DNA from: a bacterium
GTDB taxonomy: Bacteria > Orphanbacterota > Orphanbacteria > Orphanbacterales > Orphanbacteraceae
Assembly (NCBI GenBank): GCA_025782575.1
Contig: JALGYY010000047.1
Coordinates: forward strand, 14,139 to 78,138
DNA length: 64,000 bases
Direction of reading: 5' to 3'
The notes under the pieces were generated by a model, which did not search any database, was not told the DNA's origin, and saw only the letters and a list, made by a program, of their open reading frames with translations. Of the stretch, positions 1-64,000 are shown one piece after another. How positions within the stretch are numbered: the first letter of the stretch is position 1; each line of letters opens with the position of its first letter. A program made the translations under genes and the position numbers.

Positions 1-2
1 TT

Positions 3-266
3 CAGGCTGAGGCACTCGTCGCTTTTCACACTCTGGCCGCAGTTCCTCATGCAGATCGAAATTACCGCACGGAAATTGAAAAAACATTGAGCTGGATTCT
101 GCGTCATCAGGCAGACCGGCGGCATGGAGAGTGGTATGATCGGATCAGACCGTTTCGAGGGCCCACGGGGATCAAGGCCGGGCCCTGGAAAGGGCCATAC
201 CACACGGGGCGCGCTCTGCTTCGGTGTCTATCCATTTTGTCCGGCGAGCGAAGGGGGATCCAATGA
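3..266 (+). CDS. N-acylglucosamine 2-epimerase (AGE) family protein, C-terminal fragment (5' part outside window)
   Basis: Frame 3 is open from the window edge to TGA 264-266. The tail ...HGEWYDRIRPFRGPTGIKAGPWKGPYHTGRALL matches the conserved AGE-family C-terminus (W-K-G-x-[FY]-H-x-x-R-A-L). The stop overlaps the next start (ATGA). Confidence 0.5.
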   Translation, partial: QAEALVAFHTLAAVPHADRNYRTEIEKTLSWILRHQADRRHGEWYDRIRPFRGPTGIKAGPWKGPYHTGRALLRCLSILSGERRGIQ

Positions 267-1030
267 GTCCCGTTGCCCAGACCATTCTTCAACTTTACCG
301 GCAACTGCTCGATCTCGAATACCCGGAAGAGGATCTGGTAACGGTTCGGCGCGCGTATGAAGTAGGATCGGAGCTCTTCTCCGCGGTTTATCACACCTCA
401 ACAAAGACCCTCCTCGCTCACGGAATCGGTACGGCAAGCGTGCTCGCCAGGCTGAAGATGCCGGCTGAGGTTGTTGCGGCCGGCATCATTCATAACGTCT
501 ATTGGAACGGTGATTTCGGTGACGGGCACAGGGGGATCTCTCCCCGAAAGGTGAAGGAACTACGCCGCCGATTGAGTGAGGGTGTCGAGCAGTATGTTGC
601 CGGCTTTGCGCTTCTGAAGTGGGGGGAGGATACACTCCCCGGCTTGCTGGATCGTCTGGACGAGATGAAGGGGGTCGAGAGAATGATCATGGTGATCCGT
701 CTCGCCGATCAGATCGATCATCTGCTTGACTACGCCATCGCAGTATCCCCGAATAGCAAGAACCGCCATGCCATGACCGGGAGGATGCTCGAATCGATGG
801 ACCCGATCGCCCGGCGATTGGGGTATCCTGAAATCGCGGACGAAATGCGAGAACTTCTGGACGAATCGCTGGCGGCGAATCCACCTGACTGTATCTGTCG
901 CAAAACCGATTCACATTTTGCTTTTCGGGTCATGCCACGATCGGGACCGATGCGATGGACAATCAAATTGCGCGAACGGATTTATCTCGGATTCGGCATC
1001 CGAAAGACCCTCCGCAAATGGTTCGCTTGA
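263..1030 (+). CDS. HD-domain-like (SpoT-hydrolase-like) hypothetical protein with degenerate metal-binding residues
   Basis: ATG 263 overlaps the upstream stop (ATGA). The track ORF starts at an upstream GTG 224 inside the previous gene. The segment RRAYEVG...LLAHGIGTASVLARL...AAGIIHNVYWNG aligns to the HD hydrolase pattern (HPLEVA..LAEL...AALLHDVVED), but HD reads HN and ED reads NG. Confidence 0.45.
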   Translation: MSPVAQTILQLYRQLLDLEYPEEDLVTVRRAYEVGSELFSAVYHTSTKTLLAHGIGTASVLARLKMPAEVVAAGIIHNVYWNGDFGDGHRGISPRKVKELRRRLSEGVEQYVAGFALLKWGEDTLPGLLDRLDEMKGVERMIMVIRLADQIDHLLDYAIAVSPNSKNRHAMTGRMLESMDPIARRLGYPEIADEMRELLDESLAANPPDCICRKTDSHFAFRVMPRSGPMRWTIKLRERIYLGFGIRKTLRKWFA

Positions 1031-1072
1031 AGTAAACGATTGGCGTAGCGGAACTCACTGAGGCAGGAGACG

Positions 1073-1858
1073 TTGCACATGAGAAAACTTCTCTCCGGAA
1101 AAAGCGTGCTTGTCACCGGCGCCGGGCGGAACATCGGGCGGGCCATTGCGATAGAGATGGCGAAAGAGGGGGCGAACGTACTCTTCGCGGAGATCGATAA
1201 ACGCCGGGCCGCGAGCCTCGAGAAAGAGCTGCGCGATTATTCTGTAGCATCCAAAGGGTTCATAGCCGACATTTCTCGGCAGGAAGAAGTGGACGCGCTT
1301 GCGGAATCGCTCGCCAAGTATGGAACGGCCATCGATATTCTAGTGAACAACGTGGGCATCCAGTCCGGCCCCGACGATGGGAAACAGAAGTTCAGGTTTC
1401 GAAGCTGGCAGTCCGTGTTCGAGGCTAATCTGTTCGGACCGCTCACTCTGACCGGTCAGGTGGCTTCGATGATGGAGGCGGAGGCGCTCGGGGGATCGAT
1501 CCTCTTCATTACATCGATTCATCAATGGGTTGTTCGGCGCCGTCCGAGCTACAGTGCATCGAAGGCGGCGCTCGGAATGCTCGTCAAGGAGATGGCGCTC
1601 GAATTCGCGCCTAAGCAGATTCGGGTTAACGGGATCGCTCCCGGTTACGTTGAGGAAGACGACGAGGGAGCACCGCTCCCTCATCCATACACACCGCTCC
1701 ATCAAAGCTCGATCAATCCAGCCTACATCGGAAGAGCGGCGGTCTTTCTCGCCTCCGAATACCACTCCAGATTCACGACGGGAACCGTGTTGAAGGTGGA
1801 TGCCGGTCTATCCCTCTACAACCATATTCTCGCCCAGGAAGGTTTTCCCCCCTCGTAG
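1073..1858 (+). CDS. SDR family NAD(P)-dependent oxidoreductase
   Basis: N-terminal Rossmann motif TGAGRNIGRAIA, NNVG, and catalytic Y-x-x-x-K (YSASKAAL). 261 aa, typical classical SDR length. Confidence 0.85.
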   Translation: MHMRKLLSGKSVLVTGAGRNIGRAIAIEMAKEGANVLFAEIDKRRAASLEKELRDYSVASKGFIADISRQEEVDALAESLAKYGTAIDILVNNVGIQSGPDDGKQKFRFRSWQSVFEANLFGPLTLTGQVASMMEAEALGGSILFITSIHQWVVRRRPSYSASKAALGMLVKEMALEFAPKQIRVNGIAPGYVEEDDEGAPLPHPYTPLHQSSINPAYIGRAAVFLASEYHSRFTTGTVLKVDAGLSLYNHILAQEGFPPS

Positions 1859-1860
1859 AT

Positions 1861-4800
1861 CTAATTCTTCGATACGAATACCGTTGTCGTGCGAGCCGGG
1901 ACGCAGATGGTCTCATTCTCCTTGTTGTAGTGGGCACCCCGAACGACCGAATCGTGTGAATCTCGAAGAACGGGGTGGAGTACGAGATCTCGGCCCGGCA
2001 CACGCCCCTCGGCATCGAAGCACTGCTCCTCCCCCGTGGCGTTGAACAGCACCCAGATCTGGCGCCACTGATCGTCAAGCGACGGTAGATTGCCTGCGTT
2101 GTCGGAGATCGACATTACGATCAGGCCGGGAATCTGATCGCGACCGGTGTTGTGGAAGAAGAGTCTCGCGCCCATTTCGTCCGCACTCCGGAGGCGGAAG
2201 AGGGGAGAGCTTTTCCTGATCATCAGCATCTCTCGGAAATGATTCACCGCCCGCAAGATCTGCTCTTTACCCGGCATGTTCTTTTCGTCGGTGAGCTTGG
2301 GCCGGATGACATCCCATCGATCGAAGTTCTTCGCCGCGACCGGGAGACCAACGCCGAAGTTGTTCGATTCATATGTGAAGTCAAGACGGTTGAACCAGTC
2401 CCCGGAATTGTAGCTGTCCGCATCCATGGACTTGGAGCGGAGCATATCCACTCCCGCGTGGAAAAAGGGCACGCCCTGGCCGAGGGCAACGAGACTGACC
2501 GCCATATTCTGCATACGAACGCGATCATCGAGGCCGATCTCGTCAGAAACGGAATAGGCGATCTTGTCCCAGAAGGTCTCGTTGTCATGCGCGGAGATAT
2601 AGTTGATTGACTCGTGGGGCTCACTGGTATAGCCGGCGTAGCTCATGTCGCCACCCTTGATGGGCTGGCCGTTCGATGCGACAAACTTGAAATCCCGCAG
2701 GTTTCCGGTTAGCCCGATACGAATGCGGTCGACCGCTTCCATCGATCCCCGGCTCCCCTTCGACCAGGAGCTTGTCGCAAAACCCTGGTCCCCGCGATCA
2801 CTGAAGGGATTCCCGCCGCGGACGGCATCACGCATCCGGTCGTTGAACGTGCCGATCCCTGTTCCCGCCATTGGTAGCTGGGAAGCGTTAGCGCCACGCG
2901 CACCGCCTGCTACCTCCCCGAAATCCCACCCTTCGCCGTAAAGATAGATCGACGATCCGTCCACGCCGTCATGTTCGGGTGTGAGCGCGTGAAGCGATTC
3001 GGCTGCAGCTACCATGTTCCGTTTCATATGATGACCCATGAGATCGAACCGGAACCCATCTACTTTATAGTCGCGCGCCCAGTGGATGAGATCGTCAATC
3101 ATGAGCCGTTCCATCATGGCATGCTCGGTGGCTGTATTCTGGCAGCATGTGCTCGACTCGACGATGCCGTCGGCGTTCAATCTGTGGTAGTAGCCGGGAA
3201 CGACCCGGTCGAGTACCGACTTTTCACTCAGTCCGCTCGCGTTGGTGTGGTTATAGACGACGTCCATGACGACCCGAAGGCCGAGGTCAGCGAGACTCTG
3301 CACCATGCGCCGGAACTCGTAGATTCGTGCGGTGCCGTCGGGGTCTGTGGAATAGCTCCCCTCGGGAACACCGTAATGAAACGGATCATATCCCCAGTTG
3401 AACCCGTCCTGGCCGGACATGGCACTCACTCGTTTCTGTTGCCACTCCGAGTCCGCCGGGCGGCCCGACAGATCACCCGGCTGGGCCTGCAGGCTACGGT
3501 TTTCTTCTATTGTGGCGATGTCGAATGCCGGCAGCAGGTGAAGGTGACTCAGTCCCGCATCGGCAATTGCCCGAAGGTGGCGTGAACCGTTTGACTCCAC
3601 AGTGAACGCCTCGAACGTGCCGCGAAGCCCTTCCGGTACTTCAGGATCAAACGCGCTGAAGTCGCGGATGTGAAGCTCGTACAGTGTGATGTCGTTCGGC
3701 GCTTCCAGAGCGGGCTTCGCGAGGTCGTTCCAGCCCGGAGGGGCCAGGTCGGGGTCGGCAAGATCGACCACCAGGCTTCTAAGGCTGTTCATCGAAAGGC
3801 CGCGCGAGTAGGGATCGGTCGCCGTGTGATGGGAAATCTCGCCGAGTGAGGGTACATACACCTCCAGGTCGTAGAGGTACTGCATCCCCTTCCAGGAGGC
3901 GTTACCCTTCGCGCTCCAGACGCCATTCGATTCGGTCATCGCGACAGTCTGCTTCGCTTCCGTCTGAGCCGTATTCTCGAAGAGAAGAAGGTCGACCCGC
4001 CGCGCGGTAGGTGCCCAGACACGAATCGTCGGTATGCCGTCATTCCATTCGATGCCGAGAGGTCCATCATACGTAAACAGGTCGTCCAGTACGCCGGGGA
4101 TCTGAATGCCGGTAGCGTCCTGCAGCTGGCCGGATTCATCTGTGATCGAAACGGCGAGTGCCCCTTTCAGTAGTTCGGCTGCCCGGCCCACTGACTTCTG
4201 AGGAATGGAGAAAACCTTGTGCCCGGCAAGATGGGGGAATTTCGCGCGGGTCTCTTTGGAGAGGCCGTTCTCATCGGCAGCCAGTTCGAATGATTCGCCT
4301 CCGGTAATTTCCTCTTTCGTTAACTCGAGACCGCCATCGGGGGCGAAGTGGAGGCGGACGATGTCACCCTCTCCAGGTGAGACCGGCCATGCGATCGAGG
4401 CTGCCGCCACCCAGAACGCGCGCTGTCTGGAGAGATCGCCCAGGTCAAGAGTTCCTAGGTCGGGCACTTCCGTAAATATTGTCGCGCTCCCCGAAGCGAG
4501 CCAGACTTCACACCCATGGTCTCCGATGAGGAGTGTCATGTCCGGACCGGGGTCTTTCTGATCACCCTTGTGAACGATGAATCCGATCTTGGATGCTCCG
4601 TCGTTCAGACGAAAATCCCAGTAAATCCCGTACTCATCTTCGCCGGCCGACTGCCACGGTGATCCCCATTCCACGGACTCCGGCGTATCCTCCCAGAGAT
4701 GAAGTCCCCAGCCGCCGTACTGTCCATCGGGCCGGTGATAGTGAATCCGCGCGTAGCCATCTACCAGCTCAGGCGCCGGTGCCAGGTCCCGCTTTTCGAC

Positions 4801-5190
4801 CGGCTTCGCTTTTGCACTCGCTGGTGCGCCGTCGCCACCGATATTCCGGACAGCATTCTGCCCGCCGTGATCATCGTCCACGTAACCCTCCGTATCGGCA
4901 TCGATCGGACCGCCGTCTCGCTCTGTCTCCATATTTTTCGGCCACTGGCCATTGATAAAATACTTATACCGCACTTCGCCCGGATCGAGGGGGATCGTGA
5001 TCGCCCATGATCCATCGGGTTGCAGCTCAAGGTCGGTTTCGCCCCAGTTGTTCAGCGATCCACGTACGGATACGCTCTTCACCTCTTCCCCTTCGACAGG
5101 AACATAGGTGAATGTAACCTGCTCGGCTCCGGCGAGGGCCGGGATGAGAAAGAGGGAGGTCAGGAGGGCGAGGCGGATTCTGGGACGCAT
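1861..5190 (-). CDS. pulA: Pullulanase-type glycoside hydrolase family 13 (secreted, 1109 aa)
   Basis: Signal peptide MRPRIRLALLTSLFLIPALAGA. GH13 catalytic regions: DGFRFDLMGHH (region II), YNHTNASG, and YISAHDNETFWD, which is the pullulanase-type YVSxHDN motif. An N-terminal CBM-like region is present. The stop abuts the convergent SDR gene. Confidence 0.85.
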   Translation of the reverse strand: MRPRIRLALLTSLFLIPALAGAEQVTFTYVPVEGEEVKSVSVRGSLNNWGETDLELQPDGSWAITIPLDPGEVRYKYFINGQWPKNMETERDGGPIDADTEGYVDDDHGGQNAVRNIGGDGAPASAKAKPVEKRDLAPAPELVDGYARIHYHRPDGQYGGWGLHLWEDTPESVEWGSPWQSAGEDEYGIYWDFRLNDGASKIGFIVHKGDQKDPGPDMTLLIGDHGCEVWLASGSATIFTEVPDLGTLDLGDLSRQRAFWVAAASIAWPVSPGEGDIVRLHFAPDGGLELTKEEITGGESFELAADENGLSKETRAKFPHLAGHKVFSIPQKSVGRAAELLKGALAVSITDESGQLQDATGIQIPGVLDDLFTYDGPLGIEWNDGIPTIRVWAPTARRVDLLLFENTAQTEAKQTVAMTESNGVWSAKGNASWKGMQYLYDLEVYVPSLGEISHHTATDPYSRGLSMNSLRSLVVDLADPDLAPPGWNDLAKPALEAPNDITLYELHIRDFSAFDPEVPEGLRGTFEAFTVESNGSRHLRAIADAGLSHLHLLPAFDIATIEENRSLQAQPGDLSGRPADSEWQQKRVSAMSGQDGFNWGYDPFHYGVPEGSYSTDPDGTARIYEFRRMVQSLADLGLRVVMDVVYNHTNASGLSEKSVLDRVVPGYYHRLNADGIVESSTCCQNTATEHAMMERLMIDDLIHWARDYKVDGFRFDLMGHHMKRNMVAAAESLHALTPEHDGVDGSSIYLYGEGWDFGEVAGGARGANASQLPMAGTGIGTFNDRMRDAVRGGNPFSDRGDQGFATSSWSKGSRGSMEAVDRIRIGLTGNLRDFKFVASNGQPIKGGDMSYAGYTSEPHESINYISAHDNETFWDKIAYSVSDEIGLDDRVRMQNMAVSLVALGQGVPFFHAGVDMLRSKSMDADSYNSGDWFNRLDFTYESNNFGVGLPVAAKNFDRWDVIRPKLTDEKNMPGKEQILRAVNHFREMLMIRKSSPLFRLRSADEMGARLFFHNTGRDQIPGLIVMSISDNAGNLPSLDDQWRQIWVLFNATGEEQCFDAEGRVPGRDLVLHPVLRDSHDSVVRGAHYNKENETICVPARTTTVFVSKN

Positions 5191-5273
5191 ATCGACTATC
5201 TCCTTATAGATGGCTTCCTATAAGCAGATTGTACGCTATCCCTGCGATGGGGCAATGCCAAAGCAGGGTGGGC

Positions 5274-5840
5274 TCACAGGCTGTCCGGCAGGCCGCGCCC
5301 CGGAGATTCAACTGTGATTCCGCTCGAAACCGGTCTGGTAACAAATGTCGGTATTGCCAGGGGAGTAACGGCCTGAAAGGCGAGTTGAGGCGCCTTGGGA
5401 AGAGGCCGACGGATCGACGCCCCGACGGTGCCGCCGCTGTTCAGGGCAGTCAGTGAATTCAAGCGACCGCTCAAAAAACCGGCTACGAAGACGACGGCGA
5501 TAACGGCGGCGGCAGGTACAACGCGCGCGAAACGTCTGAAAGCCGGTGTTTTTCTGAGCGTCCGCCTGGAGGAGCGATTTCCCGGAGCGGGGTCAACGGC
5601 CGAGCTGGCTGCAGAATGTCGACCCTGTGCTTCGAGAAGCTCCAGCAGGATAGGTACGGGAGCGGCCGCCCGGGGTGAATCCCGGACCTCTTCGACGGCA
5701 CGCATCAACGGATTGATCGCGGCCCGGCAATCCGGGCAAGCCGCCAGATGGCGTGCGACTTCTTCATATTCATCCGCAGGCAGATCGCTCAAAACAAAGG
5801 CGAGCAGCTTTTTTTCATCGGTGTGGATCGCGTCGCTCAT
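5274..5840 (-). CDS. Anti-sigma factor (zf-HC2 type), single-pass membrane
   Basis: HLAACPDCRAA zinc-finger motif near the N-terminus and a TM segment VPAAAVIAVVFVAGFL. It overlaps the upstream ECF sigma gene by 4 nt. Confidence 0.7.
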   Translation of the reverse strand: MSDAIHTDEKKLLAFVLSDLPADEYEEVARHLAACPDCRAAINPLMRAVEEVRDSPRAAAPVPILLELLEAQGRHSAASSAVDPAPGNRSSRRTLRKTPAFRRFARVVPAAAVIAVVFVAGFLSGRLNSLTALNSGGTVGASIRRPLPKAPQLAFQAVTPLAIPTFVTRPVSSGITVESPGRGLPDSL

Positions 5841-6439
5841 CGGTTTTCTCCATTCTTCAGATTGTTTTGCTCCGGCCGTTCTTCGCTCAAGAGAGCGGTA
5901 CGAATTCGCCGGAGGGTATGATGGACGCGAGATCGAATCGTCCCTTCCGGTTCGCTTCGAATAGCGGCGATCTCCTTATAGCTCAGTGATTCGCGTACGC
6001 GAAGATGGAACGCTGCCGAATAGGCCTCAGGCAAATCGGAGAGCGCGGATTCGACACGCTGGAGAAGCTGATCGCGCTGCAGATCGTCGGCCGGCCCGGA
6101 GAGGGAAGAGGGAAGGAGATCGGCGCCCGCGTCGAGTAGAAGTTCAGCGTGCCTCCTCTTCAATCTCCCACGGTCGCGCAGAATCCTCGTGCCGATGGTA
6201 TAGAGCCACGCCCGGAAGCGGTCCCGGCCTTCATACGTTCCCCGTCCTTCGAATATGCGAAGAAAGGAATCGTGCATCACGTCTTCCGCCTCCGCTCGAT
6301 CACCCGAGACGCGATGCAGATACTCGAGTAGCGCCGGAGCATGGCGCCGGTAGAGAAGGGCCACCGCGCCGGCGTCTCTCTTCCGTGCCCGACGTGCCAG
6401 CTCGTCATCATGTTCGATCCCCTGTTCGGGACGACTCAT
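5837..6439 (-). CDS. ECF (sigma-70 family, group IV) RNA polymerase sigma factor
   Basis: Region 2 (DVMHDSFLRIFE, FRAWLYTIGTRILRD) and region 4 HTH (LSYKEIAAIRSEPEGTIRSRVHHTLRRIR). Start chosen at the ATG (reverse 6439-6437) giving 201 aa. The track's 336-aa ORF extends over the upstream gene and is rejected. Confidence 0.85.
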   Translation of the reverse strand: MSRPEQGIEHDDELARRARKRDAGAVALLYRRHAPALLEYLHRVSGDRAEAEDVMHDSFLRIFEGRGTYEGRDRFRAWLYTIGTRILRDRGRLKRRHAELLLDAGADLLPSSLSGPADDLQRDQLLQRVESALSDLPEAYSAAFHLRVRESLSYKEIAAIRSEPEGTIRSRVHHTLRRIRTALLSEERPEQNNLKNGENR

Positions 6440-6453
6440 CCACTCACCACTAT

Positions 6454-7788
6454 TTACTTTCGTGTCAGCCAGCGGTCCGGTTCGGCATTCTCCGGATCCA
6501 GCTCTTTCCAGTATTCGGCCATCTCCACCACCCGTTCTTTCTCGCCGTGAAACTCGAGCAGGCGAATCGCCTCCCGTAGAGCGTACCGCGCCCCTTCGAG
6601 ATCGCCCTCCTCGGCGGATCCTTCCGCTGCCTGGGAGAGGAGAGCGGGGTAGTTCTTCACAATCATGCGAACGGCGCTCGTCGGCGTCCACCGGAAACCC
6701 AGATCGGTGGCGCTGTCCATCCTGAATTTCGATTGATAGAGACGGAGAGTGCGAGGCCCGTCGATCCCTCGTATGGAATCCCCCGGGCCGGCCGCTCGAT
6801 CTGTAACACGCCACAAGAGGCCTTCGAGTTCGACCTTGCAACCACAATTATCCAGGTGGGAGGGGGTAACGGTCAGGGCGAAACTGACCGGCCCGGCGTA
6901 TTCCCCTTGCCGGAGTTTTTCGAGCAGGGCTTCGACAATCTGCCCGGCACGAAATCTTCCAGTCTCTTTATAAACTGTGTTCGAGTTCTTCTCGATCCTC
7001 TCCAGCTCATCTTTGGAAAACGGCGACTCGTCTCCCAGGCTCTCAGGAAAAACTTCGATGGCATATTCAGGAATGTTGAGGAGTGACAGATTAATGATGG
7101 AAACGTCAGGTCGAATTCCGGCCGCCGCCTGCAATGCGAGCGGAGGATAGGTATCGTTGTCGCCGTTCGTAAACACGATCGCGTTCGGCGCAGCGCTCAT
7201 CAGCATGTTGTAACCGAAATCGAGAAGAGGCGGAGGGAACGCACCCTTTTCGATCAGCGCCCTCAGGTGATCCTCCGCCTGATCGACTCTGCCAAGAAGA
7301 ACGCAGGCACTCCATAGGCCGAAGTGTGGTACCGGCCATCGGGGGGCACTCTTGACGGCGCGTTCCAGAAGGGTGACTACCCTGTCGTTCTTGTCGGCCG
7401 TCGTTCCCTCATTTTCGTTGCGTACGATGCCTGTAAATTCGTCGAGCGCCTCAGGGCATTCCGGGTCGATCGCGAGCGCCTCACGGATGAGTTCCTTCCG
7501 CTCCTCGCTATCCCATCCTCTGCCATAACGGATGGCCCGGGCGATCTCGACTCTGGCGATTGCGGATTCAGGGTTCAGGGCGAGGTATTCCCGCCACGCT
7601 TTTTCGACTGAAACATAGCCGTCCCCTCCCAGAATTTCATCCCGCAGGGATTCAACGTGGGCGGGCATGTCGTCCTGATGGGATGGAGTGGTCGAAGCCC
7701 CGGCACCCGTGTAGATCAGGATGCAGGCCAGCATCGCGAGGAGGGCCGTACGCCCTGGAGTTGTCATCAGATGATTCTTCTGCAGCAT
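6454..7788 (-). CDS. Secreted hypothetical protein (TPR-like helical N-terminal region)
   Basis: 444-aa ORF with signal peptide (LLAMLACILIYTGAGAS). No catalytic motif recognised. Lies upstream of, and co-oriented with, the ECF sigma/anti-sigma pair. Confidence 0.5.
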   Translation of the reverse strand: MLQKNHLMTTPGRTALLAMLACILIYTGAGASTTPSHQDDMPAHVESLRDEILGGDGYVSVEKAWREYLALNPESAIARVEIARAIRYGRGWDSEERKELIREALAIDPECPEALDEFTGIVRNENEGTTADKNDRVVTLLERAVKSAPRWPVPHFGLWSACVLLGRVDQAEDHLRALIEKGAFPPPLLDFGYNMLMSAAPNAIVFTNGDNDTYPPLALQAAAGIRPDVSIINLSLLNIPEYAIEVFPESLGDESPFSKDELERIEKNSNTVYKETGRFRAGQIVEALLEKLRQGEYAGPVSFALTVTPSHLDNCGCKVELEGLLWRVTDRAAGPGDSIRGIDGPRTLRLYQSKFRMDSATDLGFRWTPTSAVRMIVKNYPALLSQAAEGSAEEGDLEGARYALREAIRLLEFHGEKERVVEMAEYWKELDPENAEPDRWLTRK

Positions 7789-7872
7789 GATTTTCTCCCT
7801 GATTGGTTGTGATCAGACTTCCAATCCATAAACGATCGGGAGGGGGTTTTCGTTGAGGAACGGGAGAAAAAA

Positions 7873-9261
7873 TCAGATTCCGGTCGTAATCGTGGGCGTA
7901 ATCAGGAGGGCTGTTTCGGCACCAAAACCGGACGGCCTGGGCCACGACGTATCACCCCCCGTGACGGTCGTTCCCCAATCGTTCTGCTCCAGCCCGCTGG
8001 CGGGATCTAACCACTGGAGATCGTAGATTCCCGTGGCGAGCATTTTGACGCCCAGGCTGACTGCCGACGTCGATGAGTAGAGTACGTACGACGCTCCGGG
8101 CAGATCAGCGAGTACGTACGCCGTGCCTGCAAATGAGAGATCGTCCCGGGGTTCCATCCCGGAGAGGGGAACGCGCTCCATGAATCGAACAAGCCGTCCG
8201 GCGTCTACCATGTCGAGCGAGTCGGTGGACGCGATATCCCAGCCGAGAACCATTACGCTGGCGCCCCCCATCGCCGCTGCCCAGCTCTTCTGCCTCGCCA
8301 CGACCCCGGTCCCCCAGGCGGCGCTTTCCGCCAGGTTCAGATTGTATCGACCGGCCGCGTCCCCAAACGCCTGCACGACCCCGGCGTGGATCGCAGCAGC
8401 GGTCGTTACATTGTATTGAATGGCGAACTGGTCGATATTCGGGTCGTTTTCTAACTCCGCAAATGAGAGCCCGCTCAATTTGTGAACGGAGATCACATGG
8501 TCGTGGTCATCCACCGTTCGAATGAGCGACGCGAGGGCCGATACCCGCTGAGCGCTGAACTCTTCCTGATACTCTTCCGCGATCACCCAGATCAGGTTCT
8601 CGTGGTGCTCGAAGCGGTCGATAATCCGGGTGACAAACGTGGACTCTTCTGCGGGGACAAAATGATCGTTCAGAGGATCGCAATCCCAGATGCACGCGTC
8701 ATCATCGTAGAGAATGAAGAATGCGGCGATTCCGGCGACATCCATGGCGCTGATCCAGATCTCCCATTGATCGAGGATGTCGGCATCGAGCTCCCCGAGA
8801 GCAGGATCGGAGTCGATGAAAGGATTATGATCGGGTGGACCATCACCGCCGTGGGACCGGACGGCCTGGAAGTAGATGCAATTGGCTCCGGTTCCTGCGA
8901 GCTTGCCGATCAAAGCGAGCTGGTCACCGTTTCTGGTACCGTCGGCGTTTCGGGAACCCCGGTAGAGGAAGCCTTCCGGGTCGCCCGGTCCGGCCATGAA
9001 AAACCGGGACCCGTCAGCCCGTCTGAGATAGGCAGGATCGGCCGGATCGACTACGATCTGCAAGGGACCGGCCGGCGGATCGAGAAGGGGAGCATTGCTC
9101 CGTCGATCGAGGGCGTCTCGCCTGTTCCCGGCCCCCTCGCGGGAGTCGGGAGACAATGGGAATTCCCCGGCGCACGCCAATGTGAGCCCAAGCATCACAA
9201 GGGGGAACAGGGGAGATTGCCTGGAGAATCTTTCAGGTTGCATCACTATTCGCCGGGACAA
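7873..9261 (-). CDS. Secreted putative glycoside hydrolase (GH5-like / DUF4038-like TIM-barrel)
   Basis: Signal peptide FPLVMLGLTLACAG. NLIWVIAEEYQEE resembles the GH5-type acid/base NE(P/Y) strand. Functional call is weak. Confidence 0.4.
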   Translation of the reverse strand: MSRRIVMQPERFSRQSPLFPLVMLGLTLACAGEFPLSPDSREGAGNRRDALDRRSNAPLLDPPAGPLQIVVDPADPAYLRRADGSRFFMAGPGDPEGFLYRGSRNADGTRNGDQLALIGKLAGTGANCIYFQAVRSHGGDGPPDHNPFIDSDPALGELDADILDQWEIWISAMDVAGIAAFFILYDDDACIWDCDPLNDHFVPAEESTFVTRIIDRFEHHENLIWVIAEEYQEEFSAQRVSALASLIRTVDDHDHVISVHKLSGLSFAELENDPNIDQFAIQYNVTTAAAIHAGVVQAFGDAAGRYNLNLAESAAWGTGVVARQKSWAAAMGGASVMVLGWDIASTDSLDMVDAGRLVRFMERVPLSGMEPRDDLSFAGTAYVLADLPGASYVLYSSTSAVSLGVKMLATGIYDLQWLDPASGLEQNDWGTTVTGGDTSWPRPSGFGAETALLITPTITTGI

Positions 9262-9366
9262 TAGTGCCTAAGGGGTATCGAGCGGCAGGCTGGAGCCGGG
9301 CGTCGCTCGCGAATTTTGTTTAGTTGATTTAATATGGTATCAGAAAACAGAGGGTAACGCCAGTAA

Positions 9367-10524
9367 ATGAAGCGTTTTACACTGATTATCCTATTGTCTG
9401 TTCTTGCTGCGGGACTCATCTATAAGCGGGAAGGGCTGAAAGAGCGGCTGCTCGGGATGCTGCCGGAAACAGCAAACACGGTCTGGGTAACGGCTGATCC
9501 GGCGGATGAAGGGCTGGATGGGCGGGCGCTCGACGCCCTCTGTGAGGACCTGGCAGAATTCGAGACGACTGCGCTGCTCGTCGTCCGGGGCGGGCGGCTT
9601 GTGCATGAATACTATTCCGATGGACATGGCCCGAATGACCGGCAGGGGATGGCCGCCATGACCAAGGCGATCGTCGCTGTTCCGGCGCTTCTGGTCTGCG
9701 TGTCAGACGGGAGGCTCTCCTTCGACGATCGAATCACTCAGTTCGTACCGTCTCTCATGAGCGATTCCGTTCGATCCCGAATCCTGGTGCGCCATCTTGC
9801 GTTTCACTCGTCCGGGATCGAGAATGTGAGCTTCTCCGCCGCCCGGACCGGAAATGTCGAAGGATGGAAGATCGACTACTACGAAATGCCGGAAAACCGG
9901 TTCCGGATGGCCCTTCACGAAGCCCCGATTCTCTTTCCGCCCGGATCGGAGTCGAGCTACAGCGGGGTCGGTTACTACGCACTTGCCTACGTTTTGACCC
10001 GATCGCTCCGTGGGACGCCTGAAAGCGACATCCGCTCCCTCTATTCCGGTCGAATCATGACTCCTCTCGAGATTCCTGATTCCGACTGGACCATAAGCTA
10101 TGGGGAATCCTACGAGCAGGATGGTCTCACGCTCTACGCATGCGGGAGCGGCGCCAGCCTGACCCCCCGGGCGGCCGCCCGTGTGGCGGAACTCATGCTT
10201 CATCGCGGCGAATGGAGGGGGGAGGCACTTCTGGATTCCGTGCAGGTCGCTAGCGTCTTCGGTCCGGATAGTACCTCGGAATCGGGAGAGAAAATCTACA
10301 TATCCGACAATCGGGGATGGCATATCAACCGGAATGGCCGGTGGCCTTCTCTTCCGGAAGACGCTGCATGCGGGTTAGGCGGACAGCACCAGGTGGCGCT
10401 CATCGTGCCGAGTCTCGATCTGGTGGTAATCCGTTTCGGAAAGTCCCTGCTCCGGGAGGGGGAGACGTTTGACGGCGCACTTGACCGACGACTTTTTTTG
10501 CCCGTCGCGAAGGCGTTCCGATGA
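9367..10524 (+). CDS. Beta-lactamase-fold serine-hydrolase family protein (nucleophile motif reads AxxK)
   Basis: N-terminal signal/TM (FTLIILLSVLAAGLIY). Class C beta-lactamase/PBP-like layout, but the SxxK position reads GMAAMTKAIVA (A-M-T-K). The stop overlaps the next gene (ATGA). Confidence 0.55.
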   Translation: MKRFTLIILLSVLAAGLIYKREGLKERLLGMLPETANTVWVTADPADEGLDGRALDALCEDLAEFETTALLVVRGGRLVHEYYSDGHGPNDRQGMAAMTKAIVAVPALLVCVSDGRLSFDDRITQFVPSLMSDSVRSRILVRHLAFHSSGIENVSFSAARTGNVEGWKIDYYEMPENRFRMALHEAPILFPPGSESSYSGVGYYALAYVLTRSLRGTPESDIRSLYSGRIMTPLEIPDSDWTISYGESYEQDGLTLYACGSGASLTPRAAARVAELMLHRGEWRGEALLDSVQVASVFGPDSTSESGEKIYISDNRGWHINRNGRWPSLPEDAACGLGGQHQVALIVPSLDLVVIRFGKSLLREGETFDGALDRRLFLPVAKAFR

Positions 10525-11636
10525 GCGAGCGAGATCCGTCGGGGGATGCTCTCCAGCAGGCTGATTCTCGTATGCCGAGTCTTTGTATTATCAATTTCAA
10601 CGGGGCGTCCTTCCTCGACGAGACCATACGGGCTGCAAAGACGGCGGGGGGAGTCAGTGAGATCCTGCTGATCGATAATGGGTCAGAAGATGAGAGTATC
10701 GCGATCGCCCGGCGGATCGATCCTGCGATCCATATCCGGGAACTCGGTGATAACCGGGGACCTGCCCGGGCAAGGAACGAGGGATTTCGCGAGGCGGGAA
10801 ACAATCGAATCGCCTTCATCGACAACGACGTCTCTATCGAGTCGGGCTGCATCGAGCGATTGAACGAGGCCCTCGACCGGGATCCGGAAGCTGTGATCGC
10901 CATGCCGAGAGTTCTCTATGACGATCGATCCGACACGATTCAATATGACGGTGCCGGATGCCACTTTCTGGGGCTCATGACCCTGGAGAACGCCAACCGC
11001 CCGGCCGCTGATGTCTCCCGGGACATCAGAAAAATCGACGCGCCCGTAACCGCCGCATTCCTGATGGATCGTTCCCGCTGGCGGGGGGGAGATCCGTTTG
11101 ACGAAAGCTTCTTCATCTATCTGGAGGATCTGGAATTCGGGCTCCGGGCGCGAACGATGGGGCATTCTATTTTGAGCGTACCCTCTGCTGTCGTTACTCA
11201 TCGGGAGGGAACAGCCGGACTCGCGCTTCGCCGTACCGGTCGTTACGCGAGTCGTCGGATCTTCAGCAATATCAGAAACCGCTGGCAGATCATTCTCATT
11301 CATTTTCAATGGCGCACTCTATTGGCGCTCGCGCCGGCGCTCGCCCTTTTCGAGGTGTTCCAACTGGTGGGCGTCCTGGTCAAAGGTTGGTGGGGGGAGT
11401 GGTGGCGGGCTGTCTGCTGGATTGCGGGACATGCGGGAGAGATCAGTCACAAACGGAATGTCGCCGGTAACTCGAGGCGCGTACCAGACGGTGAAATCCT
11501 CCGGGGGGGTGCAGTCCCGTTCGCCGAGGAACTTGCCACAAGTCCCCTGGAGAGACTGGGCCGCCGGATTCTCGACAGCCTCACCGCCGTCTGGTGGACT
11601 ATTGCACGTCCCGTTCTCGCGAGGAGGCGACCATGA
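10521..11636 (+). CDS. Glycosyltransferase family 2
   Basis: GT-A fold N-terminal region (LCIINFNGASFLDETI..., LLIDNGSEDES) and DxD motif (FIDNDV). Confidence 0.8.
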   Translation: MSERDPSGDALQQADSRMPSLCIINFNGASFLDETIRAAKTAGGVSEILLIDNGSEDESIAIARRIDPAIHIRELGDNRGPARARNEGFREAGNNRIAFIDNDVSIESGCIERLNEALDRDPEAVIAMPRVLYDDRSDTIQYDGAGCHFLGLMTLENANRPAADVSRDIRKIDAPVTAAFLMDRSRWRGGDPFDESFFIYLEDLEFGLRARTMGHSILSVPSAVVTHREGTAGLALRRTGRYASRRIFSNIRNRWQIILIHFQWRTLLALAPALALFEVFQLVGVLVKGWWGEWWRAVCWIAGHAGEISHKRNVAGNSRRVPDGEILRGGAVPFAEELATSPLERLGRRILDSLTAVWWTIARPVLARRRP

Positions 11637-13081
11637 CCGCACGCCGCACGGCCTGGATTCTCGCGCTCATCCTGCTGATCAGTTTCGCACTCCGCATTTA
11701 TCAGCTGGGAAAGGAGAGTTTCTGGATCGATGAAATGAATACGGTGGAGCTTGCCCGCCTCCCTCTCAGTGAAGTCTCCGCCCAAATCATGGATCACATG
11801 CCATTGCATTTCTATCTTATTCACTTTCAGTTCAAGCTGTTCAGGGAATCGGAGTTCTCGGCGCGGTTTCCCTCGGTCTGGATCGGCGTGGTCGCCGTAT
11901 TCCTGGTATTTCTGGCCGGGAAGCGATACTTCGATCGGGAGACCGGTCTGCTCGCCGCCCTTCTCGTCGGCGTTTCGCTGTTTCATGTTCATTACTCTCA
12001 GGAGGCAAGGCCGTACGCCCTTCTCTCGCTCGCGGCGATCGGTTCCATGCTCGCCTATACGCGGCTCAAGGAAAAGCCGACCCCCTTTTCGTTCGCACTC
12101 TATTTCGTGGCAACGATCACCCTCATGTATACGCACGCCTTCGGACTTTTCCTGATCGCCGTTCAGAACCTGGACTACATATGGCGGTGGCTGGGCAAGA
12201 AGAGCCGTCCCAATCTCAAGCTGACACACTGGTTCGTACTACAGGCAGCAATGGCCCTCGCGTTTTTCCCCTGGGCAGCGGTTCTTGCGGAGCATCTGTC
12301 GTCTCGGGAGGCCAGGACGATCGACCGTCCGCCGCCGCCGCTTACCAAGCTCATCGGTCCATTCATTGCGTACTCGGGATCGCTGGTGCAATTCCTGATT
12401 TACGGTGCGCTGGCCGGAGTGGCTGTTCTTCTGCGGCGGGGCAAGGAAAACGCCTTTCTGCTTCTCTGGCTGATTGTCCCTCTCGTTCTCCCATTCGTAA
12501 TCTCATACCTGTACATGCCGATTCACATTACGCGTTACATGATCGGATCATCATTTCCGTTCTATCTTCTCGCTGCAGCCGGCATCCGATGTATCCCCCG
12601 CCCCCGGCTAGTACAGAGTGCAATAGTCATCGTCCTTCTCTTGGCAGCCTGGAACATCCGGGAATACTCCCGCGCGACGAACAAAGAACCCTGGAGGGAA
12701 GTAGCGGCTCATGTGGATGGACTAGCCAGGGAGGGGGACGTTCTTTTCGTCCATGTCCCCTTCGTTCAGGGCGTGTTTGACTACTACTCGTCGGCGAGCG
12801 GGGGGCTGCCGCGATTGCGATATCCGGCGATGTCGGAAGGTGTCGATCGAACCGATCTGGATTCGCTTCGCCTGGGAATCGGTCCGTTCGATCGGGTCTG
12901 GGTGGTCAAGTCATACAGCGAGGATGAGGATAATAAGATCAGAGAGATCGTCTCATCAGGTCGCAGGATTGAATACGATAGATCCTGGCATATCAAGAAT
13001 GTCGCTACCGGAAAGCGAGTCTCGATTGAAGCCTACCTGGCGAGCCGGGTCGAACCGGCAAGTGGAACGACGGAGCGCTAG
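11633..13081 (+). CDS. GT-C fold glycosyltransferase, family 39 / ArnT-PMT-like, polytopic membrane protein
   Basis: ATG 11633 overlaps the upstream stop (ATGA). Multiple TM helices. N-terminal WIDEMNTVELAR loop resembles the ArnT/PMT DE-motif loop. Confidence 0.7.
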   Translation: MTARRTAWILALILLISFALRIYQLGKESFWIDEMNTVELARLPLSEVSAQIMDHMPLHFYLIHFQFKLFRESEFSARFPSVWIGVVAVFLVFLAGKRYFDRETGLLAALLVGVSLFHVHYSQEARPYALLSLAAIGSMLAYTRLKEKPTPFSFALYFVATITLMYTHAFGLFLIAVQNLDYIWRWLGKKSRPNLKLTHWFVLQAAMALAFFPWAAVLAEHLSSREARTIDRPPPPLTKLIGPFIAYSGSLVQFLIYGALAGVAVLLRRGKENAFLLLWLIVPLVLPFVISYLYMPIHITRYMIGSSFPFYLLAAAGIRCIPRPRLVQSAIVIVLLLAAWNIREYSRATNKEPWREVAAHVDGLAREGDVLFVHVPFVQGVFDYYSSASGGLPRLRYPAMSEGVDRTDLDSLRLGIGPFDRVWVVKSYSEDEDNKIREIVSSGRRIEYDRSWHIKNVATGKRVSIEAYLASRVEPASGTTER

Positions 13082-13082
13082 G

Positions 13083-14363
13083 ATGAACTGGCGAAAGATC
13101 ATCAGAGACCTGCTGCTCGCTCTCTCCTCACAGGCGTTCTACAAGCTTGCGGGATTTCTAGTGCTTCTGATACTCACGCGGTATCTCCCGAAAGAGCAGA
13201 TGGGTATCGTATTCTTCGCCGCCACACTATCGACGATGGCTGCTCTATTTACCGAGCTCGGCACATCGAGCCACCTTGTTCGCGGCGTTGCCGCCGAACC
13301 GGACATGGCGCTTGCGCACTTCGCGAGTGTTCTGTCGATTCGTATTCCCCTGCTTGCTCTGTATCTTGTCCTGTTGAACGGTGTTGTCTGGCTGTGGAGG
13401 CCGGACATTATAACCGTTCTTGCGCTTACATCGTTCTATGTCCTGCTGGAAGAACTCTATCGAATAGCCGGCGCCCTCTTTCTCGGACTCCAGAAAGTGC
13501 TCTACAACGTCATCTGCGGCGTCAGCACTCGGCTACTTCTTGTGGGGTTCATCTTTCTCGTCGTACGTATGAACGGGGATGTCCACGCGGTGCTCGGATG
13601 CTACATCGTCGCGAATATCCTGCTCGTCCTCTTCGCATATGGATTGGTGATCAGCCGCCTGGGAAGAATTCCCGATTTGTCCGACTGCTTGCCCCGGCGG
13701 GAAATTCTACGCGAATCGTTCCACCTCTTTCTGCTCGCACTTCTCAGTATGCTCCATTTTAAAGTCGATTCGGCCATGCTCGGATTTATCGGACCCTACA
13801 CAGAGGTGGCAACGTACGAAGCGGCATTCCGTCTGCTGGAGGCATCCCGATTCGTAATTCTCCCGGTAAGCATGATATTCTATCCCCAGTTCGCCGAGAT
13901 CGTGGCCAGGCGCGACTGGCCTCTCCTCCGCTCACTCACGCGGCGGCTTCTCGGATACGCTTCGGGAATCGGCATTGCGGTGGCCGCCGGAGTGATGCTA
14001 TTCGCCGCCAACATCATCCCGATCGTATTCGGGGATCGTTACGACGATTCGATCGGAGTACTCCGTATTCTCTATATTTGCGTGCCCATGCTGTACGTCG
14101 CCAACCTGCTCGGTATTCTGGCCCGAGTGGCTCGGCGAGAGAAGGAGGCCGTCTGGGTGTTGTTCGGCTGCCTCTCTCTGAATGTCGCTCTGAATGCCTA
14201 CGTGATTCCCCGTTGGGGGGCGGTCGGTGCGGCGGCGACGACCGTGGCGACGGAAACTCTTCGCACGCTTTTCCTTCTCTATCTTGGATACCTGATTCTC
14301 CGAAATCCGGGAAAGCGGGTCGGAGCCTCTCTCCGGGAAGTAGAGATTTCTCGTGCAGGCTGA
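13083..14363 (+). CDS. Polysaccharide/oligosaccharide flippase (MOP superfamily, Wzx-like)
   Basis: ATG 13083 lies 1 nt after the upstream stop. About 12 TM segments, polysaccharide-biosynthesis-protein-like. The track's longer ORF from 12753 overlaps the GT39 gene and is rejected. Confidence 0.7.
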   Translation: MNWRKIIRDLLLALSSQAFYKLAGFLVLLILTRYLPKEQMGIVFFAATLSTMAALFTELGTSSHLVRGVAAEPDMALAHFASVLSIRIPLLALYLVLLNGVVWLWRPDIITVLALTSFYVLLEELYRIAGALFLGLQKVLYNVICGVSTRLLLVGFIFLVVRMNGDVHAVLGCYIVANILLVLFAYGLVISRLGRIPDLSDCLPRREILRESFHLFLLALLSMLHFKVDSAMLGFIGPYTEVATYEAAFRLLEASRFVILPVSMIFYPQFAEIVARRDWPLLRSLTRRLLGYASGIGIAVAAGVMLFAANIIPIVFGDRYDDSIGVLRILYICVPMLYVANLLGILARVARREKEAVWVLFGCLSLNVALNAYVIPRWGAVGAAATTVATETLRTLFLLYLGYLILRNPGKRVGASLREVEISRAG

Positions 14364-15396
14364 TTCGATTCTCTTCGATTTTCACGGTGTGCTTGTCCGC
14401 GTAACATCCGCGGACGGTGATGCGCTCCGCTTCGTTCAATCCGATTTCTCGTCGTTCCCGTCGCAGGCGGCTGGGGAACCGGCAGTGGAAATCAAACTCT
14501 ACCGGGGTGATCCGCCCTGGGAGCGGATCCCGGATGGAGCACCCGCAGTGGTACACACGAAGGACGCCGTGGTTTACAAGCATGAGAAGAAACTCTTTTA
14601 CGATTCATTCGGACGGGCGCTCGTGATTTACGATCCGAAAAAGAACAGAGCAGAGATTCATACACCTGATCTGGATCTGCTCTTCGAAAAGGCGTATCTC
14701 ATGATCGTGAGCCGGGTCGGTGAGCTTCTCGATCGGCGAGGTATTCATCGGATTCACGCGATGGGAGTCGTCTACAAAGGGCGGGCGGTTATCTGCCTTC
14801 TCCCGATGGGAGGGGGCAAGACAACACTCACGTTATCACTTCTCGAGAAGGACGACTTCGAGCTTCTTTCAGAAGAGATTCCTCTGGTTATCAGGGACGG
14901 CACACTCCGTCCCATGCCGATCAGGATGGGAATTACGGAAGGAACGAAAACTTCCATCCCGGACGAGTTTCTGAAGCCGTTCCGGAGAACCCACTATGGG
15001 CCGAAAGTTCTGATCGATGCGCGCTACTTCGAAGATCGAATCGCCACGTCAGCGGTTCCTGGTATTCTGTTCATCGGCAGAAGGATCCATTCCTCCCGGC
15101 CGGCAATTGAACGAATTTCGAAACGAAAGGCGTTTCGCGCACTCCTCAGTGCCTGTGTGATGGGTGTCGGACTGCCGCAGTTGCTGGAATACCTTCTCCG
15201 GTTCGACTGGAGCGATCTTTTCAGGCAGGCGCCGATCCACTGGTCTCGACTGATCGCCTCGCTTGCGCTTCTCCGGAGGAGCGATACATATCTTCTATCG
15301 CTCGGAACGGATATCGAGGCTAACGCGACACTGGTCGAGAGCTTCATTCGAGAGAAATATTCGAGCAGGCCGGACGGGCAAGAAGGAGAACGGTGA
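14353..15396 (+). CDS. HprK-like (HPr kinase C-terminal-domain-like) P-loop protein
   Basis: IHAMGVVYKGRAVICLLPMGGGKTTLTLSLLEKDDFELLSEEIPLV matches the HPr kinase C-terminal pattern HG-V...G-GVLI-G-SG-GKSE-AL-L...G..LV-DD. GTG start overlaps the flippase stop by 11 nt. Confidence 0.55.
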   Translation: MQADSILFDFHGVLVRVTSADGDALRFVQSDFSSFPSQAAGEPAVEIKLYRGDPPWERIPDGAPAVVHTKDAVVYKHEKKLFYDSFGRALVIYDPKKNRAEIHTPDLDLLFEKAYLMIVSRVGELLDRRGIHRIHAMGVVYKGRAVICLLPMGGGKTTLTLSLLEKDDFELLSEEIPLVIRDGTLRPMPIRMGITEGTKTSIPDEFLKPFRRTHYGPKVLIDARYFEDRIATSAVPGILFIGRRIHSSRPAIERISKRKAFRALLSACVMGVGLPQLLEYLLRFDWSDLFRQAPIHWSRLIASLALLRRSDTYLLSLGTDIEANATLVESFIREKYSSRPDGQEGER

Positions 15397-16574
15397 GCCG
15401 CAAGTATCGAATCGCCATGGTCGCCGCCTGCCCGTTTCCTTATCCTCGGGGGACGCCGGTCAGGGTGCATCGGATGGCCGAGGCGCTGGCCCACCGTGGT
15501 CACGAAGTTCATGTCGTGACGTATCACCATGGTGATCGAATCGAAGACGCTCCGTTTTACATCCGCCGGATTCGGGAGGTCAGCTCGTACAGAAAGCTGT
15601 CGCCCGGGCCGACATATCAAAAACTACTGGTTCTCGACCCTCTCCTGACGGCCAAGCTGAATAGTGTTGTGAAGGAGATTGACGCGGATGTAATCCATGC
15701 TCATCACTATGAAGGTCTGATCGCATCGGTTCTTGTGAGGCGATTCACTTCAGTACCTGTTGTTTATGATGCTCACACGCTGCTTGAATCGGAGTTACCC
15801 TTCTACCGAATGGGGCTCCCGCAAAAATGGCTACGCGCGCTGGGGACACGTATTGATCGATTCATGCCATCCCGGGCCGAGCATATTATTGCAGTGACTG
15901 AACGAATTCGATCACGGATCGTCGAAGCGGGAGGCGTGGACCGGTCGAAAACCAGCGTGATCCAGAACGGTGTCGAAGCGGACTTTTTCAAGGCGGCGGC
16001 AGAGGGGCGGAAGATCAGAAGGGACGCCGTTCCGCGTATCATCTATGCGGGCAATCTATCCGCCTATCAGGGAATCGAATTGCTTCTTCATGCGTTCTGC
16101 GAGGTCGCGAAGAGTCGGAGCGCCACACGGCTGGTGCTTGTGACCGGCTCCCGTTTTGATCCGTATGAGGCTCTTGCGAACGAACTCGGCATACGCCGGA
16201 AGATCGATATCGTCAATTCAGAGTTCGATCGATTGCCGGAATATCTGGCGGAAGCCGATGTGGCGGCCAATCCGCGTACCGAGTGCGACGGGATTCCCCA
16301 GAAGCTGCTGAACTATATGGCGGCTGGATTGCCGGTTGTCTCCTTCGCCGGGTCGGCCAAGAATATAAAGGACGGTCGGAACGGACTCGTGGTCGAAGAT
16401 AAAAACATCGCGGCGTTTGCGTCGGCAGTGAACACTCTCCTCGACGACAGGGACCAGGCGGAAAGAATCGGCAGGAACGGACGTGATTATGTCGTAGCCA
16501 ATCACACATGGGAAGGGACGGCCGAGAAGACGGAAGAGGTCTACGCGAAAGTGTATGAGGAGAGAGGCGCTTGA
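15393..16574 (+). CDS. Glycosyltransferase family 4 (GT-B, group 1)
   Basis: RIAMVAACPFPYPRGTPVRVHRMAEALAHRGHEVHVVT N-terminal domain; C-terminal E-x7-E region (PQKLLNYMAAGLPVV, GRNG). GTGA overlap with the upstream gene. Confidence 0.85.
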   Translation: MSRKYRIAMVAACPFPYPRGTPVRVHRMAEALAHRGHEVHVVTYHHGDRIEDAPFYIRRIREVSSYRKLSPGPTYQKLLVLDPLLTAKLNSVVKEIDADVIHAHHYEGLIASVLVRRFTSVPVVYDAHTLLESELPFYRMGLPQKWLRALGTRIDRFMPSRAEHIIAVTERIRSRIVEAGGVDRSKTSVIQNGVEADFFKAAAEGRKIRRDAVPRIIYAGNLSAYQGIELLLHAFCEVAKSRSATRLVLVTGSRFDPYEALANELGIRRKIDIVNSEFDRLPEYLAEADVAANPRTECDGIPQKLLNYMAAGLPVVSFAGSAKNIKDGRNGLVVEDKNIAAFASAVNTLLDDRDQAERIGRNGRDYVVANHTWEGTAEKTEEVYAKVYEERGA

Positions 16575-18181
16575 ACCGCGAATCCATCAAACTCCTCATC
16601 CGGCGATTCGTACTGGCCACATCATTCCCGCCGTTTCTCGGCGTCTATCGATGGGGGTATCGCCTCGTGACAGGGTTGGCGGTCCGTATTTTCAGGCGCT
16701 ATCCGGGAGTTCGGGCCGTATATCTGCGCCGGGGAGGGGCGAAGGGAGCCATAACGCCACTCGTAAGTGATATCGATTTCGCGGTCATCATCGATTCCCT
16801 CACCGAAGACGAAAGTCGTGAGCTTCACGATTCCTACGACCGACTCGCTCGGGTAACCACTCTGCTCGACCGATCGCTCGAGATATACAGCGAAGCACAA
16901 ATGAAGCATCTGTATGAAACGAACGACTATTTTCGCTACCGGTTTGTGGAAGGAAAAGAGACCTGGAAGCTCCTTTATGGGCAGAACGTACTGGAGTGCC
17001 TTCCTGAATGCTCGATGGAGGAGTTGCATGGAGGGTTCGTCAATGAGACCAAAGTCTGGTGGTCTCTTTTTGCGTGGAGATTCTATCACGATAGGAAATA
17101 CAACGACGAAGGGGTGACGAGAAACAGCTTTTGCTTCAAAACAGTGAGCGAGATATTGAAGATGAACCTCGCTCTGAATCACGGCCGGCTGACTTTCGAT
17201 CGAAGTGAGGCGATGCGCGATGCCCTGCCTGACCTTGACCAGGAAGACAGCAGGCTGGTAGAGGACCTTCTCACAATTGAACGGTCGGGCTTTCGGAAGA
17301 ATGACTCCGGGATTCTGGAACGAACCAATCGGTTTCTCATTCGTTACCTGGATCGTTTTTTCAGAGTGCTTCAGGATCACCCCATAGCCGCGTCACGAAA
17401 CGGTGTCACCCAGGTTGTAAGCGGTGCGGGAGACCCGATCTTTCAGTCAAGTGCTGAAAAGGATCATCTGGACCGACTTCGATCTTTCATTCGCGATCGG
17501 TGGGGGGTGAAGGGTTCTGCCACACACGTATCTTCCGGGGCGTTCTTCAATCTGGATGAAATACTCTTTCTGGTCGAAATCGATGCCCGAACGCCGCCGA
17601 GTGTTACAGAGATCGCCGCGCTGAATCGATATCACCAATCGATGGGCGGGGAGCTTTGTTCGAGAGTGAAAATATTTCTACTCACATCGGGTGCTGCGTT
17701 TCAAATCGATACCGAGGATCTTTCTCAAAGCTGGCAGTCCGTTCTGATCCCCGCCTCCAATCCGGACGTATTCGAAATCATTCACAGTCATGCGAGCGAG
17801 GCGGGCATGGGGATGACATCAAGCCGCCGTGTGGTGGCCTGGTCATCACTGGTAGAGCACTTCTTCCGGGAAGAAAAATCGCTCTTCTACGAGCTGATCG
17901 ATCAGCCGTCGATTTACAAGCTCGGAGGACGGGATTTCCTGCGGATCTTCTGGAAGACCGCCCAGCTCGTCGTTCTGAACCGGAGCGCGGCGAGAGGAAC
18001 TGTTGTCTATGCGTTGGCTCCGGACCAGGTGGCGGCGGCACTTGCCGATGAGGGGATCCCCCTTCCGGATCGGCTGGGACGCCTGCAAACCGCCTACGCG
18101 ATCGAGCTGAAGGGGGAGGACGGGGGAGTGGCCCCGCTCGTACCCGAAGCGCTGCGCTGGCTCAAAGAGATTGAATCATGA
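16571..18181 (+). CDS. Nucleotidyltransferase-domain (Pol-beta superfamily) protein, 536 aa, function unknown
   Basis: GGAKGAITPLVSDIDFAVIID matches the minimal NTase motif G[GS]-x9-13-D-x-D. The remaining ~400 aa have no recognised domain. TTG start overlaps the upstream stop (TTGA). Confidence 0.5.
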   Translation: MNRESIKLLIRRFVLATSFPPFLGVYRWGYRLVTGLAVRIFRRYPGVRAVYLRRGGAKGAITPLVSDIDFAVIIDSLTEDESRELHDSYDRLARVTTLLDRSLEIYSEAQMKHLYETNDYFRYRFVEGKETWKLLYGQNVLECLPECSMEELHGGFVNETKVWWSLFAWRFYHDRKYNDEGVTRNSFCFKTVSEILKMNLALNHGRLTFDRSEAMRDALPDLDQEDSRLVEDLLTIERSGFRKNDSGILERTNRFLIRYLDRFFRVLQDHPIAASRNGVTQVVSGAGDPIFQSSAEKDHLDRLRSFIRDRWGVKGSATHVSSGAFFNLDEILFLVEIDARTPPSVTEIAALNRYHQSMGGELCSRVKIFLLTSGAAFQIDTEDLSQSWQSVLIPASNPDVFEIIHSHASEAGMGMTSSRRVVAWSSLVEHFFREEKSLFYELIDQPSIYKLGGRDFLRIFWKTAQLVVLNRSAARGTVVYALAPDQVAAALADEGIPLPDRLGRLQTAYAIELKGEDGGVAPLVPEALRWLKEIES

Positions 18182-18636
18182 GCAATCAGGCGCTTACCAC
18201 ATCTGTGGTCATCGTAACGAAAGACCGGCCTGAGCTTCTGGCGAAGGTACTCGAATCCCTCGTCCCGCAGACCTTGATGCCTGACGAAGTGCTCGTGGTT
18301 GACAACAACTCCAGCCTGTCCTACGGGGATGTAATCGAGCGTTTTGCCCCGAAGCTTCCTCTGCGGATCGTCGTCGAAATGAAGCCGGGGATTCCCCACG
18401 CCAGGAATCGGGGCATTCGAGAAGCGAGTGGGGAGATCATCCTGTTTACAGATGACGATTGTGTGGCGGAAAGAGAATGGGTGGAGAACATGGTAGCGCC
18501 GTTCTTGATGAATCCTCATATCGGCGCGGTGGGAGGCGAGATCCTTTCGACCGAGCGTACAGGAAGCCTGGTTGAGGAATTCTGTGCGGCGGAGACCCTG
18601 ATGCGAATGGGCCGGCCGGAGGAAGGCGGAGCATGA
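18178..18636 (+). CDS. Glycosyltransferase family 2, N-terminal portion (frameshift-split; continues in 18633..19340)
   Basis: VVIVTKDRPELL, LVVDNNSS, FTDDDCV (DxD) and GAVGG form the GT-A N-half. The ORF terminates at TGA 18634-18636, where a GT2 should continue. Confidence 0.6.
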   Translation: MSNQALTTSVVIVTKDRPELLAKVLESLVPQTLMPDEVLVVDNNSSLSYGDVIERFAPKLPLRIVVEMKPGIPHARNRGIREASGEIILFTDDDCVAEREWVENMVAPFLMNPHIGAVGGEILSTERTGSLVEEFCAAETLMRMGRPEEGGA

Positions 18637-19340
18637 TAATCGATATTACCAAGAGCGGATATCGGAAGGGGTACCTGCCGAAGACCGGAGTCGGCGTCTT
18701 TCATCCTTTTTTTGCGACCGCCAATGCCGCGTTCCGGAAGAAGACGCTGGAAGAAGTGGGCGGCTTCGACACGAATTGCGAAACCGGAGAGGACGTGGAC
18801 CTCTCGATTCGGGTGGCTCACGCCGGCTATGAGCTCTGGTTCGAGCCGAAGGCGAGAATCGCACACCACCACCGCTATACATTGCGCGGACTTCTTCGCC
18901 AATGGTTCGACTACGGCTTCGGGCACGCCTATCTCTTTCGGAAACACGATCCCCGGAGGAGGCTCCAGTTTTTTCGGTACGATCTTTCAGACCGCAATCC
19001 GAATCCATTCGGGATCGCCCGAGTTGCCGACATTCCCTGTCCCGTGCCGGGGATGATCTTCTTCAGTAGCTTCCACTTCATGCATGGGTCGATTCTGGCC
19101 GCCATCGTCGGCGCGACTCTTGGTTGGGACAGTTTTGTCGTATGCGCCGCCGCCGGATTTCTGTTGAGCGCCGGCTGGTATTTCGGAATCCGTTTCGACT
19201 GGAAGACACCCGCCCGATCCGTCCTCTTTTCCGGGATCCGCTACGTGGCGGATGCCGCATATGTACTCGGCGGTTTGCTCGGAGGAATCCGGCACGGCAT
19301 GATCTATCTGGAAGCGACTCGAACAAGGAAACGGTCGTGA
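18633..19340 (+). CDS. Glycosyltransferase family 2, C-terminal portion (frameshift-split partner of 18178..18636)
   Basis: FRKKTLEEVGGFDTNCETGEDVDLSIRVAHAGYEL is the GT2 C-half, followed by TM helices. The reading frame is open upstream only back to 18576. Together the two ORFs make one GT2 of about 385 aa interrupted by a -1/+1 shift. Confidence 0.6.
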   Translation: MIIDITKSGYRKGYLPKTGVGVFHPFFATANAAFRKKTLEEVGGFDTNCETGEDVDLSIRVAHAGYELWFEPKARIAHHHRYTLRGLLRQWFDYGFGHAYLFRKHDPRRRLQFFRYDLSDRNPNPFGIARVADIPCPVPGMIFFSSFHFMHGSILAAIVGATLGWDSFVVCAAAGFLLSAGWYFGIRFDWKTPARSVLFSGIRYVADAAYVLGGLLGGIRHGMIYLEATRTRKRS

Positions 19341-20533
19341 GCCGGATTCGATACGGGGTAGTGGGGCTTCGCGGTATCGGAAGTCAGCATTGCCGGTTTG
19401 CCGGCCGGAATCCGAAGGTGGAACTGGTCGCCGTAGCGGATGTCGACCGCCGCCTGTCATACGAAGTGGCCGCCCAATTCGGGGCAAAGGCGTTCACGGA
19501 CTACAGAGAAATGATTCGGGAGGCCCGTCTCGATGCCGTCTCCATCGCCGTACCGAATCATCTGCATCACTCCATTGCGATCGAGTGTATGGAACTGGGC
19601 GTGCATGTCTTTCTCGAGAAACCGATCGCACTGACACTCGAGGACGCCGACCGGGTGATCGAAACAGCCCGCGCCACAGGACGAAAGCTTTGCATCAGCT
19701 ATCAGTATCGGTTGTTCCGGGTGCATCGAACCATAAAGGAACTGATCGAGTCGGATGCCATCGGGAAACTTCGCCGCATCCTCTGGACATGGACCCAGCT
19801 TCGAACGACCGGTTACTTTGATCACTTTGATTGGCGGAGGAAGTGGCCTGTTGCCGGCGGCGGAGTGCTGATGCACAACCTGAGCCACGACCTGAACGTG
19901 CTCAGCTGGCTCGCCGGGCCGGTGGCCGAGGTAACCGGCCTGGCTCTCAATCAGATTCAGGAAACGGATACCGAAGACATGTTTTCCGGTTCCATTCTCT
20001 TTCGGAGCGGGGCGATTGCCACGCTTCAGGCCACACTCAACCAGCCCCAGGCACATGTCGTTCGACAGCTCGCCGGTGACAAGGGCATGATCTCGATCCA
20101 GGAGGCAGCGAGTGTCGTATTCGATTACAAGGATCACGTCATGCTCGGGAGTTTCAGCGCTCCTGTCGGAGAGCTTCGCAGCAAACTGAGCAAGTCGGTG
20201 AAGCAGCCTTCCGTCTCCTGGAAGAATGTGCCCCTTCGGGGGGATCCCCCGAAATGGAAGAAGCTGCTCGAGCGATTCGGCCTTGTCCCCGATTTGAAAC
20301 CTAATTGTCTTGCCGTATTGCTGGACAGTTTTGCCGATTCGATTCAGGGAGATGGTGAGCCGATCGTAACTGGAGAGGATGGCCGGGATACGCTCGAGCT
20401 GGTAAACGCGTTCTATCTTTCCATATTCCGAAAAAAGACTGTGGTGCTCCCGGTAGACCGGGAAGAAGACAGAGAGATGCATCAGTCCTGGGTTACGGGA
20501 AGCTCAACCCTGGAGCGAGTCCCAAGAGGATAA
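19337..20533 (+). CDS. Gfo/Idh/MocA family NAD(P)-dependent oxidoreductase
   Basis: RYGVVGLRGIGSQH Rossmann N-terminus, EKP motif (VFLEKPIALT), and a C-terminal alpha/beta domain. GTG start overlaps the upstream stop (GTGA). Confidence 0.85.
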   Translation: MSRIRYGVVGLRGIGSQHCRFAGRNPKVELVAVADVDRRLSYEVAAQFGAKAFTDYREMIREARLDAVSIAVPNHLHHSIAIECMELGVHVFLEKPIALTLEDADRVIETARATGRKLCISYQYRLFRVHRTIKELIESDAIGKLRRILWTWTQLRTTGYFDHFDWRRKWPVAGGGVLMHNLSHDLNVLSWLAGPVAEVTGLALNQIQETDTEDMFSGSILFRSGAIATLQATLNQPQAHVVRQLAGDKGMISIQEAASVVFDYKDHVMLGSFSAPVGELRSKLSKSVKQPSVSWKNVPLRGDPPKWKKLLERFGLVPDLKPNCLAVLLDSFADSIQGDGEPIVTGEDGRDTLELVNAFYLSIFRKKTVVLPVDREEDREMHQSWVTGSSTLERVPRG

Positions 20534-20538
20534 CGAAC

Positions 20539-21471
20539 GTGGCGGGTATACGGCGTAAGATCCGGAGGTGGATGCGGAGGAATGGCCGTCTCGACGCTCA
20601 CAGCTCCGGATTTCACAATCTGTTTCCGAATGGTGCTCGCCTGGAGCGACTGGCGACAGGATTTCGCTTCACCGAGGGGCCGGTCTGGCTGCCCCGGGAA
20701 GAAGCATTGCTCTTCAGTGATATCCCGGGAAATCGCATCTACCGCATCTCTCGGAATGACAACCTTTCTGTATTTCGCGAGCCGAGCGGCCACGCGAACG
20801 GCCTTACACTCGATCACGCCGGCCGGCTCATTGCATGCGAACAGGGAAACAGGCGGGTCACCGCGACGAACGAAGACGGTCATCCGGATGTTGTTGCGGG
20901 ATCTTATGAGAATCGGAAGCTGAACAGTCCCAACGACGTCGTAGTCAAATCTGACGGTTCGATCTGGTTTACCGACCCTCCCTACGGTATCGAATTGACT
21001 GAGCAGGAACAGCCCGCGCAGGGGGTTTATCGGGTTCCGCCCGGCGGAGGTGCCCCTGAACTGGTGGCTGCCGATTTCTCGATGCCGAACGGCCTGGCGT
21101 TCTCACCTGACGAGGCGGTTCTCTACATCGACGATTCGTCACAGGAGAAACGGCACATTCGCCGATTCCAGGTGATCGACGGCGTGCGGCTCGAAGGGGG
21201 AGAGGTCTTCCACGACATGAACGTTCGAGAACCGGGAGCGCCGGACGGCATGAAAGTCGATGAGCAAGGGCGTGTCTGGTGCACAGGGGCCGGAGGTGTC
21301 TGGGTACTCTCCCATGAGGGCGAACACCTCGGGACGCTGATCATGCCGGAGAAGCCGTCCAATTGTGCCTGGGCAGGTCCGGTTCGATCCACTCTCGTGA
21401 TTACGGCTGAAACATCGGTCTACAGCATCGAAACGTCCGTCTGCGGCATCGCCTCCCCTATCCTTTCCTAA
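20539..21471 (+). CDS. SMP-30/gluconolactonase/LRE-like beta-propeller hydrolase
   Basis: FTEGPVWLPREEALLFSDIPGNRIYRI, NGLTLDHAGRLIACE, SPNDVVVKSDGSIWFTDPPYG, PNGLAFSPDE. These are the typical repeated blades of the gluconolactonase family. Confidence 0.8.
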   Translation: MAGIRRKIRRWMRRNGRLDAHSSGFHNLFPNGARLERLATGFRFTEGPVWLPREEALLFSDIPGNRIYRISRNDNLSVFREPSGHANGLTLDHAGRLIACEQGNRRVTATNEDGHPDVVAGSYENRKLNSPNDVVVKSDGSIWFTDPPYGIELTEQEQPAQGVYRVPPGGGAPELVAADFSMPNGLAFSPDEAVLYIDDSSQEKRHIRRFQVIDGVRLEGGEVFHDMNVREPGAPDGMKVDEQGRVWCTGAGGVWVLSHEGEHLGTLIMPEKPSNCAWAGPVRSTLVITAETSVYSIETSVCGIASPILS

Positions 21472-21522
21472 TTCGGTCGCCCGTTCAATCGGGATCGGCT
21501 AAACTGGTCACAACATTATGTA

Positions 21523-22341
21523 TTGCAGAAACGAACTCAAGGAGAGAAGTACGTGAAATGCCATGAGGTGGAATATGAGATTTTCGGGGACGACATGCAG
21601 GTGGTGGAGGTCGAGCTCGACCCCAACGAATCAGTAATCGCTGAAGCGGGCGCTATGAACTGGATGGAGGAGCAGATTACGTTCGAGGCGCGCATGGGAG
21701 ATGGTTCGAAACAGGACGAAGGCGTAATCAGCAAGCTCCTCAGTGCCGGGAAAAGAGTGCTCACAGGTGAATCAATTTTCATGACCCATTTCATGAATGC
21801 CGGTTCAGGGAAAAAGCGCGTTGCGTTTGCCGCGCCTTACCCCGGAAAAATCATCCCGATCGACATGGCGGCGGTAGGCAATGAGCTGATCTGCCAGAAG
21901 GATTCATTTCTCTGCGCCGCGCTCGGAACGGAAGTGAGCATTGCCTTCGCCAAACGACTCGGCACCGGTTTCTTCGGCGGCGAAGGGTTCATTCTGCAGC
22001 GACTCCGCGGTGATGGCATGGCATTCGTCCATGCGGGGGGGACCGTGATCAAGAGGGAGCTGACAGGAGAAACGCTTCGCGTTGATACGGGTTGTATCGT
22101 AGCGTTTTCGCCCGGTATCGATTACGACATTCAGCGGGCGGGTGGGCTCAAATCGATGTTCTTCGGCGGCGAGGGTCTGTTCCTGGCAACTCTTCGTGGT
22201 ACAGGTACGATCTATCTGCAGAGCCTGCCGTTTTCGCGGCTCGCCGACCGCGTGTTGGCGCATGCCCCCCGTGCGGGGGGAAGCAGGAAGGGTGAAGGGT
22301 CCGTCCTCGGCAAACTCGGCAATCTGCTGGACGGAGATTAG
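21523..22341 (+). CDS. TIGR00266 / AIM24-family protein (DUF124)
   Basis: (V)[39 protein letters not shown] matches the conserved N-terminus of TIGR00266-family proteins. The true start may be GTG 21553. Confidence 0.7.
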
Positions 22342-22355
22342 TCCGGAGATCAGTA

Positions 22356-22946
22356 ATGAGAGGGTCAATAGTCATGAGAGTCGGGAAAATGCAGGTCGCT
22401 GCCATCGCTATCTTTGCGCTTCTCTTCGCGTTCGGGTGCGGTGACGACGAGTCCCCTGTCGGTGCGAACGGCAACGGTATTCCCACCGGAAACCAGGCGC
22501 CGGATTTCGCACTGGCCGATGTCAACTCCTCGTCGGCAACCAATGGTGAAATGGTCTCGCCGCGGGATTACGAAGGAAAAGTATCGGCATGGTACTTCGG
22601 TCGCTCCACCTGAGGTTACTGTCTTAGCCAGTTTGGCTATCTCAACCAGATCCAATCTGAGATCAACGAATCAAAGACGGGCCTCGAAATCCACATCCTG
22701 GGTCTGAACGGCGCAGGCCACGAAGGGGGAAACGGAACAGTCCCCGATTTCGGAACTCTTCCCTGGCTTCAGGATACGGACGAGCAACATGTATGGGAGA
22801 CCTGGTCGGTGACGTACAGAGATGTCGTCATTCTTGATTCTGATAACGAGCCGTTTGCCGTATACAATTTAACGGAAAACGATCTTTCCAGGTCGGAGTA
22901 TCGCGATGCTCTTCGGGCGCTCCTTGATCAGGCAGCCGGAGATTGA
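22356..22946 (+). CDS. TlpA/redoxin-like thiol-disulfide oxidoreductase lipoprotein, predicted selenoprotein (in-frame UGA 22611-22613 read as Sec; UxxC)
   Basis: The track ORF 22356..22613 ends ...KVSAWYFGRST*. The same frame continues with no stop for 110 codons to TGA 22944-22946, giving ...YFGRST-U-GYCLSQFGYL... plus a thioredoxin-fold C-half (VPDFGTLPWLQDTDEQHVWETWSVTYRDVVILDSDNEPFAVYNL). The UGA occupies the first Cys of the CxxC redox motif. Lipoprotein signal ALLFAFGC. Confidence 0.6.
22614..22650 (+). promoter_or_regulatory. Candidate bacterial SECIS hairpin immediately 3' of the UGA
   Basis: GGUU-acugucu-UAGCCA-guu-UGGCUA-ucuc-AACC. Lower 4-bp stem, internal loop, and a 6-bp upper stem starting 12 nt after UGA, with a small G/U-containing apical loop. 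Topology is consistent with bSECIS. Confidence 0.4.
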
Positions 22947-22968
22947 GCATTCGGGAGAAGACTCAGAA

Positions 22969-24723
22969 ATGCCCCGTATGAGTACCGCTTGGCGCCGCTC
23001 TATCGTTTTGCTCTCCATTCTTTCAGTTGCCGCTCTCTTCGGAGGGTGCGGATCTGACGATGACGGTGTGGTCGGTCCCGGAGGATCCGAACTCGCCCTT
23101 TTCATCAACGAGTTGCTCGCGAACAATTCCACAGGACTTGCTGATCCCGACTTTGGTGAGAAGAGCGATTGGATCGAGATTTATAACGGCGAAGGTGAAG
23201 CGGTCGATATGGGCGGATTCGGGTTGACGGATGATCGTTCCCAACCATTTAAGTGGGTTTTTCCTGCCGGCACGATGATCCCGGCCGGCGGGTTCCTGAT
23301 CGTATGGGCAGATGACGGCGACACGACGGCGATCGCCCATCACGCCAACTTCAAGCTGAGTTCCGGCGGAGAAAAAGCAGTGCTGTTCGATGCCGATGGT
23401 AACGTCGTGGATCTCGTTGAATTCGGCGCGCAGGTGGAAGACATCTCCTACGGACGAACGGCGGACGGCGGAGGCCAGTTCGGCACGTTCACCGTTCCCA
23501 CGCCGGGAGTGACGAATGGTGCCGCCGTGACACCGGCCGCGATTCATATCAACGAGTTCCTAGCGGACAATGAAAACGGAATCGTCGATCCGGATTTCGG
23601 TGAAACGGGTGACTGGGTGGAGCTCTATAACAGTGGAGACCTGTCGGCCAATATCGGGGGTTGGACGATGACGGATGATCTCGAGGATCCGGGGCAGTGG
23701 ACCTTTCCGCCGGGAACTTCAATCGACGGCGGGGGCTTCCTTCTCGTATGGGCCGACAAAAACGACACGTCGGCCGTAGCGCATCACACGAATTTCAAGC
23801 TGAGCTCCGGGGGCGAATCGATCGGACTTTTCGATGGGGCAGGGAAAGTGGTGGACAGCCTCACCTACGGCGAGCAGCAACCAGATGTCTCGTACGGCCG
23901 GATCGAGGATGGCGAATCGGAGTTTGCGGGTTTCGGAAGCCCGACGCCCGGGGAAAGTAACGAGAATTCCACGCCGGACGCGCCCCCCGTCATCCATGCG
24001 GTGTGGATCTCGCCGGCATTCCCGACCGCAGAAGATAGCGTCAGGATCACGGCGATCGTTACGGACGATATGTCACTCGGTCTGGTCAGGCTTTTTCACA
24101 ATATCGGCGGCCAGACCGTGGTCGGAATGACCGAGACGGGGGCCGATACATTCTTTGTAGTGTTACCGCCCCAACCATCCGAAACAGTGGTCGAATACTA
24201 TATGGAGGCGACGGACGAAGCCCTGCAGGTTACGAGCGCCCCATCAGACGCTCCAGCATCTCTGTTCAGTTATCTGGTTGCTTCCGCACCTCCGATGGTG
24301 GTGATCAACGAGTTTCTCGCGAGCAACGACAGCACCAATATCGATCCCGATTTCGCGGACTACGGAGACTGGCTGGAGCTATACAACGCCGGCGCATCTC
24401 CGGTCGATCTCGGCGGGTGGTATCTGACTGATGACCTTGCTGATCCGACATTATGGGAGATTCCTTCAAGTACTTCGCTCGCCGTCGGTGCTCATCTGCT
24501 GATCTGGGCGGATGACGGGGACACCACGGGCATCGCTCTTCACACCAATTTCAAGTTGAAGAGTGGTGGGGAGGAGATCGGGCTCTTCACGGCCGGCCAG
24601 GTACCCATGGATACGCTCACCTACGGTGTCCAGGCGACTGACGTATCGTACGGACGATCAACCGATGGCGGTTCGGAGTGGGAGTTCTTCGACATACCGA
24701 CGCCGGGCGAATCGAACGAATAG
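22969..24723 (+). CDS. Lipoprotein with four tandem lamin-tail-domain (LTD) repeats
   Basis: Lipobox AALFGGC. Four ~130-aa repeats of INEfLA-N...DPDFGE-GDW-ElYN.G...-GGw-LTDD...W-fP-gT-I-GGFL-vWADdgD...A-H-NFKL-S-GGE-igLF...G..VD..tYG. This is the LTD (PF00932) signature. Confidence 0.8.
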   Translation: MPRMSTAWRRSIVLLSILSVAALFGGCGSDDDGVVGPGGSELALFINELLANNSTGLADPDFGEKSDWIEIYNGEGEAVDMGGFGLTDDRSQPFKWVFPAGTMIPAGGFLIVWADDGDTTAIAHHANFKLSSGGEKAVLFDADGNVVDLVEFGAQVEDISYGRTADGGGQFGTFTVPTPGVTNGAAVTPAAIHINEFLADNENGIVDPDFGETGDWVELYNSGDLSANIGGWTMTDDLEDPGQWTFPPGTSIDGGGFLLVWADKNDTSAVAHHTNFKLSSGGESIGLFDGAGKVVDSLTYGEQQPDVSYGRIEDGESEFAGFGSPTPGESNENSTPDAPPVIHAVWISPAFPTAEDSVRITAIVTDDMSLGLVRLFHNIGGQTVVGMTETGADTFFVVLPPQPSETVVEYYMEATDEALQVTSAPSDAPASLFSYLVASAPPMVVINEFLASNDSTNIDPDFADYGDWLELYNAGASPVDLGGWYLTDDLADPTLWEIPSSTSLAVGAHLLIWADDGDTTGIALHTNFKLKSGGEEIGLFTAGQVPMDTLTYGVQATDVSYGRSTDGGSEWEFFDIPTPGESNE

Positions 24724-24733
24724 TCCGGGATAG

Positions 24734-24796
24734 CCCCCACCCGACCGTGTGAGTTTTCCTCCCGGGAGGAAGACTCACACAGTCGGGTGGTTGGGG
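24734..24796. terminator. Long imperfect palindrome / bidirectional intrinsic terminator between convergent genes
   Basis: cccccacccgaccgtgtgagttttcctccc|gggaggaagactcacacagtcgggtggttgggg forms a ~26-bp stem with 2 mismatches and a self-complementary centre (ttcctcccgggaggaa). It sits between the + LTD gene and the - ptrB gene. Confidence 0.5.
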
Positions 24797-24797
24797 C

Positions 24798-26915
24798 TCA
24801 ATTCAATAGTCCGGCCAGGTCGAGAATGAAGGCGTATTCGAACGCTGTCTCCTCGTGGCGGGCGAATCGTCCCATCGTGCCGTGATGCCCCGCTTCCATG
24901 TTTGTTTTCAAAAGAATCCGGTTGTCGCTTGTGTTGTAAGCTCTGAGCTTCGCCACCCATTTGGCCGGCTCCCAGTACTGAACCTGACTGTCATGCAGTC
25001 CGGTTGTGACAAGCAGGTTGGGGTAATCACGGGCTGAAACATTATCGTAGGGCGAATAGGACAGCATGTAGTCGTAGTCTTCTTTTATGTTGGGGTTGCC
25101 CCACTCGTCGTATTCGGATGTGGTGAGGGGTATGGATGAATCGAACATAGTGGTAACCACATCCACAAACGGCATGGATGCGATGGCGCCATGAAAGAGG
25201 TCGGGCCGATCGTTGATGACCACACCGACCAGCAGTCCTCCCGCGCTTCCGCCTACAGCGTATAGGCGATCGCTACTGGTATAACCCTCTGCAATGAGAT
25301 GCTCCGCGCAATCGATGAAATCCCTGAACGTGTTCTTCTTCGCATGTTGCCGTCCATCTTCGTACCAGGCCCGGCCCAGTTCCGCACCTCCGCGGACGTG
25401 GGCGATGGCGAACGTCACACCACGATCGATCAGGCTGAGACGGTACGACCGGAAAGAGGCGGTCATGTTGCCGCCGTACGAGCCATAAGCGTAGAGATAA
25501 AGCGGGCTCGAGCCGTCTCTCTTCATTCCCTTCCTGTAGACGATGGAGATCGGGACGGCCGTTCCGTCTCGTGCCTCCGCCCAGAGCCGTTCGGTAACGT
25601 AATTATCCCGATCAAAACCGCCGAGTATCTCTGTCTGCTTCAGAAGTTCTTTCGACCGTGTGGTCATGTCGTAGCGAAAGACCGACTCAGGTGTATTGAG
25701 CGATGTGTAGCCGATTCGGAGAAGCTCCGTATCCTGCCCCGGGTTTTCATCAAACCAGGCGTTGTACGCCGGCTCGCCGAAATTGATGAAGTGATGTTCA
25801 CCACCATCCAGCGGAACGATTCGCATTCGAATCAACCCCTCTTTCCACTCCTTGATTACCAGATGTTTTTCGAAAGCAAGCATGTCTTCCAGGAGAACAT
25901 CTTCGTAGTGAGGAATGACCTCCTTCCAGTTCTCTTCACCCGTTCGACCGACCGGCGTTTCCATAATGCGAAAATTCTTCGCATCTCGATTGGAGAGAAT
26001 GAAGAAGCGATCTCCCAGATGCTCGATTGAGTATTCATGGCCCATTTCGCGCGTCTGAAAGATGCGGAACTCGCCGAACGGATCGTCGGCGTCGAGATAA
26101 CGGATTTCCGTGCTGAGCGTATGTCCCAAATGAATGATGATGTACCTCTCCGATCGGGTCTTACCGATCGATGCCCAGAACGTATCATCCTTCTCCTCGT
26201 AGACGAGGACGTCCGGCGTCTCGCTTCCCACTTCATGCCGCCAGATTTGATACCACCGTAAGGTCGAGGGCTCCTGCCTGCTGTAAAAGACATGCCGGTT
26301 GTCATTCGACCAGACGACCTGGCCTGTCACATCGGGAATAAGATCGGGAAGAGACTCGCCGGTGACGAGATCCTTGAAGTGAATGGTGTAGAATCGGCGC
26401 CCCTTGGTATCGATACCATAGGCGGCTATGTGACCATCCGGACTGACCGAAGCGCTGCGGGCTCGAAAAAAGTGGTGTCCTTCGGCGAGCGCGTTCTCGT
26501 CGATTACGATCTGTTCGGGCGCGTCGAGAGATCCCTTCTTGCGGCACTGAAACGCAAACTCCAGATCTTGCTCGAAACGTTCGTAGTAGAAGTATTCATT
26601 GTCCAAATAAGGAACAGAGGAGTCGTCCTTCTTGTACCGTTCTTTGATCTCCTCGAAGATCACCTTCTGCATGGCGGTCGTGTGGCTCATCACATTTTCT
26701 GCATACTCGTTCTCCCGCGTGAGGTAATCGATCACCTCTTCACTTTCTCTCTCCTTCAGCCAGTAGTAGTTGTCCGTTCGAGTTCCCCCGTGCTCCTGAA
26801 ACTCGTGCGGAATAATCTCGGCGCGAGGCGGGCTTCCCTCGCTCGCCACCCCGCGGCGAACAAATACCATTCCGATAATAAGGGAGACAGCAATCAGCAG
26901 CAGAACCATACGCAT
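24798..26915 (-). CDS. ptrB: Oligopeptidase B / prolyl oligopeptidase family S9A serine peptidase
   Basis: 705 aa with N-terminal signal/TM. Beta-propeller N-domain and catalytic GGSAGGLLVG (GxSxGG), with downstream D and H. Strong overall similarity to protease II. Confidence 0.85.
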   Translation of the reverse strand: MRMVLLLIAVSLIIGMVFVRRGVASEGSPPRAEIIPHEFQEHGGTRTDNYYWLKERESEEVIDYLTRENEYAENVMSHTTAMQKVIFEEIKERYKKDDSSVPYLDNEYFYYERFEQDLEFAFQCRKKGSLDAPEQIVIDENALAEGHHFFRARSASVSPDGHIAAYGIDTKGRRFYTIHFKDLVTGESLPDLIPDVTGQVVWSNDNRHVFYSRQEPSTLRWYQIWRHEVGSETPDVLVYEEKDDTFWASIGKTRSERYIIIHLGHTLSTEIRYLDADDPFGEFRIFQTREMGHEYSIEHLGDRFFILSNRDAKNFRIMETPVGRTGEENWKEVIPHYEDVLLEDMLAFEKHLVIKEWKEGLIRMRIVPLDGGEHHFINFGEPAYNAWFDENPGQDTELLRIGYTSLNTPESVFRYDMTTRSKELLKQTEILGGFDRDNYVTERLWAEARDGTAVPISIVYRKGMKRDGSSPLYLYAYGSYGGNMTASFRSYRLSLIDRGVTFAIAHVRGGAELGRAWYEDGRQHAKKNTFRDFIDCAEHLIAEGYTSSDRLYAVGGSAGGLLVGVVINDRPDLFHGAIASMPFVDVVTTMFDSSIPLTTSEYDEWGNPNIKEDYDYMLSYSPYDNVSARDYPNLLVTTGLHDSQVQYWEPAKWVAKLRAYNTSDNRILLKTNMEAGHHGTMGRFARHEETAFEYAFILDLAGLLN

Positions 26916-26937
26916 GGAGATACCCTCTGTGAGTGGC

Positions 26938-27672
26938 CTAAATCACAACCTGAACCAGAAGCATCAGGCAGAATCCGAACATGAACACCCAGGCGAATCG
27001 GGCGTGGGAGATTTCGCTCTTTACGGCGGCGGGGATCATTTCGAGCAGTACCAGATACATCATCGCTCCCGCGGCGAAACCGAAGCTCGGAATGAGAAGG
27101 GGCTTGAAGAATGATACCATGAGGGCGGCGGGAACGGCTGCGATCGGTTGGGGGATGTTGGAGAGGACGGCAAGCCAGAAGCACTTCGAAATCGATGCCC
27201 CCTCAGCTCGGTAGGGGATGGCGATGGCCAGTCCCTCAGGGATATTGTGGATCGCGATCGCCACTGCGATATAGGTGCCGAAATTTTCGATGCCGGACGC
27301 ATATCCCACGCCTACCGCTACCCCCTCTGGGAAGGAATGCAGGAACATGGCGATCAGGATGAGAAGCGATCGCTTCGATCCTGTCCCTAGAAAGCCGGAT
27401 TCTGCGAAACGGCGATTGGCCAGAAATTTGTCCGTTCCGTAGAGAAAGAAGCAACCGAGAAAGATGCCGAGCAGCAGGAGCAGGATCGTGCTTACATTGT
27501 CGGAACGAAGGTGGGGACCGATCAGGTTGAAGACGGAGGCTGAGTACATGAGGCCACCGGCGAAGGCGTAGCCGAGAGGAACATGCTTCTTCAGGTCGAC
27601 CCGTCCGAGGGCGACCGGAAGGGCGCCGAGACCGCAGGCGAGCGTGGCGATAAGGCTGGCGGCACCAGCCAT
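26938..27672 (-). CDS. zupT: ZIP family zinc/metal transporter (ZupT-like)
   Basis: LHSFPEGVAVGVGY and HNIPEGLAIAIP are the ZIP signature HN/HSxPEG motifs. Start taken at the internal ATG (reverse 27672-27670); the longer track ORF adds a non-hydrophobic extension. Confidence 0.8.
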   Translation of the reverse strand: MAGAASLIATLACGLGALPVALGRVDLKKHVPLGYAFAGGLMYSASVFNLIGPHLRSDNVSTILLLLLGIFLGCFFLYGTDKFLANRRFAESGFLGTGSKRSLLILIAMFLHSFPEGVAVGVGYASGIENFGTYIAVAIAIHNIPEGLAIAIPYRAEGASISKCFWLAVLSNIPQPIAAVPAALMVSFFKPLLIPSFGFAAGAMMYLVLLEMIPAAVKSEISHARFAWVFMFGFCLMLLVQVVI

Positions 27673-27828
27673 GAAAACGACTTGGGACGTTGAATGCACG
27701 ATTCCTCCCGGTCCAATCGCTCCCCTCTTCTTACCCGTTCTCAGCCTCCGGCACAAGCCTGTTGGAGCCCGCCCGGATCGATGTAATAAAGGCTATCCCC
27801 CAATCCTCACTGGTAGTATGGTTGGAGC

Positions 27829-29265
27829 ATGTCATCTACTGAGGAACTCCCCGAGATTCGTCTCGAAGATCTATCGGAAGCCACGCAGAAGGCGGTCCGC
27901 GACATAGGATGGGAAGAGCTGATGCCGGTACAGGCGAAGGCGATTCCTTACATGCTCGCCGGACGGGATGTAATGGTCCAATCCAGGACCGGGAGCGGGA
28001 AGACGGGAGCGTTTCTGATCCCGGCTTTCGAGCGGATCGATCCGGAGATCGACCATTGCCAGGTGATCATCATGGTTCCCACCAGGGAACTGGCCCGGCA
28101 GGTGGCGGCTGACGCCGAAAAACTGGCCCGGGGGCGCGGCCTCCGGTCGGCTGCGGTGTATGGCGGCGTGGGGTATGGCGAGCAATTGAGGGTACTCAAA
28201 GAAGGTGCTCATCTAGTCGTCGGCACACCCGGTCGGATTCTCGATCACCTCATGCGGCGGTCATTTCACCTCGACAAAGTACGGGTCCTCATTTTCGATG
28301 AAGCGGACAGGATGCTTTCGATGGGATTCTACCCCGACATGAAGGCGCTGGCCCGGTACCTCCCGAAAAAGCGAAGCGGTTATATGTTTTCGGCGACCTT
28401 CCCGCCGCTCGTATTGTCGTTGTCTAGGCAGTTCCTGAACGAGCCCGAAATGCTCAGTTTGTCGGCCGGATCCGAGCATGTCGCGGAAACCACGCAGGTC
28501 TATTATGAAGTAAACTCGATGGAAAAGGATCGGGGACTGATTCGCATTATCGAAGTAGAGAACCCCGATTCCGCGATCATATTCTGCAATACAAAAGCAC
28601 AGACTCACTATGTAATGAAGGTGCTCCAGCGTTTCGGCTATGACGCGGATGAACTGAGCGCTGACCTTTCCCAGAGTGCTCGTGAACAGGTGTTAGCCAA
28701 GGTATACGGAAAGAAGCTGCGGTTTCTGGTCGCTACCGATGTGGCGGCACGCGGGATCGACATCGACAATCTCTCGCATGTCATTCTGTATGACTTCCCT
28801 GAGGACCATGAGTCGTACATCCACCGAACCGGCAGGACAGGCCGTGCGGGTGCAGGGGGAGAGGCGATTTCCCTCGTGGGTGTGCTGGAAAAACTAGAGC
28901 TGAAAGCGGTAGCCAAGCGTTATGGCATCGATATGGAACGGCGTGAACTGCCGACGGACGAGGATGTGCAGGCTGTCGTGACGGAGCGTGTGACGGCTCT
29001 GCTCGAAGCGAAACTCCGTGGCCTGGACAACCTGGTCCGGGAGCGCATGGAGCGCATGATGCCGCTCGCCCGGAATCTGGGTAAGAGTGATGATGAGCTT
29101 GCTGTGATCGCCATGCTGATCGACGAGTACTATCAGGAGTCGTTACATGCGGCGCCCACTCCGGACGGCGAAAAGAAGTCTTCGGGGGACTCCAGTCGTC
29201 AGTCGACAGGGTATCGCCCCAAACACCAATCCCAAGGCGGCCGGGGCCGGGGACGGCGCCGCTAA
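27829..29265 (+). CDS. DEAD-box ATP-dependent RNA helicase with C-terminal RGG-rich tail
   Basis: Q-motif (GWEELMPVQAKAIP), motif I SRTGSGKT, DEAD (FDEADRML), SAT, HRTGRTGRAG, and a C-terminal GGRGRGRRR tail. Confidence 0.9.
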   Translation: MSSTEELPEIRLEDLSEATQKAVRDIGWEELMPVQAKAIPYMLAGRDVMVQSRTGSGKTGAFLIPAFERIDPEIDHCQVIIMVPTRELARQVAADAEKLARGRGLRSAAVYGGVGYGEQLRVLKEGAHLVVGTPGRILDHLMRRSFHLDKVRVLIFDEADRMLSMGFYPDMKALARYLPKKRSGYMFSATFPPLVLSLSRQFLNEPEMLSLSAGSEHVAETTQVYYEVNSMEKDRGLIRIIEVENPDSAIIFCNTKAQTHYVMKVLQRFGYDADELSADLSQSAREQVLAKVYGKKLRFLVATDVAARGIDIDNLSHVILYDFPEDHESYIHRTGRTGRAGAGGEAISLVGVLEKLELKAVAKRYGIDMERRELPTDEDVQAVVTERVTALLEAKLRGLDNLVRERMERMMPLARNLGKSDDELAVIAMLIDEYYQESLHAAPTPDGEKKSSGDSSRQSTGYRPKHQSQGGRGRGRRR

Positions 29266-29589
29266 TCAGACAAGGCCCGGCCGGAATACGATAGAAAAGC
29301 GGCCCGGTCGACCCATTCAGCGAAGTAATCCCCACACCAGCAAAAGCCCCGTCAGCCTCAATGCCGAAGTGCGTGGTTCCCGCTATGTGCCAACCGAGCC
29401 ACCGGTCTCATCTGCAATGCAAGTGAGATGCCCGACCGACATGGATTGCCTCTCTTAATTAAATGTTTCTTTCATATGATGTTATGGCGATTGGTGCGGG
29501 GTGGCCGCGGGGAGTCCTTGCAGTGCCTGGGTCGAATCGGACCAATTTGACGGGCGACCGAAATCAAAACGCACCAGTAGATAAACAGA

Positions 29590-29621
29590 GGCTCCCCCGG
29601 ACGACCCGGAGGAGCCTGCAT
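29590..29621. terminator. Candidate bidirectional intrinsic terminator
   Basis: aggctcccccgg-acgac-ccggaggagcct forms an 11-bp stem (1 mismatch) with a 5-nt loop, 24 nt 3' of the minus-strand OmpA-family gene. T-containing flanks on both strands. Confidence 0.4.
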
Positions 29622-29644
29622 CTTTGCAATCGAACGGCGAGGGA

Positions 29645-30307
29645 TCAGCCCTGAGCTGCCTTCTCCTCGGCGGTCTTCTTCAGCTCTTCGTTCGCCATGA
29701 TCCCCACTTCTACCCGGCGATTCTGAGCCTTCCCTTCGGGGGAGTCATTGAGGGTGGCCGGCTTCGACTCCCCGAGCCCCTCGACGGTCATCCGGGAACG
29801 GGTCACATTCTGGGAGATCAGGTAAAGAGCGACCGCCTCGGCCCGCTTCTCGGAGAGGGTTTGATTGTATGTCTCCGATCCGTCCGAATCGGTATGGCCC
29901 TGCACCAGGATGTTGGTGTCATCGTACTTCTTGAGCACCGCAGCAAGTTTTTCGATGTTGGCTTTGGCCTCCGGCTGAAGCTCTGATTGATTCACCTCGA
30001 ACAGAATGCCCGAATCAAACGTAACCTGGATCCCTTCACCGACCCGCTCGACTTCGGCTCCCTCGAGATCCGCTTCCAGTTCTTCCGCCTGCTCGTCCAT
30101 GTAGTGACCGATGTAAGCACCGGCGGCACCCCCCATGACCCCTCCAGCAAGAACACCGGCAGTCGTGTTACCGCTTGCCTTGCCGATGAGACCGCCGATC
30201 AGGGCGCCGGTACCACTTCCGATCACGCCCCCCTTCTGAGTGCTCGTGCAGCCGAACACCGCCAGGCTGAGTGCCGCAACGAGAACAAGAATGAACATTC
30301 TACGCAT
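29645..30307 (-). CDS. OmpA-family peptidoglycan-binding lipoprotein
   Basis: Start at the ATG preceded by AGGAGG. Lipobox LAVFGC. Gly-zipper region (GSGTGALIGGLIGK...GGVMGGAAGAYIG). C-terminal OmpA domain (NILVQGHTDSDGSETYNQTLSEKRAEAV...RRVEV). Confidence 0.8.
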   Translation of the reverse strand: MRRMFILVLVAALSLAVFGCTSTQKGGVIGSGTGALIGGLIGKASGNTTAGVLAGGVMGGAAGAYIGHYMDEQAEELEADLEGAEVERVGEGIQVTFDSGILFEVNQSELQPEAKANIEKLAAVLKKYDDTNILVQGHTDSDGSETYNQTLSEKRAEAVALYLISQNVTRSRMTVEGLGESKPATLNDSPEGKAQNRRVEVGIMANEELKKTAEEKAAQG

Positions 30308-30539
30308 TTTGATCCAATCCTCCTTTGGCTTGCGGATCCCGCTATTGGCAGTGCTCTTCCGATTGGCCGGAAGATCCGCCTGGGGATCCCGAGCCGATAG
30401 CCCTTGGTCCACCCGAGGGCCCGATTTTACACGGACGGTCCAAGGTTCGCAACAGGTGAGCGTTGCCTCCCTAACGCCACCTCAGCTAATTGCCGAACCT
30501 ATATAAGTAGGAAACCGTGATTTCAGGGGGAGAATTTCC

Positions 30540-31406
30540 GTGCATCTCGTAGCCTGTCCGGCCTGTCATCTTCAATTCGACGTCTCCGGGCATGACCAGG
30601 AGGAGATCAAGTGTCGGTGCGGGGCAACCATCCCTGTCGAACACCACGACCCGATAGATATCGAAATCCGGAGGTGCGGATCGTGCGGCGCGTCGGTCGA
30701 GCCCGATTCCGAGCAGTGCGGGTACTGCCGTTCCACGGTTAAGCGGGACGCCGACCACCTGAGCCTCATCTGTCCCGAGTGTTATGGCCGGAACGCGGAA
30801 CGGTCCCGATTCTGTACCGGATGTGGAGTCCGCTTCGCGCCCCAGTCGCTGGAGAGCATAGAGGACGACCTCACTTGCCCCTGTTGCGAAGAGAAATTGC
30901 TCGCGAGATCGGTCGCCGGATTCCCGGTGCATGAGTGTGGAAAGTGTCACGGCCTCTGGGCGCCGGAAGAGAGTTTCGATGCGCTTGTGGGGCGAGCCGT
31001 TTCCGCGCAGGAAGTCTCGGCGGGCGATGGCCTCGGCAAGGGAGGAAGCGGGAAAAAGAAGACGCCGTTCCAGTCCAGGATCGTCTACAGGTCGTGCCCC
31101 GTTTGCAGCGGAATGATGCAGCGCAAGAATTTCGGAATACGGTCGGGCGTGATCGTCGACTGGTGCGGCAAGCACGGGACATGGCTCGACGCGGATGAAC
31201 TCGAAGACATTGCCGCTTTCATCGCTCGTGGCGGACTTGGCAGAATGGGGCGGGACGCCGAGTTCGATCGTGTTCGAGAGACAATGAAAGTAGAGCGATT
31301 ACAGATGAAACGGAGAGCGGAAAAGAAGAGATCAGGAGCCGGGTTTGTCACCGAGGACGACCAATCGTTTTCGCTCCTTGAACTGTTAAAGGGTGTATTC
31401 GACTAG
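30540..31406 (+). CDS. Multi-zinc-ribbon protein (TFIIB-type zf, YdjG-like)
   Basis: Several CxxC...CxxC pairs: CPACH...CRCG, CGSCG...CGYC, CPECYG...CTGCG, CPCCE...CGKCHGLWAPEE, CPVCSG...CGKHGTWLDADELEDI. The last two match the zf-TFIIB pattern C-P-x-C...C..C-G-x-W-[FL]-D-x-x-E-L. Confidence 0.55.
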   Translation: MHLVACPACHLQFDVSGHDQEEIKCRCGATIPVEHHDPIDIEIRRCGSCGASVEPDSEQCGYCRSTVKRDADHLSLICPECYGRNAERSRFCTGCGVRFAPQSLESIEDDLTCPCCEEKLLARSVAGFPVHECGKCHGLWAPEESFDALVGRAVSAQEVSAGDGLGKGGSGKKKTPFQSRIVYRSCPVCSGMMQRKNFGIRSGVIVDWCGKHGTWLDADELEDIAAFIARGGLGRMGRDAEFDRVRETMKVERLQMKRRAEKKRSGAGFVTEDDQSFSLLELLKGVFD

Positions 31407-31442
31407 ACGGGCCGACCCGGCGAGGAGCTGCCGGCATAAGAG

Positions 31443-32546
31443 ATGGAGGAATCGATGAGTTTCGTGGACAAGCTGCGTGGAGAGTTAATTGACATTGTCG
31501 AATGGGTAGATGACAGCAGGCACACGCTCGTCTGGCGCTTCCCCCGCTATCACAATCAGATCAAGAACGGTGCCCGGCTGATCGTGCGCCCCGGGCAGAT
31601 GGCTATCTTCGTGCACAACGGCAAAGTGGCCGACGTGTTCGAGCCGGGCACCCATAAGCTCACAACGAGCAATCTCCCGGTGCTCAGCACACTTCAGGGA
31701 TGGGCCCACGGGTTCGACAGCCCGTTTCGATCAGAGATCTATTTCATTGCCAGCCGGCAGGTCACCGAGCTCAAGTGGGGAACACCCAATCCGGTGATCA
31801 TGCGTGATCCCGATTTCGGTGCCATCCGTGTGCGGGCTTTCGGCACTTATACGTTGAAGGCCCACGATCCGCGGGCGCTCCTGAACGAATTGGTCGGCAC
31901 GGATTCGGAGTTCGAAGCCGAAGAGATCAGCGTGCACATGCGGTCGATCATCAACAATTGTTTTGCCGATGTAGTGGCGAATTCGGGAATCTCGATTATC
32001 GACCTCGCTTCGCGATACGGAGACCTCTCGGAGGAGCTACGCGTAGCGGTCATGCAGAAAGTGGACGATGAATACGGCCTGCATATTCCCCAGCTCTGGA
32101 TCGTGAACATATCCCTTCCTGAAGAAGTCGAAAAGGCGATCGACTCCAAGTCGAGTATGGGGGTTCTCGGCGATCTCGCGCAGTATCAGCAGTACCAGCT
32201 CGGTCTCTCGATGCCCGTTGCGGCGGAGAACCCGGCGGGTGGGCTGGCCGGTGCCGGAGTCGGTCTCGGGATGGGGATGGCCTACACAAGGAACCTGTTC
32301 GATGGATCAGGTGGTGGAGTGGCCTCGCCTCCAGCGCCTCCCGGTGCGCGTGCTGTCTGGCACGTCGCCGAAAACGGTCAATCCACTGGGCCCTGGTCCC
32401 AGACTCAGATTGCCGAATTGATCAGTTCGGGACGAATAGGCGCAAAGACTCTCGTCTGGACAACCGGCATGGCAGCCTGGCTACCGGCCGAGCAGACATC
32501 ACAGTTCGCCACCTACTTCAACCCGAGCCCGCCGCCATTGCCATAG
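31443..32546 (+). CDS. SPFH/band-7 domain protein (YdjI-like) with C-terminal DUF4339/GYF-like domain
   Basis: N-terminal SPFH-like region, Gly-rich linker, and a C-terminal WHVAENGQSTGPWSQTQIAELISSGRIGAKTLVWTTGMAAWLPAE (DUF4339-type). The stop TAG 32544-32546 is immediately followed by the palindromic element. Confidence 0.65.
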   Translation: MEESMSFVDKLRGELIDIVEWVDDSRHTLVWRFPRYHNQIKNGARLIVRPGQMAIFVHNGKVADVFEPGTHKLTTSNLPVLSTLQGWAHGFDSPFRSEIYFIASRQVTELKWGTPNPVIMRDPDFGAIRVRAFGTYTLKAHDPRALLNELVGTDSEFEAEEISVHMRSIINNCFADVVANSGISIIDLASRYGDLSEELRVAVMQKVDDEYGLHIPQLWIVNISLPEEVEKAIDSKSSMGVLGDLAQYQQYQLGLSMPVAAENPAGGLAGAGVGLGMGMAYTRNLFDGSGGGVASPPAPPGARAVWHVAENGQSTGPWSQTQIAELISSGRIGAKTLVWTTGMAAWLPAEQTSQFATYFNPSPPPLP

Positions 32547-32797
32547 GCGCCGCTCCTCACCGAGGCGCCGCTCCTCACCGAGGCGAACGGTCCTTCTCCC
32601 GGGGGCCGTCTCCGGGGCTCCTGATCGTCGCCCCTCGCCTACTCGCTCGGCCGGCCCGTAGAATCTTCGCACGAAAATGGGCAGGGTCTTGACTAACCCT
32701 GCCCATTTTCAATGCTCTCATTCAACGGGGCCGCCGGCCTCGTCTCGTTAATCCCCCCGGGAGAAGGACCGTTCGCCTCGGTGAGGAGCGGCGCCTA
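32547..32797. repeat. MITE-like palindromic element: 41-nt terminal inverted repeats flanking ~150 bp with a central hairpin
   Basis: Left arm 32547-32605 is gcgccgctcctcaccgaggc[gccgctcctcaccgaggc]gaacggtccttctcccggggg, including an 18-nt tandem duplication. Right arm 32754-32794 is its exact reverse complement. Each arm directly abuts a TAG stop codon (32544-46 on +, 32795-97 on -). Confidence 0.6.
32673..32710. terminator. Bidirectional intrinsic terminator inside the palindromic element
   Basis: gaaaatgggcaggg-tcttgactaa-ccctgcccattttc is a perfect 14-bp stem. An A-tract lies on the 5' side and a T-tract on the 3' side, on both strands. Confidence 0.55.
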
Positions 32798-35272
32798 GCG
32801 GAGCAGTACTATCTTCTGTGTGACAGTTTCGCCGCCTGTTTCGAGGCGTAGAAAGTAGATCCCCGCCGCCACACGACCGTTACCGGAACCCAGGCCGTTC
32901 CATGTAGCCGTATGGCGTCCGGCGGACTGAACGCCGGTTACGAGGCGCGAAACGAGCCGGCCTCGTATGTCGTATACGACAAGACTGACATCGGACGTGG
33001 CGGGCAGATTGTAGACGACGGTCGACTGCGACCGGACCGGGTTCGGACGGATGCTTTCGAAGCGGAGCGGACCGCCACCCAGAGGGGGCGCGTCAGGCGT
33101 GCCGGTCGAGGTCCCCTGCTTCAGCACCAGGAGGCCCATCTGGGGAATGGTGAGAAGAGTAGATTGAGTGAAACCATCGGCCGATATCGCATCGACCGTA
33201 ATCGAAGGATTGGTCAGCCCGTTCCCTTCATATTGCGTCGCCTGGCTGTTAATGATCTCTGTCCAGGTGCCTCCGGCCGGGAGGCCGACGCGATAGTTAT
33301 TCCAGTTTCCGTTGTTGAAATTCGCGATGATGACGAAGACGTTGCCGGCGTTGTCCCAGCGTTGCCACGCGATCACATTCCCGCTCTCGTTCTGATGAAA
33401 TACCTGATGAGATGCGTCTGCCCGGAGCGCGGGGTTCGTGGTGCGCCACGAGATCATTTCTTTGTAGTATTGGAAGATCCCCGCGTAGGTCGTCTTCTTT
33501 GACCAGTCGATCCTGTTCGCCGGGTCGGTGCCGAAGTCAGTATCCTCGAGCCATTCGGATCCCATGAGCATGGCCGGCACACCGGGCGAAAACATCACGA
33601 TGCCCTGAGCCAGCTTCGATCGCCCCTTCGCCCACATATCGTCGTGGGGAAAAGTAGTATCGATTGTCTTAACCAGTCGCTGTCCGCCGCTCGACGGCCA
33701 TGCCTCGTCATGAAGTTCCACATAGTTCGTAACCTTGACGCCGCTGAGATCTACACCGCCGCCGTTGATAATGTTACGAATCTTCCAGATTTCCGGGTCG
33801 CCCAGCGCGGCGTCGAAGATCTCCTCGCGAAGACGATCCGTGAAGTTGTCGTAGTATTGGGAATCGAACCCGGCGCCTCCGGTACCGGTTGACCGCGTGA
33901 CCCAGCTGTCATCGGGTAACTGCTCTGCGATCGAAACCTTGTTTGCCCATCGCCAGTCGATCAGATCGTTGAACTCCTGCATGAGTGACCAACCTGACGC
34001 GTCCTGAGGCGGGATATTCATGAAATCGGTCGCATCCATTCGGAACCCGTCGACATGGTATTCCTCGAGCCAGTGAAGGGCACTGTGCAGAAAATAGTCG
34101 CGCACATTCTGGTTGTCGAAATCTGCCTGATCACCCCAGGGGGTACCCACGGCCGGATTGTCGAAGTAGATCTGGTTGCCGTCGTAGAACCAGAGGAAGT
34201 TGTCGGTCGATGAAAAGTGATTCCAGAGAATATCAAGTAACACCGCGATCCCGTGATTGTGAAACGAATCGATCATCGCCTTGCACTCGTCCGGTGTCCC
34301 GTAAACCCAATCGGGGGCGAACTCGGTGACCGGGTTATACCCGGCGGAGAGATCGCCCGCAAACTCGGTGATCGGGTTGAGCATCACAGCGTTGACACCG
34401 AGATCGGCAAGCTGATAAACGCGATTCGCGACGTCGAGATAACCGGACGGGTGAGCGACTGTTCCTTGTGGATCATTCCGCCCTGCAAACGATCCGACGT
34501 GAAGCTGGTAAATCACCATTTCTTCAAGGTCGGGCGTGTCGAAATCCGCGAGTGCCCATGAATACGCAAAGGGATCCTGGATGATCGAATTCTGATTGGC
34601 GGCAGGGTTCAGCCCGCGGGCACGAGGGTCCGGTTTCCAGAGATTGTTGTCGAAATAATACTTGTATTCATCGAGAGGTGACGCGCCCGTCACATGCGCA
34701 ATGTAGTGTTCCCCCACTTTGAATAAGGGATTCGTTGTCGCCCACGCGTTGAACTTTCCCCGCACGCGGGCGGACGTAGGGTTCGGCGCCCATACTTTGA
34801 AAACGACGCCGCTGCTGGTCGGCGTCGCACCGAGCGGCGCATGGTCGAGAGTGAGGAAGTTGACCACATAGCCGCTGTCTAGCGGGACGGCATCAGACAT
34901 TCCGTTGATGCTGTTGTAGTCGGTATCGGTTCCGTCGGTCAGTTCGAAGTAATACTTTGCGATTCCCGATCCGGTCAGCGGCACCTGGGCCGACCAGATG
35001 TCGTAAGGGCCCCGGCCCCCTGCGAGTGATCCTGAAAGAGTGTCGAGAAGGCCGCCGTCATCTACGAAAACCTGCAGAGCCGTGATGTCATTGGCCCACG
35101 TCTGGATTCGCACTTCGAACGATTCGGACGAAATCGGTGCGAGTGGCCTCCGGTCCTGCCAGGGAATGTGCGAGACACCGTTCCACTCGACATTGTTGTC
35201 TGGAGCGGCTGCAAACAGGGTCGTGGCACCCACACAGGCGGCCAGACAGAACAGAAAGGACTTTCGTAGCAT
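32795..35272 (-). CDS. GH13 alpha-amylase-family enzyme with N-terminal CBM48-like domain and C-terminal T9SS sorting domain
   Basis: Signal peptide. GVVFKVWAPNPTSARVRGKFNAW (CBM48/E-set), HVDGFRMDATDFM (GH13 region II), NYVELHDE. C-terminal ...AAGIYFLRLETGGETVTQKIVLLR is a Por/T9SS CTD. Confidence 0.8.
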   Translation of the reverse strand: MLRKSFLFCLAACVGATTLFAAAPDNNVEWNGVSHIPWQDRRPLAPISSESFEVRIQTWANDITALQVFVDDGGLLDTLSGSLAGGRGPYDIWSAQVPLTGSGIAKYYFELTDGTDTDYNSINGMSDAVPLDSGYVVNFLTLDHAPLGATPTSSGVVFKVWAPNPTSARVRGKFNAWATTNPLFKVGEHYIAHVTGASPLDEYKYYFDNNLWKPDPRARGLNPAANQNSIIQDPFAYSWALADFDTPDLEEMVIYQLHVGSFAGRNDPQGTVAHPSGYLDVANRVYQLADLGVNAVMLNPITEFAGDLSAGYNPVTEFAPDWVYGTPDECKAMIDSFHNHGIAVLLDILWNHFSSTDNFLWFYDGNQIYFDNPAVGTPWGDQADFDNQNVRDYFLHSALHWLEEYHVDGFRMDATDFMNIPPQDASGWSLMQEFNDLIDWRWANKVSIAEQLPDDSWVTRSTGTGGAGFDSQYYDNFTDRLREEIFDAALGDPEIWKIRNIINGGGVDLSGVKVTNYVELHDEAWPSSGGQRLVKTIDTTFPHDDMWAKGRSKLAQGIVMFSPGVPAMLMGSEWLEDTDFGTDPANRIDWSKKTTYAGIFQYYKEMISWRTTNPALRADASHQVFHQNESGNVIAWQRWDNAGNVFVIIANFNNGNWNNYRVGLPAGGTWTEIINSQATQYEGNGLTNPSITVDAISADGFTQSTLLTIPQMGLLVLKQGTSTGTPDAPPLGGGPLRFESIRPNPVRSQSTVVYNLPATSDVSLVVYDIRGRLVSRLVTGVQSAGRHTATWNGLGSGNGRVAAGIYFLRLETGGETVTQKIVLLR

Positions 35273-35384
35273 AACTCAATGACTCCGTTGTCAGAAATGA
35301 CCGGCTGATGGCATCTGGGGGAGGGTAAGTACGCCTATTATACCATATTGGCGGCATGAGAGTGAGCGGAAGAGGGGGGGGAGG

Positions 35385-36503
35385 CTATCTGAGTCGATCG
35401 AGCCTCTCCGAGACCTGGTGGGCGACGAGAGGCTTTCGAAGATGGGCACGGATGCCCGCTTTTTCGATGGCAATCCGGGATACCGGGTTTCGGTAGTCTG
35501 TAACAAGGACGATCGTGAGATCGGGATGGACATTTCGAAGTTGCCGGGCATGATCGAGCCCGTTCCAATCCGGCATCTGGTGATCGCAGATCACAATGTC
35601 GAATCGGCCGGGGTTCTCGTCGACCGCACCCATCGCTCTTGAAAGGCTCGATTTCGTAGCGACATCGTAGCCAAGTCCCCGGAACAGTTCCTGAAACTCA
35701 CTGGTTGTCTTCGGTTCGCCCGAAAGAATCAGGATCTCCCTGGCAAGGCTTTCAACATCCCCACGCGTTTCGTTCGCCTCAATCGGGAGGGAGTATGGAA
35801 AGAAGACCTGAATCCGCGTTCCGTGGCCCGGGTCGCTATTGATCGTGACCGCGCCGCCTGCGTCGCTTGTAAGCCGATTCACGAGGGGCAGGCCGAGAAC
35901 TGATAGCTGAGGGGAAAACGCTTCACGGATCTGATCGCCATCCCAGACATCGACTCCAATGGCCACGGTGAGGTGAGCATACGGCCCTGCTTCCAGGTCA
36001 GGATGAGGGCGATCATTATCCTGAGCAACCTGCAGTTGCCCCAGATTCAATTCGATCGGTGCGCAATCGGTTCCGGAAGAGAGTTGAGCCGCATGCCGGA
36101 TCAGATGAGTGAGAACGAGCGAAAACCGGCGGATGTCGATGATAACGACCTGGCTCGGAAAGTCGCCCCGCTGTTCAATTGAAGCGGACCACTCAGGAGC
36201 CCCCGAGCCGGAATATTCGCAGAGGGCAGTGTCGAAGAGGTCCTGGAGGAATGCTCGCTCACGGGCGGCCTGCCGGGACGGCAGGAGAAGGGGGATTGGG
36301 GCACTACAATCTCTGGCTTGCCGTGCAGCCGCATCAATTCCCCGGAGAGCGTCCCTTTCCTGATCTCGATCCAGGTTGCCGGTACGGAGCTCGGCCGACA
36401 GAGACTCGATTCGGGAGAGGGCACGCTCCAGCTCGGCAACGAGACCATCCGTCAATGCCGCCGGTGTGACGATAGGGTCTTCAGGCTGTTTTTTCTCATT
36501 CAC
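35385..36503 (-). CDS. Atypical sensor protein: HATPase_c-like domain fused to a C-terminal receiver (REC) domain
   Basis: C-terminal REC (FDIVICDHQMPDWNGLD...IVLVTD...K). Middle region with a degenerate G-box (SDAGGAVTINSDPGHGTRIQVFFP). No clear HisKA H-box recognised. Confidence 0.55.
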   Translation of the reverse strand: MNEKKQPEDPIVTPAALTDGLVAELERALSRIESLSAELRTGNLDRDQERDALRGIDAAARQARDCSAPIPLLLPSRQAARERAFLQDLFDTALCEYSGSGAPEWSASIEQRGDFPSQVVIIDIRRFSLVLTHLIRHAAQLSSGTDCAPIELNLGQLQVAQDNDRPHPDLEAGPYAHLTVAIGVDVWDGDQIREAFSPQLSVLGLPLVNRLTSDAGGAVTINSDPGHGTRIQVFFPYSLPIEANETRGDVESLAREILILSGEPKTTSEFQELFRGLGYDVATKSSLSRAMGAVDENPGRFDIVICDHQMPDWNGLDHARQLRNVHPDLTIVLVTDYRNPVSRIAIEKAGIRAHLRKPLVAHQVSERLDRLR

Positions 36504-36695
36504 GACAGATCACTCCATATAATATGACTCATCTTGTATCAGATGCTGGATTTAGTTCAACAAGAGCGACCAAGATACAGTGTAAGTATCAGTCGAAATT
36601 CGCTGTAGGAAATAGGCCTACGTCACAATGGTCATGCTGAGCCTCGAGCCTAAGGTGCTGGATCTTAGCGACCAGATCCAATAGCATAATTAAAC

Positions 36696-39600
36696 TTGGA
36701 TTTCTTATCGCCTGGGAGTGAATCCATGAAAATCAGTGAGTCCCACGCGGTCGGCATCGCCGAGAAACAGGGTGACTCTGACTATGGGGCCTTCATTCTC
36801 CTTGATAGCGAGGGCCGCCACCTCAAGGTAGACAGGAAATTCGTTCGGCTTGTCGGTATCGGCGAAGAAGATCTCCTCGGCAACGGTCACCCCTATCCGT
36901 ACTGGCCGTTCGACTCCCCATCACTTGATTCCCTTTTTGAAGCAGCCAGGGGCGGGATACCCGCTGAGGTCGCAATCTCCATTCGCTCGAATGACGGAAC
37001 AGACCACCCGGTTCGAGTCATTCTGACGGCGATCGGGAGTGAGGGAGAATCGGCCCTCGCCTACACCGCGGAGTTCAGAGCGATCCAGGCGGGGGGAAGA
37101 GGGGGGCAGCGGCAACGGTTGAGACAGGAGGAGAGCCAGGCGTTTCGAATTCTGGAAGCGGTGAGCCGGACCATATCCGGTTTGCTCGGGCGCTCCGGAC
37201 GGATGGCAGGTACGGGAGAGAGCGGCGCATTCGAGTCCGAGCCACTTAGTGGCGCCCAATATCCCCCGCTCGGTCTCATCGGAGAAGCGGCACGGGTCAG
37301 CCGGGTTTATGTGTTTGAGAACCACCTCTCCGCCGACGGCACGCTCCTGACAAGCCAGCGTGCCGAGTGGGTCGCCGAGGGGGTCGACGCCGAGCCGGAC
37401 CTCATCAACATTCCACTGTTGGAGGCCGGCTTCAGTCGCTGGATCGATACACTCTCTGAGGGGGGAATCATTTCGGGGAACATCGACGGCTTTCCTGAGG
37501 CCGAGCGCGCGTTTCTGGAACCCCAGGGAATCGTCTCCATTATCATCGTTCCAGTTTTCATCGATGGAGAGTGGTGGGGGTTCATGGGGTTCGATGAATG
37601 TACACGCCCCCGGGTCTGGCTTCATTCTGAAACCGAAGCGTTACGGGTCGCGTCCGAGACTATCTCTGCCGCGGTACGTGGCGATCGCGCGGATCGGGAG
37701 ATCCGAGAAGCCGACCGAAGCCACCGACTCATCATGGACTCCCTTCCTGCGATGATTGCCTACGTCGGAGCTGATCTCCGAGTTCGATTCAACAACGCTC
37801 TCTATGCCGAGCGGTACGGAATGGCGCCGGAAGAGATGATCGGCATGCATGTGAGCGAGATCCTCAGCGAAGAGGCGGTAAAGGAGGTGACTCCCCACAT
37901 CGAGGCGGTTCTACAGGGGGAGCGGCGTACATTCCAACGGAACTACTTTGCTGAAGACGGGTCTCGAACATGCCTCTCGGTAACGTACATCCCTGATCGT
38001 CTGGGAACCGGCGAGATCGCCGGGTTCTATATTCATGTGTTCGACATTACCGATCGGATTCTGGCAGAGGAGTCCCTCCGAGAGTCAGAGGAGCGGTGGC
38101 GATCCGCACTCGAGAACATTTCCGATTTTCTGCTCATCCTCGACCGGAAGGGGAAGATTCTGGAAGCGAATCGACTTCGACCGGACCAGCGGGATGAAGA
38201 CGTCATCGGGAAGGACAGCGCCGACTACTACGCCACCGACCATCGCGATGATTGGCTCCGGATGATTCAGAAGGTCTTCGAAACAGGCGAGTCTCAATCG
38301 TTCGAGCTACCTGCAGAAGGACCATTCGCGATGGAGTCATGGTACTCCGGTGAACTCATCCCTATCCGCCGGTCAGGTGATGTAAAAAAAATCATGCTGA
38401 TCGCATCCGATATTACCGAGCGGAAATGGGGGGAACAGGCACTTCGAGAGAGCGAAGAAAGGCTGAAGCTGGCTCTTGAAGGTGCGCAGGACGGTATCTG
38501 GGACTGGAACGTGGAGACCGGCCAGCTGATCTTCAACCGGCGATGGGCCACCATGCTCGGCTACTCCCTCACCGAGATCGCGCCGCACGTGGAGAGTTGG
38601 AACAGGTTCATTCACCCCGACGATTTACCAGGAGTAATGAAGAGGCTGAATGAACACCTGGAAGGGAAGACGGAACTTTACGTTTCAGAGCATCGTCTCC
38701 GCACTAAATCCGGAAATTGGCGCTGGATCCTTGATCGCGGCAAAGTGGTGACGAGAGACGAACAGGGGAAAGCGCTCCGCGTAACCGGGACGCACAAAGA
38801 CATCGGTGAAAGGAAAATCGCCGAGGAAGAGCTGCGAAAAAGCGAAACCAGTCTCGCGAGGTCGCAGCGTATCGCGCGGCTCGGCAGCTTTGAGTGGGAC
38901 ATGGCTACGGACGAAGTGATCTGGTCAGATGAGCTCTACCGGATCATGGGGCATATCCCTCAGGATTTCACTCCCGGATATGCATCATTCATAGATCTGA
39001 CACATCCTGAAGATCGGAAGGGGCTCGAAGATGCGATTCGAGAAACGATCGAGCAGGGCCTTCCGTTACGAGTAAATCATCGGATCATTCTCTCAGATGG
39101 TTCGACGCGGTATCTCCATTGCGAGGGTGAACTCCAGAGGGATGAGGAGGGAAGGGCGATTCGACTCGTTGGTGTCGCCCAGGATGTGACGGACCGTTAC
39201 GAAGCGGAACAGGAGATTCGAAAATCCCGTAGCCAGCTGCGTGCCCTGGCAGAGAAACTCCAGACCATTCGGGAAGAAGAGAAGTCGAGTATCGCCCGTG
39301 AGATTCACGATGAACTCGGGCAGATCCTTACTGTATTAAAAATGGATCTTTCGTGGATCAAACGTCGAGTAGAGAAGGAGACGAGAGAGATCGACCGGGA
39401 GGTATTGGAGAGGCTTTCTACCATGTCGGACGAAATCGACGAGACAATCGGTACTGTCCGCCGGATTTCGACTCAGCTGCGGCCGCGTGTTCTCGACGAT
39501 CTTGATCTGGCAGGTGCGATCGAATGGCAGGCGGGCGATTTCGAGAGACATACGGGGATTGTCTGCAGGCTGCGGGCCAGCGTGGACGATCTCGATCTCG

Positions 39601-39914
39601 ATCCCGATCGAACGACAGCCGTCTTCCGAATCTTTCAGGAGACTTTGACGAATGTGGCCCGCCATTCCGGGGCCGGCCGGGTCGACATCGATTTCTATCT
39701 TGACGGAGACGAATTGCGGCTTCGCGTTCGTGATAACGGACGGGGTATCCTTATGCGCGAGTTGAAGAGCGACCGCACACTCGGTATCCTTGGAATGAGA
39801 GAGAGAGCCCACGTATTCGGAGGCGATGTACTGATCAAGGGCAAGCGGGGAAGAGGAACCGAGGTGAGCATTCGGGTGCCACTTGAACCGACGCCAGGGG
39901 AGGGCAAGCGGTGA
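36696..39914 (+). CDS. Multi-PAS/GAF sensor histidine kinase with HisKA_3 (NarX/DegS-type) phosphoacceptor
   Basis: Several PAS folds (IWDWNVETGQLIFNRRW, VIWSDELYRIMGH). HisKA_3 H-box REIHDELGQILTVLKMDL. HATPase_c (VRDNGRGI, GTEVSIRVPL). Alternative start ATG 36726. Confidence 0.85.
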   Translation: MDFLSPGSESMKISESHAVGIAEKQGDSDYGAFILLDSEGRHLKVDRKFVRLVGIGEEDLLGNGHPYPYWPFDSPSLDSLFEAARGGIPAEVAISIRSNDGTDHPVRVILTAIGSEGESALAYTAEFRAIQAGGRGGQRQRLRQEESQAFRILEAVSRTISGLLGRSGRMAGTGESGAFESEPLSGAQYPPLGLIGEAARVSRVYVFENHLSADGTLLTSQRAEWVAEGVDAEPDLINIPLLEAGFSRWIDTLSEGGIISGNIDGFPEAERAFLEPQGIVSIIIVPVFIDGEWWGFMGFDECTRPRVWLHSETEALRVASETISAAVRGDRADREIREADRSHRLIMDSLPAMIAYVGADLRVRFNNALYAERYGMAPEEMIGMHVSEILSEEAVKEVTPHIEAVLQGERRTFQRNYFAEDGSRTCLSVTYIPDRLGTGEIAGFYIHVFDITDRILAEESLRESEERWRSALENISDFLLILDRKGKILEANRLRPDQRDEDVIGKDSADYYATDHRDDWLRMIQKVFETGESQSFELPAEGPFAMESWYSGELIPIRRSGDVKKIMLIASDITERKWGEQALRESEERLKLALEGAQDGIWDWNVETGQLIFNRRWATMLGYSLTEIAPHVESWNRFIHPDDLPGVMKRLNEHLEGKTELYVSEHRLRTKSGNWRWILDRGKVVTRDEQGKALRVTGTHKDIGERKIAEEELRKSETSLARSQRIARLGSFEWDMATDEVIWSDELYRIMGHIPQDFTPGYASFIDLTHPEDRKGLEDAIRETIEQGLPLRVNHRIILSDGSTRYLHCEGELQRDEEGRAIRLVGVAQDVTDRYEAEQEIRKSRSQLRALAEKLQTIREEEKSSIAREIHDELGQILTVLKMDLSWIKRRVEKETREIDREVLERLSTMSDEIDETIGTVRRISTQLRPRVLDDLDLAGAIEWQAGDFERHTGIVCRLRASVDDLDLDPDRTTAVFRIFQETLTNVARHSGAGRVDIDFYLDGDELRLRVRDNGRGILMRELKSDRTLGILGMRERAHVFGGDVLIKGKRGRGTEVSIRVPLEPTPGEGKR

Positions 39915-40543
39915 AGGTACTGATAGCCGATGACCATGCGATTGTGAGGCGGGGATTACAGCAGATCCTGTCCGATGAATACGACGACATCGAGTTCGGC
40001 GAGACGGGAAGCGCGCAGGAGACGGTCGATGCCGTATGGCGGGAGAAGTGGGATGTGCTTGTTCTTGACATCACCATGCCGGGGAGAAGCGGGCTCGAGG
40101 CGTTGAAGGATATTCATAAGGAATGCCCCGAGCTCCCGGTCCTCGTTCTCAGCATGCATCCGGAGGATCAGTTCGCGCGGCGGGCCTTGAAGGCCGGTGC
40201 GTCGGGTTACATGACAAAAGAAACGGCGCCTGAAAAACTGGTCAACGCCATCGACAAGATCATGAGTGGCGGGAAGTACGTGAGCGAAACTCTTGCCGAG
40301 CAACTTGCCGAGGACCTCGGGAAGGACGACGCTTCAGGAGCGGATCATGATCGGCTTTCCGATAGGGAATTCGAGGTATTGCGAGAAATGGCGTCCGGTC
40401 TGACAGGTACGGAAATCGGTGACAAGTTGAAACTCAGTCCGAAGACCATCAGTACATATCGTGCCCGTATTCTTCAAAAGATGGGACTCAGGACAAACGC
40501 GGAACTCACACTCTATGCGGTCAAGCACGGGCTCGTCGACTGA
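39911..40543 (+). CDS. LuxR/NarL-family response regulator (REC + HTH_LuxR)
   Basis: REC (KVLIADDH, DVLVLDITMPGRSG, VLSMH). C-terminal LSDREFEVLREMASGLTGTEIGDKLKLSPKTISTYRARILQKMG. Overlaps the kinase stop (GTGA). Confidence 0.9.
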   Translation: MKVLIADDHAIVRRGLQQILSDEYDDIEFGETGSAQETVDAVWREKWDVLVLDITMPGRSGLEALKDIHKECPELPVLVLSMHPEDQFARRALKAGASGYMTKETAPEKLVNAIDKIMSGGKYVSETLAEQLAEDLGKDDASGADHDRLSDREFEVLREMASGLTGTEIGDKLKLSPKTISTYRARILQKMGLRTNAELTLYAVKHGLVD

Positions 40544-40589
40544 AGTCAGGCCCGTTTCCTCGGCTACGAGCTCTCGCCGAAAATCCGGC

Positions 40590-42134
40590 TTAGTGTTTGT
40601 GCAGATCCTTGTGCATGAGTCGGCGGCTCTCTGTAAGACGCTCGGCTGCTGGCAAGGATCGCAACTTGTCGTTCAGCCCCGAATCCGCTTCCGCTTCCAG
40701 CTTTCGGATCACACCATCGATCAGCTTCGGACCGAATCCCCTGTTCTCGAAAAACGATCGCCGATCCCGTAGCTTCGCTGCGGCGTCAACAGCCGAGACG
40801 GGTAGAGTTTCGAGACCTGCTCCCGACTCTTCGTGAGAGGAGATATCAATGCTCACCTCGAGTTCACGGGCCTTTCGGCTCGACTCTTCCCGATCGAGAC
40901 CCTCGGCTGCACATATGGTGACAGCCGCAAGGAGCAAGAGCGGGAAAGCACTCCCGTCCGGGCTCCGGTATTCAATCGTCGGTCTCGATAGAGTCTCGGG
41001 GAATTCCCCTTTCTCGTCCGGATTCATGAGTTGATCCACTCGTTTATCGGTCCGGAAGTTCAGAGGGATACGGATCAGGCTTGAACGGTTGCTCTTTCCC
41101 CAGCAGATGCGGGTGGGCGCCTCGTGGCCGGGGACGAGCCGGAGGTAGCTGGCCGCCACAGTGTTTCCGAAGGCGGTCAGTTCCTGGGCGTGCTCCAGCA
41201 GGCCGCCGATCAGGCGGAGCGCCTCGTCGGAGAGCTCCCCGTCGGAATCAATCATGATGTTCCGGCCGCCCCGTTCGAGAGCCAGGTGAAGATGCATGCC
41301 GCTCCCGGCCATGCCCTGGTCGAGCTTTGGCAGATAGGTCACTGATGCGCCGTGCCTGTCGGCGATGACGCGAACGAGCCAGCGCGCAACGGTGAGCCAG
41401 CAGCCGAGATCCTCGCACGGCATGAGGTCGAACTCGAGCTCGCATTGCTCGACCCGCCGACCGTCGATTTCAGGGTCCGGTGATTCGATGCGATCGATGT
41501 ACCCCACTTCGCTGTGGCAGTACTTCACCTGGCCGGTTACGCTGCCGACAACGCGCAGGATTTCGTCCGCGATTTCCCCGCCGTGAAGATAGGGGCTGCT
41601 CTGGTGGTAGTTCCGCTGCGCCTTACCGGTAAATCGGTCATCGTGTCTTTCCAGAATGAGATAAAACTCCAGCTCCGCGAGGGCAAGAAGCCGGGCACCG
41701 CCTTTTGACCGGAGCGATCGGGCGGACGCCGCCAGAAGATTGTCGGGGGTCGGAGCCGGTTCTCCATGGGAGTCAGCGAATCGGCAGACGATATCGAGTT
41801 CGTCCGGCTTCCATGGGTTCCGGAACGCCCAGCGATAGACCGGTAACACGTAAAGGTCGCTCTCAGCGGCACCGAAGAGTCCGGGAAAGAGACTCGATCC
41901 GTCCACTCGCTCGCCACCGGCCAGGATGCGTTCCAGATAGGCGCGATTATTCACAGGAAGGCGAAGCTCCTTCAGCTTCCCGTCGAGCGCAGGATAACGG
42001 AAGTTGATCGTCCTGATCCCTTCCTTCATGCAAAAAGAGACGAGGTCGGAGCGGGTCCATTCAGAAGGAGGCTTGTCCAGAGCGCGTACCAGGGGGCGGA
42101 TATCATCACCATGACTTGATTGGTTGTTGCTCAA
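40590..42134 (-). CDS. Glutamine synthetase family protein (GS catalytic domain)
   Basis: KYCHSEVG and MAGSGMHLHLAL match GS catalytic-domain motifs (NGSGMHxHxSL). 514 aa with an N-terminal beta-grasp-like region. Confidence 0.7.
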   Translation of the reverse strand: MSNNQSSHGDDIRPLVRALDKPPSEWTRSDLVSFCMKEGIRTINFRYPALDGKLKELRLPVNNRAYLERILAGGERVDGSSLFPGLFGAAESDLYVLPVYRWAFRNPWKPDELDIVCRFADSHGEPAPTPDNLLAASARSLRSKGGARLLALAELEFYLILERHDDRFTGKAQRNYHQSSPYLHGGEIADEILRVVGSVTGQVKYCHSEVGYIDRIESPDPEIDGRRVEQCELEFDLMPCEDLGCWLTVARWLVRVIADRHGASVTYLPKLDQGMAGSGMHLHLALERGGRNIMIDSDGELSDEALRLIGGLLEHAQELTAFGNTVAASYLRLVPGHEAPTRICWGKSNRSSLIRIPLNFRTDKRVDQLMNPDEKGEFPETLSRPTIEYRSPDGSAFPLLLLAAVTICAAEGLDREESSRKARELEVSIDISSHEESGAGLETLPVSAVDAAAKLRDRRSFFENRGFGPKLIDGVIRKLEAEADSGLNDKLRSLPAAERLTESRRLMHKDLHKH

Positions 42135-42328
42135 TAGATCCTCCTCCCCGCGGTCGGTCCTGGCGGCCGATTCTCCCTATAGGGTAGGGGCCATTCCACC
42201 GCCGCACAACCGCAAGGATGCCGCTTCCTTAATAAATTCGTCGGCAAGCCGGATTCGGCTTGACAGTAATCTTTGTCGGATGCGACTTTCAGCCGGACCT
42301 AATCAATGAAAATGGGGAGGAGGGGTCG

Positions 42329-42907
42329 ATGAAGCCGCTTTTATCTGTAGAAGTAATCAGGAATCTGGAACAGGCGGCGGTTCTCTTTCATCCGCTGCGT
42401 ATCCGCATTCTGGGCGGGCTTTCCGAGGCGGCTTCCGCCGCCAAGCTGGCACGGGAGCTGGGTATTCCACGGCAGAAGGTGAACTACCACTTGAGAGAGC
42501 TCGAAAAGCAGAGGCTCGTGCGGGAAGTGGAAGTGAAGAGGCGGGGGAACTGTGTGGAGCGAACCATGATCGCCACGGCGAGGTCCTACGTGATCAGCCC
42601 GGAAGCGCTCGGAGGAGTGGGCGCGGAGCCGGAACAGGTGAAGGAGGAGGGACCGTCGGCCTATCTGGTGGCGCTGGCTGCCGATGCGATTCGAGGGGCT
42701 ACGGAGGGGGCGAGCGGAGGGGAGCGGACCATTGCCCACCGCGCCGAAGTGTCGCTGGCATCAGAGGAAGACGCCAGCGATTTCGCGGACGAACTCGCCC
42801 ATCTCGTTCAGGAGCTGGCAGGGAATTACAACAACGGCGATCCCAGTGAAGAGAAGTACACCTTTATCACCGGAGTATACCCGGCAGGAAAAGCTACCGG
42901 GAGATAG
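42329..42907 (+). CDS. ArsR/winged-helix family transcriptional regulator
   Basis: HPLRIRILGGLSEAASAAKLARELGIPRQKVNYHLRELEKQRLV is an ArsR-type HTH. The ATG is preceded by a GGGGAGGAGGGG RBS. Confidence 0.6.
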   Translation: MKPLLSVEVIRNLEQAAVLFHPLRIRILGGLSEAASAAKLARELGIPRQKVNYHLRELEKQRLVREVEVKRRGNCVERTMIATARSYVISPEALGGVGAEPEQVKEEGPSAYLVALAADAIRGATEGASGGERTIAHRAEVSLASEEDASDFADELAHLVQELAGNYNNGDPSEEKYTFITGVYPAGKATGR

Positions 42908-44111
42908 GCGGATCGAATACCGATCGTGCCGGATGGCGCGATCCTGTTCCGCTCACTCGGATCAGTTCGTGGCCCCGGGCCCTGACCGGGACGACTTCCC
43001 ATGAACCGTCTTCCTCGATCAGGACAGCTTTGTCTGCCAGGTTGATCGTCGGGCAGACATGCCGTGGCACAAGAAAGAACATCTCGCCGCGCCGTGGATC
43101 CTCACCCCGCGTTACCATGGTGGGGAGGTGTTCTTCAGACGGCACAGCGGGAACGAGTTCCGGCCGGCCCACAACGAAGGCACAGGGGTGACCCGCTTCG
43201 GCGGCGATCGATTTGGACCCGCAATCCATCGTTACGATGCCCGGCTCCGGGCAACTGATTACACGGCTCGCCATGACAGCGGCCGGAACGAGATCAAGAT
43301 CGGGAATGGTCTCTTCGCTTCGCAGGTCGTGGAATACAACTGTACCAGGCGAAACGCGGTGGACCATTTCACCCGGGAGATCGGCAAACGGTTTGTATGC
43401 CAGCGCGTCCAGAAAGACGGGAGTACCGCTGGTTATGATCTCGACAGGCGGAATGTCTTTAATCATCAATTGATCGATGATTCCCATCAGATCGTCGTAA
43501 CCTTTGAAGGCGCGAGCGCGACGTGCCTTTCGATCGATTTCGAGAATCTGCCCCTCATAGTAATGAAGTCCGTGAAATCGCTCACCCGCTTCGATCGCGA
43601 TCGCCGGTATGTCCGCCTGTCTTTCCCGGGAGATGCCCGTACGATTCATGCCCGGGTTGATGTCGATATATATGCCGAGCCCGGGTGGAATCGCGCGAAC
43701 GCCATCCAGGTCTTCGCAGATGACGGAAATGGAGGCGGTAGGGTACTCACCGGCGATGGAAGCGATTTGATCGAGTGCCGGCATCACATGGGGGTAGGCG
43801 ATCAGGAGGTCCACCCCCCTTGACTCATTATCTCCCATCGTTTCGAGAAGTACGATCGCTTCCCTTGTGGTGGCACACTTGAAGTAGCGCACACCGGCCG
43901 ACGCCATTTCTCGCATCACCTGCGGAATCTTGACCGTTTTGATATGTGGCCGCCACCGCCCGACTGTTCCTCCTAGATAGTGCGTCATTCGCCGAAGATT
44001 CTCTCTCACGGAGGGGAGGTGAATGATGAGCGCGGGAGTCTGCATGACGCGTGCAAGATCTTCGGGGAGACGAAACTTGTCAGGATCGATGAGTTCGAAT
44101 CGAGAATTCAT
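42894..44111 (-). CDS. PLP-dependent alanine-racemase-fold enzyme of the D-serine dehydratase-like / D-threonine aldolase (DSD1) family
   Basis: RPHIKTVK with the PLP lysine (pHxKt.K), and a C-terminal beta-domain. Its 3' end overlaps the convergent ArsR gene. Start taken at ATG giving MNSRFELIDPDKF. Confidence 0.65.
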   Translation of the reverse strand: MNSRFELIDPDKFRLPEDLARVMQTPALIIHLPSVRENLRRMTHYLGGTVGRWRPHIKTVKIPQVMREMASAGVRYFKCATTREAIVLLETMGDNESRGVDLLIAYPHVMPALDQIASIAGEYPTASISVICEDLDGVRAIPPGLGIYIDINPGMNRTGISRERQADIPAIAIEAGERFHGLHYYEGQILEIDRKARRARAFKGYDDLMGIIDQLMIKDIPPVEIITSGTPVFLDALAYKPFADLPGEMVHRVSPGTVVFHDLRSEETIPDLDLVPAAVMASRVISCPEPGIVTMDCGSKSIAAEAGHPCAFVVGRPELVPAVPSEEHLPTMVTRGEDPRRGEMFFLVPRHVCPTINLADKAVLIEEDGSWEVVPVRARGHELIRVSGTGSRHPARSVFDPPISR

Positions 44112-44215
44112 GGACACAGCATAGCACAGAAAAACAGAAAGGCCCCGCATGCTCGTGACATGCGGGACCCTTGTTGTCTTGTATTGTTGCGGCAACCGTC
44201 GCGCCGAAAACGATC

Positions 44216-46216
44216 CTAGCGGAAGTGCACGACCCGTCCTTTTCGTTCATCGTTTCCGACGGCGACACGCCAGAAGTAGACACCAGACCGGACTTCAGCG
44301 CCACTGTCATCGCGGCCGTCCCATGTGGTTTCATAGGCGCCGGGTGACTTCGATTCGTTCACGAGGTTTCGAACGCGCCGGCCGGCTACATTGTAAATCG
44401 CCACTTCCACCGATGCGCTCGACACGCCGCTGACGGAGTAGGCGAGACGGGTGCTCTCACGGAACGGGTTGGGTGCGGCGCCGAACAGCGTTGATATCGG
44501 CCGACCCGCGGTTCCCTCAGTAATGCCGGTGGCAGGGCCCGTTACTGAATAGCCTCTCTCCGTGAACCGGTCAATCATTGCAGTGATATCCGAACCGGAG
44601 TAATTCATATTGATAGCCGCCTGAAGCATAGCCTGCGCGGCGTCTTCCTGGTTCGTCGATGAGTTCGTCATTGCGAGCCCTTCCAGGCAGGCTTTGTCGG
44701 TCAGCTCGCGGCCGATGTCATTCCAGATTCTCATGAGACCGGTCGACCAGATCTGGCCGTCCGTATGAATCTGGTTGATCAGGCCACCCGGATAAATAGC
44801 CCCGTAGTTTGTCTTACGCCCGCCCCAGAACGGATTGTGCCCGTCCCAGCTGAAGACCCACTGGTATTCCGGCGTGCCGGGCACCCACTGGCCGAGGCTC
44901 CGGCTGTAGGAAGCGGCCATGTAGTCGCCGAAGCCTTCGCTCAGCCCGTTCACCTGAGAGAGGCTCCCCCCTGTCAACCAGTCGTGAATGCCGTGGCCCA
45001 GTTCGTGGATCACCACATCGGCATCCTCGGAATCATCGACCCCTCCTTCGCCGAACGAGATTCGGCCGGATCCGCTCAAATAGTACGAGTTGTCGGAGCC
45101 GCTCAGCCCATGCGGATCGAACTGGACGCCGCCGCCGTACTGGTAGGGAGAAAGGGTCAGCCCAAGTGTAGTGTTGATGTAGCGCATGATGTTATCGATA
45201 TGCCAGTAACAGAGCACTGCCTCAAACCCGTTGTCCTGCCGATTGAAAAGAAAGTCAGGGCCGGCCTGCGCGAAAAGCCCGCGGAAAGGATTCTCGAAAT
45301 CGATGACCTCCGCGTAGGGCCCCTCGAGCTTGTACTGCCCGCCTGAAAACAGTATGTCGGGGAGATTCTTCAGAAACCGCTCGGCATCGAGCTGGGCATT
45401 TGTGGAGTCGCTGTTATCCGCGTAGTTTCCGCCGTAGGAAACCTGGGCGCTTGATAGCGGATCGGGATCCCAAAGATAGCCCGTTCCGGTTGCGTAAAAC
45501 GCCTTATCCTCCGCACGAAAAATCTCTCCCGTATGGGCGTCAAAAAGTATTTCCCACTCGCCGATCGGTCCGTCAACCGCGTGGAGAGTCATCTTCCACG
45601 CTAGTCGGGGAGCATCACCGTTCGGATAGACGACCAGCTCGGTTTTTTCGTAAGAGAGTGCACCTTGAATTTCCAGGTATTCCAGCGCGGCGGTGCGTGC
45701 CACGGCAGCGGAAAGGGAAGGGTGGGTGGAAGGAAGAAGAGCGGCGTCTACCGATTCCACGCCGTTCATCACGAAGACCACTGAATTGTCATGGTCTATC
45801 GTAATGGCGACATCGGCGCCGTAAACCGGGACGCCGCCTGCGTGTTGCACGAATCGCACGACCGTGCCTGCCTGACCGGCGCGTGTCATCCTGTGGACCA
45901 TCTCGTCGAGTGCGCGCTCGCTGATGTGCAGGGTTTCCCTCGCCTCGCGTAGATATTGACGTGCCATCTCGCGGGGTGATTCCCCGGTTACCTCGTGATC
46001 GAGGTTGTAGAGCGTGATCGGTCTGCCCGTCTCAGTGTTTACTCTCGCGTTTCCGTCCAGGTGAGTCGGTGCCATCCTCTCGGACAGGGGGATTCGCTCG
46101 AGCATGTCCATCTTGAGGGACGCTGTTTTCGGTCGTTTTGCCTCGGATTCTCCAGGCAATAAGAGAGCTGCGGCGAACAGGGCGGCCGCGCACATCAGGA
46201 TGCGACGTTTCATCAT
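44216..46216 (-). CDS. Secreted zinc metallopeptidase (HExxH; M4/M36-like) with C-terminal T9SS sorting domain
   Basis: Signal peptide MMKRRILMCAAALFAAALLLPGESEA. VVIHELGHGIHD (HExxH) and downstream EGFGDY (third zinc ligand, Glu). C-terminal ...SGVYFWRVAVGNDERKGRVVHFR is a T9SS CTD. Confidence 0.7.
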   Translation of the reverse strand: MMKRRILMCAAALFAAALLLPGESEAKRPKTASLKMDMLERIPLSERMAPTHLDGNARVNTETGRPITLYNLDHEVTGESPREMARQYLREARETLHISERALDEMVHRMTRAGQAGTVVRFVQHAGGVPVYGADVAITIDHDNSVVFVMNGVESVDAALLPSTHPSLSAAVARTAALEYLEIQGALSYEKTELVVYPNGDAPRLAWKMTLHAVDGPIGEWEILFDAHTGEIFRAEDKAFYATGTGYLWDPDPLSSAQVSYGGNYADNSDSTNAQLDAERFLKNLPDILFSGGQYKLEGPYAEVIDFENPFRGLFAQAGPDFLFNRQDNGFEAVLCYWHIDNIMRYINTTLGLTLSPYQYGGGVQFDPHGLSGSDNSYYLSGSGRISFGEGGVDDSEDADVVIHELGHGIHDWLTGGSLSQVNGLSEGFGDYMAASYSRSLGQWVPGTPEYQWVFSWDGHNPFWGGRKTNYGAIYPGGLINQIHTDGQIWSTGLMRIWNDIGRELTDKACLEGLAMTNSSTNQEDAAQAMLQAAINMNYSGSDITAMIDRFTERGYSVTGPATGITEGTAGRPISTLFGAAPNPFRESTRLAYSVSGVSSASVEVAIYNVAGRRVRNLVNESKSPGAYETTWDGRDDSGAEVRSGVYFWRVAVGNDERKGRVVHFR

Positions 46217-46383
46217 TAGAATATTCCCTCGGGAGCGGGTTTTCGAAATCAGGCAGAACCGGTCTGGTACTGGGAGGCCCTCATTATAGAGGAAAAGGGC
46301 GCGGAAATCCACAAGAAGAAAAACGGGACAAATAGAGATCGCCGGTCTGCGGAACGGGCGGGCCGTCTGGTCCTACTGATTTT

Positions 46384-46797
46384 CTACACGCCCAGTACGT
46401 TCGCCGCTTCAGAGAATTGATCGGGGCGGACATAAACCAGGTAACCGTATCCTCCCGATCCATTGGTGACGCCATGTGACGCGTAGACATTAATTTTGGC
46501 ACCCGACAGTTTCCGATGGATGCCGGCAAGAGCGCCCAGGCGGTCATCCCCCTGGATGAGAAACGCGTGTTGCGGTCCTGTAAGGGAGATACCCGCCTGC
46601 TCGGCTACTTCAGCAAGACGGGCTACATCATCGGGGAACAGCATGAGCTGTGTATGCTCGGGGCCGAGCGGCATCGCATTGAAAGCGAGCAGATTCACCT
46701 CGGCTGCGGCGAGCTGCGAGAGCAACTGGTAGGCATGGCCCGGCGCATCTTTAATGGTGGCATAGTAGTAATCGGCTCTGGAGATTCTGGCTGCCAT
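46384..46797 (-). CDS. ACT-domain protein (two ACT-like halves)
   Basis: 137 aa with duplicated beta-alpha-beta-beta-alpha-beta-like segments and Gly-containing loops (GPQHAFLIQGDDRLGALAGI). Weak call. Confidence 0.45.
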   Translation of the reverse strand: MAARISRADYYYATIKDAPGHAYQLLSQLAAAEVNLLAFNAMPLGPEHTQLMLFPDDVARLAEVAEQAGISLTGPQHAFLIQGDDRLGALAGIHRKLSGAKINVYASHGVTNGSGGYGYLVYVRPDQFSEAANVLGV

Positions 46798-46906
46798 CCG
46801 GACGTCCTCCTTAATGCCAGGGAGAGTGAGGGCGAATTAAGAGAGCATGTACAATCAATATAGATTGTGAGGAGATAACTGCCCAGAGGGGGAACGGGAG
46901 AACCGA

Positions 46907-47956
46907 TTACCGCCAGTTCTCCGGCAGTTCGACGACGAATGCCACACCTGTCTCGTCTGCATCGGCCTCATGGACGAGCACGAGGGAGCGCCCCGCTTCG
47001 AACCAATCCATCCCTTCCCAGTTCTCGCCCGCCAGTTCGGGGGGAAAGACTTTGTCCAGGTCGAGAGGCTTGCCTACCGGCCGGCCTTCGCGATCGAACT
47101 GTTGCAGCCACTTGAAGCAGTACCGAATCGGTCGGCTTTCGCTGTCGGATCCACAATCTTCGGGCGAGCCGGGGGCCGGCGGCAGGGAATAGCCGGAGCT
47201 CAAGAGGACGATGAAGCCCCAGGATTCGCTATCCCCGGAGTTAATTTCGTGCCATACGAAATCAGGTGCTCGGAAGCGTTGAGCCTGAGGCTCTTCACCT
47301 GGGGGGTTCGGTACGCGGAGCCGGATCTCGTCATGTGTACCGGGGCGGAACACCCCCTGCCCGACAACGTCCGGATCGAGATCGTGAACCACGATGACAG
47401 GAGAGAGAGACGTCCTGCCCACATCGTCACGAATCTCCCCGGGCACCATGCCGAAGACCGGGTAACCGCCTTCCCAAAGCACCGCTACGCGGGAGTGTCC
47501 GTTCAGCATCTCTCTGACCGCTACGCCTTCGAGGCCACGATTGCCAAAGTCACTCAGCTTTCCGTGGTATTCGGAGACGACTCCCTCTTCCGCAAAGAGA
47601 CCGCGAAGTCGCTCGGACAGAATGACGACTCTGCCATCGGCGAGCACTTCGATGGACTCCTGATCAATCGCGAGGTGAACATCGCGCCACACCACTTTTT
47701 CAAGTGACTCAGGGGTGAGCCGGTAAGCCGGGCCTTCCTCTTCGGGAAGAGTGTACAGATAGTATGTCCCGGCATCTTCATCGCCGACGATCAGTAACTG
47801 ATTCCCCCGGCGGACAACCCCCGAAGCTTCCTGAATGCCTGTAAGAGTCGGTTCGGCACGGGATACCGTTCCTCCCGACCGTGCTCCACAGCCGGTGAAA
47901 ACGACGAAGAGCATGGCTGCCGACAGTGCCTTCATAAGTATGGTGGCGTTTGTCAT
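46907..47956 (-). CDS. Hypothetical lipoprotein
   Basis: Lipobox LFVVFTGC. No recognised catalytic motif. Confidence 0.45.
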   Translation of the reverse strand: MTNATILMKALSAAMLFVVFTGCGARSGGTVSRAEPTLTGIQEASGVVRRGNQLLIVGDEDAGTYYLYTLPEEEGPAYRLTPESLEKVVWRDVHLAIDQESIEVLADGRVVILSERLRGLFAEEGVVSEYHGKLSDFGNRGLEGVAVREMLNGHSRVAVLWEGGYPVFGMVPGEIRDDVGRTSLSPVIVVHDLDPDVVGQGVFRPGTHDEIRLRVPNPPGEEPQAQRFRAPDFVWHEINSGDSESWGFIVLLSSGYSLPPAPGSPEDCGSDSESRPIRYCFKWLQQFDREGRPVGKPLDLDKVFPPELAGENWEGMDWFEAGRSLVLVHEADADETGVAFVVELPENWR

Positions 47957-48055
47957 GATCCCTTTTCAACTTGGAACGAGAACCGTTCAGAGTCAGTTTC
48001 ATACAGCAGGAAAGCGTTGTCAAAGGAGAAGGACTTTCACACCAAGCCTTCATCC

Positions 48056-48066
48056 TGTGGTAAAAT
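48056..48066 (+). promoter_or_regulatory. Candidate extended -10 promoter element (TGgTAAAAT) upstream of S8 protease gene
   Basis: tgtggtaaaat lies 72 nt upstream of ATG 48138. No convincing -35. Confidence 0.25.
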
Positions 48067-48137
48067 ATGGGCCAGCCCATCCCCCAAGGCAGACAGTCTC
48101 CCGGATAACCAATTTGACCCTATGAAGGAGTCTATCC

Positions 48138-49943
48138 ATGCGTCTCCGTTTGAAGAGTTCAGCTGGACACCTGACGACAATTGCTCTCGGATTTCTGTTC
48201 CTGCTTGCCTGGGGCGGTTCGGCCGCGGCCGGCACCGATGCTTGGCGGGACAAGATCCAGGCGGGCCTCCTGGAAGAGGCTACGACTCTGGAGACCGAGT
48301 TTCTCGTCTTTCTCGGCGAGCAGGCTGATCTTTCGGCGGCGGCCCTGATGGGGACGAAATTAGAGAAAGGTCGCTACGTTTTCGAAACGCTGAGCCGTAC
48401 GGCCGATCTTACACAGGCCTCTCTTCTGAATGTACTCGAGGGGGAAGGGGTGCCACATCGACCCTACTGGGTGGCCAATATGGTCTGGGTCAAAGGGGAC
48501 GCTACGCTCGTAGAACGAATGGCGGAGCGAGCGGATGTGCGGGGCGTTTACGCGAATCCGATCGTCCAGTTTGAACAGCCTGTGGCGATCGAGGCGGGCG
48601 CACCGAAGGTGGCGGGAATCGAATGGAACATCTCCCAGGTGAACGGCCCGAACGTCTGGGCCATGGGGAACACCGGACAGGGGACGGTGGTCGGGGGAAT
48701 CGACACGGGCTATGACTGGGATCACCCGGCCGTTATCGATCAGTATCGTGGTTGGGACGGTGTCTCGGCCGATCATAATTACAATTGGCACGACGCGATT
48801 CACTCGGGGAGCGGCGGGTCGTGCGGGCTTGACTCGGCTGTTCCTTGCGATGACCACGGACATGGTACTCACACGATGGGGACCATGGTGGGAGATGACG
48901 GCGGCAGCAATCAGATCGGCCTCGCTCCGGGCGCGAAGTGGGTCGGTTGCCGTTGCATGGATGTGGGCTTCGGTACGCCTGCGCGCTACACGGAGTGTCT
49001 CGAGTGGATGATCGCCCCCACCGATCTGAACGACATGTTCCCCGACCCGTCGAAAGCACCCGACGTGATCAATAATTCGTGGAGCTGCCCCCCTAGCGAG
49101 GGGTGCACCGATCCACTCGTCATGCAGACAGTGGTTGAGAATGTGAAGGCGGCGGGAATCGTCGTTGTAGTGAGTGCGGGGAATTCGGGATCGGCTTGCA
49201 GCACGGTCGAAGATCCGATCGCTATTTATGAAGCATCGTTTTCAGTCGGTGCGACTGACGACAATGACGACATTGCAGGCTTCAGCAGCCGCGGTCCTGT
49301 CACTTCGGACGGCAGCAATCGTATGAAACCTCAGGTGAGCGCGCCGGGAGTGATCGTCCGTTCCTGCGTTCCGGGTACCGGTTATACCAGCCTGAGCGGG
49401 ACGAGCATGGCAGGGCCACACGTGGCCGCGGCGGCTGCGCTTGTGATCGCCGCGAATCCCGTTCTCCAGGGGCAGGTCGACAATGTCGAAAGCATTCTCG
49501 AGCAGACGGCGCTTGCCCGTACCACTACCCAGACTTGTGGCGGTGTTCCGGGAACGAGCATTCCGAATAACACATACGGCTGGGGGCGGATTGACGCGCT
49601 GGCCGCTGTAAATGAAGCAATCAGCCAGGCGGTTTCGGTGGATGGCGCAAACGCCGTTCCCGCCCGCTATTCTCTCTCCGCAGCCATGCCGAATCCCTTC
49701 AACCCGCGCACTACCATTCGATTCGACATCCCGGAGCGTAGCGATGTTTCGATCCGTGTGTTTGATGTGGTCGGCCGTGAAGTGCGCCCCCTGATCAGCA
49801 GAACGAACCTCGAGGCAGGTCGGCACTCCGTCGATTGGAACGGTCTCGACAGTCGTGGCGACGACGTACCGTCAGGCATCTACTTCTATCGCATGAACGC
49901 CGGCGAATTCCAGTCGACCGGCCGGATGGTTCTGGTTCGGTGA
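48138..49943 (+). CDS. Subtilisin-like serine peptidase (S8) with C-terminal T9SS sorting domain
   Basis: Catalytic triad motifs VVGGIDTGYDWDHPA (D), HGTHTMGTMVG (H), GTSMAGPHVAAAAAL (S). C-terminal ...SGIYFYRMNAGEFQSTGRMVLVR is a T9SS CTD. Confidence 0.85.
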   Translation: MRLRLKSSAGHLTTIALGFLFLLAWGGSAAAGTDAWRDKIQAGLLEEATTLETEFLVFLGEQADLSAAALMGTKLEKGRYVFETLSRTADLTQASLLNVLEGEGVPHRPYWVANMVWVKGDATLVERMAERADVRGVYANPIVQFEQPVAIEAGAPKVAGIEWNISQVNGPNVWAMGNTGQGTVVGGIDTGYDWDHPAVIDQYRGWDGVSADHNYNWHDAIHSGSGGSCGLDSAVPCDDHGHGTHTMGTMVGDDGGSNQIGLAPGAKWVGCRCMDVGFGTPARYTECLEWMIAPTDLNDMFPDPSKAPDVINNSWSCPPSEGCTDPLVMQTVVENVKAAGIVVVVSAGNSGSACSTVEDPIAIYEASFSVGATDDNDDIAGFSSRGPVTSDGSNRMKPQVSAPGVIVRSCVPGTGYTSLSGTSMAGPHVAAAAALVIAANPVLQGQVDNVESILEQTALARTTTQTCGGVPGTSIPNNTYGWGRIDALAAVNEAISQAVSVDGANAVPARYSLSAAMPNPFNPRTTIRFDIPERSDVSIRVFDVVGREVRPLISRTNLEAGRHSVDWNGLDSRGDDVPSGIYFYRMNAGEFQSTGRMVLVR

Positions 49944-50054
49944 TACGGGACGGCCGGCCAAGCCATTCTTCTTATCGAGTCCGGCGCGCTTTCACCACCA
50001 TTGAAAAGCCGCGGCTGTTCCGGTATTCTAAGCCGGTTAGACGAATTGTCACGA

Positions 50055-50205
50055 CTCGGTGGTCAACCGGAAGCCGGTGAGAATCCGGCGCGGCCCCGCC
50101 ACTGTATGCGGTGACGAAACCCGAAACGAACCACTGGAAGCCGCCCGCCGGCGACCGGGAAGGATCGGGGAGTAGGGAGACCCGCAAGCCAGGAGACCGA
50201 CCCCT
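50055..50205 (+). promoter_or_regulatory. Cobalamin (B12) riboswitch
   Basis: cGGUGgucAAccGGAAgccGGUGagAAUCCggcGCgGcCCCGCcACUGU matches the B12-element core (GGUG..AAnGGGAA..GGUGnAAnUCC...GCnGnCCCGCnACUGU, with the B12 box GCCACUG at 50098-50104). The 3' conserved AGCCAGGAGACC is at 50188-50199. It lies 170 nt upstream of ATG 50373, which has an AGGAGG RBS. Confidence 0.6.
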
Positions 50206-50372
50206 GAGTCCGGAAGCCGGAGTGAACGATCGCTTCAGGGCTTCCATTCTTCCCAGCCTTCGTGGGCAAGGACTTGGGGATCGGCCGCCGTGTTTCGATT
50301 TCTACAGAGCGACCGCACCTCTTTTCGTTGCCTCCCGGTTGGGTTTCATAGCCCTGTTCCCAGGAGGTTATC

Positions 50373-51191
50373 ATGCTGAACATTTATTGGCGCCAAGCGT
50401 GTCGGACATTACCGGTGGCGATGGCACTGTCTGTTTCATTACTAGCGGTTTCACAGGCACATGCCGGCTTCCCCGACACGGGCCAGCAGAATCTGGAAGT
50501 CGATCGCTCGGACGGAAGCATTATTGCCTGGGCTTCCGGCGTGGCCGGGTTCGATCGAGGGCCGGTCGACTACCAGAACCCGGGGCTCGGTGATGCGTCG
50601 TTCGGTACGGATACCGACCCTCTCGGATCGTCAGGCACCCCGTTCAGCCTGGGGGACGGCGGATGGATCACGTTCACATTCGACGCGCCCATACTGAACG
50701 GTGCCGGGGCGGACTTCGTCGTGTTCGAAAACGCTTTCGAGTTCGGCGGACTGGTATTCATGGAACTCGGCTTTGTCGAAGTGAGCAGCGACGGTGCCCT
50801 GTTCTCGCGCATGCCGGCGCTCTCCAGAAAAGCAGCCCCCACAGGTCCGTTCGACGGCTCCGATCCTGCCGACTTCTATAACCTGGCTGGAAACTTTGTG
50901 GGTGGGACGGCGTTCGACCTGGAAGATCTGATTACGGCAGGTGATCCGAATGTTGTCGGCGGCCAGGTTGATCTGACAGCAATTACGCATATACGCGTAG
51001 TCGATGGGGTGGGAGACATCGTCGGTCCGGGCGCGACAACCGACTGCCTGAACCGGCCGGTGTCCGACGCCTACCCGACCGCGTTCGCGAGCGGTGGGTT
51101 CGACGCTACCGGGGTGGGCGTGATTCACTCCGTCCCGAGCACGTCTACAGAATCTGTCAGCTGGGGGGATGTGAAGAGCATTTTCCGCTAA
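50373..51191 (+). CDS. Secreted hypothetical protein (putatively B12-riboswitch controlled)
   Basis: AGGAGG RBS. Signal peptide with AHA-G cleavage (VAMALSVSLLAVSQAHA). Gly/Asp-rich beta-type sequence with no recognised domain. Monocistronic; the next gene is convergent. Confidence 0.5.
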   Translation: MLNIYWRQACRTLPVAMALSVSLLAVSQAHAGFPDTGQQNLEVDRSDGSIIAWASGVAGFDRGPVDYQNPGLGDASFGTDTDPLGSSGTPFSLGDGGWITFTFDAPILNGAGADFVVFENAFEFGGLVFMELGFVEVSSDGALFSRMPALSRKAAPTGPFDGSDPADFYNLAGNFVGGTAFDLEDLITAGDPNVVGGQVDLTAITHIRVVDGVGDIVGPGATTDCLNRPVSDAYPTAFASGGFDATGVGVIHSVPSTSTESVSWGDVKSIFR

Positions 51192-51250
51192 GCAGAACGG
51201 AAGGTTCCGGTGAGGGGGCGGCGCGAGCGGCCGTCTCCCTGTCGGACCTG

Positions 51251-51793
51251 CTACAAGTCGGCTTCGAGCAACTCGAACGCACGCTGGGCGCCGCTTGCCA
51301 CCCTGTATAGCTCCTCAGCGTGTTGGGGTGCAAACCGTTCTGCGAAGATGTGGTCGAAATAGCGTAGAAGTGGATCGAAGTACCCGTCGGTATTCAGCAG
51401 CACGACCGGCTTGTCATGAAGTCCGAGCTGGCGAAGAGTAATCTCCTCGACCACCTCCTCGAGCGTGCCGAATCCGCCGGGAAGTGCGAGAAAGGCGTCC
51501 GCCCGTTCTTCCATTATTTTTTTTCGATCCCGGAGATTACTCGTTACGATCAATTCGTCCGCATCGGTGTAAGCGAGTTCCCTGTCGCGCAGCGCTTCGG
51601 GTATAACTCCGACGACCTTCCCGCCGTGCTCGTGGCTCGTACGAGCCAGAACGCCCATGAGACCAACGTTCGCGCCTCCGTAAATAAGCGTGTAGCCCCG
51701 TGATGCCATCACGGCCCCCACCTGGCGTGCGGATTCATAGAATATCCGGCGTGCCGAATCACTCGACGCACAGTAAACGCAGATCGATTTCAT
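51251..51793 (-). CDS. LOG family protein (TIGR00730; cytokinin riboside 5'-monophosphate phosphoribohydrolase-like)
   Basis: MKSICVYCASS N-terminus, GGANVGLMG, and PGGFGTLEE, which are LOG-family signatures. Confidence 0.8.
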   Translation of the reverse strand: MKSICVYCASSDSARRIFYESARQVGAVMASRGYTLIYGGANVGLMGVLARTSHEHGGKVVGVIPEALRDRELAYTDADELIVTSNLRDRKKIMEERADAFLALPGGFGTLEEVVEEITLRQLGLHDKPVVLLNTDGYFDPLLRYFDHIFAERFAPQHAEELYRVASGAQRAFELLEADL

Positions 51794-51849
51794 GTAGAGA
51801 GAGTAAACTCTGGACACGGTCGGCGCAAGTCAGTGGCGCAGAAAACGGT

Positions 51850-52329
51850 TCAGCCCCCGCCTTTCATTTTGGCCATGAAATCCTCGGCCCGTTTGGCGAT
51901 CTCCCCGTCGGTCAGATCTTCCTTTTTCGTGGCGAACGACCAGATATGACCGAATGGGTCCTTTATCATGCCGTAGCGGTCGCCCCAGAACGCGTTTTCG
52001 AGGGGGTAGCGAACTGTGGCGCCCGCCTCGATCGCCCCGTTGAACATGGCGTCGCAATCTTCCGTGTAGACGTGGACGTTACAGGTCGTCCCTCCAACGG
52101 TAGCGGGAGACTGGCATCCCTCTTCCATACCGGGAAACTCGCCCGAAATCATTACGATCGAGTTGCCGATTCTGATCTGACCGTGCATGAGGGTGCCGCC
52201 GGGACCGGGCATGCGCATGACTTCTTCCGCGCCGAGTGCCTTCATGTACCAGTCCATCCCCGCGTTGCCGTCTTCCACGACAATATGCGCAGAAACGGAA
52301 TTAAAACCGTCCGGGATCGCTTTCGGCAT
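51850..52329 (-). CDS. VOC (glyoxalase/bleomycin-resistance fold) family protein, PhnB-like
   Basis: Two beta-alpha-beta-beta-beta modules with the PhnB-like pattern (HIVVEDGNAGMDWY...MHGQIRIGNSIVMISGEFPG, ...GDRYGMIKDPFGHIW). Confidence 0.65.
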   Translation of the reverse strand: MPKAIPDGFNSVSAHIVVEDGNAGMDWYMKALGAEEVMRMPGPGGTLMHGQIRIGNSIVMISGEFPGMEEGCQSPATVGGTTCNVHVYTEDCDAMFNGAIEAGATVRYPLENAFWGDRYGMIKDPFGHIWSFATKKEDLTDGEIAKRAEDFMAKMKGGG

Positions 52330-52341
52330 GTCATTTCCCTT

Positions 52342-52905
52342 TCAAGGTTTCGTTGGTCGGGAGGTCAGGTGTTGGCCACCTTCCACCCAGGGTTTGAGCC
52401 GGCCGATGAGAAAGTGCCTCCACACGTCTTCAACCACTCCCGCCGTTTTCTCGTCTATCTGGCCTGATATGTTCCCTTCAAAATGAAGAACCGTGCTGTC
52501 TCCATCAGCTTCAAACTCCAATGTCATAACGAAGTCGATCGCCTGACCGGTCAATCCGAGCGGGCCGTGCATGCGAAGCATTTTGCCTCGATCGGCAATG
52601 ATCACATCGGCATGTATCGCGCCGTTACCATCTTCGTCGAAGATCTCGATGAAGTGACCGCCCGGCTTCGGCTCGATCACGAGCTTGACCGGCTTTTCCG
52701 AATGGTGATGGTCCCACCAGCCACTGACGTCGCCGGTAGCGGCGTCAAAGATCTCGGTCGGCTCACCTGGGAAGTTTACGTCGAAGCCGATAGCATAACC
52801 CCAGTCGTGCACGACCACATCGGCTGTGGCGGGGCGGACAAACGGGCATGATGCAATAGCGAGGAACAGCAAGAGACTACCTGAATACGAAAGAGTTCTG
52901 GTCAT
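52342..52905 (-). CDS. SRPBCC-fold (AHSA1/polyketide-cyclase-like) secreted protein
   Basis: Signal peptide LLLFLAIASCPFVRPATA. About 160-aa helix-grip-like domain. Weak call. Confidence 0.5.
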   Translation of the reverse strand: MTRTLSYSGSLLLFLAIASCPFVRPATADVVVHDWGYAIGFDVNFPGEPTEIFDAATGDVSGWWDHHHSEKPVKLVIEPKPGGHFIEIFDEDGNGAIHADVIIADRGKMLRMHGPLGLTGQAIDFVMTLEFEADGDSTVLHFEGNISGQIDEKTAGVVEDVWRHFLIGRLKPWVEGGQHLTSRPTKP

Positions 52906-52982
52906 CTCGATGGAAACCCTCCTCGTTACCGGTGTGACAAGTCAAAAGCGTCGAAGCATCAGGGAGTGGGCAAGCCTGTCGT

Positions 52983-53669
52983 TCAGCAAGTTCCTTCGTT
53001 TACCAGCTGTGCCATCTCCATCATTGCAGCCAGATCCTGCCGCCGCCCGGTATTGGCGAAAATATTTTGCAAATTGTTGATGAGCCGAATGAGCCATTGG
53101 CGGTGCGTAGCGGGGAGAAGCAACTGATCCGTAGGGTGATACCGTTCCCCAGTACACTTCTCAATGAGCGCGAAAGCATCTTCTCGGGAGAGCAGTCGGC
53201 CCCCGTGAAACGGATCGATCATCTGCAGTCTGCCATCACAGCTTACGGCCACGAGGAAGTGGCCGGGGGCGTTGATTCCATAAGCCCGCAAGCCGAGCCG
53301 TTCAGCGATCGCCTTGTAAATGAGCGCGAGCGTGATCGGAATACCACGGCGCCTGGTAAGTACAACGGGGAGATAGCTGTTCCCGGGATCATAATAATCT
53401 CTGGTGGCGCCCCGGAACCCCTCTTCGACGAACATGATCTGATGAAGGTGGGCGAGATAGGCTCGGTCCGATCCGCTCGAAACACGATCTCGGATCCGCT
53501 GCGCGATTTTCTCCAGACGGTTCTCGATGTCGGTGAGAAGCGGGTCGCCCAGTTCATGGGCCGAGACGGCTGTGGCCGCACCAAGCAGTCCGGCGGTCGT
53601 GTCGAGTGTGGGGATGTGGTCGGCGAGCATCTCGAATGAATCGTCTCGGCAGTATGTGGGAGAATGCAT
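52983..53669 (-). CDS. Transglutaminase-like / SirB1 (UPF0162) family protein
   Basis: NSYLPVVLTRRRGIPITLALIYKAIAERLGLRAYGINAPGHFLV matches the transglutaminase-like core of the YchA/SirB1 family. Confidence 0.6.
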   Translation of the reverse strand: MHSPTYCRDDSFEMLADHIPTLDTTAGLLGAATAVSAHELGDPLLTDIENRLEKIAQRIRDRVSSGSDRAYLAHLHQIMFVEEGFRGATRDYYDPGNSYLPVVLTRRRGIPITLALIYKAIAERLGLRAYGINAPGHFLVAVSCDGRLQMIDPFHGGRLLSREDAFALIEKCTGERYHPTDQLLLPATHRQWLIRLINNLQNIFANTGRRQDLAAMMEMAQLVNEGTC

Positions 53670-53740
53670 AATGAAAGTATAGCGTGTTTGAAGTTCCTGT
53701 ACAACGCTCCATGCCCCCCGGCCTGCTATACTGATGACTC

Positions 53741-54487
53741 ATGAAAATCGATCCCGCCAGCCGATTCGATGGAACAGTGAAAGATTATCATCTCTACCGT
53801 GCCGGCTATCCGCCGGCACTATTCGACTGGCTGTTTCGGACCGTGACTTCGGGGCGGAAGTCGAAAATCGCCGACATCGGTTGCGGCACCGGCATATCGA
53901 CACGGGCGCTCGCTGAAGCGGGTGCAGAAGTTACGGGTGTCGACCCGAATCGGGAGATGCTCGACTGTGCGCGGTCCATCGGGGGGGGCGCAAAATACCG
54001 GGAGGGGATGGCGAACGACACCGGCCTTACAGGCCGCGCGTTCGATCTTGTGACCGCAGCTCAGTCCTTCCACTGGTTCGATCCCGACACCTGCCTGCCC
54101 GAATTCAGGCGGATTCTACGATCAGGTGGCGCGGTCGCTGCGTTCTGGAACTGCCAGGAGAATTCACCGTTCCTGGCTGATTACGATCAGATGCTTCGCG
54201 AGCATTGCACCGAGTATAGGGGCTCGTCGAACTGGTCAGCCACGATCGAGAGGATCAGGGCCTCATCCAGCACAGAAAACGTCCGTGAAGCTGCCTTTCC
54301 GAACAGCCAGGAGTTTGATGCAGACGGCCTCCTGGGCCGGGTCAAGTCGTGTTCGTACGTGCGGCACGGAGTGGCGAGGCCCGATCGACTCGAACAGGCG
54401 GTTAGGGGCCTGTCCTACAAACATCAGGCGGGCGGGCTCGTCCGTATGGAGTATAGAACTGCCATAATCTGCTGGAACCTGGCCTGA
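53741..54487 (+). CDS. Class I SAM-dependent methyltransferase
   Basis: Motif I ADIGCGTGISTRALAE, motif post-I VTGVDPNREML, motif II FDLVTAAQSFHWF. Confidence 0.85.
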   Translation: MKIDPASRFDGTVKDYHLYRAGYPPALFDWLFRTVTSGRKSKIADIGCGTGISTRALAEAGAEVTGVDPNREMLDCARSIGGGAKYREGMANDTGLTGRAFDLVTAAQSFHWFDPDTCLPEFRRILRSGGAVAAFWNCQENSPFLADYDQMLREHCTEYRGSSNWSATIERIRASSSTENVREAAFPNSQEFDADGLLGRVKSCSYVRHGVARPDRLEQAVRGLSYKHQAGGLVRMEYRTAIICWNLA

Positions 54488-54589
54488 ACACTCCGGAAGG
54501 GGAATATAGTATTGAACATTTCCCGGGTCGAAATCGTCTTCAAACTATGTAGTCGATAGTCTCAATATCGTAACAGGCCATTCCAATCG

Positions 54590-55450
54590 ATGAGGTGCCT
54601 CATGACACGATCACTGTTTTTCGCTGTAGTCACGTCGCTACTGCTTCTAGCCGTTCTTGGAGGGGGAGCAACCGTTCACGCCGGATGGGGCGACAAACGA
54701 TACAAATTCGACGATTCGTTCGAGGCCGATCTTGATGGAATTGAAATTATCAACCTGACGATCAAGAATGGTTCGATTCAGGTGGAAACCGTCGAGGGAA
54801 CCGGCCGGATCGAGATCGACATGAAGGAAGATGTCCGGAAGTCCTCGAGGGACGACGCGGAGAAGCTCGCCGGTCAGGTGAAGATGGAAGGGGAACGGGC
54901 GGGGAACCGTCTTTTTCTGGAACTGGACTATGGCGATCTGAGAAAAAAAGACCGCGATCGCTACTCCTGCAGTGTCGAAATCCGTCTGCCGAGCGATGTG
55001 GAGCTTCATCTGGAAACAACGAACGGCTCGATCAGAGTCGCTGAGATGGGAAAAGACATAGTAGCCACCACTACGAACGGATCGATCGAAATTGCCGGTT
55101 GCAAAGGGGAAGCCCGTCTTCGAACGACCAACGGCAGTGTGAAGGTCGGGAAGGTGGAGAAGGGGCTCGACGCCTACACGACGAACGGAAATATCAGAAT
55201 TGCCGGAGTGGGGGGCGACGTAATCGGAAGAACGACCAACGGCAGCATCACATTTCATGTGGAGTCGGAAAGCAATTTCCGGATCGAAGCCAGCACGACG
55301 AACGGCAAGGTCAAGGACAGCTTGTCGGGAGGCGTATTTACCGCGACCTATAATAAGCGCCATACCAAAATGGAAGGCGTGTACGGAAGCGCCAAGCACA
55401 AGGTTTCGCTTGAGACCACGAATGGATCAGTCAAGCTGGTTGATGCATAG
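54590..55450 (+). CDS. DUF4097-family beta-strand-repeat protein (putative adhesin), secreted
   Basis: Signal peptide. Repeated TTNGSI/TTNGNI/TTNGKV beta-strand units typical of DUF4097 (YvlB-like). Confidence 0.7.
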   Translation: MRCLMTRSLFFAVVTSLLLLAVLGGGATVHAGWGDKRYKFDDSFEADLDGIEIINLTIKNGSIQVETVEGTGRIEIDMKEDVRKSSRDDAEKLAGQVKMEGERAGNRLFLELDYGDLRKKDRDRYSCSVEIRLPSDVELHLETTNGSIRVAEMGKDIVATTTNGSIEIAGCKGEARLRTTNGSVKVGKVEKGLDAYTTNGNIRIAGVGGDVIGRTTNGSITFHVESESNFRIEASTTNGKVKDSLSGGVFTATYNKRHTKMEGVYGSAKHKVSLETTNGSVKLVDA

Positions 55451-55482
55451 ATAAGTCGGCTCGGTTGGGAGGCGAGAACAAT

Positions 55483-57507
55483 TCAAGGCCTCGTCCCCCC
55501 GCTCAGTTCGGCATGAAGAGCGCGAAGATTCACGTTGCCCTGATTCTGTTGTATCGCCTCGGTCAGAACAGCCAGCGCTTCGTCAATTCGGTTCGTCTTT
55601 GCCAGGTGCCGGGCCAGGATGATGGCTGTATCGGCGAACTCCGGCGTCTGACGTAACGCCTCTCTCAGCCTGCGCTCACCTTTGACTTCCTGTCCGTTTT
55701 TGATGAGGCACTCTCCCAGCTTCATCGGCGCGATAGGATTGAACGCACCAGTTCCGAGGTAGGCCTCCCATTGCGTTACGGCTTCCCCGTACCGGGACCG
55801 CTTTTCCAGAAAGAGCGCGTAGTTCGCTTTGAAATTCGGATAGTCAGGGAACCTGGCGATCGCGTGCCGGAATGCTATGTCAGCTTCTCCGAATCTTCCG
55901 AGCGATTCCAGAAGCCGGGCAACACTGTTGAGGGCGATCTTGTTCTCTCCAAGTTTCAGGTAGGCCTGGAAAGCCGCCAGCGCCTCTTCCGGCCTCTCCG
56001 TTTCCTGGAGGACCGTTCCGAGCCCATAGTAACCTTCCGGGTAGTCAGGGTCGGTTCGAATGGCATCCCGATATTTTTCTTCCGCCTCCCGAATCCTACC
56101 CTGCTGATACAGACTGCCCCCTTCACCTTGATGAGCCCATGCCAGGTTGATCTTGTCCACAGCACCGAAATCAACCGTGAGGAGTGTCGCGAGCAGGAGA
56201 AGAATCGCGAGAGGGGGGAGCAGTCGTTTTCGATTCCGGCGTGACAATTGCCACATGCGAGAGAGCGCGGATGACGAAAACAACAGAAGTACGGGGACTA
56301 CCGGCATCCTAAAACGGGAGCAGACGAAGAAGAGAACGAGTGTTGCGGAGTAGCTGAGAAAGAACAACATGAGTAGTCGGGCGCCGGAGCGATTGCGGGA
56401 CCAGAACGCACCGATCAACCCCAGCGGCATCATGAGACCCATGCCGAATGGGAGGAGGCGAAAAACGAGTGAGTGTCTCGCGTAATACGGGATGTAATAG
56501 TTATTGGAGAGCTCCTCAGCGTGCAGGAGGAGGTAGGTTTTTTTCAGGAAGAGCCTTGCGGCCTGGCCCGGATTTTCCCGTATGAAACGCCCACCTTTCT
56601 CGAACCAGTAATTGGAAATCCCTTTGTAGGAAAGATCACTCCCCCGTTCGCTTTGTGGAATGCTGATCGCATCTTCATATCCTTCCTGCCATTGTCGCCT
56701 GAATTCGGGGGCGGTGGCGCTCCACCCGTCCGCCCCACTATGATTCCCCAGATAGAAGTTGACGCCCCCCTGCCAGGCGATCAGGACAAGCTCTCCCCCT
56801 TTTGTCAGATTGCGAATCGTGACGGGTAGAATCACTAGAAGGGAAGCGATCGCTACAATGGCGGTCGGTAAGACTACGCGTCTAATGGTCTCCTTTTTCG
56901 ATTGCATGATGAGCCAGAGCGGGATGAAAGGAGAGAATACAAGAACATTGGGCCTGGTGATGGCGCTGAGGCCCAGGACGAGTCCGGCCGCGAACCAGAT
57001 CCGTCTTTCCTTTCGATCTTCTGCCATGAGAATCAACCAAATGAGAAGAAGATTCAGGGTCAGGGCGAGGGGGGTAATCAACAGTTCACCGTGAAAGTAG
57101 ATGAACATGGGATAGAGGATCGCGAGGAGAACCGCACCGAGCGCCACGGCCTCATCAAAAACATGTTTCCCGATCAGAAAGATAAGAAGGAGAGAAGCTA
57201 CACCGAGCAAGGACTGCAGAATGCGCGTTACATACAGGTCCCGTCCGGTCACTGAAAAGAGTGCGGCGAGGAAGTAAGAGTAACCGGGGGCGCGGAAGAA
57301 CGGCTCACCGGCGGCGAAGTCTTCGCCGTCCAGAATCGCGCGGGCCCACTCGTTGTGATAGCCGGGATCCATGTCCGGCCTGGCGTGCATGGGGGAGGCA
57401 CGCATGGCCGATATATGGCTGAGACTGAGCAGAAAAAAGAGAGTGAGAAGGCCGGGCAAAATAGAGCGCCGTATGGAATGCCGTAATTTGTTTCGCCGTC
57501 GTGGCAC
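55483..57507 (-). CDS. GT-C fold (family 39 / ArnT-PMT-like) membrane glycosyltransferase with C-terminal TPR repeats (TMTC-like architecture)
   Basis: About 11 TM helices in the N-terminal 420 aa, with a periplasmic-loop DMDPGYHNEWA after TM1. C-terminal ~230 aa carry TPR repeats (AEEKYRDAIRTDPDYPEGYYGLGTVL...). Confidence 0.65.
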   Translation of the reverse strand: MPRRRNKLRHSIRRSILPGLLTLFFLLSLSHISAMRASPMHARPDMDPGYHNEWARAILDGEDFAAGEPFFRAPGYSYFLAALFSVTGRDLYVTRILQSLLGVASLLLIFLIGKHVFDEAVALGAVLLAILYPMFIYFHGELLITPLALTLNLLLIWLILMAEDRKERRIWFAAGLVLGLSAITRPNVLVFSPFIPLWLIMQSKKETIRRVVLPTAIVAIASLLVILPVTIRNLTKGGELVLIAWQGGVNFYLGNHSGADGWSATAPEFRRQWQEGYEDAISIPQSERGSDLSYKGISNYWFEKGGRFIRENPGQAARLFLKKTYLLLHAEELSNNYYIPYYARHSLVFRLLPFGMGLMMPLGLIGAFWSRNRSGARLLMLFFLSYSATLVLFFVCSRFRMPVVPVLLLFSSSALSRMWQLSRRNRKRLLPPLAILLLLATLLTVDFGAVDKINLAWAHQGEGGSLYQQGRIREAEEKYRDAIRTDPDYPEGYYGLGTVLQETERPEEALAAFQAYLKLGENKIALNSVARLLESLGRFGEADIAFRHAIARFPDYPNFKANYALFLEKRSRYGEAVTQWEAYLGTGAFNPIAPMKLGECLIKNGQEVKGERRLREALRQTPEFADTAIILARHLAKTNRIDEALAVLTEAIQQNQGNVNLRALHAELSGGTRP

Positions 57508-57510
57508 GCT

Positions 57511-58113
57511 TTACTGCGGTGGTGGCGGGTAATCCGGCAGATTGGCGGAATCGTCGTCATCATCACCGTCTCCGCCGCCCCCTCCCGCCACGATGGCGAG
57601 CAGCGCGATCGCGGCGCCCCCCGCAATCCAGGTGATGGGTTTCTTGTACCAAGCCCGTGATCCTGATTCTTCATCAACGCCGCCGGACCGTGGCCGGTCG
57701 CCGTCAGGAGTCCTGTAGCAGCGATCGAGAGCTTGTTCGAAAAGTTCCATCTCGCCGGCGGTATAGAAGTTGGGGTCGGGGCGCCAGTCGGGATCGTTCA
57801 TGATGACCTGGCAGAATGAGTTGACCGCATTGGTACGGTTCCCCAGCTCAGCCTCGCAGCGCGCCTTGAGGGCATAGGCATTGCGGAGTTCACTGATTGA
57901 CAGCCCTCCGAGCGCAATCGTTTCATCGATCGCGTGTAGAGCCTTTTCGAAACTTCCATCCTCGAAGAAACTGATCGCGCCGGTAAGCCCGGGGTTTTCG
58001 GCAGAGACCGGACCGGGAGCCAGAACCGGAGCCAGCAGAAGAACGATGGAGAGGAGCGCGGTAGTCCCTCTTCGGGCGGCTTTGGCTTTTGGGGGGCGAA
58101 AGAGCATGCACAT
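57511..58113 (-). CDS. Hypothetical membrane protein (TPR-like segment, poly-Gly/Asp tail)
   Basis: Start at the internal ATG giving a signal/TM segment (TTALLSIVLLLAPVLAPGPVSA). C-terminal TM plus GGGGGDGDDDDD tail. Confidence 0.4.
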   Translation of the reverse strand: MCMLFRPPKAKAARRGTTALLSIVLLLAPVLAPGPVSAENPGLTGAISFFEDGSFEKALHAIDETIALGGLSISELRNAYALKARCEAELGNRTNAVNSFCQVIMNDPDWRPDPNFYTAGEMELFEQALDRCYRTPDGDRPRSGGVDEESGSRAWYKKPITWIAGGAAIALLAIVAGGGGGDGDDDDDSANLPDYPPPPQ

Positions 58114-58171
58114 CCTCAATTCGATTGGATCGTAATCTGATTCTAACCGGTTTCGGGCTGCTCGTCTTCCT

Positions 58172-60043
58172 TCATCGGAAACTGTGCCGGAAAGTAGCTG
58201 TGTCACCGGCGGCGACCGCGGCATCCGACCATCGATGTGTGCCGAACGAAGGATGGCGCAATTCGATCACGTGTGACCCACCCGGGCTGACGGGGAAGCT
58301 CACGCGCCGCTTCTGTTTTTCGATCAGGCGGCCGTCGAGATAGACATCTCCATACGGTTTTACGTAGACGATCATGTAGCCGTGAGAAGGGGTCCTGGCC
58401 GGCTTATCCGGCTTTGGAGACGAACTCTTCGGTTCAGGTACTGGTGGGGCGACCGTATCGGACGGCGTCACCAGCGATCCGGAATCAGGCTCCTGTCCAG
58501 TCGAGTCGATGTCGCCTCCCCACCCGGCCGCACTTTGCGGTAAGAGAACCGAGATCAAGCGTACCGGAACTTCCCTCACTTCCCCCTCCTTCAGGTCGAG
58601 CCGGACTTCGGTCGGTTCCATGCCATCCATCTCGAGACGGACAAACCATTCCCCCGGTTCGAGCGATTCCATCCGGGCGGCGGTTCGGAGTCCTGATGAA
58701 CGGAAATCGGAGTCATCCGGACCCTTTACCCAGATCGCCGCGCCTGGCGGTACACTGTCCAGAACGAGGACGGCCCGGTCCGGTTGGGGAATCAACTGAC
58801 GGCTGAGGAGTCCGACGATGGTCATGATGACGGCGAGAGACAGAGCGAGAAGAGCGCCGATATGTTTCTTCGTTTTACCGGTCCAGGCCACCCTGCGCCG
58901 CGGGGTTTGCGGAAGTTCGATACCGGAATCCGCCCTCCGTTTTCGGAGTTTCCGGAGTGCGCTCCCCGCCTGGGCGTTCCTTTCGTCCAATCGGAGAACC
59001 AGCTCGAATTGACGGATCGCGTCATCGATCTGTTCGAGCCCCATGTTCATGTAGTATGCGCCTCGATCAAGGTGATACGTCAGGCGACTCTTCCCGATCT
59101 CTTTCGAAAAGCCGATCGGGTCTTCGGAGAACTGCGTCAGAAGTCGACGACGGTATTTTAGGACCGAGATCGGACTGTCGAGCGTTTCCATGGCCGTTTC
59201 AATCGCCCGGAGAACTTCCGACATGTTCTGGTAACGCCTGGCAGGATCCTTTGCGAGCATGCGATCGATCATCGTTTCGATCTCGGGAGTGATGAAAGGA
59301 GCCGCTGAAGAAAGGGAGGGGGCGGGCACGCGGATCACCATCTCCTTGATTTCGGAATAGGAATCCCCGCGGAAAGCTCTCTGTCCTGAAATAAGTTCGT
59401 ATGCAAGCGCGCCTAGCGAAAAAATATCGCTCCGGTAGTCAACTTCGTGGCCTGTCGCTTGTTCGGGTGACATATAGGCCGGCGTGCCGAGCACCGATCC
59501 GGGAACAGTCAGGGCGGAGAGGCGATCAATGTCTTCTCGACGCCGGGCGAGGCCGAAGTCGACTACTTTAATGACCCCGTTCTCACCGAGCAGCACATTG
59601 CCAGGTTTGATGTCCCTGTGAATGACGCCGTTCTTGTGGGCCGCCTCGAGTCCGAGCGCGATCTCCTCGATTATGGTGAGGGCCGCTTCGAGGGGGATGG
59701 TCGTCACTTTTTCCATCACTCGACGGAGGTCCGTCCCTCGGACGTACTCCATTACGATGAAGTAGACTTCGTCCTCGACGTCAAAATCGATCACATTCAC
59801 TATGTTGTTGTGGCCGAGGCTCGAGGCGGCACGCGCCTCACGTTCGAACCGAGTGATGTAGGCTTCATCTCCGGCAAGGCTGGGATGGAGGATCTTGATC
59901 GCCACCTCGCGATCGAGGGCTTTCTGCACGCCCCTGTAGATCGTGGACATGCCTCCCGAGCCGATCTTCTCGAATAACTCGTATCCTCGAAGCGATCTCG
60001 GCATAATCGATCCTAGCTTAGGAGGTGGTTCAGCGATCCTCAA
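58172..60043 (-). CDS. Hanks-type Ser/Thr protein kinase with TM and extracytoplasmic PEGA-like domains
   Basis: GSGGMSTIYRG (G-loop), VAIKIL (K), HRDIKPGNVLL (catalytic loop), DFGLAR, APE-like SPEQ. Single TM (IGALLALSLAVIMTIVGLL), then C-terminal beta-rich domains. Confidence 0.9.
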   Translation of the reverse strand: MRIAEPPPKLGSIMPRSLRGYELFEKIGSGGMSTIYRGVQKALDREVAIKILHPSLAGDEAYITRFEREARAASSLGHNNIVNVIDFDVEDEVYFIVMEYVRGTDLRRVMEKVTTIPLEAALTIIEEIALGLEAAHKNGVIHRDIKPGNVLLGENGVIKVVDFGLARRREDIDRLSALTVPGSVLGTPAYMSPEQATGHEVDYRSDIFSLGALAYELISGQRAFRGDSYSEIKEMVIRVPAPSLSSAAPFITPEIETMIDRMLAKDPARRYQNMSEVLRAIETAMETLDSPISVLKYRRRLLTQFSEDPIGFSKEIGKSRLTYHLDRGAYYMNMGLEQIDDAIRQFELVLRLDERNAQAGSALRKLRKRRADSGIELPQTPRRRVAWTGKTKKHIGALLALSLAVIMTIVGLLSRQLIPQPDRAVLVLDSVPPGAAIWVKGPDDSDFRSSGLRTAARMESLEPGEWFVRLEMDGMEPTEVRLDLKEGEVREVPVRLISVLLPQSAAGWGGDIDSTGQEPDSGSLVTPSDTVAPPVPEPKSSSPKPDKPARTPSHGYMIVYVKPYGDVYLDGRLIEKQKRRVSFPVSPGGSHVIELRHPSFGTHRWSDAAVAAGDTATFRHSFR

Positions 60044-60770
60044 TGCGGGCGATAATCACTGTGACGTTGTCCGGACCGCCTCGATCCAGCGCCAGATCGA
60101 CCAGGCGGTTGCAGATGGTGGCAGGTGTGTCGCTCGATGAGCTGATTCTCAGGATCTCTTCATCGCCCACAGGCCCGGTCAGCCCATCAGAGCAGATAAT
60201 CAAAGTATCGCCATGTCGAAGAGGATTCTGCGGGGAAATCACATCAACCTCGACGTGCTCGTTCACGCCCATCGAGCGCGTGAGCAGATGCCGGGGAATC
60301 CAGGAAGGAGCCTGTTCGCCCCCGTTGGCTCGCTCAGTTTCGGCGGCGAGCGTATGGTCGTTCGTCAACTGCCTCAAACTGTCATCGCGAACCAGGTAGG
60401 CCCGGCTGTCGCCCACATGACCGATGGTGAGACTGTCGCCAACGACAATCGCGGCCGTGCAGGTCGTTCCCATTCCTGCGTACTGTGGATTGGCTGCCGT
60501 CTCACCCTGGATTGCGGCATTGGCCTTTTGGAGTGCGATCAGCGCCCGCTCCGCGGCGGTAATTCCGGCGGAGTGATCGAAGAAAGAATCGCGCACCGTC
60601 TCGACGGCGATTCGGCTCGCCACTTCGCCGGCCGAAGCCCCACCCATCCCGTCAGCAACGATCATCAGGCAACCACGCGAGGAATCCTCATCTACAAAAT
60701 AGCCGAGGGAATCTTCGTTGTTCTTCCGCTTGAGACCGACGTCGGTCAATGTTTCAACAGTGATATTCAC
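60030..60770 (-). CDS. PP2C-family (PPM) Ser/Thr protein phosphatase
   Basis: TDVGLKRKNNEDS, IVADGMGGASAGEVAS, ICSDGL. Overlaps the kinase gene start by 14 nt. Confidence 0.85.
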   Translation of the reverse strand: MNITVETLTDVGLKRKNNEDSLGYFVDEDSSRGCLMIVADGMGGASAGEVASRIAVETVRDSFFDHSAGITAAERALIALQKANAAIQGETAANPQYAGMGTTCTAAIVVGDSLTIGHVGDSRAYLVRDDSLRQLTNDHTLAAETERANGGEQAPSWIPRHLLTRSMGVNEHVEVDVISPQNPLRHGDTLIICSDGLTGPVGDEEILRISSSSDTPATICNRLVDLALDRGGPDNVTVIIARIEDR

Positions 60771-60782
60771 GGTTCTCGCTGA

Positions 60783-63563
60783 TTAGCGGATCATTACGAT
60801 CCGATGTGTTACCGTCTGATTCCCGGCACGATGGCGTGCGAGATAAACCCCCGCCGCCAGTGCTCTGCCCCGTTCATCCCGTCCATCCCAGAGTAGCACG
60901 TTCTCCCCGGCTGATGCGCCTCTCCTTTCCAGGTGCCTCACTTCTCTTCCCGCCGGCGTGTAGATCGTAACCGCCAGATCAGCACTTCCGGGAAGATGAA
61001 AACGGAATCCGACGGACTGCTGGAATGGACTGGGGTAGGCATGCATGAAACGAGGCTTTCCCGCAGCAGCATTTGAAAGGTCATCGGAATCAAGCGATGC
61101 GATCAGCGTGAAGTGCTTCGTCAGACCGGTAGCGGCGACCAAGACCGAACCGTCAGGATCGACCGGGACGCGCGACCCGGTATCCTTGTTGACCCATGTA
61201 AGTTTTAACTCTTCCGGCAAATCAAAGCTGATAAACCGAATGAGGACCTCGCCCGGTCCTTCTACGCCGCTGAGCACGATCTCCCATTTATTCGAACGGG
61301 CGGGAGGTACGAAGTCGTGGACGTAATCACCGCTCATCGCTCCCCAATTGTGGTGCGGTAGATAGAGCCGTAGTCCGCCATCCGGGGGGTGAGGGGGGAG
61401 TGCTCGGCTGAGGGGATTCCATTTATTACCGGCGTCATTTGATACGCCGACGAGAACGGCAGCACCGACCGCTTCATTCGTTGTCGCCCGAATACTGATC
61501 GCCCAATCCGCATCAACCGGTTTGGAGACGGGCATCGGCTCTATGGATCGATACTTCTGCACGGCGTCGATTGGAAAGATCAGATGAGCGGGGCCATCTG
61601 TCAGTTTGCGTATCCAGAACCCCACACCACGCCCGAAGCCACTGAGATCGAGATACTGATCGCCGAACCAGGATTGTACCGTCCGATCAGTCAGATCGTT
61701 TTCGCTGCTCGTAACCTGGACCGTGTCGATGCCGTCGGTCACGAGCAGGTCATTCGTCAATATTGTTCCGTTATGAGGGAATCCGATCTGGTTCCAGGCG
61801 GCCGCGCCGCCGGGACCGCTCGCGAGCGAGACCGAGACGTCTCCTTCCGGGTAGAATCCCCATGGCGTAAAGAGGGAATCGACAGAACCGTCGGTTATCA
61901 TCCAGTAGCCGGCGCCCGTTTCTGTCATGTCGGTTGCCGATACCAGATCTTCATAGGCTTCATCGGCCGGACTCCAATGCCCCACTTTCCAGGTCTTGTC
62001 GTTGAACGGACCAAGAGTATCCATGATGGCGGTGATGCTTCGCTCACCTGCAGTCTCGGGGGCGAGTGGAAACGAAACCATATCCCATCGACGTTCGACG
62101 AGCGGGAAGATGATCGCGTTCGGAGTAACAGCGGGGGCGTTCATCACAGTGAGATCGGTCGTGTCGGCACACCCGGCACGGCTGGCGATAATCGATGTCG
62201 TCCCTTCCGTAAGGCCGAGCGCCTCCCCTTCCGACGAGATTGTCGCGATCGAAATACTCGTTGACTTCCAGATCGAGGCGACTTCGCTCTCGAAATCGGC
62301 ATCGGGCCACACGCCGCTCCGGAACCGCCCGGTTGCCGTGTACTCTAGAATCTCATCGGTTTCGATCGTGTCGTTCGCCGGTTCAACGGTGAGCTCTAGC
62401 AATTCAGCCTCAAACAGGTATTTCAGGTCGCCGTTCCCCTTGTCGTAGTAGGTGATCTGGGCGAATCCCAAAGTGTCGAGACGGAGGGTCACGATCTCGC
62501 CGACATCTCCCTCGGTATCGAAATCAAAGTCCTCCCATTGATCGTCGGTGATCCGGACGGCGAGATTGAGATCAGCCTCGGGAAGGACATAGTAAGCGAT
62601 AATCGGTCCGAACCGGCTCACGTCGATTGAAACGGGTCGGCTGTCTCCCCATATGCCCGCGTCGTCAACCAGTTCCGGATTGAAATCACTCTCCCGTGCC
62701 GCGAAGTAGAGATTGGCCTGGCCGGGGATCATGTCTTCTGTCGATTCAACCCAGGCGATGTAGACATCATTCTGATCGTCGATAGCGATGGAGGACCAGC
62801 CGATACCGTTGTCCGACGGCAGGTCGAGCGTGGCGACTCTCACTCGTTCCCAGTCGCCGCTCTCGTTGGTGACGTAGTGAACGTTGATGGAGTCGTCGTA
62901 GATATTCGTGTAGCTGATGTGCGCCTTACCCTCACTGTCGAGTACAAGCTGACACTCGAACCCGGCGAATTCCGACGAGTCGACAGTCTGATGGATAAAG
63001 AGGTCGCCATTCAGGAACGCGTACTCGAGGTTCAGGCTGTCGTTGTCGCAATAGGCGATGTGTGGATTGCCCTGTTCGTCCACAGTCAATGAGGACCATG
63101 ATCCTTCTGTGAGAGTATCGGCGGAAGAGACAAGCGTGCGGACCCAGTCCCCCGGTCGGTTTCGTACGGCGTACCAGAGCTCAGCATCTGCACGGTTCTC
63201 TTCGGTCACGTAGTAGGTGACATGGGGAATACCGCCCGAATCTACGGCGATTGAGTTGTACCAGCCGGCCTCACCGGCCGTCTGAATGATTTCCGGTGGT
63301 GTGAATTGAAGAGTCGACTTTTCGTAGCGTGTGTAGAAGATCGATCCGCTCTCTTCGTCGAAGTAGACGATGTGAGCCCTGCCCTCGCTATCGAGATCCA
63401 TAGCGGACCAGCGGCCGGCATTGCCTGCGGTGACGAGCGACTCGGTAAAGAACAGTGTGAACCCGCCGCCCGCGTGGACGGGGGCCGGAAACAGTATCGC
63501 AATCACCCCGATCAGGCAGGCGATTCCGGACGACACATATCGATTTCGCTCACACTTAAACAT
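60783..63563 (-). CDS. Large T9SS-secreted surface protein: N-terminal beta-propeller-like repeats, Big_2 domain, C-terminal Por sorting domain
   Basis: Signal peptide (start taken at the ATG giving MFKCERNRYVSSGIACLIGVIAILFPAPVHA). Repeated H[IV]xY blades (HIVYFDEE, HVTYYVTEE, HIAYCDND, HISYTNIY, YIAWVEST). Big_2-like segment (TVEPANDTIETDEILEYTATG...). C-terminal ...AAGVYLARHRAGNQTVTHRIVMIR. Confidence 0.65.
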   Translation of the reverse strand: MFKCERNRYVSSGIACLIGVIAILFPAPVHAGGGFTLFFTESLVTAGNAGRWSAMDLDSEGRAHIVYFDEESGSIFYTRYEKSTLQFTPPEIIQTAGEAGWYNSIAVDSGGIPHVTYYVTEENRADAELWYAVRNRPGDWVRTLVSSADTLTEGSWSSLTVDEQGNPHIAYCDNDSLNLEYAFLNGDLFIHQTVDSSEFAGFECQLVLDSEGKAHISYTNIYDDSINVHYVTNESGDWERVRVATLDLPSDNGIGWSSIAIDDQNDVYIAWVESTEDMIPGQANLYFAARESDFNPELVDDAGIWGDSRPVSIDVSRFGPIIAYYVLPEADLNLAVRITDDQWEDFDFDTEGDVGEIVTLRLDTLGFAQITYYDKGNGDLKYLFEAELLELTVEPANDTIETDEILEYTATGRFRSGVWPDADFESEVASIWKSTSISIATISSEGEALGLTEGTTSIIASRAGCADTTDLTVMNAPAVTPNAIIFPLVERRWDMVSFPLAPETAGERSITAIMDTLGPFNDKTWKVGHWSPADEAYEDLVSATDMTETGAGYWMITDGSVDSLFTPWGFYPEGDVSVSLASGPGGAAAWNQIGFPHNGTILTNDLLVTDGIDTVQVTSSENDLTDRTVQSWFGDQYLDLSGFGRGVGFWIRKLTDGPAHLIFPIDAVQKYRSIEPMPVSKPVDADWAISIRATTNEAVGAAVLVGVSNDAGNKWNPLSRALPPHPPDGGLRLYLPHHNWGAMSGDYVHDFVPPARSNKWEIVLSGVEGPGEVLIRFISFDLPEELKLTWVNKDTGSRVPVDPDGSVLVAATGLTKHFTLIASLDSDDLSNAAAGKPRFMHAYPSPFQQSVGFRFHLPGSADLAVTIYTPAGREVRHLERRGASAGENVLLWDGRDERGRALAAGVYLARHRAGNQTVTHRIVMIR

Positions 63564-63665
63564 GGTAGGCGAATGGTAACCGCTCCGCCCCGGGCTGTCC
63601 AGAGCCTGCGAAGGGGAGACAGTCCCGGGATTTCGATTTTTCATTTTGGCGGTCGGGTACCCGGC

Positions 63666-64000
63666 CTACGGCCTGGGGGGGATGGCTCGACCTTCGATCC
63701 GCGCAAATTCGCGGCGAAGTTCGTCGGGCACAGCGGCAGGTCTCTCGTTCCCGTAGTCGAAATAGACCTGGATACTGAGCGCTTCCGCCACCGCTCTTCC
63801 AGATACCTTCTCGCTTAGAAAATAAGAAAACGCGAACGACTTTTCGCCGATCCATTCCGCGCGAAGAGCGACTCGGATCACTTCCCTCGACAACGCAGGG
63901 CTTCGATAATCAATCTCGACGCGGGCGAGGATGAATGGAATCGACTCGAGAGAAGTCTCGGGCTGCGCGAGCTTCCAGTAAGCCATGCGCGCCTCTTCGA
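63666..64000 (-). CDS. Acyl-CoA thioesterase, 4HBT/YbgC-like hot-dog fold (5' end outside window)
   Basis: The reading frame stays open to the window edge. IPFILARVEIDYRSPALSREVIRVAL matches the hot-dog thioesterase core. Confidence 0.55.
   Translation of the reverse strand, partial: EEARMAYWKLAQPETSLESIPFILARVEIDYRSPALSREVIRVALRAEWIGEKSFAFSYFLSEKVSGRAVAEALSIQVYFDYGNERPAAVPDELRREFARIEGRAIPPRP

Follow-up and report, generated by a model that had tools for sequence, protein, structure and literature searches.

What does a cobalamin riboswitch do in front of a single gene for a small exported protein? The question is raised by a 64-kb stretch of DNA (hereafter the window), in which a first-pass annotation had placed such a riboswitch at 50055-50205, behind a gene for an S8 protease and ahead of a protein said to have no recognisable domain. 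Our analysis supported that interpretation in part. We consider it probable that the riboswitch is an OFF switch acting on the open reading frame (ORF) at 50373-51191, and that the product is an exported corrinoid catcher of the BtuH superfamily serving a BtuB-type transporter encoded elsewhere.

The riboswitch and its single target gene

Scanning of the 64-kb window with cmscan returned a match to the cobalamin riboswitch family RF00174 at 50043-50219 on the + strand, with 81.2 bits, far over the gathering score of 31.5 (E value of 2e-18), and no other Rfam family reached threshold anywhere in the window. The covariance alignment spans the full model (positions 1-189 of 189). The annotated element is real, and its true span is slightly wider than first proposed. 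All of the sequence elements quoted in the first-pass annotation are present, including the core string cGGUGgucAAccGGAAgccGGUGagAAUCCggcGCgGcCCCGCcACUGU at 50056-50105 and the 3' conserved string AGCCAGGAGACC at 50188-50199; the conserved 3' element GCCAGGAGAC at 50188-50198 was identified from both the sequence and the covariance alignment. The RF00174 alignment also takes in the P1 helix and, at the periphery, a P6 extension of the kind usual in the adenosylcobalamin-type class, and the aptamer is a class-I-type cobalamin riboswitch whose ligand is probably adenosylcobalamin. As an RNA, it is a conventional representative of a known riboswitch class. The elements of the leader region are as follows.

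50001-50029, + strand: promoter-like site TTGAAA-17-TATTCT (9/12 in a consensus scan; a consensus match only)
50043-50219, + strand: cobalamin riboswitch aptamer, including the P6 peripheral extension (cmscan, RF00174)
50092-50100, + strand: C-rich L5 hairpin GGCCCCGCC, preceding the B12 box (sequence reading and Rfam alignment)
50098-50104, + strand: B12 box GCCACUG (sequence reading and Rfam alignment)
50213-50255, + strand: window-specific GC-rich hairpin with a 14-bp stem that separates P1 from the P13-like hairpin (minimum-free-energy fold)
50257-50271, + strand: candidate P13 hairpin CCUU-CGUGGGC-AAGG (motif shared with close relatives)
50330-50368, + strand: predicted hairpin pairing an anti-Shine-Dalgarno (anti-SD) GCCUCC (50330-50335) with the Shine-Dalgarno (SD) AGGAGG (50362-50367) (minimum-free-energy and centroid folds)

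The gap between the end of the S8 protease gene (49943) and the start of the downstream ORF (50373) measures 429 nt, in agreement with the roughly 430 nt given before. The aptamer ends 153 nt ahead of the ATG at 50373 and lies on the same strand as the ORF, which is preceded, as annotated, by AGGAGG 5 nt ahead of the ATG. The next gene, a member of the LOG/TIGR00730 family at 51251-51817, is on the opposite strand and convergent. Therefore, the riboswitch can control only the ORF at 50373-51191, and the claim of a single regulated gene holds.

The candidate promoter at 50001-50029 ends 14 nt before the aptamer, which would fit a transcript starting just ahead of 50043. A higher-scoring promoter-like sequence, the best of the intergenic region (GTGACA-16-TAGAAT, 10/12), is on the minus strand at 50052-50025, overlapping the aptamer at its 5' edge and facing the 3' end of the S8 gene. 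This upstream gene (48138-49943, + strand) encodes an S8 subtilase with a FlgD_ig/Por_Secre_tail-like, that is T9SS-like, C-terminal domain. Since the same subtilase gene also precedes the riboswitch unit in locus L082 (3864-5642), the window and L082 are syntenic. A hairpin past the stop codon (about 51202-51249) was considered as a terminator and rejected, as it folds no better than shuffled sequence (z -0.47).

As to the expression platform, the terminator scan found no canonical intrinsic terminator from the aptamer to the start codon, and minimum-free-energy and centroid folds paired the SD with the anti-SD in the hairpin at 50330-50368. For these two reasons, translational repression by SD sequestration is most likely the mechanism, as judged from folding models. 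The pairing probability of anti-SD and SD was 0.46 in unconstrained folds and 0.83-1.0 with the aptamer enforced or blocked, while a different folding proxy gave another partner for the SD. Similar anti-SD/SD hairpins were found in loci L085, L002 and L083. With one constrained-folding proxy, a GGAG within the aptamer (50192-50195) captured the anti-SD when P1 was blocked; we rejected this "pseudo-SD" switch, which was reproduced neither by a second proxy nor in L083, L085 and L002. More generally, thermodynamic modelling of the switch varied with the proxy chosen and was not reproduced in relatives.

Two further hairpins lie between the aptamer and the SD hairpin. The GC-rich hairpin at 50213-50255 was rejected as a regulatory element: its tail AUUCUUCC is too U-poor for the terminator scan, and the hairpin is missing from L082 and L002, in which the aptamer is directly succeeded by the P13-like hairpin. 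Because relatives lack it, it is unlikely to be the switch. As for the P13-like hairpin, the exact motif CCTTCGNGGGNAAGG occurs past the aptamer only in the window, L002, L082 and L085/L086, with a variant in L083, and takes the form CCUU-CG(U/A)GGGC-AAGG across this close subfamily. Its G-rich loop (GGG) is complementary to the C-rich L5 (CCCC), in a set of only about five related sequences that carry the hairpin. It may take part in an L5-L13 kissing loop, a role that we carry over from published structures of cobalamin riboswitches.

The regulated protein and its relation to BtuH

The ORF encodes 272 aa with an N-terminal Sec-type signal, as the first-pass annotation had stated, and divides into the following parts.

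50373-51191, + strand: coding sequence, 272 aa plus stop, of the putatively exported, compact BtuH-like protein
50373-50465, + strand: predicted Sec (SPase I) signal peptide, residues 1-31, with putative cleavage after AHA (sequence reading)
50466-51188, + strand: mature beta-sandwich domain (invariant columns of alignment A1)

The structure model predicts a helix at residues 2-29, and the cleavage motif reads SQAHA followed by GF. Sequence reading found no cysteine in or after the signal, so there is no lipobox. The homologue search returned 565 relatives, most of 256-270 aa and none with a Pfam domain across the region; some bear PEP-CTERM or T9SS sorting tails. In the alignment of homologues (A1), the strongly conserved stretches are SLGDGG, VFEN, ELGFVEVSSDG, NLAGN..GGTxFDL, VRVVDVVGD and PYPTAFASGGFD, and the invariant motifs of the mature domain are SLGDGG, VFEN, E131, VEVSSDG, GTxFDL, VVD and GGFD, together with a C-terminal SW..VK.LFR.

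The window protein carries an SPase-I-type signal and has no lipobox, T9SS tail or PEP-CTERM, which leaves its exposure at the surface uncertain. Its subfamily, with this signal only, could thus supply a periplasmic shuttle or store of corrinoids between an outer-membrane receptor and an inner-membrane transporter rather than a surface scavenger. We regard this as a reasonable but unlikely alternative, given that in other subfamilies the corresponding C-terminal position is taken by a T9SS or PEP-CTERM tail, a sign of a cell-surface destination, and that BtuH proteins are exposed at the surface. The close subfamily ends in a conserved E..SW..VK.L[FY]R, predicted to be a short helix (51150-51188 of the window, residues ~260-272), at the exact place that the PEP-CTERM or T9SS sorting domain takes in other subfamilies. 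This motif could be an unrecognised sorting or anchoring signal, which would also speak against a periplasmic location.

The description of the protein as having no recognisable domain holds for searches of Pfam, NCBIfam, PHROGs and PDB sequences, none of which gave a usable result for the single protein; it breaks down under structure-based and profile-profile comparison. The BtuH domain is known from Bacteroides thetaiotaomicron as BtuH1 (BT1488) and BtuH2 (BT1956, PDB 7BIZ) (Putnam et al. 2022, PMC8941943), and BtuG1 (BT1490) carries an H-domain (PDB 8BLW chain B). Foldseek gave 8blw_B as its top match, and structure comparison revealed the same fold as in 7BIZ and the H-domain of 8BLW. The A1 profile also had its best PDB sequence match in 8blw_B, at residues 372-473 within the H-domain, with an E value of 0.16. 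The position of the BtuH domain in BtuG1/BtuGH is given as N-terminal in a 2026 review and as C-terminal in the primary papers of 2022 and 2023; alignment to residues 372-473 and 623-644 of 8blw_B agrees with a C-terminal H-domain.

For profile-profile comparison, a BtuH1 orthologue was stitched across one frameshift from the Bacteroides contig L081 (ENA contig_5074); P0131 is 99% identical to it. This orthologue collected 1,499 BtuH1 relatives, of which 30 were aligned (A2). Contig L081 holds a B12 locus of the BT1486-1491 type that is full of frameshifts, and its called genes are fragmentary, including the 80-aa P0123; a 102-aa BT1490 fragment used as query returned gene fragments only. hhalign aligned A1 with A2 at 94.8% probability (E value of 5e-8) in local (core) mode and 96.0% (2e-9) in global mode. 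The segments FDLEDL and VDLTAITHIRV aligned with FDLDDA and VKLDRIHFVKV, and the invariant N120, F122 and E131 with N101, F103 and E108 of BtuH1, of which N101 and E108 are invariant in BtuH1. The N-x-F-x4-E spacing of these BtuH1 residues is identical to that of N399, F401 and E406 in BtuH2, so we equate the two sets. In BtuH2, according to the review, these residues belong to the metal/nucleotide-loop site and the corrin-stacking contacts.

The equivalents cover only part of the ligand site. In the metal/nucleotide-loop site (BtuH2 N399, E406, D522, S582 and E584), the equivalents of N399 and E406, N120 and E131, are invariant, and two further invariant acidic residues, D182 and D244, are candidate counterparts of D522 and E584 in a C-terminal region where the alignment is uncertain. 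The corrin contacts of BtuH2 (Q333, F334, Y475, H476, Y510 and W577) are not kept, and F122, the equivalent of F401, is the only one retained. BtuH has a segment of about 100 aa with the YH motif (Y475/H476) and Y510, whereas the window family has about 35 aa there and lacks an insertion of about 70 residues; likewise, PAPGQF (Q333/F334) of BtuH faces RGPvDY in the window family. Because this segment is reduced and PAPGQF is aligned with RGPvDY, the binding pocket is not fully conserved.

Identity between BtuH and the window family is about 20%, and pairwise comparison does not link the two: a pairwise search with the window protein and two Bacteroidales members against 7BIZ and 8BLW gave no match at E <= 10. 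A transitive link to BtuH through Bacteroidales family members was also rejected, as they match T9SS tails only. BtuH homologues were originally defined by BLAST (E <= 0.03 to BT1488, BT1490 or BT1956), and since pairwise searches never connect the two groups, the window family would escape that definition. Furthermore, BtuH proteins are lipoproteins and the A2 relatives have an invariant lipobox C19, whereas the window protein has an SPase-I-type signal. Judged from these sequence and profile comparisons, the protein represents a divergent, compact branch within the BtuH superfamily; because both the BtuH insertion and the lipoprotein signal are missing, it is not a canonical BtuH.

Spread of the family and its linkage to B12

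A profile search of 1.84 billion cluster representatives counted 3,464 representatives of 50%-identity clusters in the family with a threshold of E <= 1e-3, and 1,313 when the threshold was E <= 1e-30; many members are multidomain. The family occurs in Krumholzibacteriia, Fibrobacterota (Fibrobacteraceae), Planctomycetota, Verrucomicrobiota, Myxococcota, Chloroflexota and environmental Bacteroidota. We searched the literature and found neither a description of the family nor anything relevant on BtuH outside Bacteroidota or on the family as "cell surface protein".

When one genome per GTDB species was scanned, at least 504 loci encoded relatives, and the best 80 were taken with flanks of 2.5 kb. 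A co-oriented RF00174 match was found within 2.5 kb upstream in 44 of these 80 species-representative loci, and one further locus had a divergent one. All eight further close relatives also had a co-oriented RF00174 upstream (52/88 loci in total). Homologues do, then, stand behind B12 riboswitches in other genomes, a point that the first-pass annotation had raised.

The closest relatives, of 52-65% identity, show two arrangements. In nine loci (the window, L002, L082, L083, L085, L087, L088, L090 and L091), the gene stands alone with the riboswitch immediately upstream; the riboswitches of these relatives score 83-112 bits, and the flanking genes are unrelated among loci. In the operon form, verified in L092 (riboswitch of 88.9 bits), the riboswitch is followed by a TonB-dependent receptor, a 463-aa protein with a FlgD_ig tail and the homologue, with a PduO-type cobalamin adenosyltransferase nearby. 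L001, L003 and L004 keep the gene order of L092, their upstream end lying beyond the flank limit. The protein between the receptor and the BtuH-like gene has 460-467 aa in these loci (L092, 5565-6956; L001, 1089-2489; L003, 1042-2424; L004, 1101-2504), and since Pfam recognises only its FlgD_ig tail, it is another uncharacterised component of B12 loci.

The typical operon of Bacteroidota runs from the riboswitch through a T9SS-tailed protein with DUF1573 or DUF4430 to the homologue and then to a TonB-dependent receptor or to DUF5074 and BtuF-type genes. Across loci, the neighbours were TonB-dependent receptors, DUF5074 proteins, BtuF-type Peripla_BP_2 proteins, a DUF4430 protein and PduO adenosyltransferase. 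In the Bacteroidales loci L042 (1278-2471) and L010 (1306-2370), the riboswitch is followed first by a gene for a T9SS-tailed protein with DUF4430, which we take to be a transcobalamin-like domain, or with DUF1573, and the BtuH-like gene comes after it. Locus L005 of Aquisphaera insulae contains two cobalamin riboswitches (1019-1208 and 3555-3746); one precedes an ORF with DUF4465 and a PEP-CTERM motif that overlaps the match to the BtuH-like domain, and the other lies just downstream of the DUF4465 ORF, ahead of the next gene.

This genomic linkage to B12 effectively excludes a CBM32/discoidin-like, carbohydrate-binding surface protein whose association with the riboswitch would be incidental, a reading to which we give next to no weight. 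The window protein has neither a Pfam match nor its best structural similarity to CBM32/discoidin (F5/8 type C).

The compact domain is fused to DUF4465, the B12-binding domain of BtuJ, in five independent proteins, and it also occurs within large surface proteins built of several domains, among them PKD, RTX and beta-propeller repeats. Together with the missing insertion that bears Y475, H476 and Y510, these contexts would suit a protein that acts in B12 uptake without binding corrinoid itself, as a scaffold or docking module; it might, for example, tether domains that already bind B12, such as DUF4465, to the envelope, or help to open or load a TonB-dependent receptor. Conversely, nine stand-alone copies with their own riboswitch and no nearby partner gene argue for a self-sufficient activity, and the invariant N120, F122 and E131 match part of the ligand and metal site of BtuH2. 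Fusion to a B12 binder does not imply that the domain is non-binding, since BtuG1 likewise joins two domains that each bind B12. We thus consider a pure scaffold a reasonable but unlikely alternative, and keep corrinoid capture by the domain itself as the preferred reading.

Proposed function and comparison with known systems

According to the preferred reading, the gene at 50373-51191 would be expressed when intracellular cobalamin is low, and its product of about 240 residues after cleavage would leave the cytoplasm through Sec. We infer that this protein binds corrinoids, whether in the periplasm, at the cell surface or in the medium, and it would then hand them over to a TonB-dependent transporter of the BtuB type whose gene lies elsewhere in the genome. 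With cobalamin in ample supply, the ligand-bound aptamer would turn expression off, most likely with the SD locked in the hairpin at 50330-50368. It counts against this reading that no gene for BtuB, BtuF or another B12 function could be detected anywhere in the 64 kb. tblastn with queries from B12 loci found no gene for a TonB-dependent receptor, BtuF-like, DUF5074, DUF4430, DUF4465 or PduO protein there, and matched C-terminal sorting tails only.

A broader and more tentative idea, which we hold as a possibility short of an expectation, is that the compact BtuH-like domain is a widespread, unrecognised corrinoid-binding module, and that its stand-alone copies are soluble "corrinophores" capturing B12 away from the cell. 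The module would then comprise 3,464 clusters in at least seven phyla, with a ligand pocket built unlike that of BtuH2 owing to the absence of the Y475/H476/Y510 insertion. Copies lacking both a lipid anchor and any known sorting tail would be released, and uptake would proceed via a receptor encoded elsewhere.

Several known systems invite comparison. The riboswitch resembles those of E. coli btuB and env8, RF00174 members with an L5-L13 kissing-loop platform, in its full-length aptamer with B12 box and peripheral extension, its downstream hairpin whose loop is complementary to L5 and its SD within a predicted hairpin. In contrast to these, the candidate P13 of the window is separate from the SD, some 90 nt ahead of it, and an extra hairpin specific to the window comes between P1 and P13. 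BtuJ/DUF4465 (PF14717) proteins, which bind B12 at the surface, are likewise exported beta-sandwich (jelly-roll) proteins of B12 riboswitch regulons, and the two domains are fused in several proteins. The window protein does not match Pfam PF14717 at E <= 1, and DUF4465 is present solely as a separate fused domain in some relatives.

The LIC_13355 family of lipoproteins (NF033170) is a further case. With 20.2 bits for the window protein and 14-19 bits for others, the scores fall far short of the 120-bit cut-off, and the protein does not belong to this family. Weak matches to the NF033170 core came from five members of the window family (E values of 3e-4 to 2e-2). LIC_13355 of Leptospira has been studied as an adhesin-like lipoprotein with no recognised domain, in a paper without mention of B12. 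On sequence grounds, the LIC_13355 family may belong to the same BtuH-like superfamily.

The closest comparison remains that with BtuH itself. The accessory proteins that capture B12, BtuG, BtuH, BtuJ and BtuK, have been characterised almost wholly in gut Bacteroides, and BtuH homologues reported so far come from gut Bacteroidota and a few Firmicutes. In contrast to BtuH of gut Bacteroides, the window family is found mainly outside gut Bacteroidota, often as a stand-alone riboswitch-gene unit without a nearby transporter. Our analysis indicates that such reduced relatives of BtuH are frequent in environmental lineages, namely Krumholzibacteriia, Planctomycetota, Verrucomicrobiota, Fibrobacterota, Myxococcota and non-gut Bacteroidota; they are under cobalamin-riboswitch control in 52 of the 88 loci and also occur as a portable unit of a riboswitch and one gene. 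If it does bind corrinoids, several thousand "hypothetical" or "cell surface" proteins would gain a name and a testable function, the BtuH fold would have a minimal scaffold for B12 recognition, and the extracellular relay model of cobamide scavenging would extend well past the gut. Our results indicate no new principle, but they extend the B12-scavenging toolkit, in a concrete and testable way, into many environmental phyla.

Follow-up and report, generated by a model that had tools for sequence, protein, structure and literature searches.

The gene at positions 50373–51191 (+ strand, stop codon included) of the analysed stretch of bacterial DNA (64,000 nucleotides, in the following referred to as the window) encodes a predicted secreted protein of 272 amino acids which, judged by profile comparisons and its predicted structure, is a divergent relative of the B12-binding BtuH domain at the superfamily level. 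The gene lies behind a full-length cobalamin riboswitch, and its family is linked across phyla to cobalamin riboswitches and B12-uptake operons. With a probability of roughly two in three, the locus is a B12-repressed unit whose secreted product would bind corrinoids in a BtuH-like manner and pass them to a BtuB-type transporter; that the protein plays some part in corrinoid acquisition is very likely. New here are the different anchoring and C-terminal half, the frequent organization as a stand-alone riboswitch unit, and the distribution beyond gut Bacteroides.

Competition for B12 shapes microbial communities, and the surface binders BtuG, BtuH, BtuJ, and BtuK have been studied almost only in gut Bacteroides. 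The family described here is a much larger sister family of BtuH that comprises ~3,500 clusters (50% identity) and lacks a Pfam model. Its genes are associated with cobalamin riboswitches and BtuB operons in metagenome-assembled genomes (MAGs) labelled Gemmatimonadales, Fibrobacteraceae, Thermoanaerobaculaceae, and Deltaproteobacteria, and the linkage is also seen in metagenome operons encoding proteins with type-IX secretion tails. If corrinoid binding holds true, the family would help to annotate B12 scavenging better in metagenomes from soil, sediment, and aquatic habitats, and would offer a second, naturally occurring BtuH-type pocket for comparison. The advance is incremental: the breadth of the family is somewhat unexpected, the concept unsurprising given BtuH, BtuJ, and BtuK.

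A monocistronic gene behind a cobalamin riboswitch

A cmscan search of the whole 64-kb window with the Rfam models gave a single match, a cobalamin riboswitch aptamer (RF00174) at 50043–50219 (+ strand) with 81.2 bits (E = 2e-18; gathering score 31.5), which covers the full model (positions 1–189 of 189). The end of the aptamer and the ATG of the BtuH-like gene on the same strand are separated by 153 nt, and a promoter-like site (TTGAAA-17 nt-TATTCT, 50001–50029, + strand, 9 of 12 matches in a consensus scan) is located 5′ of the aptamer. The start codon is preceded 6 nt upstream by AGGAGG. Given 565 homologs in a word-indexed search, 3,485 representative homologs in a profile search, and a confident AlphaFold model (see below), the ORF represents a real gene rather than a chance reading frame. 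The next real gene on the 3′ side, a LOG/lysine-decarboxylase-like gene at 51251–51817 (− strand), is convergent, and the unit is therefore monocistronic; the upstream neighbour of the riboswitch unit encodes an S8 peptidase with a FlgD_ig tail (48138–49943). A sequence-only reading of this DNA had described a riboswitch 5′ of a monocistronic gene with a convergent neighbour, a signal peptide cut after AHA, and two protein motifs, and each of these features was recovered, the motifs at residues 96–124 and 206–224. Genes for BtuB, BtuF, or other Btu proteins were not found within the 64-kb window, and tblastn searches of the window with TonB receptor, DUF4465, DUF5074, DUF4430, BtuF, and ~470-aa FlgD_ig protein queries retrieved generic FlgD_ig tails only.

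The segment between aptamer and start codon (50220–50372, + strand) was assigned from sequence and folds as the candidate expression platform. It contains, all on the + strand, GGGCAAGG at 50264–50271, an imperfect hairpin followed by UUUUCGUU at about 50276–50328, the candidate anti-Shine–Dalgarno (anti-SD) element CCUCCCGG at 50331–50338, and the Shine–Dalgarno (SD) sequence CCAGGAGG at 50360–50367. A three-element design is plausible, in which the SD would pair with the anti-SD, and the anti-SD alternatively with the upstream GGGCAAGG element; similar three-element layouts were present in five orthologous leaders (loci L001, L002, L006, L088, and L089). RNAalifold gave no consensus structure for an automatic alignment of nine leaders, and the summed energy of the SD duplexes (−112.4 kcal/mol) showed no excess over that of dinucleotide shuffles (−112.5 kcal/mol). 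Neither test supports the three-element design, and SD sequestration is therefore kept as a hypothesis only. The fold stability of the expression platform was not unusual (z = −1.75), and a search for a canonical terminator in the leader found none. Going by general knowledge of cobalamin riboswitches in Gram-negative bacteria, control at the level of translation is the more likely mode.

A large family of proteins with diverse anchoring

No Pfam family matched the window protein in a scan to E = 1, and NCBIfam, which also lacks a model for genuine BtuH-type sequences, gave a sub-threshold match to LIC_13355 (NF033170) as the sole result. All 565 homologs from the word-indexed search were annotated as hypothetical protein or ‘cell surface protein’, and PEP-CTERM or T9SS C-terminal sorting domains are present in some of them. 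When a profile of 53 sequences was run against 1.84 billion representatives (clusters at 50% identity), 3,485 proteins were obtained at E ≤ 1e-3 and 1,306 at E ≤ 1e-30. The architectures comprise stand-alone proteins of 257–345 aa and many fusions reaching 2,235 aa, with at least four styles of anchoring; a Pfam scan of the 53 profile members identified sorting tails only. The ~650-aa fusions were considered as BtuG–BtuH fusions like BT1490, but the fusion P0176 showed a T9SS tail only and no BtuG match. A literature search retrieved no relevant prior description of riboswitch-linked ‘cell surface proteins’ outside Bacteroides and no paper describing the clade of the window protein.

Homologs of BtuH occur ‘predominantly in Bacteroidota’ plus three Firmicutes according to a 2026 review, which also describes the roles of BtuH as not yet known (PMC13616437). 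In contrast, the named sources of the present family were MAGs labelled Fibrobacteraceae, Gemmatimonadales, Deltaproteobacteria, Kapaibacterium, and Thermoanaerobaculaceae.

Linkage to riboswitches and B12-uptake genes

A cobalamin-clan riboswitch was detected by Rfam scan upstream of the homolog, always on the same strand, in 40 of the 75 loci with enough upstream DNA, and in 48 of 84 loci once eight close orthologs were counted. Co-occurrence with B12 riboswitches had been suggested as a check by the sequence-only reading, which would have been at odds with a widespread family lacking such a link; the count of 48 linked loci contradicts this scenario. Where the full 4–6 kb of upstream DNA were available, the proportion was 25 of 36. 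By our own estimate, based on a rule of thumb of ~1 riboswitch per 0.5–1 Mb of genome, fewer than one would be expected by chance in the about 0.46 Mb concerned. The riboswitch was located directly 5′ of the homolog in about 15 loci, and one to three genes lay between in others.

Clustering and Pfam searches assigned the neighbouring genes to TonB-dependent receptors (14 loci), DUF5074 beta-propellers (16 loci), the B12-binding BtuJ family DUF4465 (12 loci), DUF4430-containing T9SS proteins (8 loci), and BtuF-type periplasmic binding proteins (6 loci). DUF4465 genes shared an operon with the homolog in at least 12 riboswitch-bearing loci, with further BLAST matches in other loci. Such B12-uptake-type genes were also found on the same strand in 26 of the 35 loci in which no riboswitch was detected; in many of these, the operon is cut off where the retrieved DNA ends, so that its head was not captured. 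Taken together, 66 of 75 loci from different phyla showed linkage to a riboswitch or a BtuB operon. Like BtuH, the family is accordingly found in riboswitch-controlled cobamide loci; the window itself has the riboswitch only, with no transporter within 64 kb.

The linkage was complete among the close relatives of the window protein (53–65% identity, about 260 aa), for which eight loci on long contigs and, in addition, a single PEP-CTERM variant were analysed. All eight loci contained the riboswitch. In six of them it was located immediately 5′ of a monocistronic gene whose neighbours were unrelated, as is usual for this subfamily and different from BtuH, and in two it headed an operon encoding a TonB receptor, a ~470-aa FlgD_ig protein, and the homolog. 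One of the eight (L085) was syntenic with the window. With L001, L002, L005, L006, and the window itself included, a riboswitch link was found in every testable member of the subfamily. The ~470-aa FlgD_ig partner was examined by sequence as a BtuG-like propeller and gave weak NHL and regucalcin hints.

Predicted fold and relationship to BtuH

AlphaFold2, run with the 53-sequence alignment, predicted a beta-sandwich for the window protein with a mean pLDDT of 90.2 and a pTM of 0.84, in which the BtuH-like domain spans about residues 45–252 (50505–51128, + strand). The closest solved structures were B12-binding BtuH domains, which scored above all carbohydrate-binding modules (CBMs) with alignments longer by 40–50 residues, and the model has the fold of the C-terminal globular domain of BtuH2. 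The BtuH set from B. thetaiotaomicron comprises BtuH2 (BT1956, PDB 7BIZ), BtuH1 (BT1488), and the H-domain of BtuG1, also termed BtuGH (BT1490, PDB 8BLW). The latter forms a C-terminal extension of ~250 residues with homology to BtuH2 and a second B12 site (PMC10404256).

The beta-rich structure anticipated by the sequence-only reading was hence recovered as a beta-sandwich. Its statement that no BtuB-, BtuF-, or BtuG-like fold could be recognised was correct, and a BtuG propeller or BtuF identity was ruled out for the window protein; the resemblance to BtuH had been overlooked, and the supposedly novel fold or factor turned out to be a divergent relative of a domain described in 2022 (PMC8941943). 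The further suggestion of a B12-repressed surface enzyme found no support, since the fold is that of a binding module (CBM32/discoidin-like) and no catalytic family was matched. In contrast, its proposal of a riboswitch-controlled, secreted, cobalamin-related protein that probably binds or scavenges corrinoids is strongly supported by the riboswitches, the B12 operons, and the BtuH-like fold.

The relationship to BtuH was also evident at the profile level. Among PDB sequences, the family profile matched residues 371–476 of the BtuG1 extension with E = 0.03, and with E = 1e-3 when a 76-sequence profile was used. For direct comparisons, the sequences of the BtuG1 H-domain and of BtuH2 were reconstructed in part from printed alignments and database fragments. 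The BtuH2 fragment served as seed for a BtuH profile of 14 aligned BtuH-type proteins; homolog searches seeded with the BtuG1 H-domain fragment gave gene fragments only. In hhalign, the family profile aligned to the BtuH profile with 95% probability (E = 3.7e-8) over 60 columns only, and to the single H-domain fragment with 84% probability (E = 7e-6). With an identity of about 21%, the homology is visible by profile methods only and is confined to the first ~100 residues of the domain. Three motifs are shared, given here as family/BtuH: SLGDGG-IT-TF/SLGGFGG-I-VGF, DFVVFENAF/DF-x-x-x-GNAF, and ELGFVEVSSDG/EPGIVWVMQD.

Residues of the candidate B12 site

The hhalign alignments place the core motif DFVVFENAF (residues 114–122; 50712–50738, + strand) at a functionally relevant part of BtuH2: Asn120 aligned with Asn399 and Phe122 with Phe401, while Glu131 (50763–50765) aligned with Glu406 and Asp66 with Gln333. 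The BtuH2 numbering was derived from 7biz_A (chain index + 100) and was checked on Gln333 (q233), Asn399 (n299), Phe401 (f301), and Glu406 (e306). In BtuH2, Asn399 and Glu406 form part of a Na/Ca site, with Asn399 also in contact with the phosphate; Phe401 packs against the lower ligand, and Gln333 contacts the ribose (PMC8941943, PMC13616437). Both family alignments revealed Asn120 and Glu131 as invariant and Phe122 as conserved in at least 90% of the sequences.

The C-terminal half of the window protein is ~40 residues shorter than that of BtuH, and the confidence of hhalign (global, relaxed) was near zero in this region. In BtuH2, this half holds the corrin contacts His476, Tyr510, Trp511, and Trp577, which are left without aligned counterparts, together with a part of the metal site (Asp522, Ser582, and Glu584). 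This unmappable C-terminal half is the main weakness in the argument for B12 binding, as judged from the alignments.

Signal peptide and C-terminal tail

Residues 1–31 (50373–50465, + strand) were read from the sequence as a Sec-type signal peptide. The N terminus MLNIYWRQACRTLPVAMALSVSLLAVSQAHA/GF has the n/h/c layout of such peptides, with predicted cleavage after the AHA at residues 29–31 and no lipobox cysteine; residues 2–29 were modelled by AlphaFold2 as a lone helix. Homologs align at the AxA motif, which is followed by F-x-D-x-G-Q. This sets the window protein (AHA/G, cysteine-free) apart from BtuH-type sequences with their SC(N/S) lipoboxes, and members of the family are instead anchored via PEP-CTERM, a T9SS C-terminal domain, or a short conserved tail.

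A recognised sorting domain is absent from the window protein, which ends in the conserved 10-residue tail SWGDVKSIFR (51159–51188, + strand). According to the family alignment, this tail, with the consensus S/T-W-G/S-x-V-K-x-L-Y/F-R in the ~260-aa subfamily, occupies the position of the PEP-CTERM, VPDSG-CTERM, or T9SS C-terminal domains of other subfamilies. With a Sec signal as its only sorting element, the window protein could be periplasmic if the host is diderm; alternatively, the S/T-W-G-x-V-K-x-L-Y/F-R tail is possibly a new sorting tag.

Proposed function and alternative explanations

We propose that, at low intracellular cobalamin, the riboswitch would permit expression of the mRNA and that the protein would be exported via Sec, ending up in the periplasm, at the cell surface, or in the medium. 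At this location, it would bind a corrinoid at its nucleotide-loop/phosphate end via Asn120, Phe122, and Glu131, probably with Ca2+, and hand it over to a TonB-dependent BtuB-type transporter whose gene would lie elsewhere in the genome. With ample B12, the aptamer would be occupied and expression turned off, most likely at translation initiation.

Secreted HasA-type haemophores capture a scarce tetrapyrrole cofactor and deliver it to a TonB-dependent receptor; they differ from the BtuH-like protein in fold and ligand, and the analogy is a functional one. By this analogy, the ~260-aa subfamily may represent soluble, released ‘cobalophores’ that are induced by B12 starvation, exported past the outer membrane by means of the C-terminal tail, and capture environmental corrinoids for delivery to an unlinked TonB-dependent receptor. 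We regard this extension as speculative and rather doubtful. If true, the corrin-contacting half of the pocket would be unlike that of BtuH, and a widespread B12-scavenging strategy analogous to that of haemophores would exist in non-Bacteroidota environmental bacteria, outside the coverage of Pfam.

Among the alternatives to corrinoid binding and delivery, an accessory role in B12 uptake fares best, although we consider it unlikely. The protein would then not bind complete corrinoids and would serve as a docking or relay partner of BtuB/BtuG, or as a binder of cobinamide, of the lower-ligand base, or of a corrinoid–protein complex. The operon and riboswitch context indicates a B12-related role and does not specify the ligand, and it is the corrin-contacting half of the BtuH domain that is not conserved. 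Some surface proteins from B12 loci of B. thetaiotaomicron, such as BtuL, bind no cobamides (PMC13616437). In L048, the homolog is directly followed by the gene for CobT (DBI_PRT), which acts in lower-ligand activation; L010 and L031 gave matches to the same neighbour cluster. However, the residues shared with BtuH2 are precisely those at the phosphate/metal site and the lower ligand of B12, and B12 was bound by every BtuH-type domain tested, namely BtuH1, BtuH2, and the H-domain of BtuGH (PMC12751083, PMC13616437).

Cobalt uptake genes are classical targets of cobalamin riboswitches, and cobalt transporters are commonly under their control. Together with the many invariant acidic residues of the family (Asp95, Asp114, Glu119, Glu131, Asp182, Asp211, Asp224, and Asp244), this could point to a binder of cobalt or nickel that supplies cobalt for B12 synthesis. 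Such a function is highly improbable: the neighbouring genes are of the BtuB, BtuF, DUF4465 (BtuJ), and DUF5074 (tentatively BtuG-like) types and not CbiMNQO or CbtA, and the Ca/Na sites of BtuH2 and of CBM32 folds account for the acidic residues.

The fold has a general likeness to CBM32/discoidin (F5/8 type C) domains such as the CBM32 of AlyQ (7D2A). A generic carbohydrate-binding or adhesin module with an incidental riboswitch link is likewise highly improbable, given the lower scores and shorter alignments of these domains (110–130 residues), the lack of a Pfam CBM or F5_F8_type_C match in all 53 members, the absence of glycoside hydrolase fusions or other links to glycoside hydrolases in the sampled loci, and the B12-uptake context in 66 of 75 loci across phyla.

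Comparison with other secreted protein families

The favoured assignment as a BtuH-like corrinoid binder was compared with two further families. The LIC_13355 lipoprotein of Leptospira (NF033170) resembles the window protein in its length of about 273 aa, and residues 107–142 matched its model with E = 2.7e-4; membership was rejected, as this 36-residue local match reached 20.2 bits against a cutoff of 120 bits. Proteins of the BtuJ family (DUF4465; PF14717, IPR027828) are likewise secreted beta-jellyrolls encoded in riboswitch-controlled B12 loci, and they are widespread beyond Bacteroidota (PMC13398666). The window protein gave no match to DUF4465 at E = 1, nor did the 53 profile members at E = 10, and membership was rejected here as well; the true DUF4465 neighbours in the family loci matched the DUF4465 model at E = 1e-57.

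Genes associated with the BtuH-like family

Inspection of the fetched loci carrying homologs of the BtuH-like protein (L-numbers, with locus-internal coordinates) identified a CobT gene (DBI_PRT, L048:1926-2948) directly 3' of the BtuH-like gene in L048, where an AdoCbl-II class riboswitch precedes the gene pair. CobT is the nicotinate-nucleotide:dimethylbenzimidazole phosphoribosyltransferase, and members of the same neighbour cluster were found in L010 (1539-2552) and L031 (2851-3858). Besides uptake, the CobT neighbour thus ties the BtuH-like proteins to activation of the lower ligand or to remodelling of corrinoids.

In L086, two divergent cobalamin riboswitches are located back to back (4463-4654, minus strand, and 4722-4910, plus strand), and the minus-strand element heads the gene for a FlgD_ig-tailed protein of 475 aa (region L086:2825-4910). 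In L090 (region 3565-4956) and L092 (region 3544-4971), a gene separating the TonB receptor gene from that of the BtuH-like protein encodes a product 31-41% identical to it. Together, these FlgD_ig-tailed proteins form a second family of uncharacterised proteins with a riboswitch link. They may be beta-propellers, given weak hints of NHL and regucalcin, and the putative fold therefore makes them candidate BtuG analogues. In three operons controlled by a riboswitch (L014:7107-8591, L016:5208-7025, and L017:4177-5883), the TonB receptor is followed by a conserved protein of 494-605 aa that has no match in Pfam and is another unannotated component of these B12 loci.

In several loci (L026:241-3460, L093:84-1959, L018, L035, and L043), PEP-CTERM or other variants of the homolog adjoin a protein combining an N-terminal methylation motif with a DUF1559/SBP_bac_10 domain, a combination typical of Planctomycetes-like genomes; the gene order in L026 is riboswitch, DUF4465, homolog, and DUF1559 protein. 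Further arrangements comprised two tandem paralogous copies of the BtuH-like domain gene (L041, L051, L062, and L077) and an approximately 828-aa fusion protein (2369-4858) with the homolog as its C-terminal part (L049 and L072). In L049, a second cobalamin riboswitch (4993-5108) begins right behind the fusion-protein gene. For the homolog of L068 (3878-4846, plus strand), no cobalamin riboswitch was found in the 4 kb upstream; the TPP riboswitch immediately 5' of it (3618-3706) lies on the opposite, minus strand and heads a divergent gene.

C-terminal tails and secretion

The approximately 260-aa subfamily, which includes the BtuH-like protein of the window, has a conserved C-terminal tail (window 51159-51188) with the consensus S/T-W-G/S-x-V/I-K-x-L-Y/F-R. 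It occupies the position of the PEP-CTERM, VPDSG-CTERM, or T9SS domains in other subfamilies, was absent from all other ORFs of the window, and may act as a short sorting tag at the C-terminus. In L087, an unrelated ORF of 223 aa (1857-2528) ends in ...SWGSLKVLYH.

The BtuH-like protein of the window has no FlgD_ig or T9SS-type tail. Such tails are present on many secreted enzymes encoded in the window, namely an S8 peptidase, an alpha-amylase, an M36-like peptidase, and a BNR protein. The tailed enzymes, together with a window-encoded protein containing three Lamin Tail Domains (regions for this set of proteins: 22906-24723, 32795-35272, 44216-46312, 48138-49943, and 60783-63644), suggest that the source organism uses type-IX-like secretion and is a member of the Fibrobacterota-Chlorobiota-Bacteroidota (FCB) group or of a lineage related to it.
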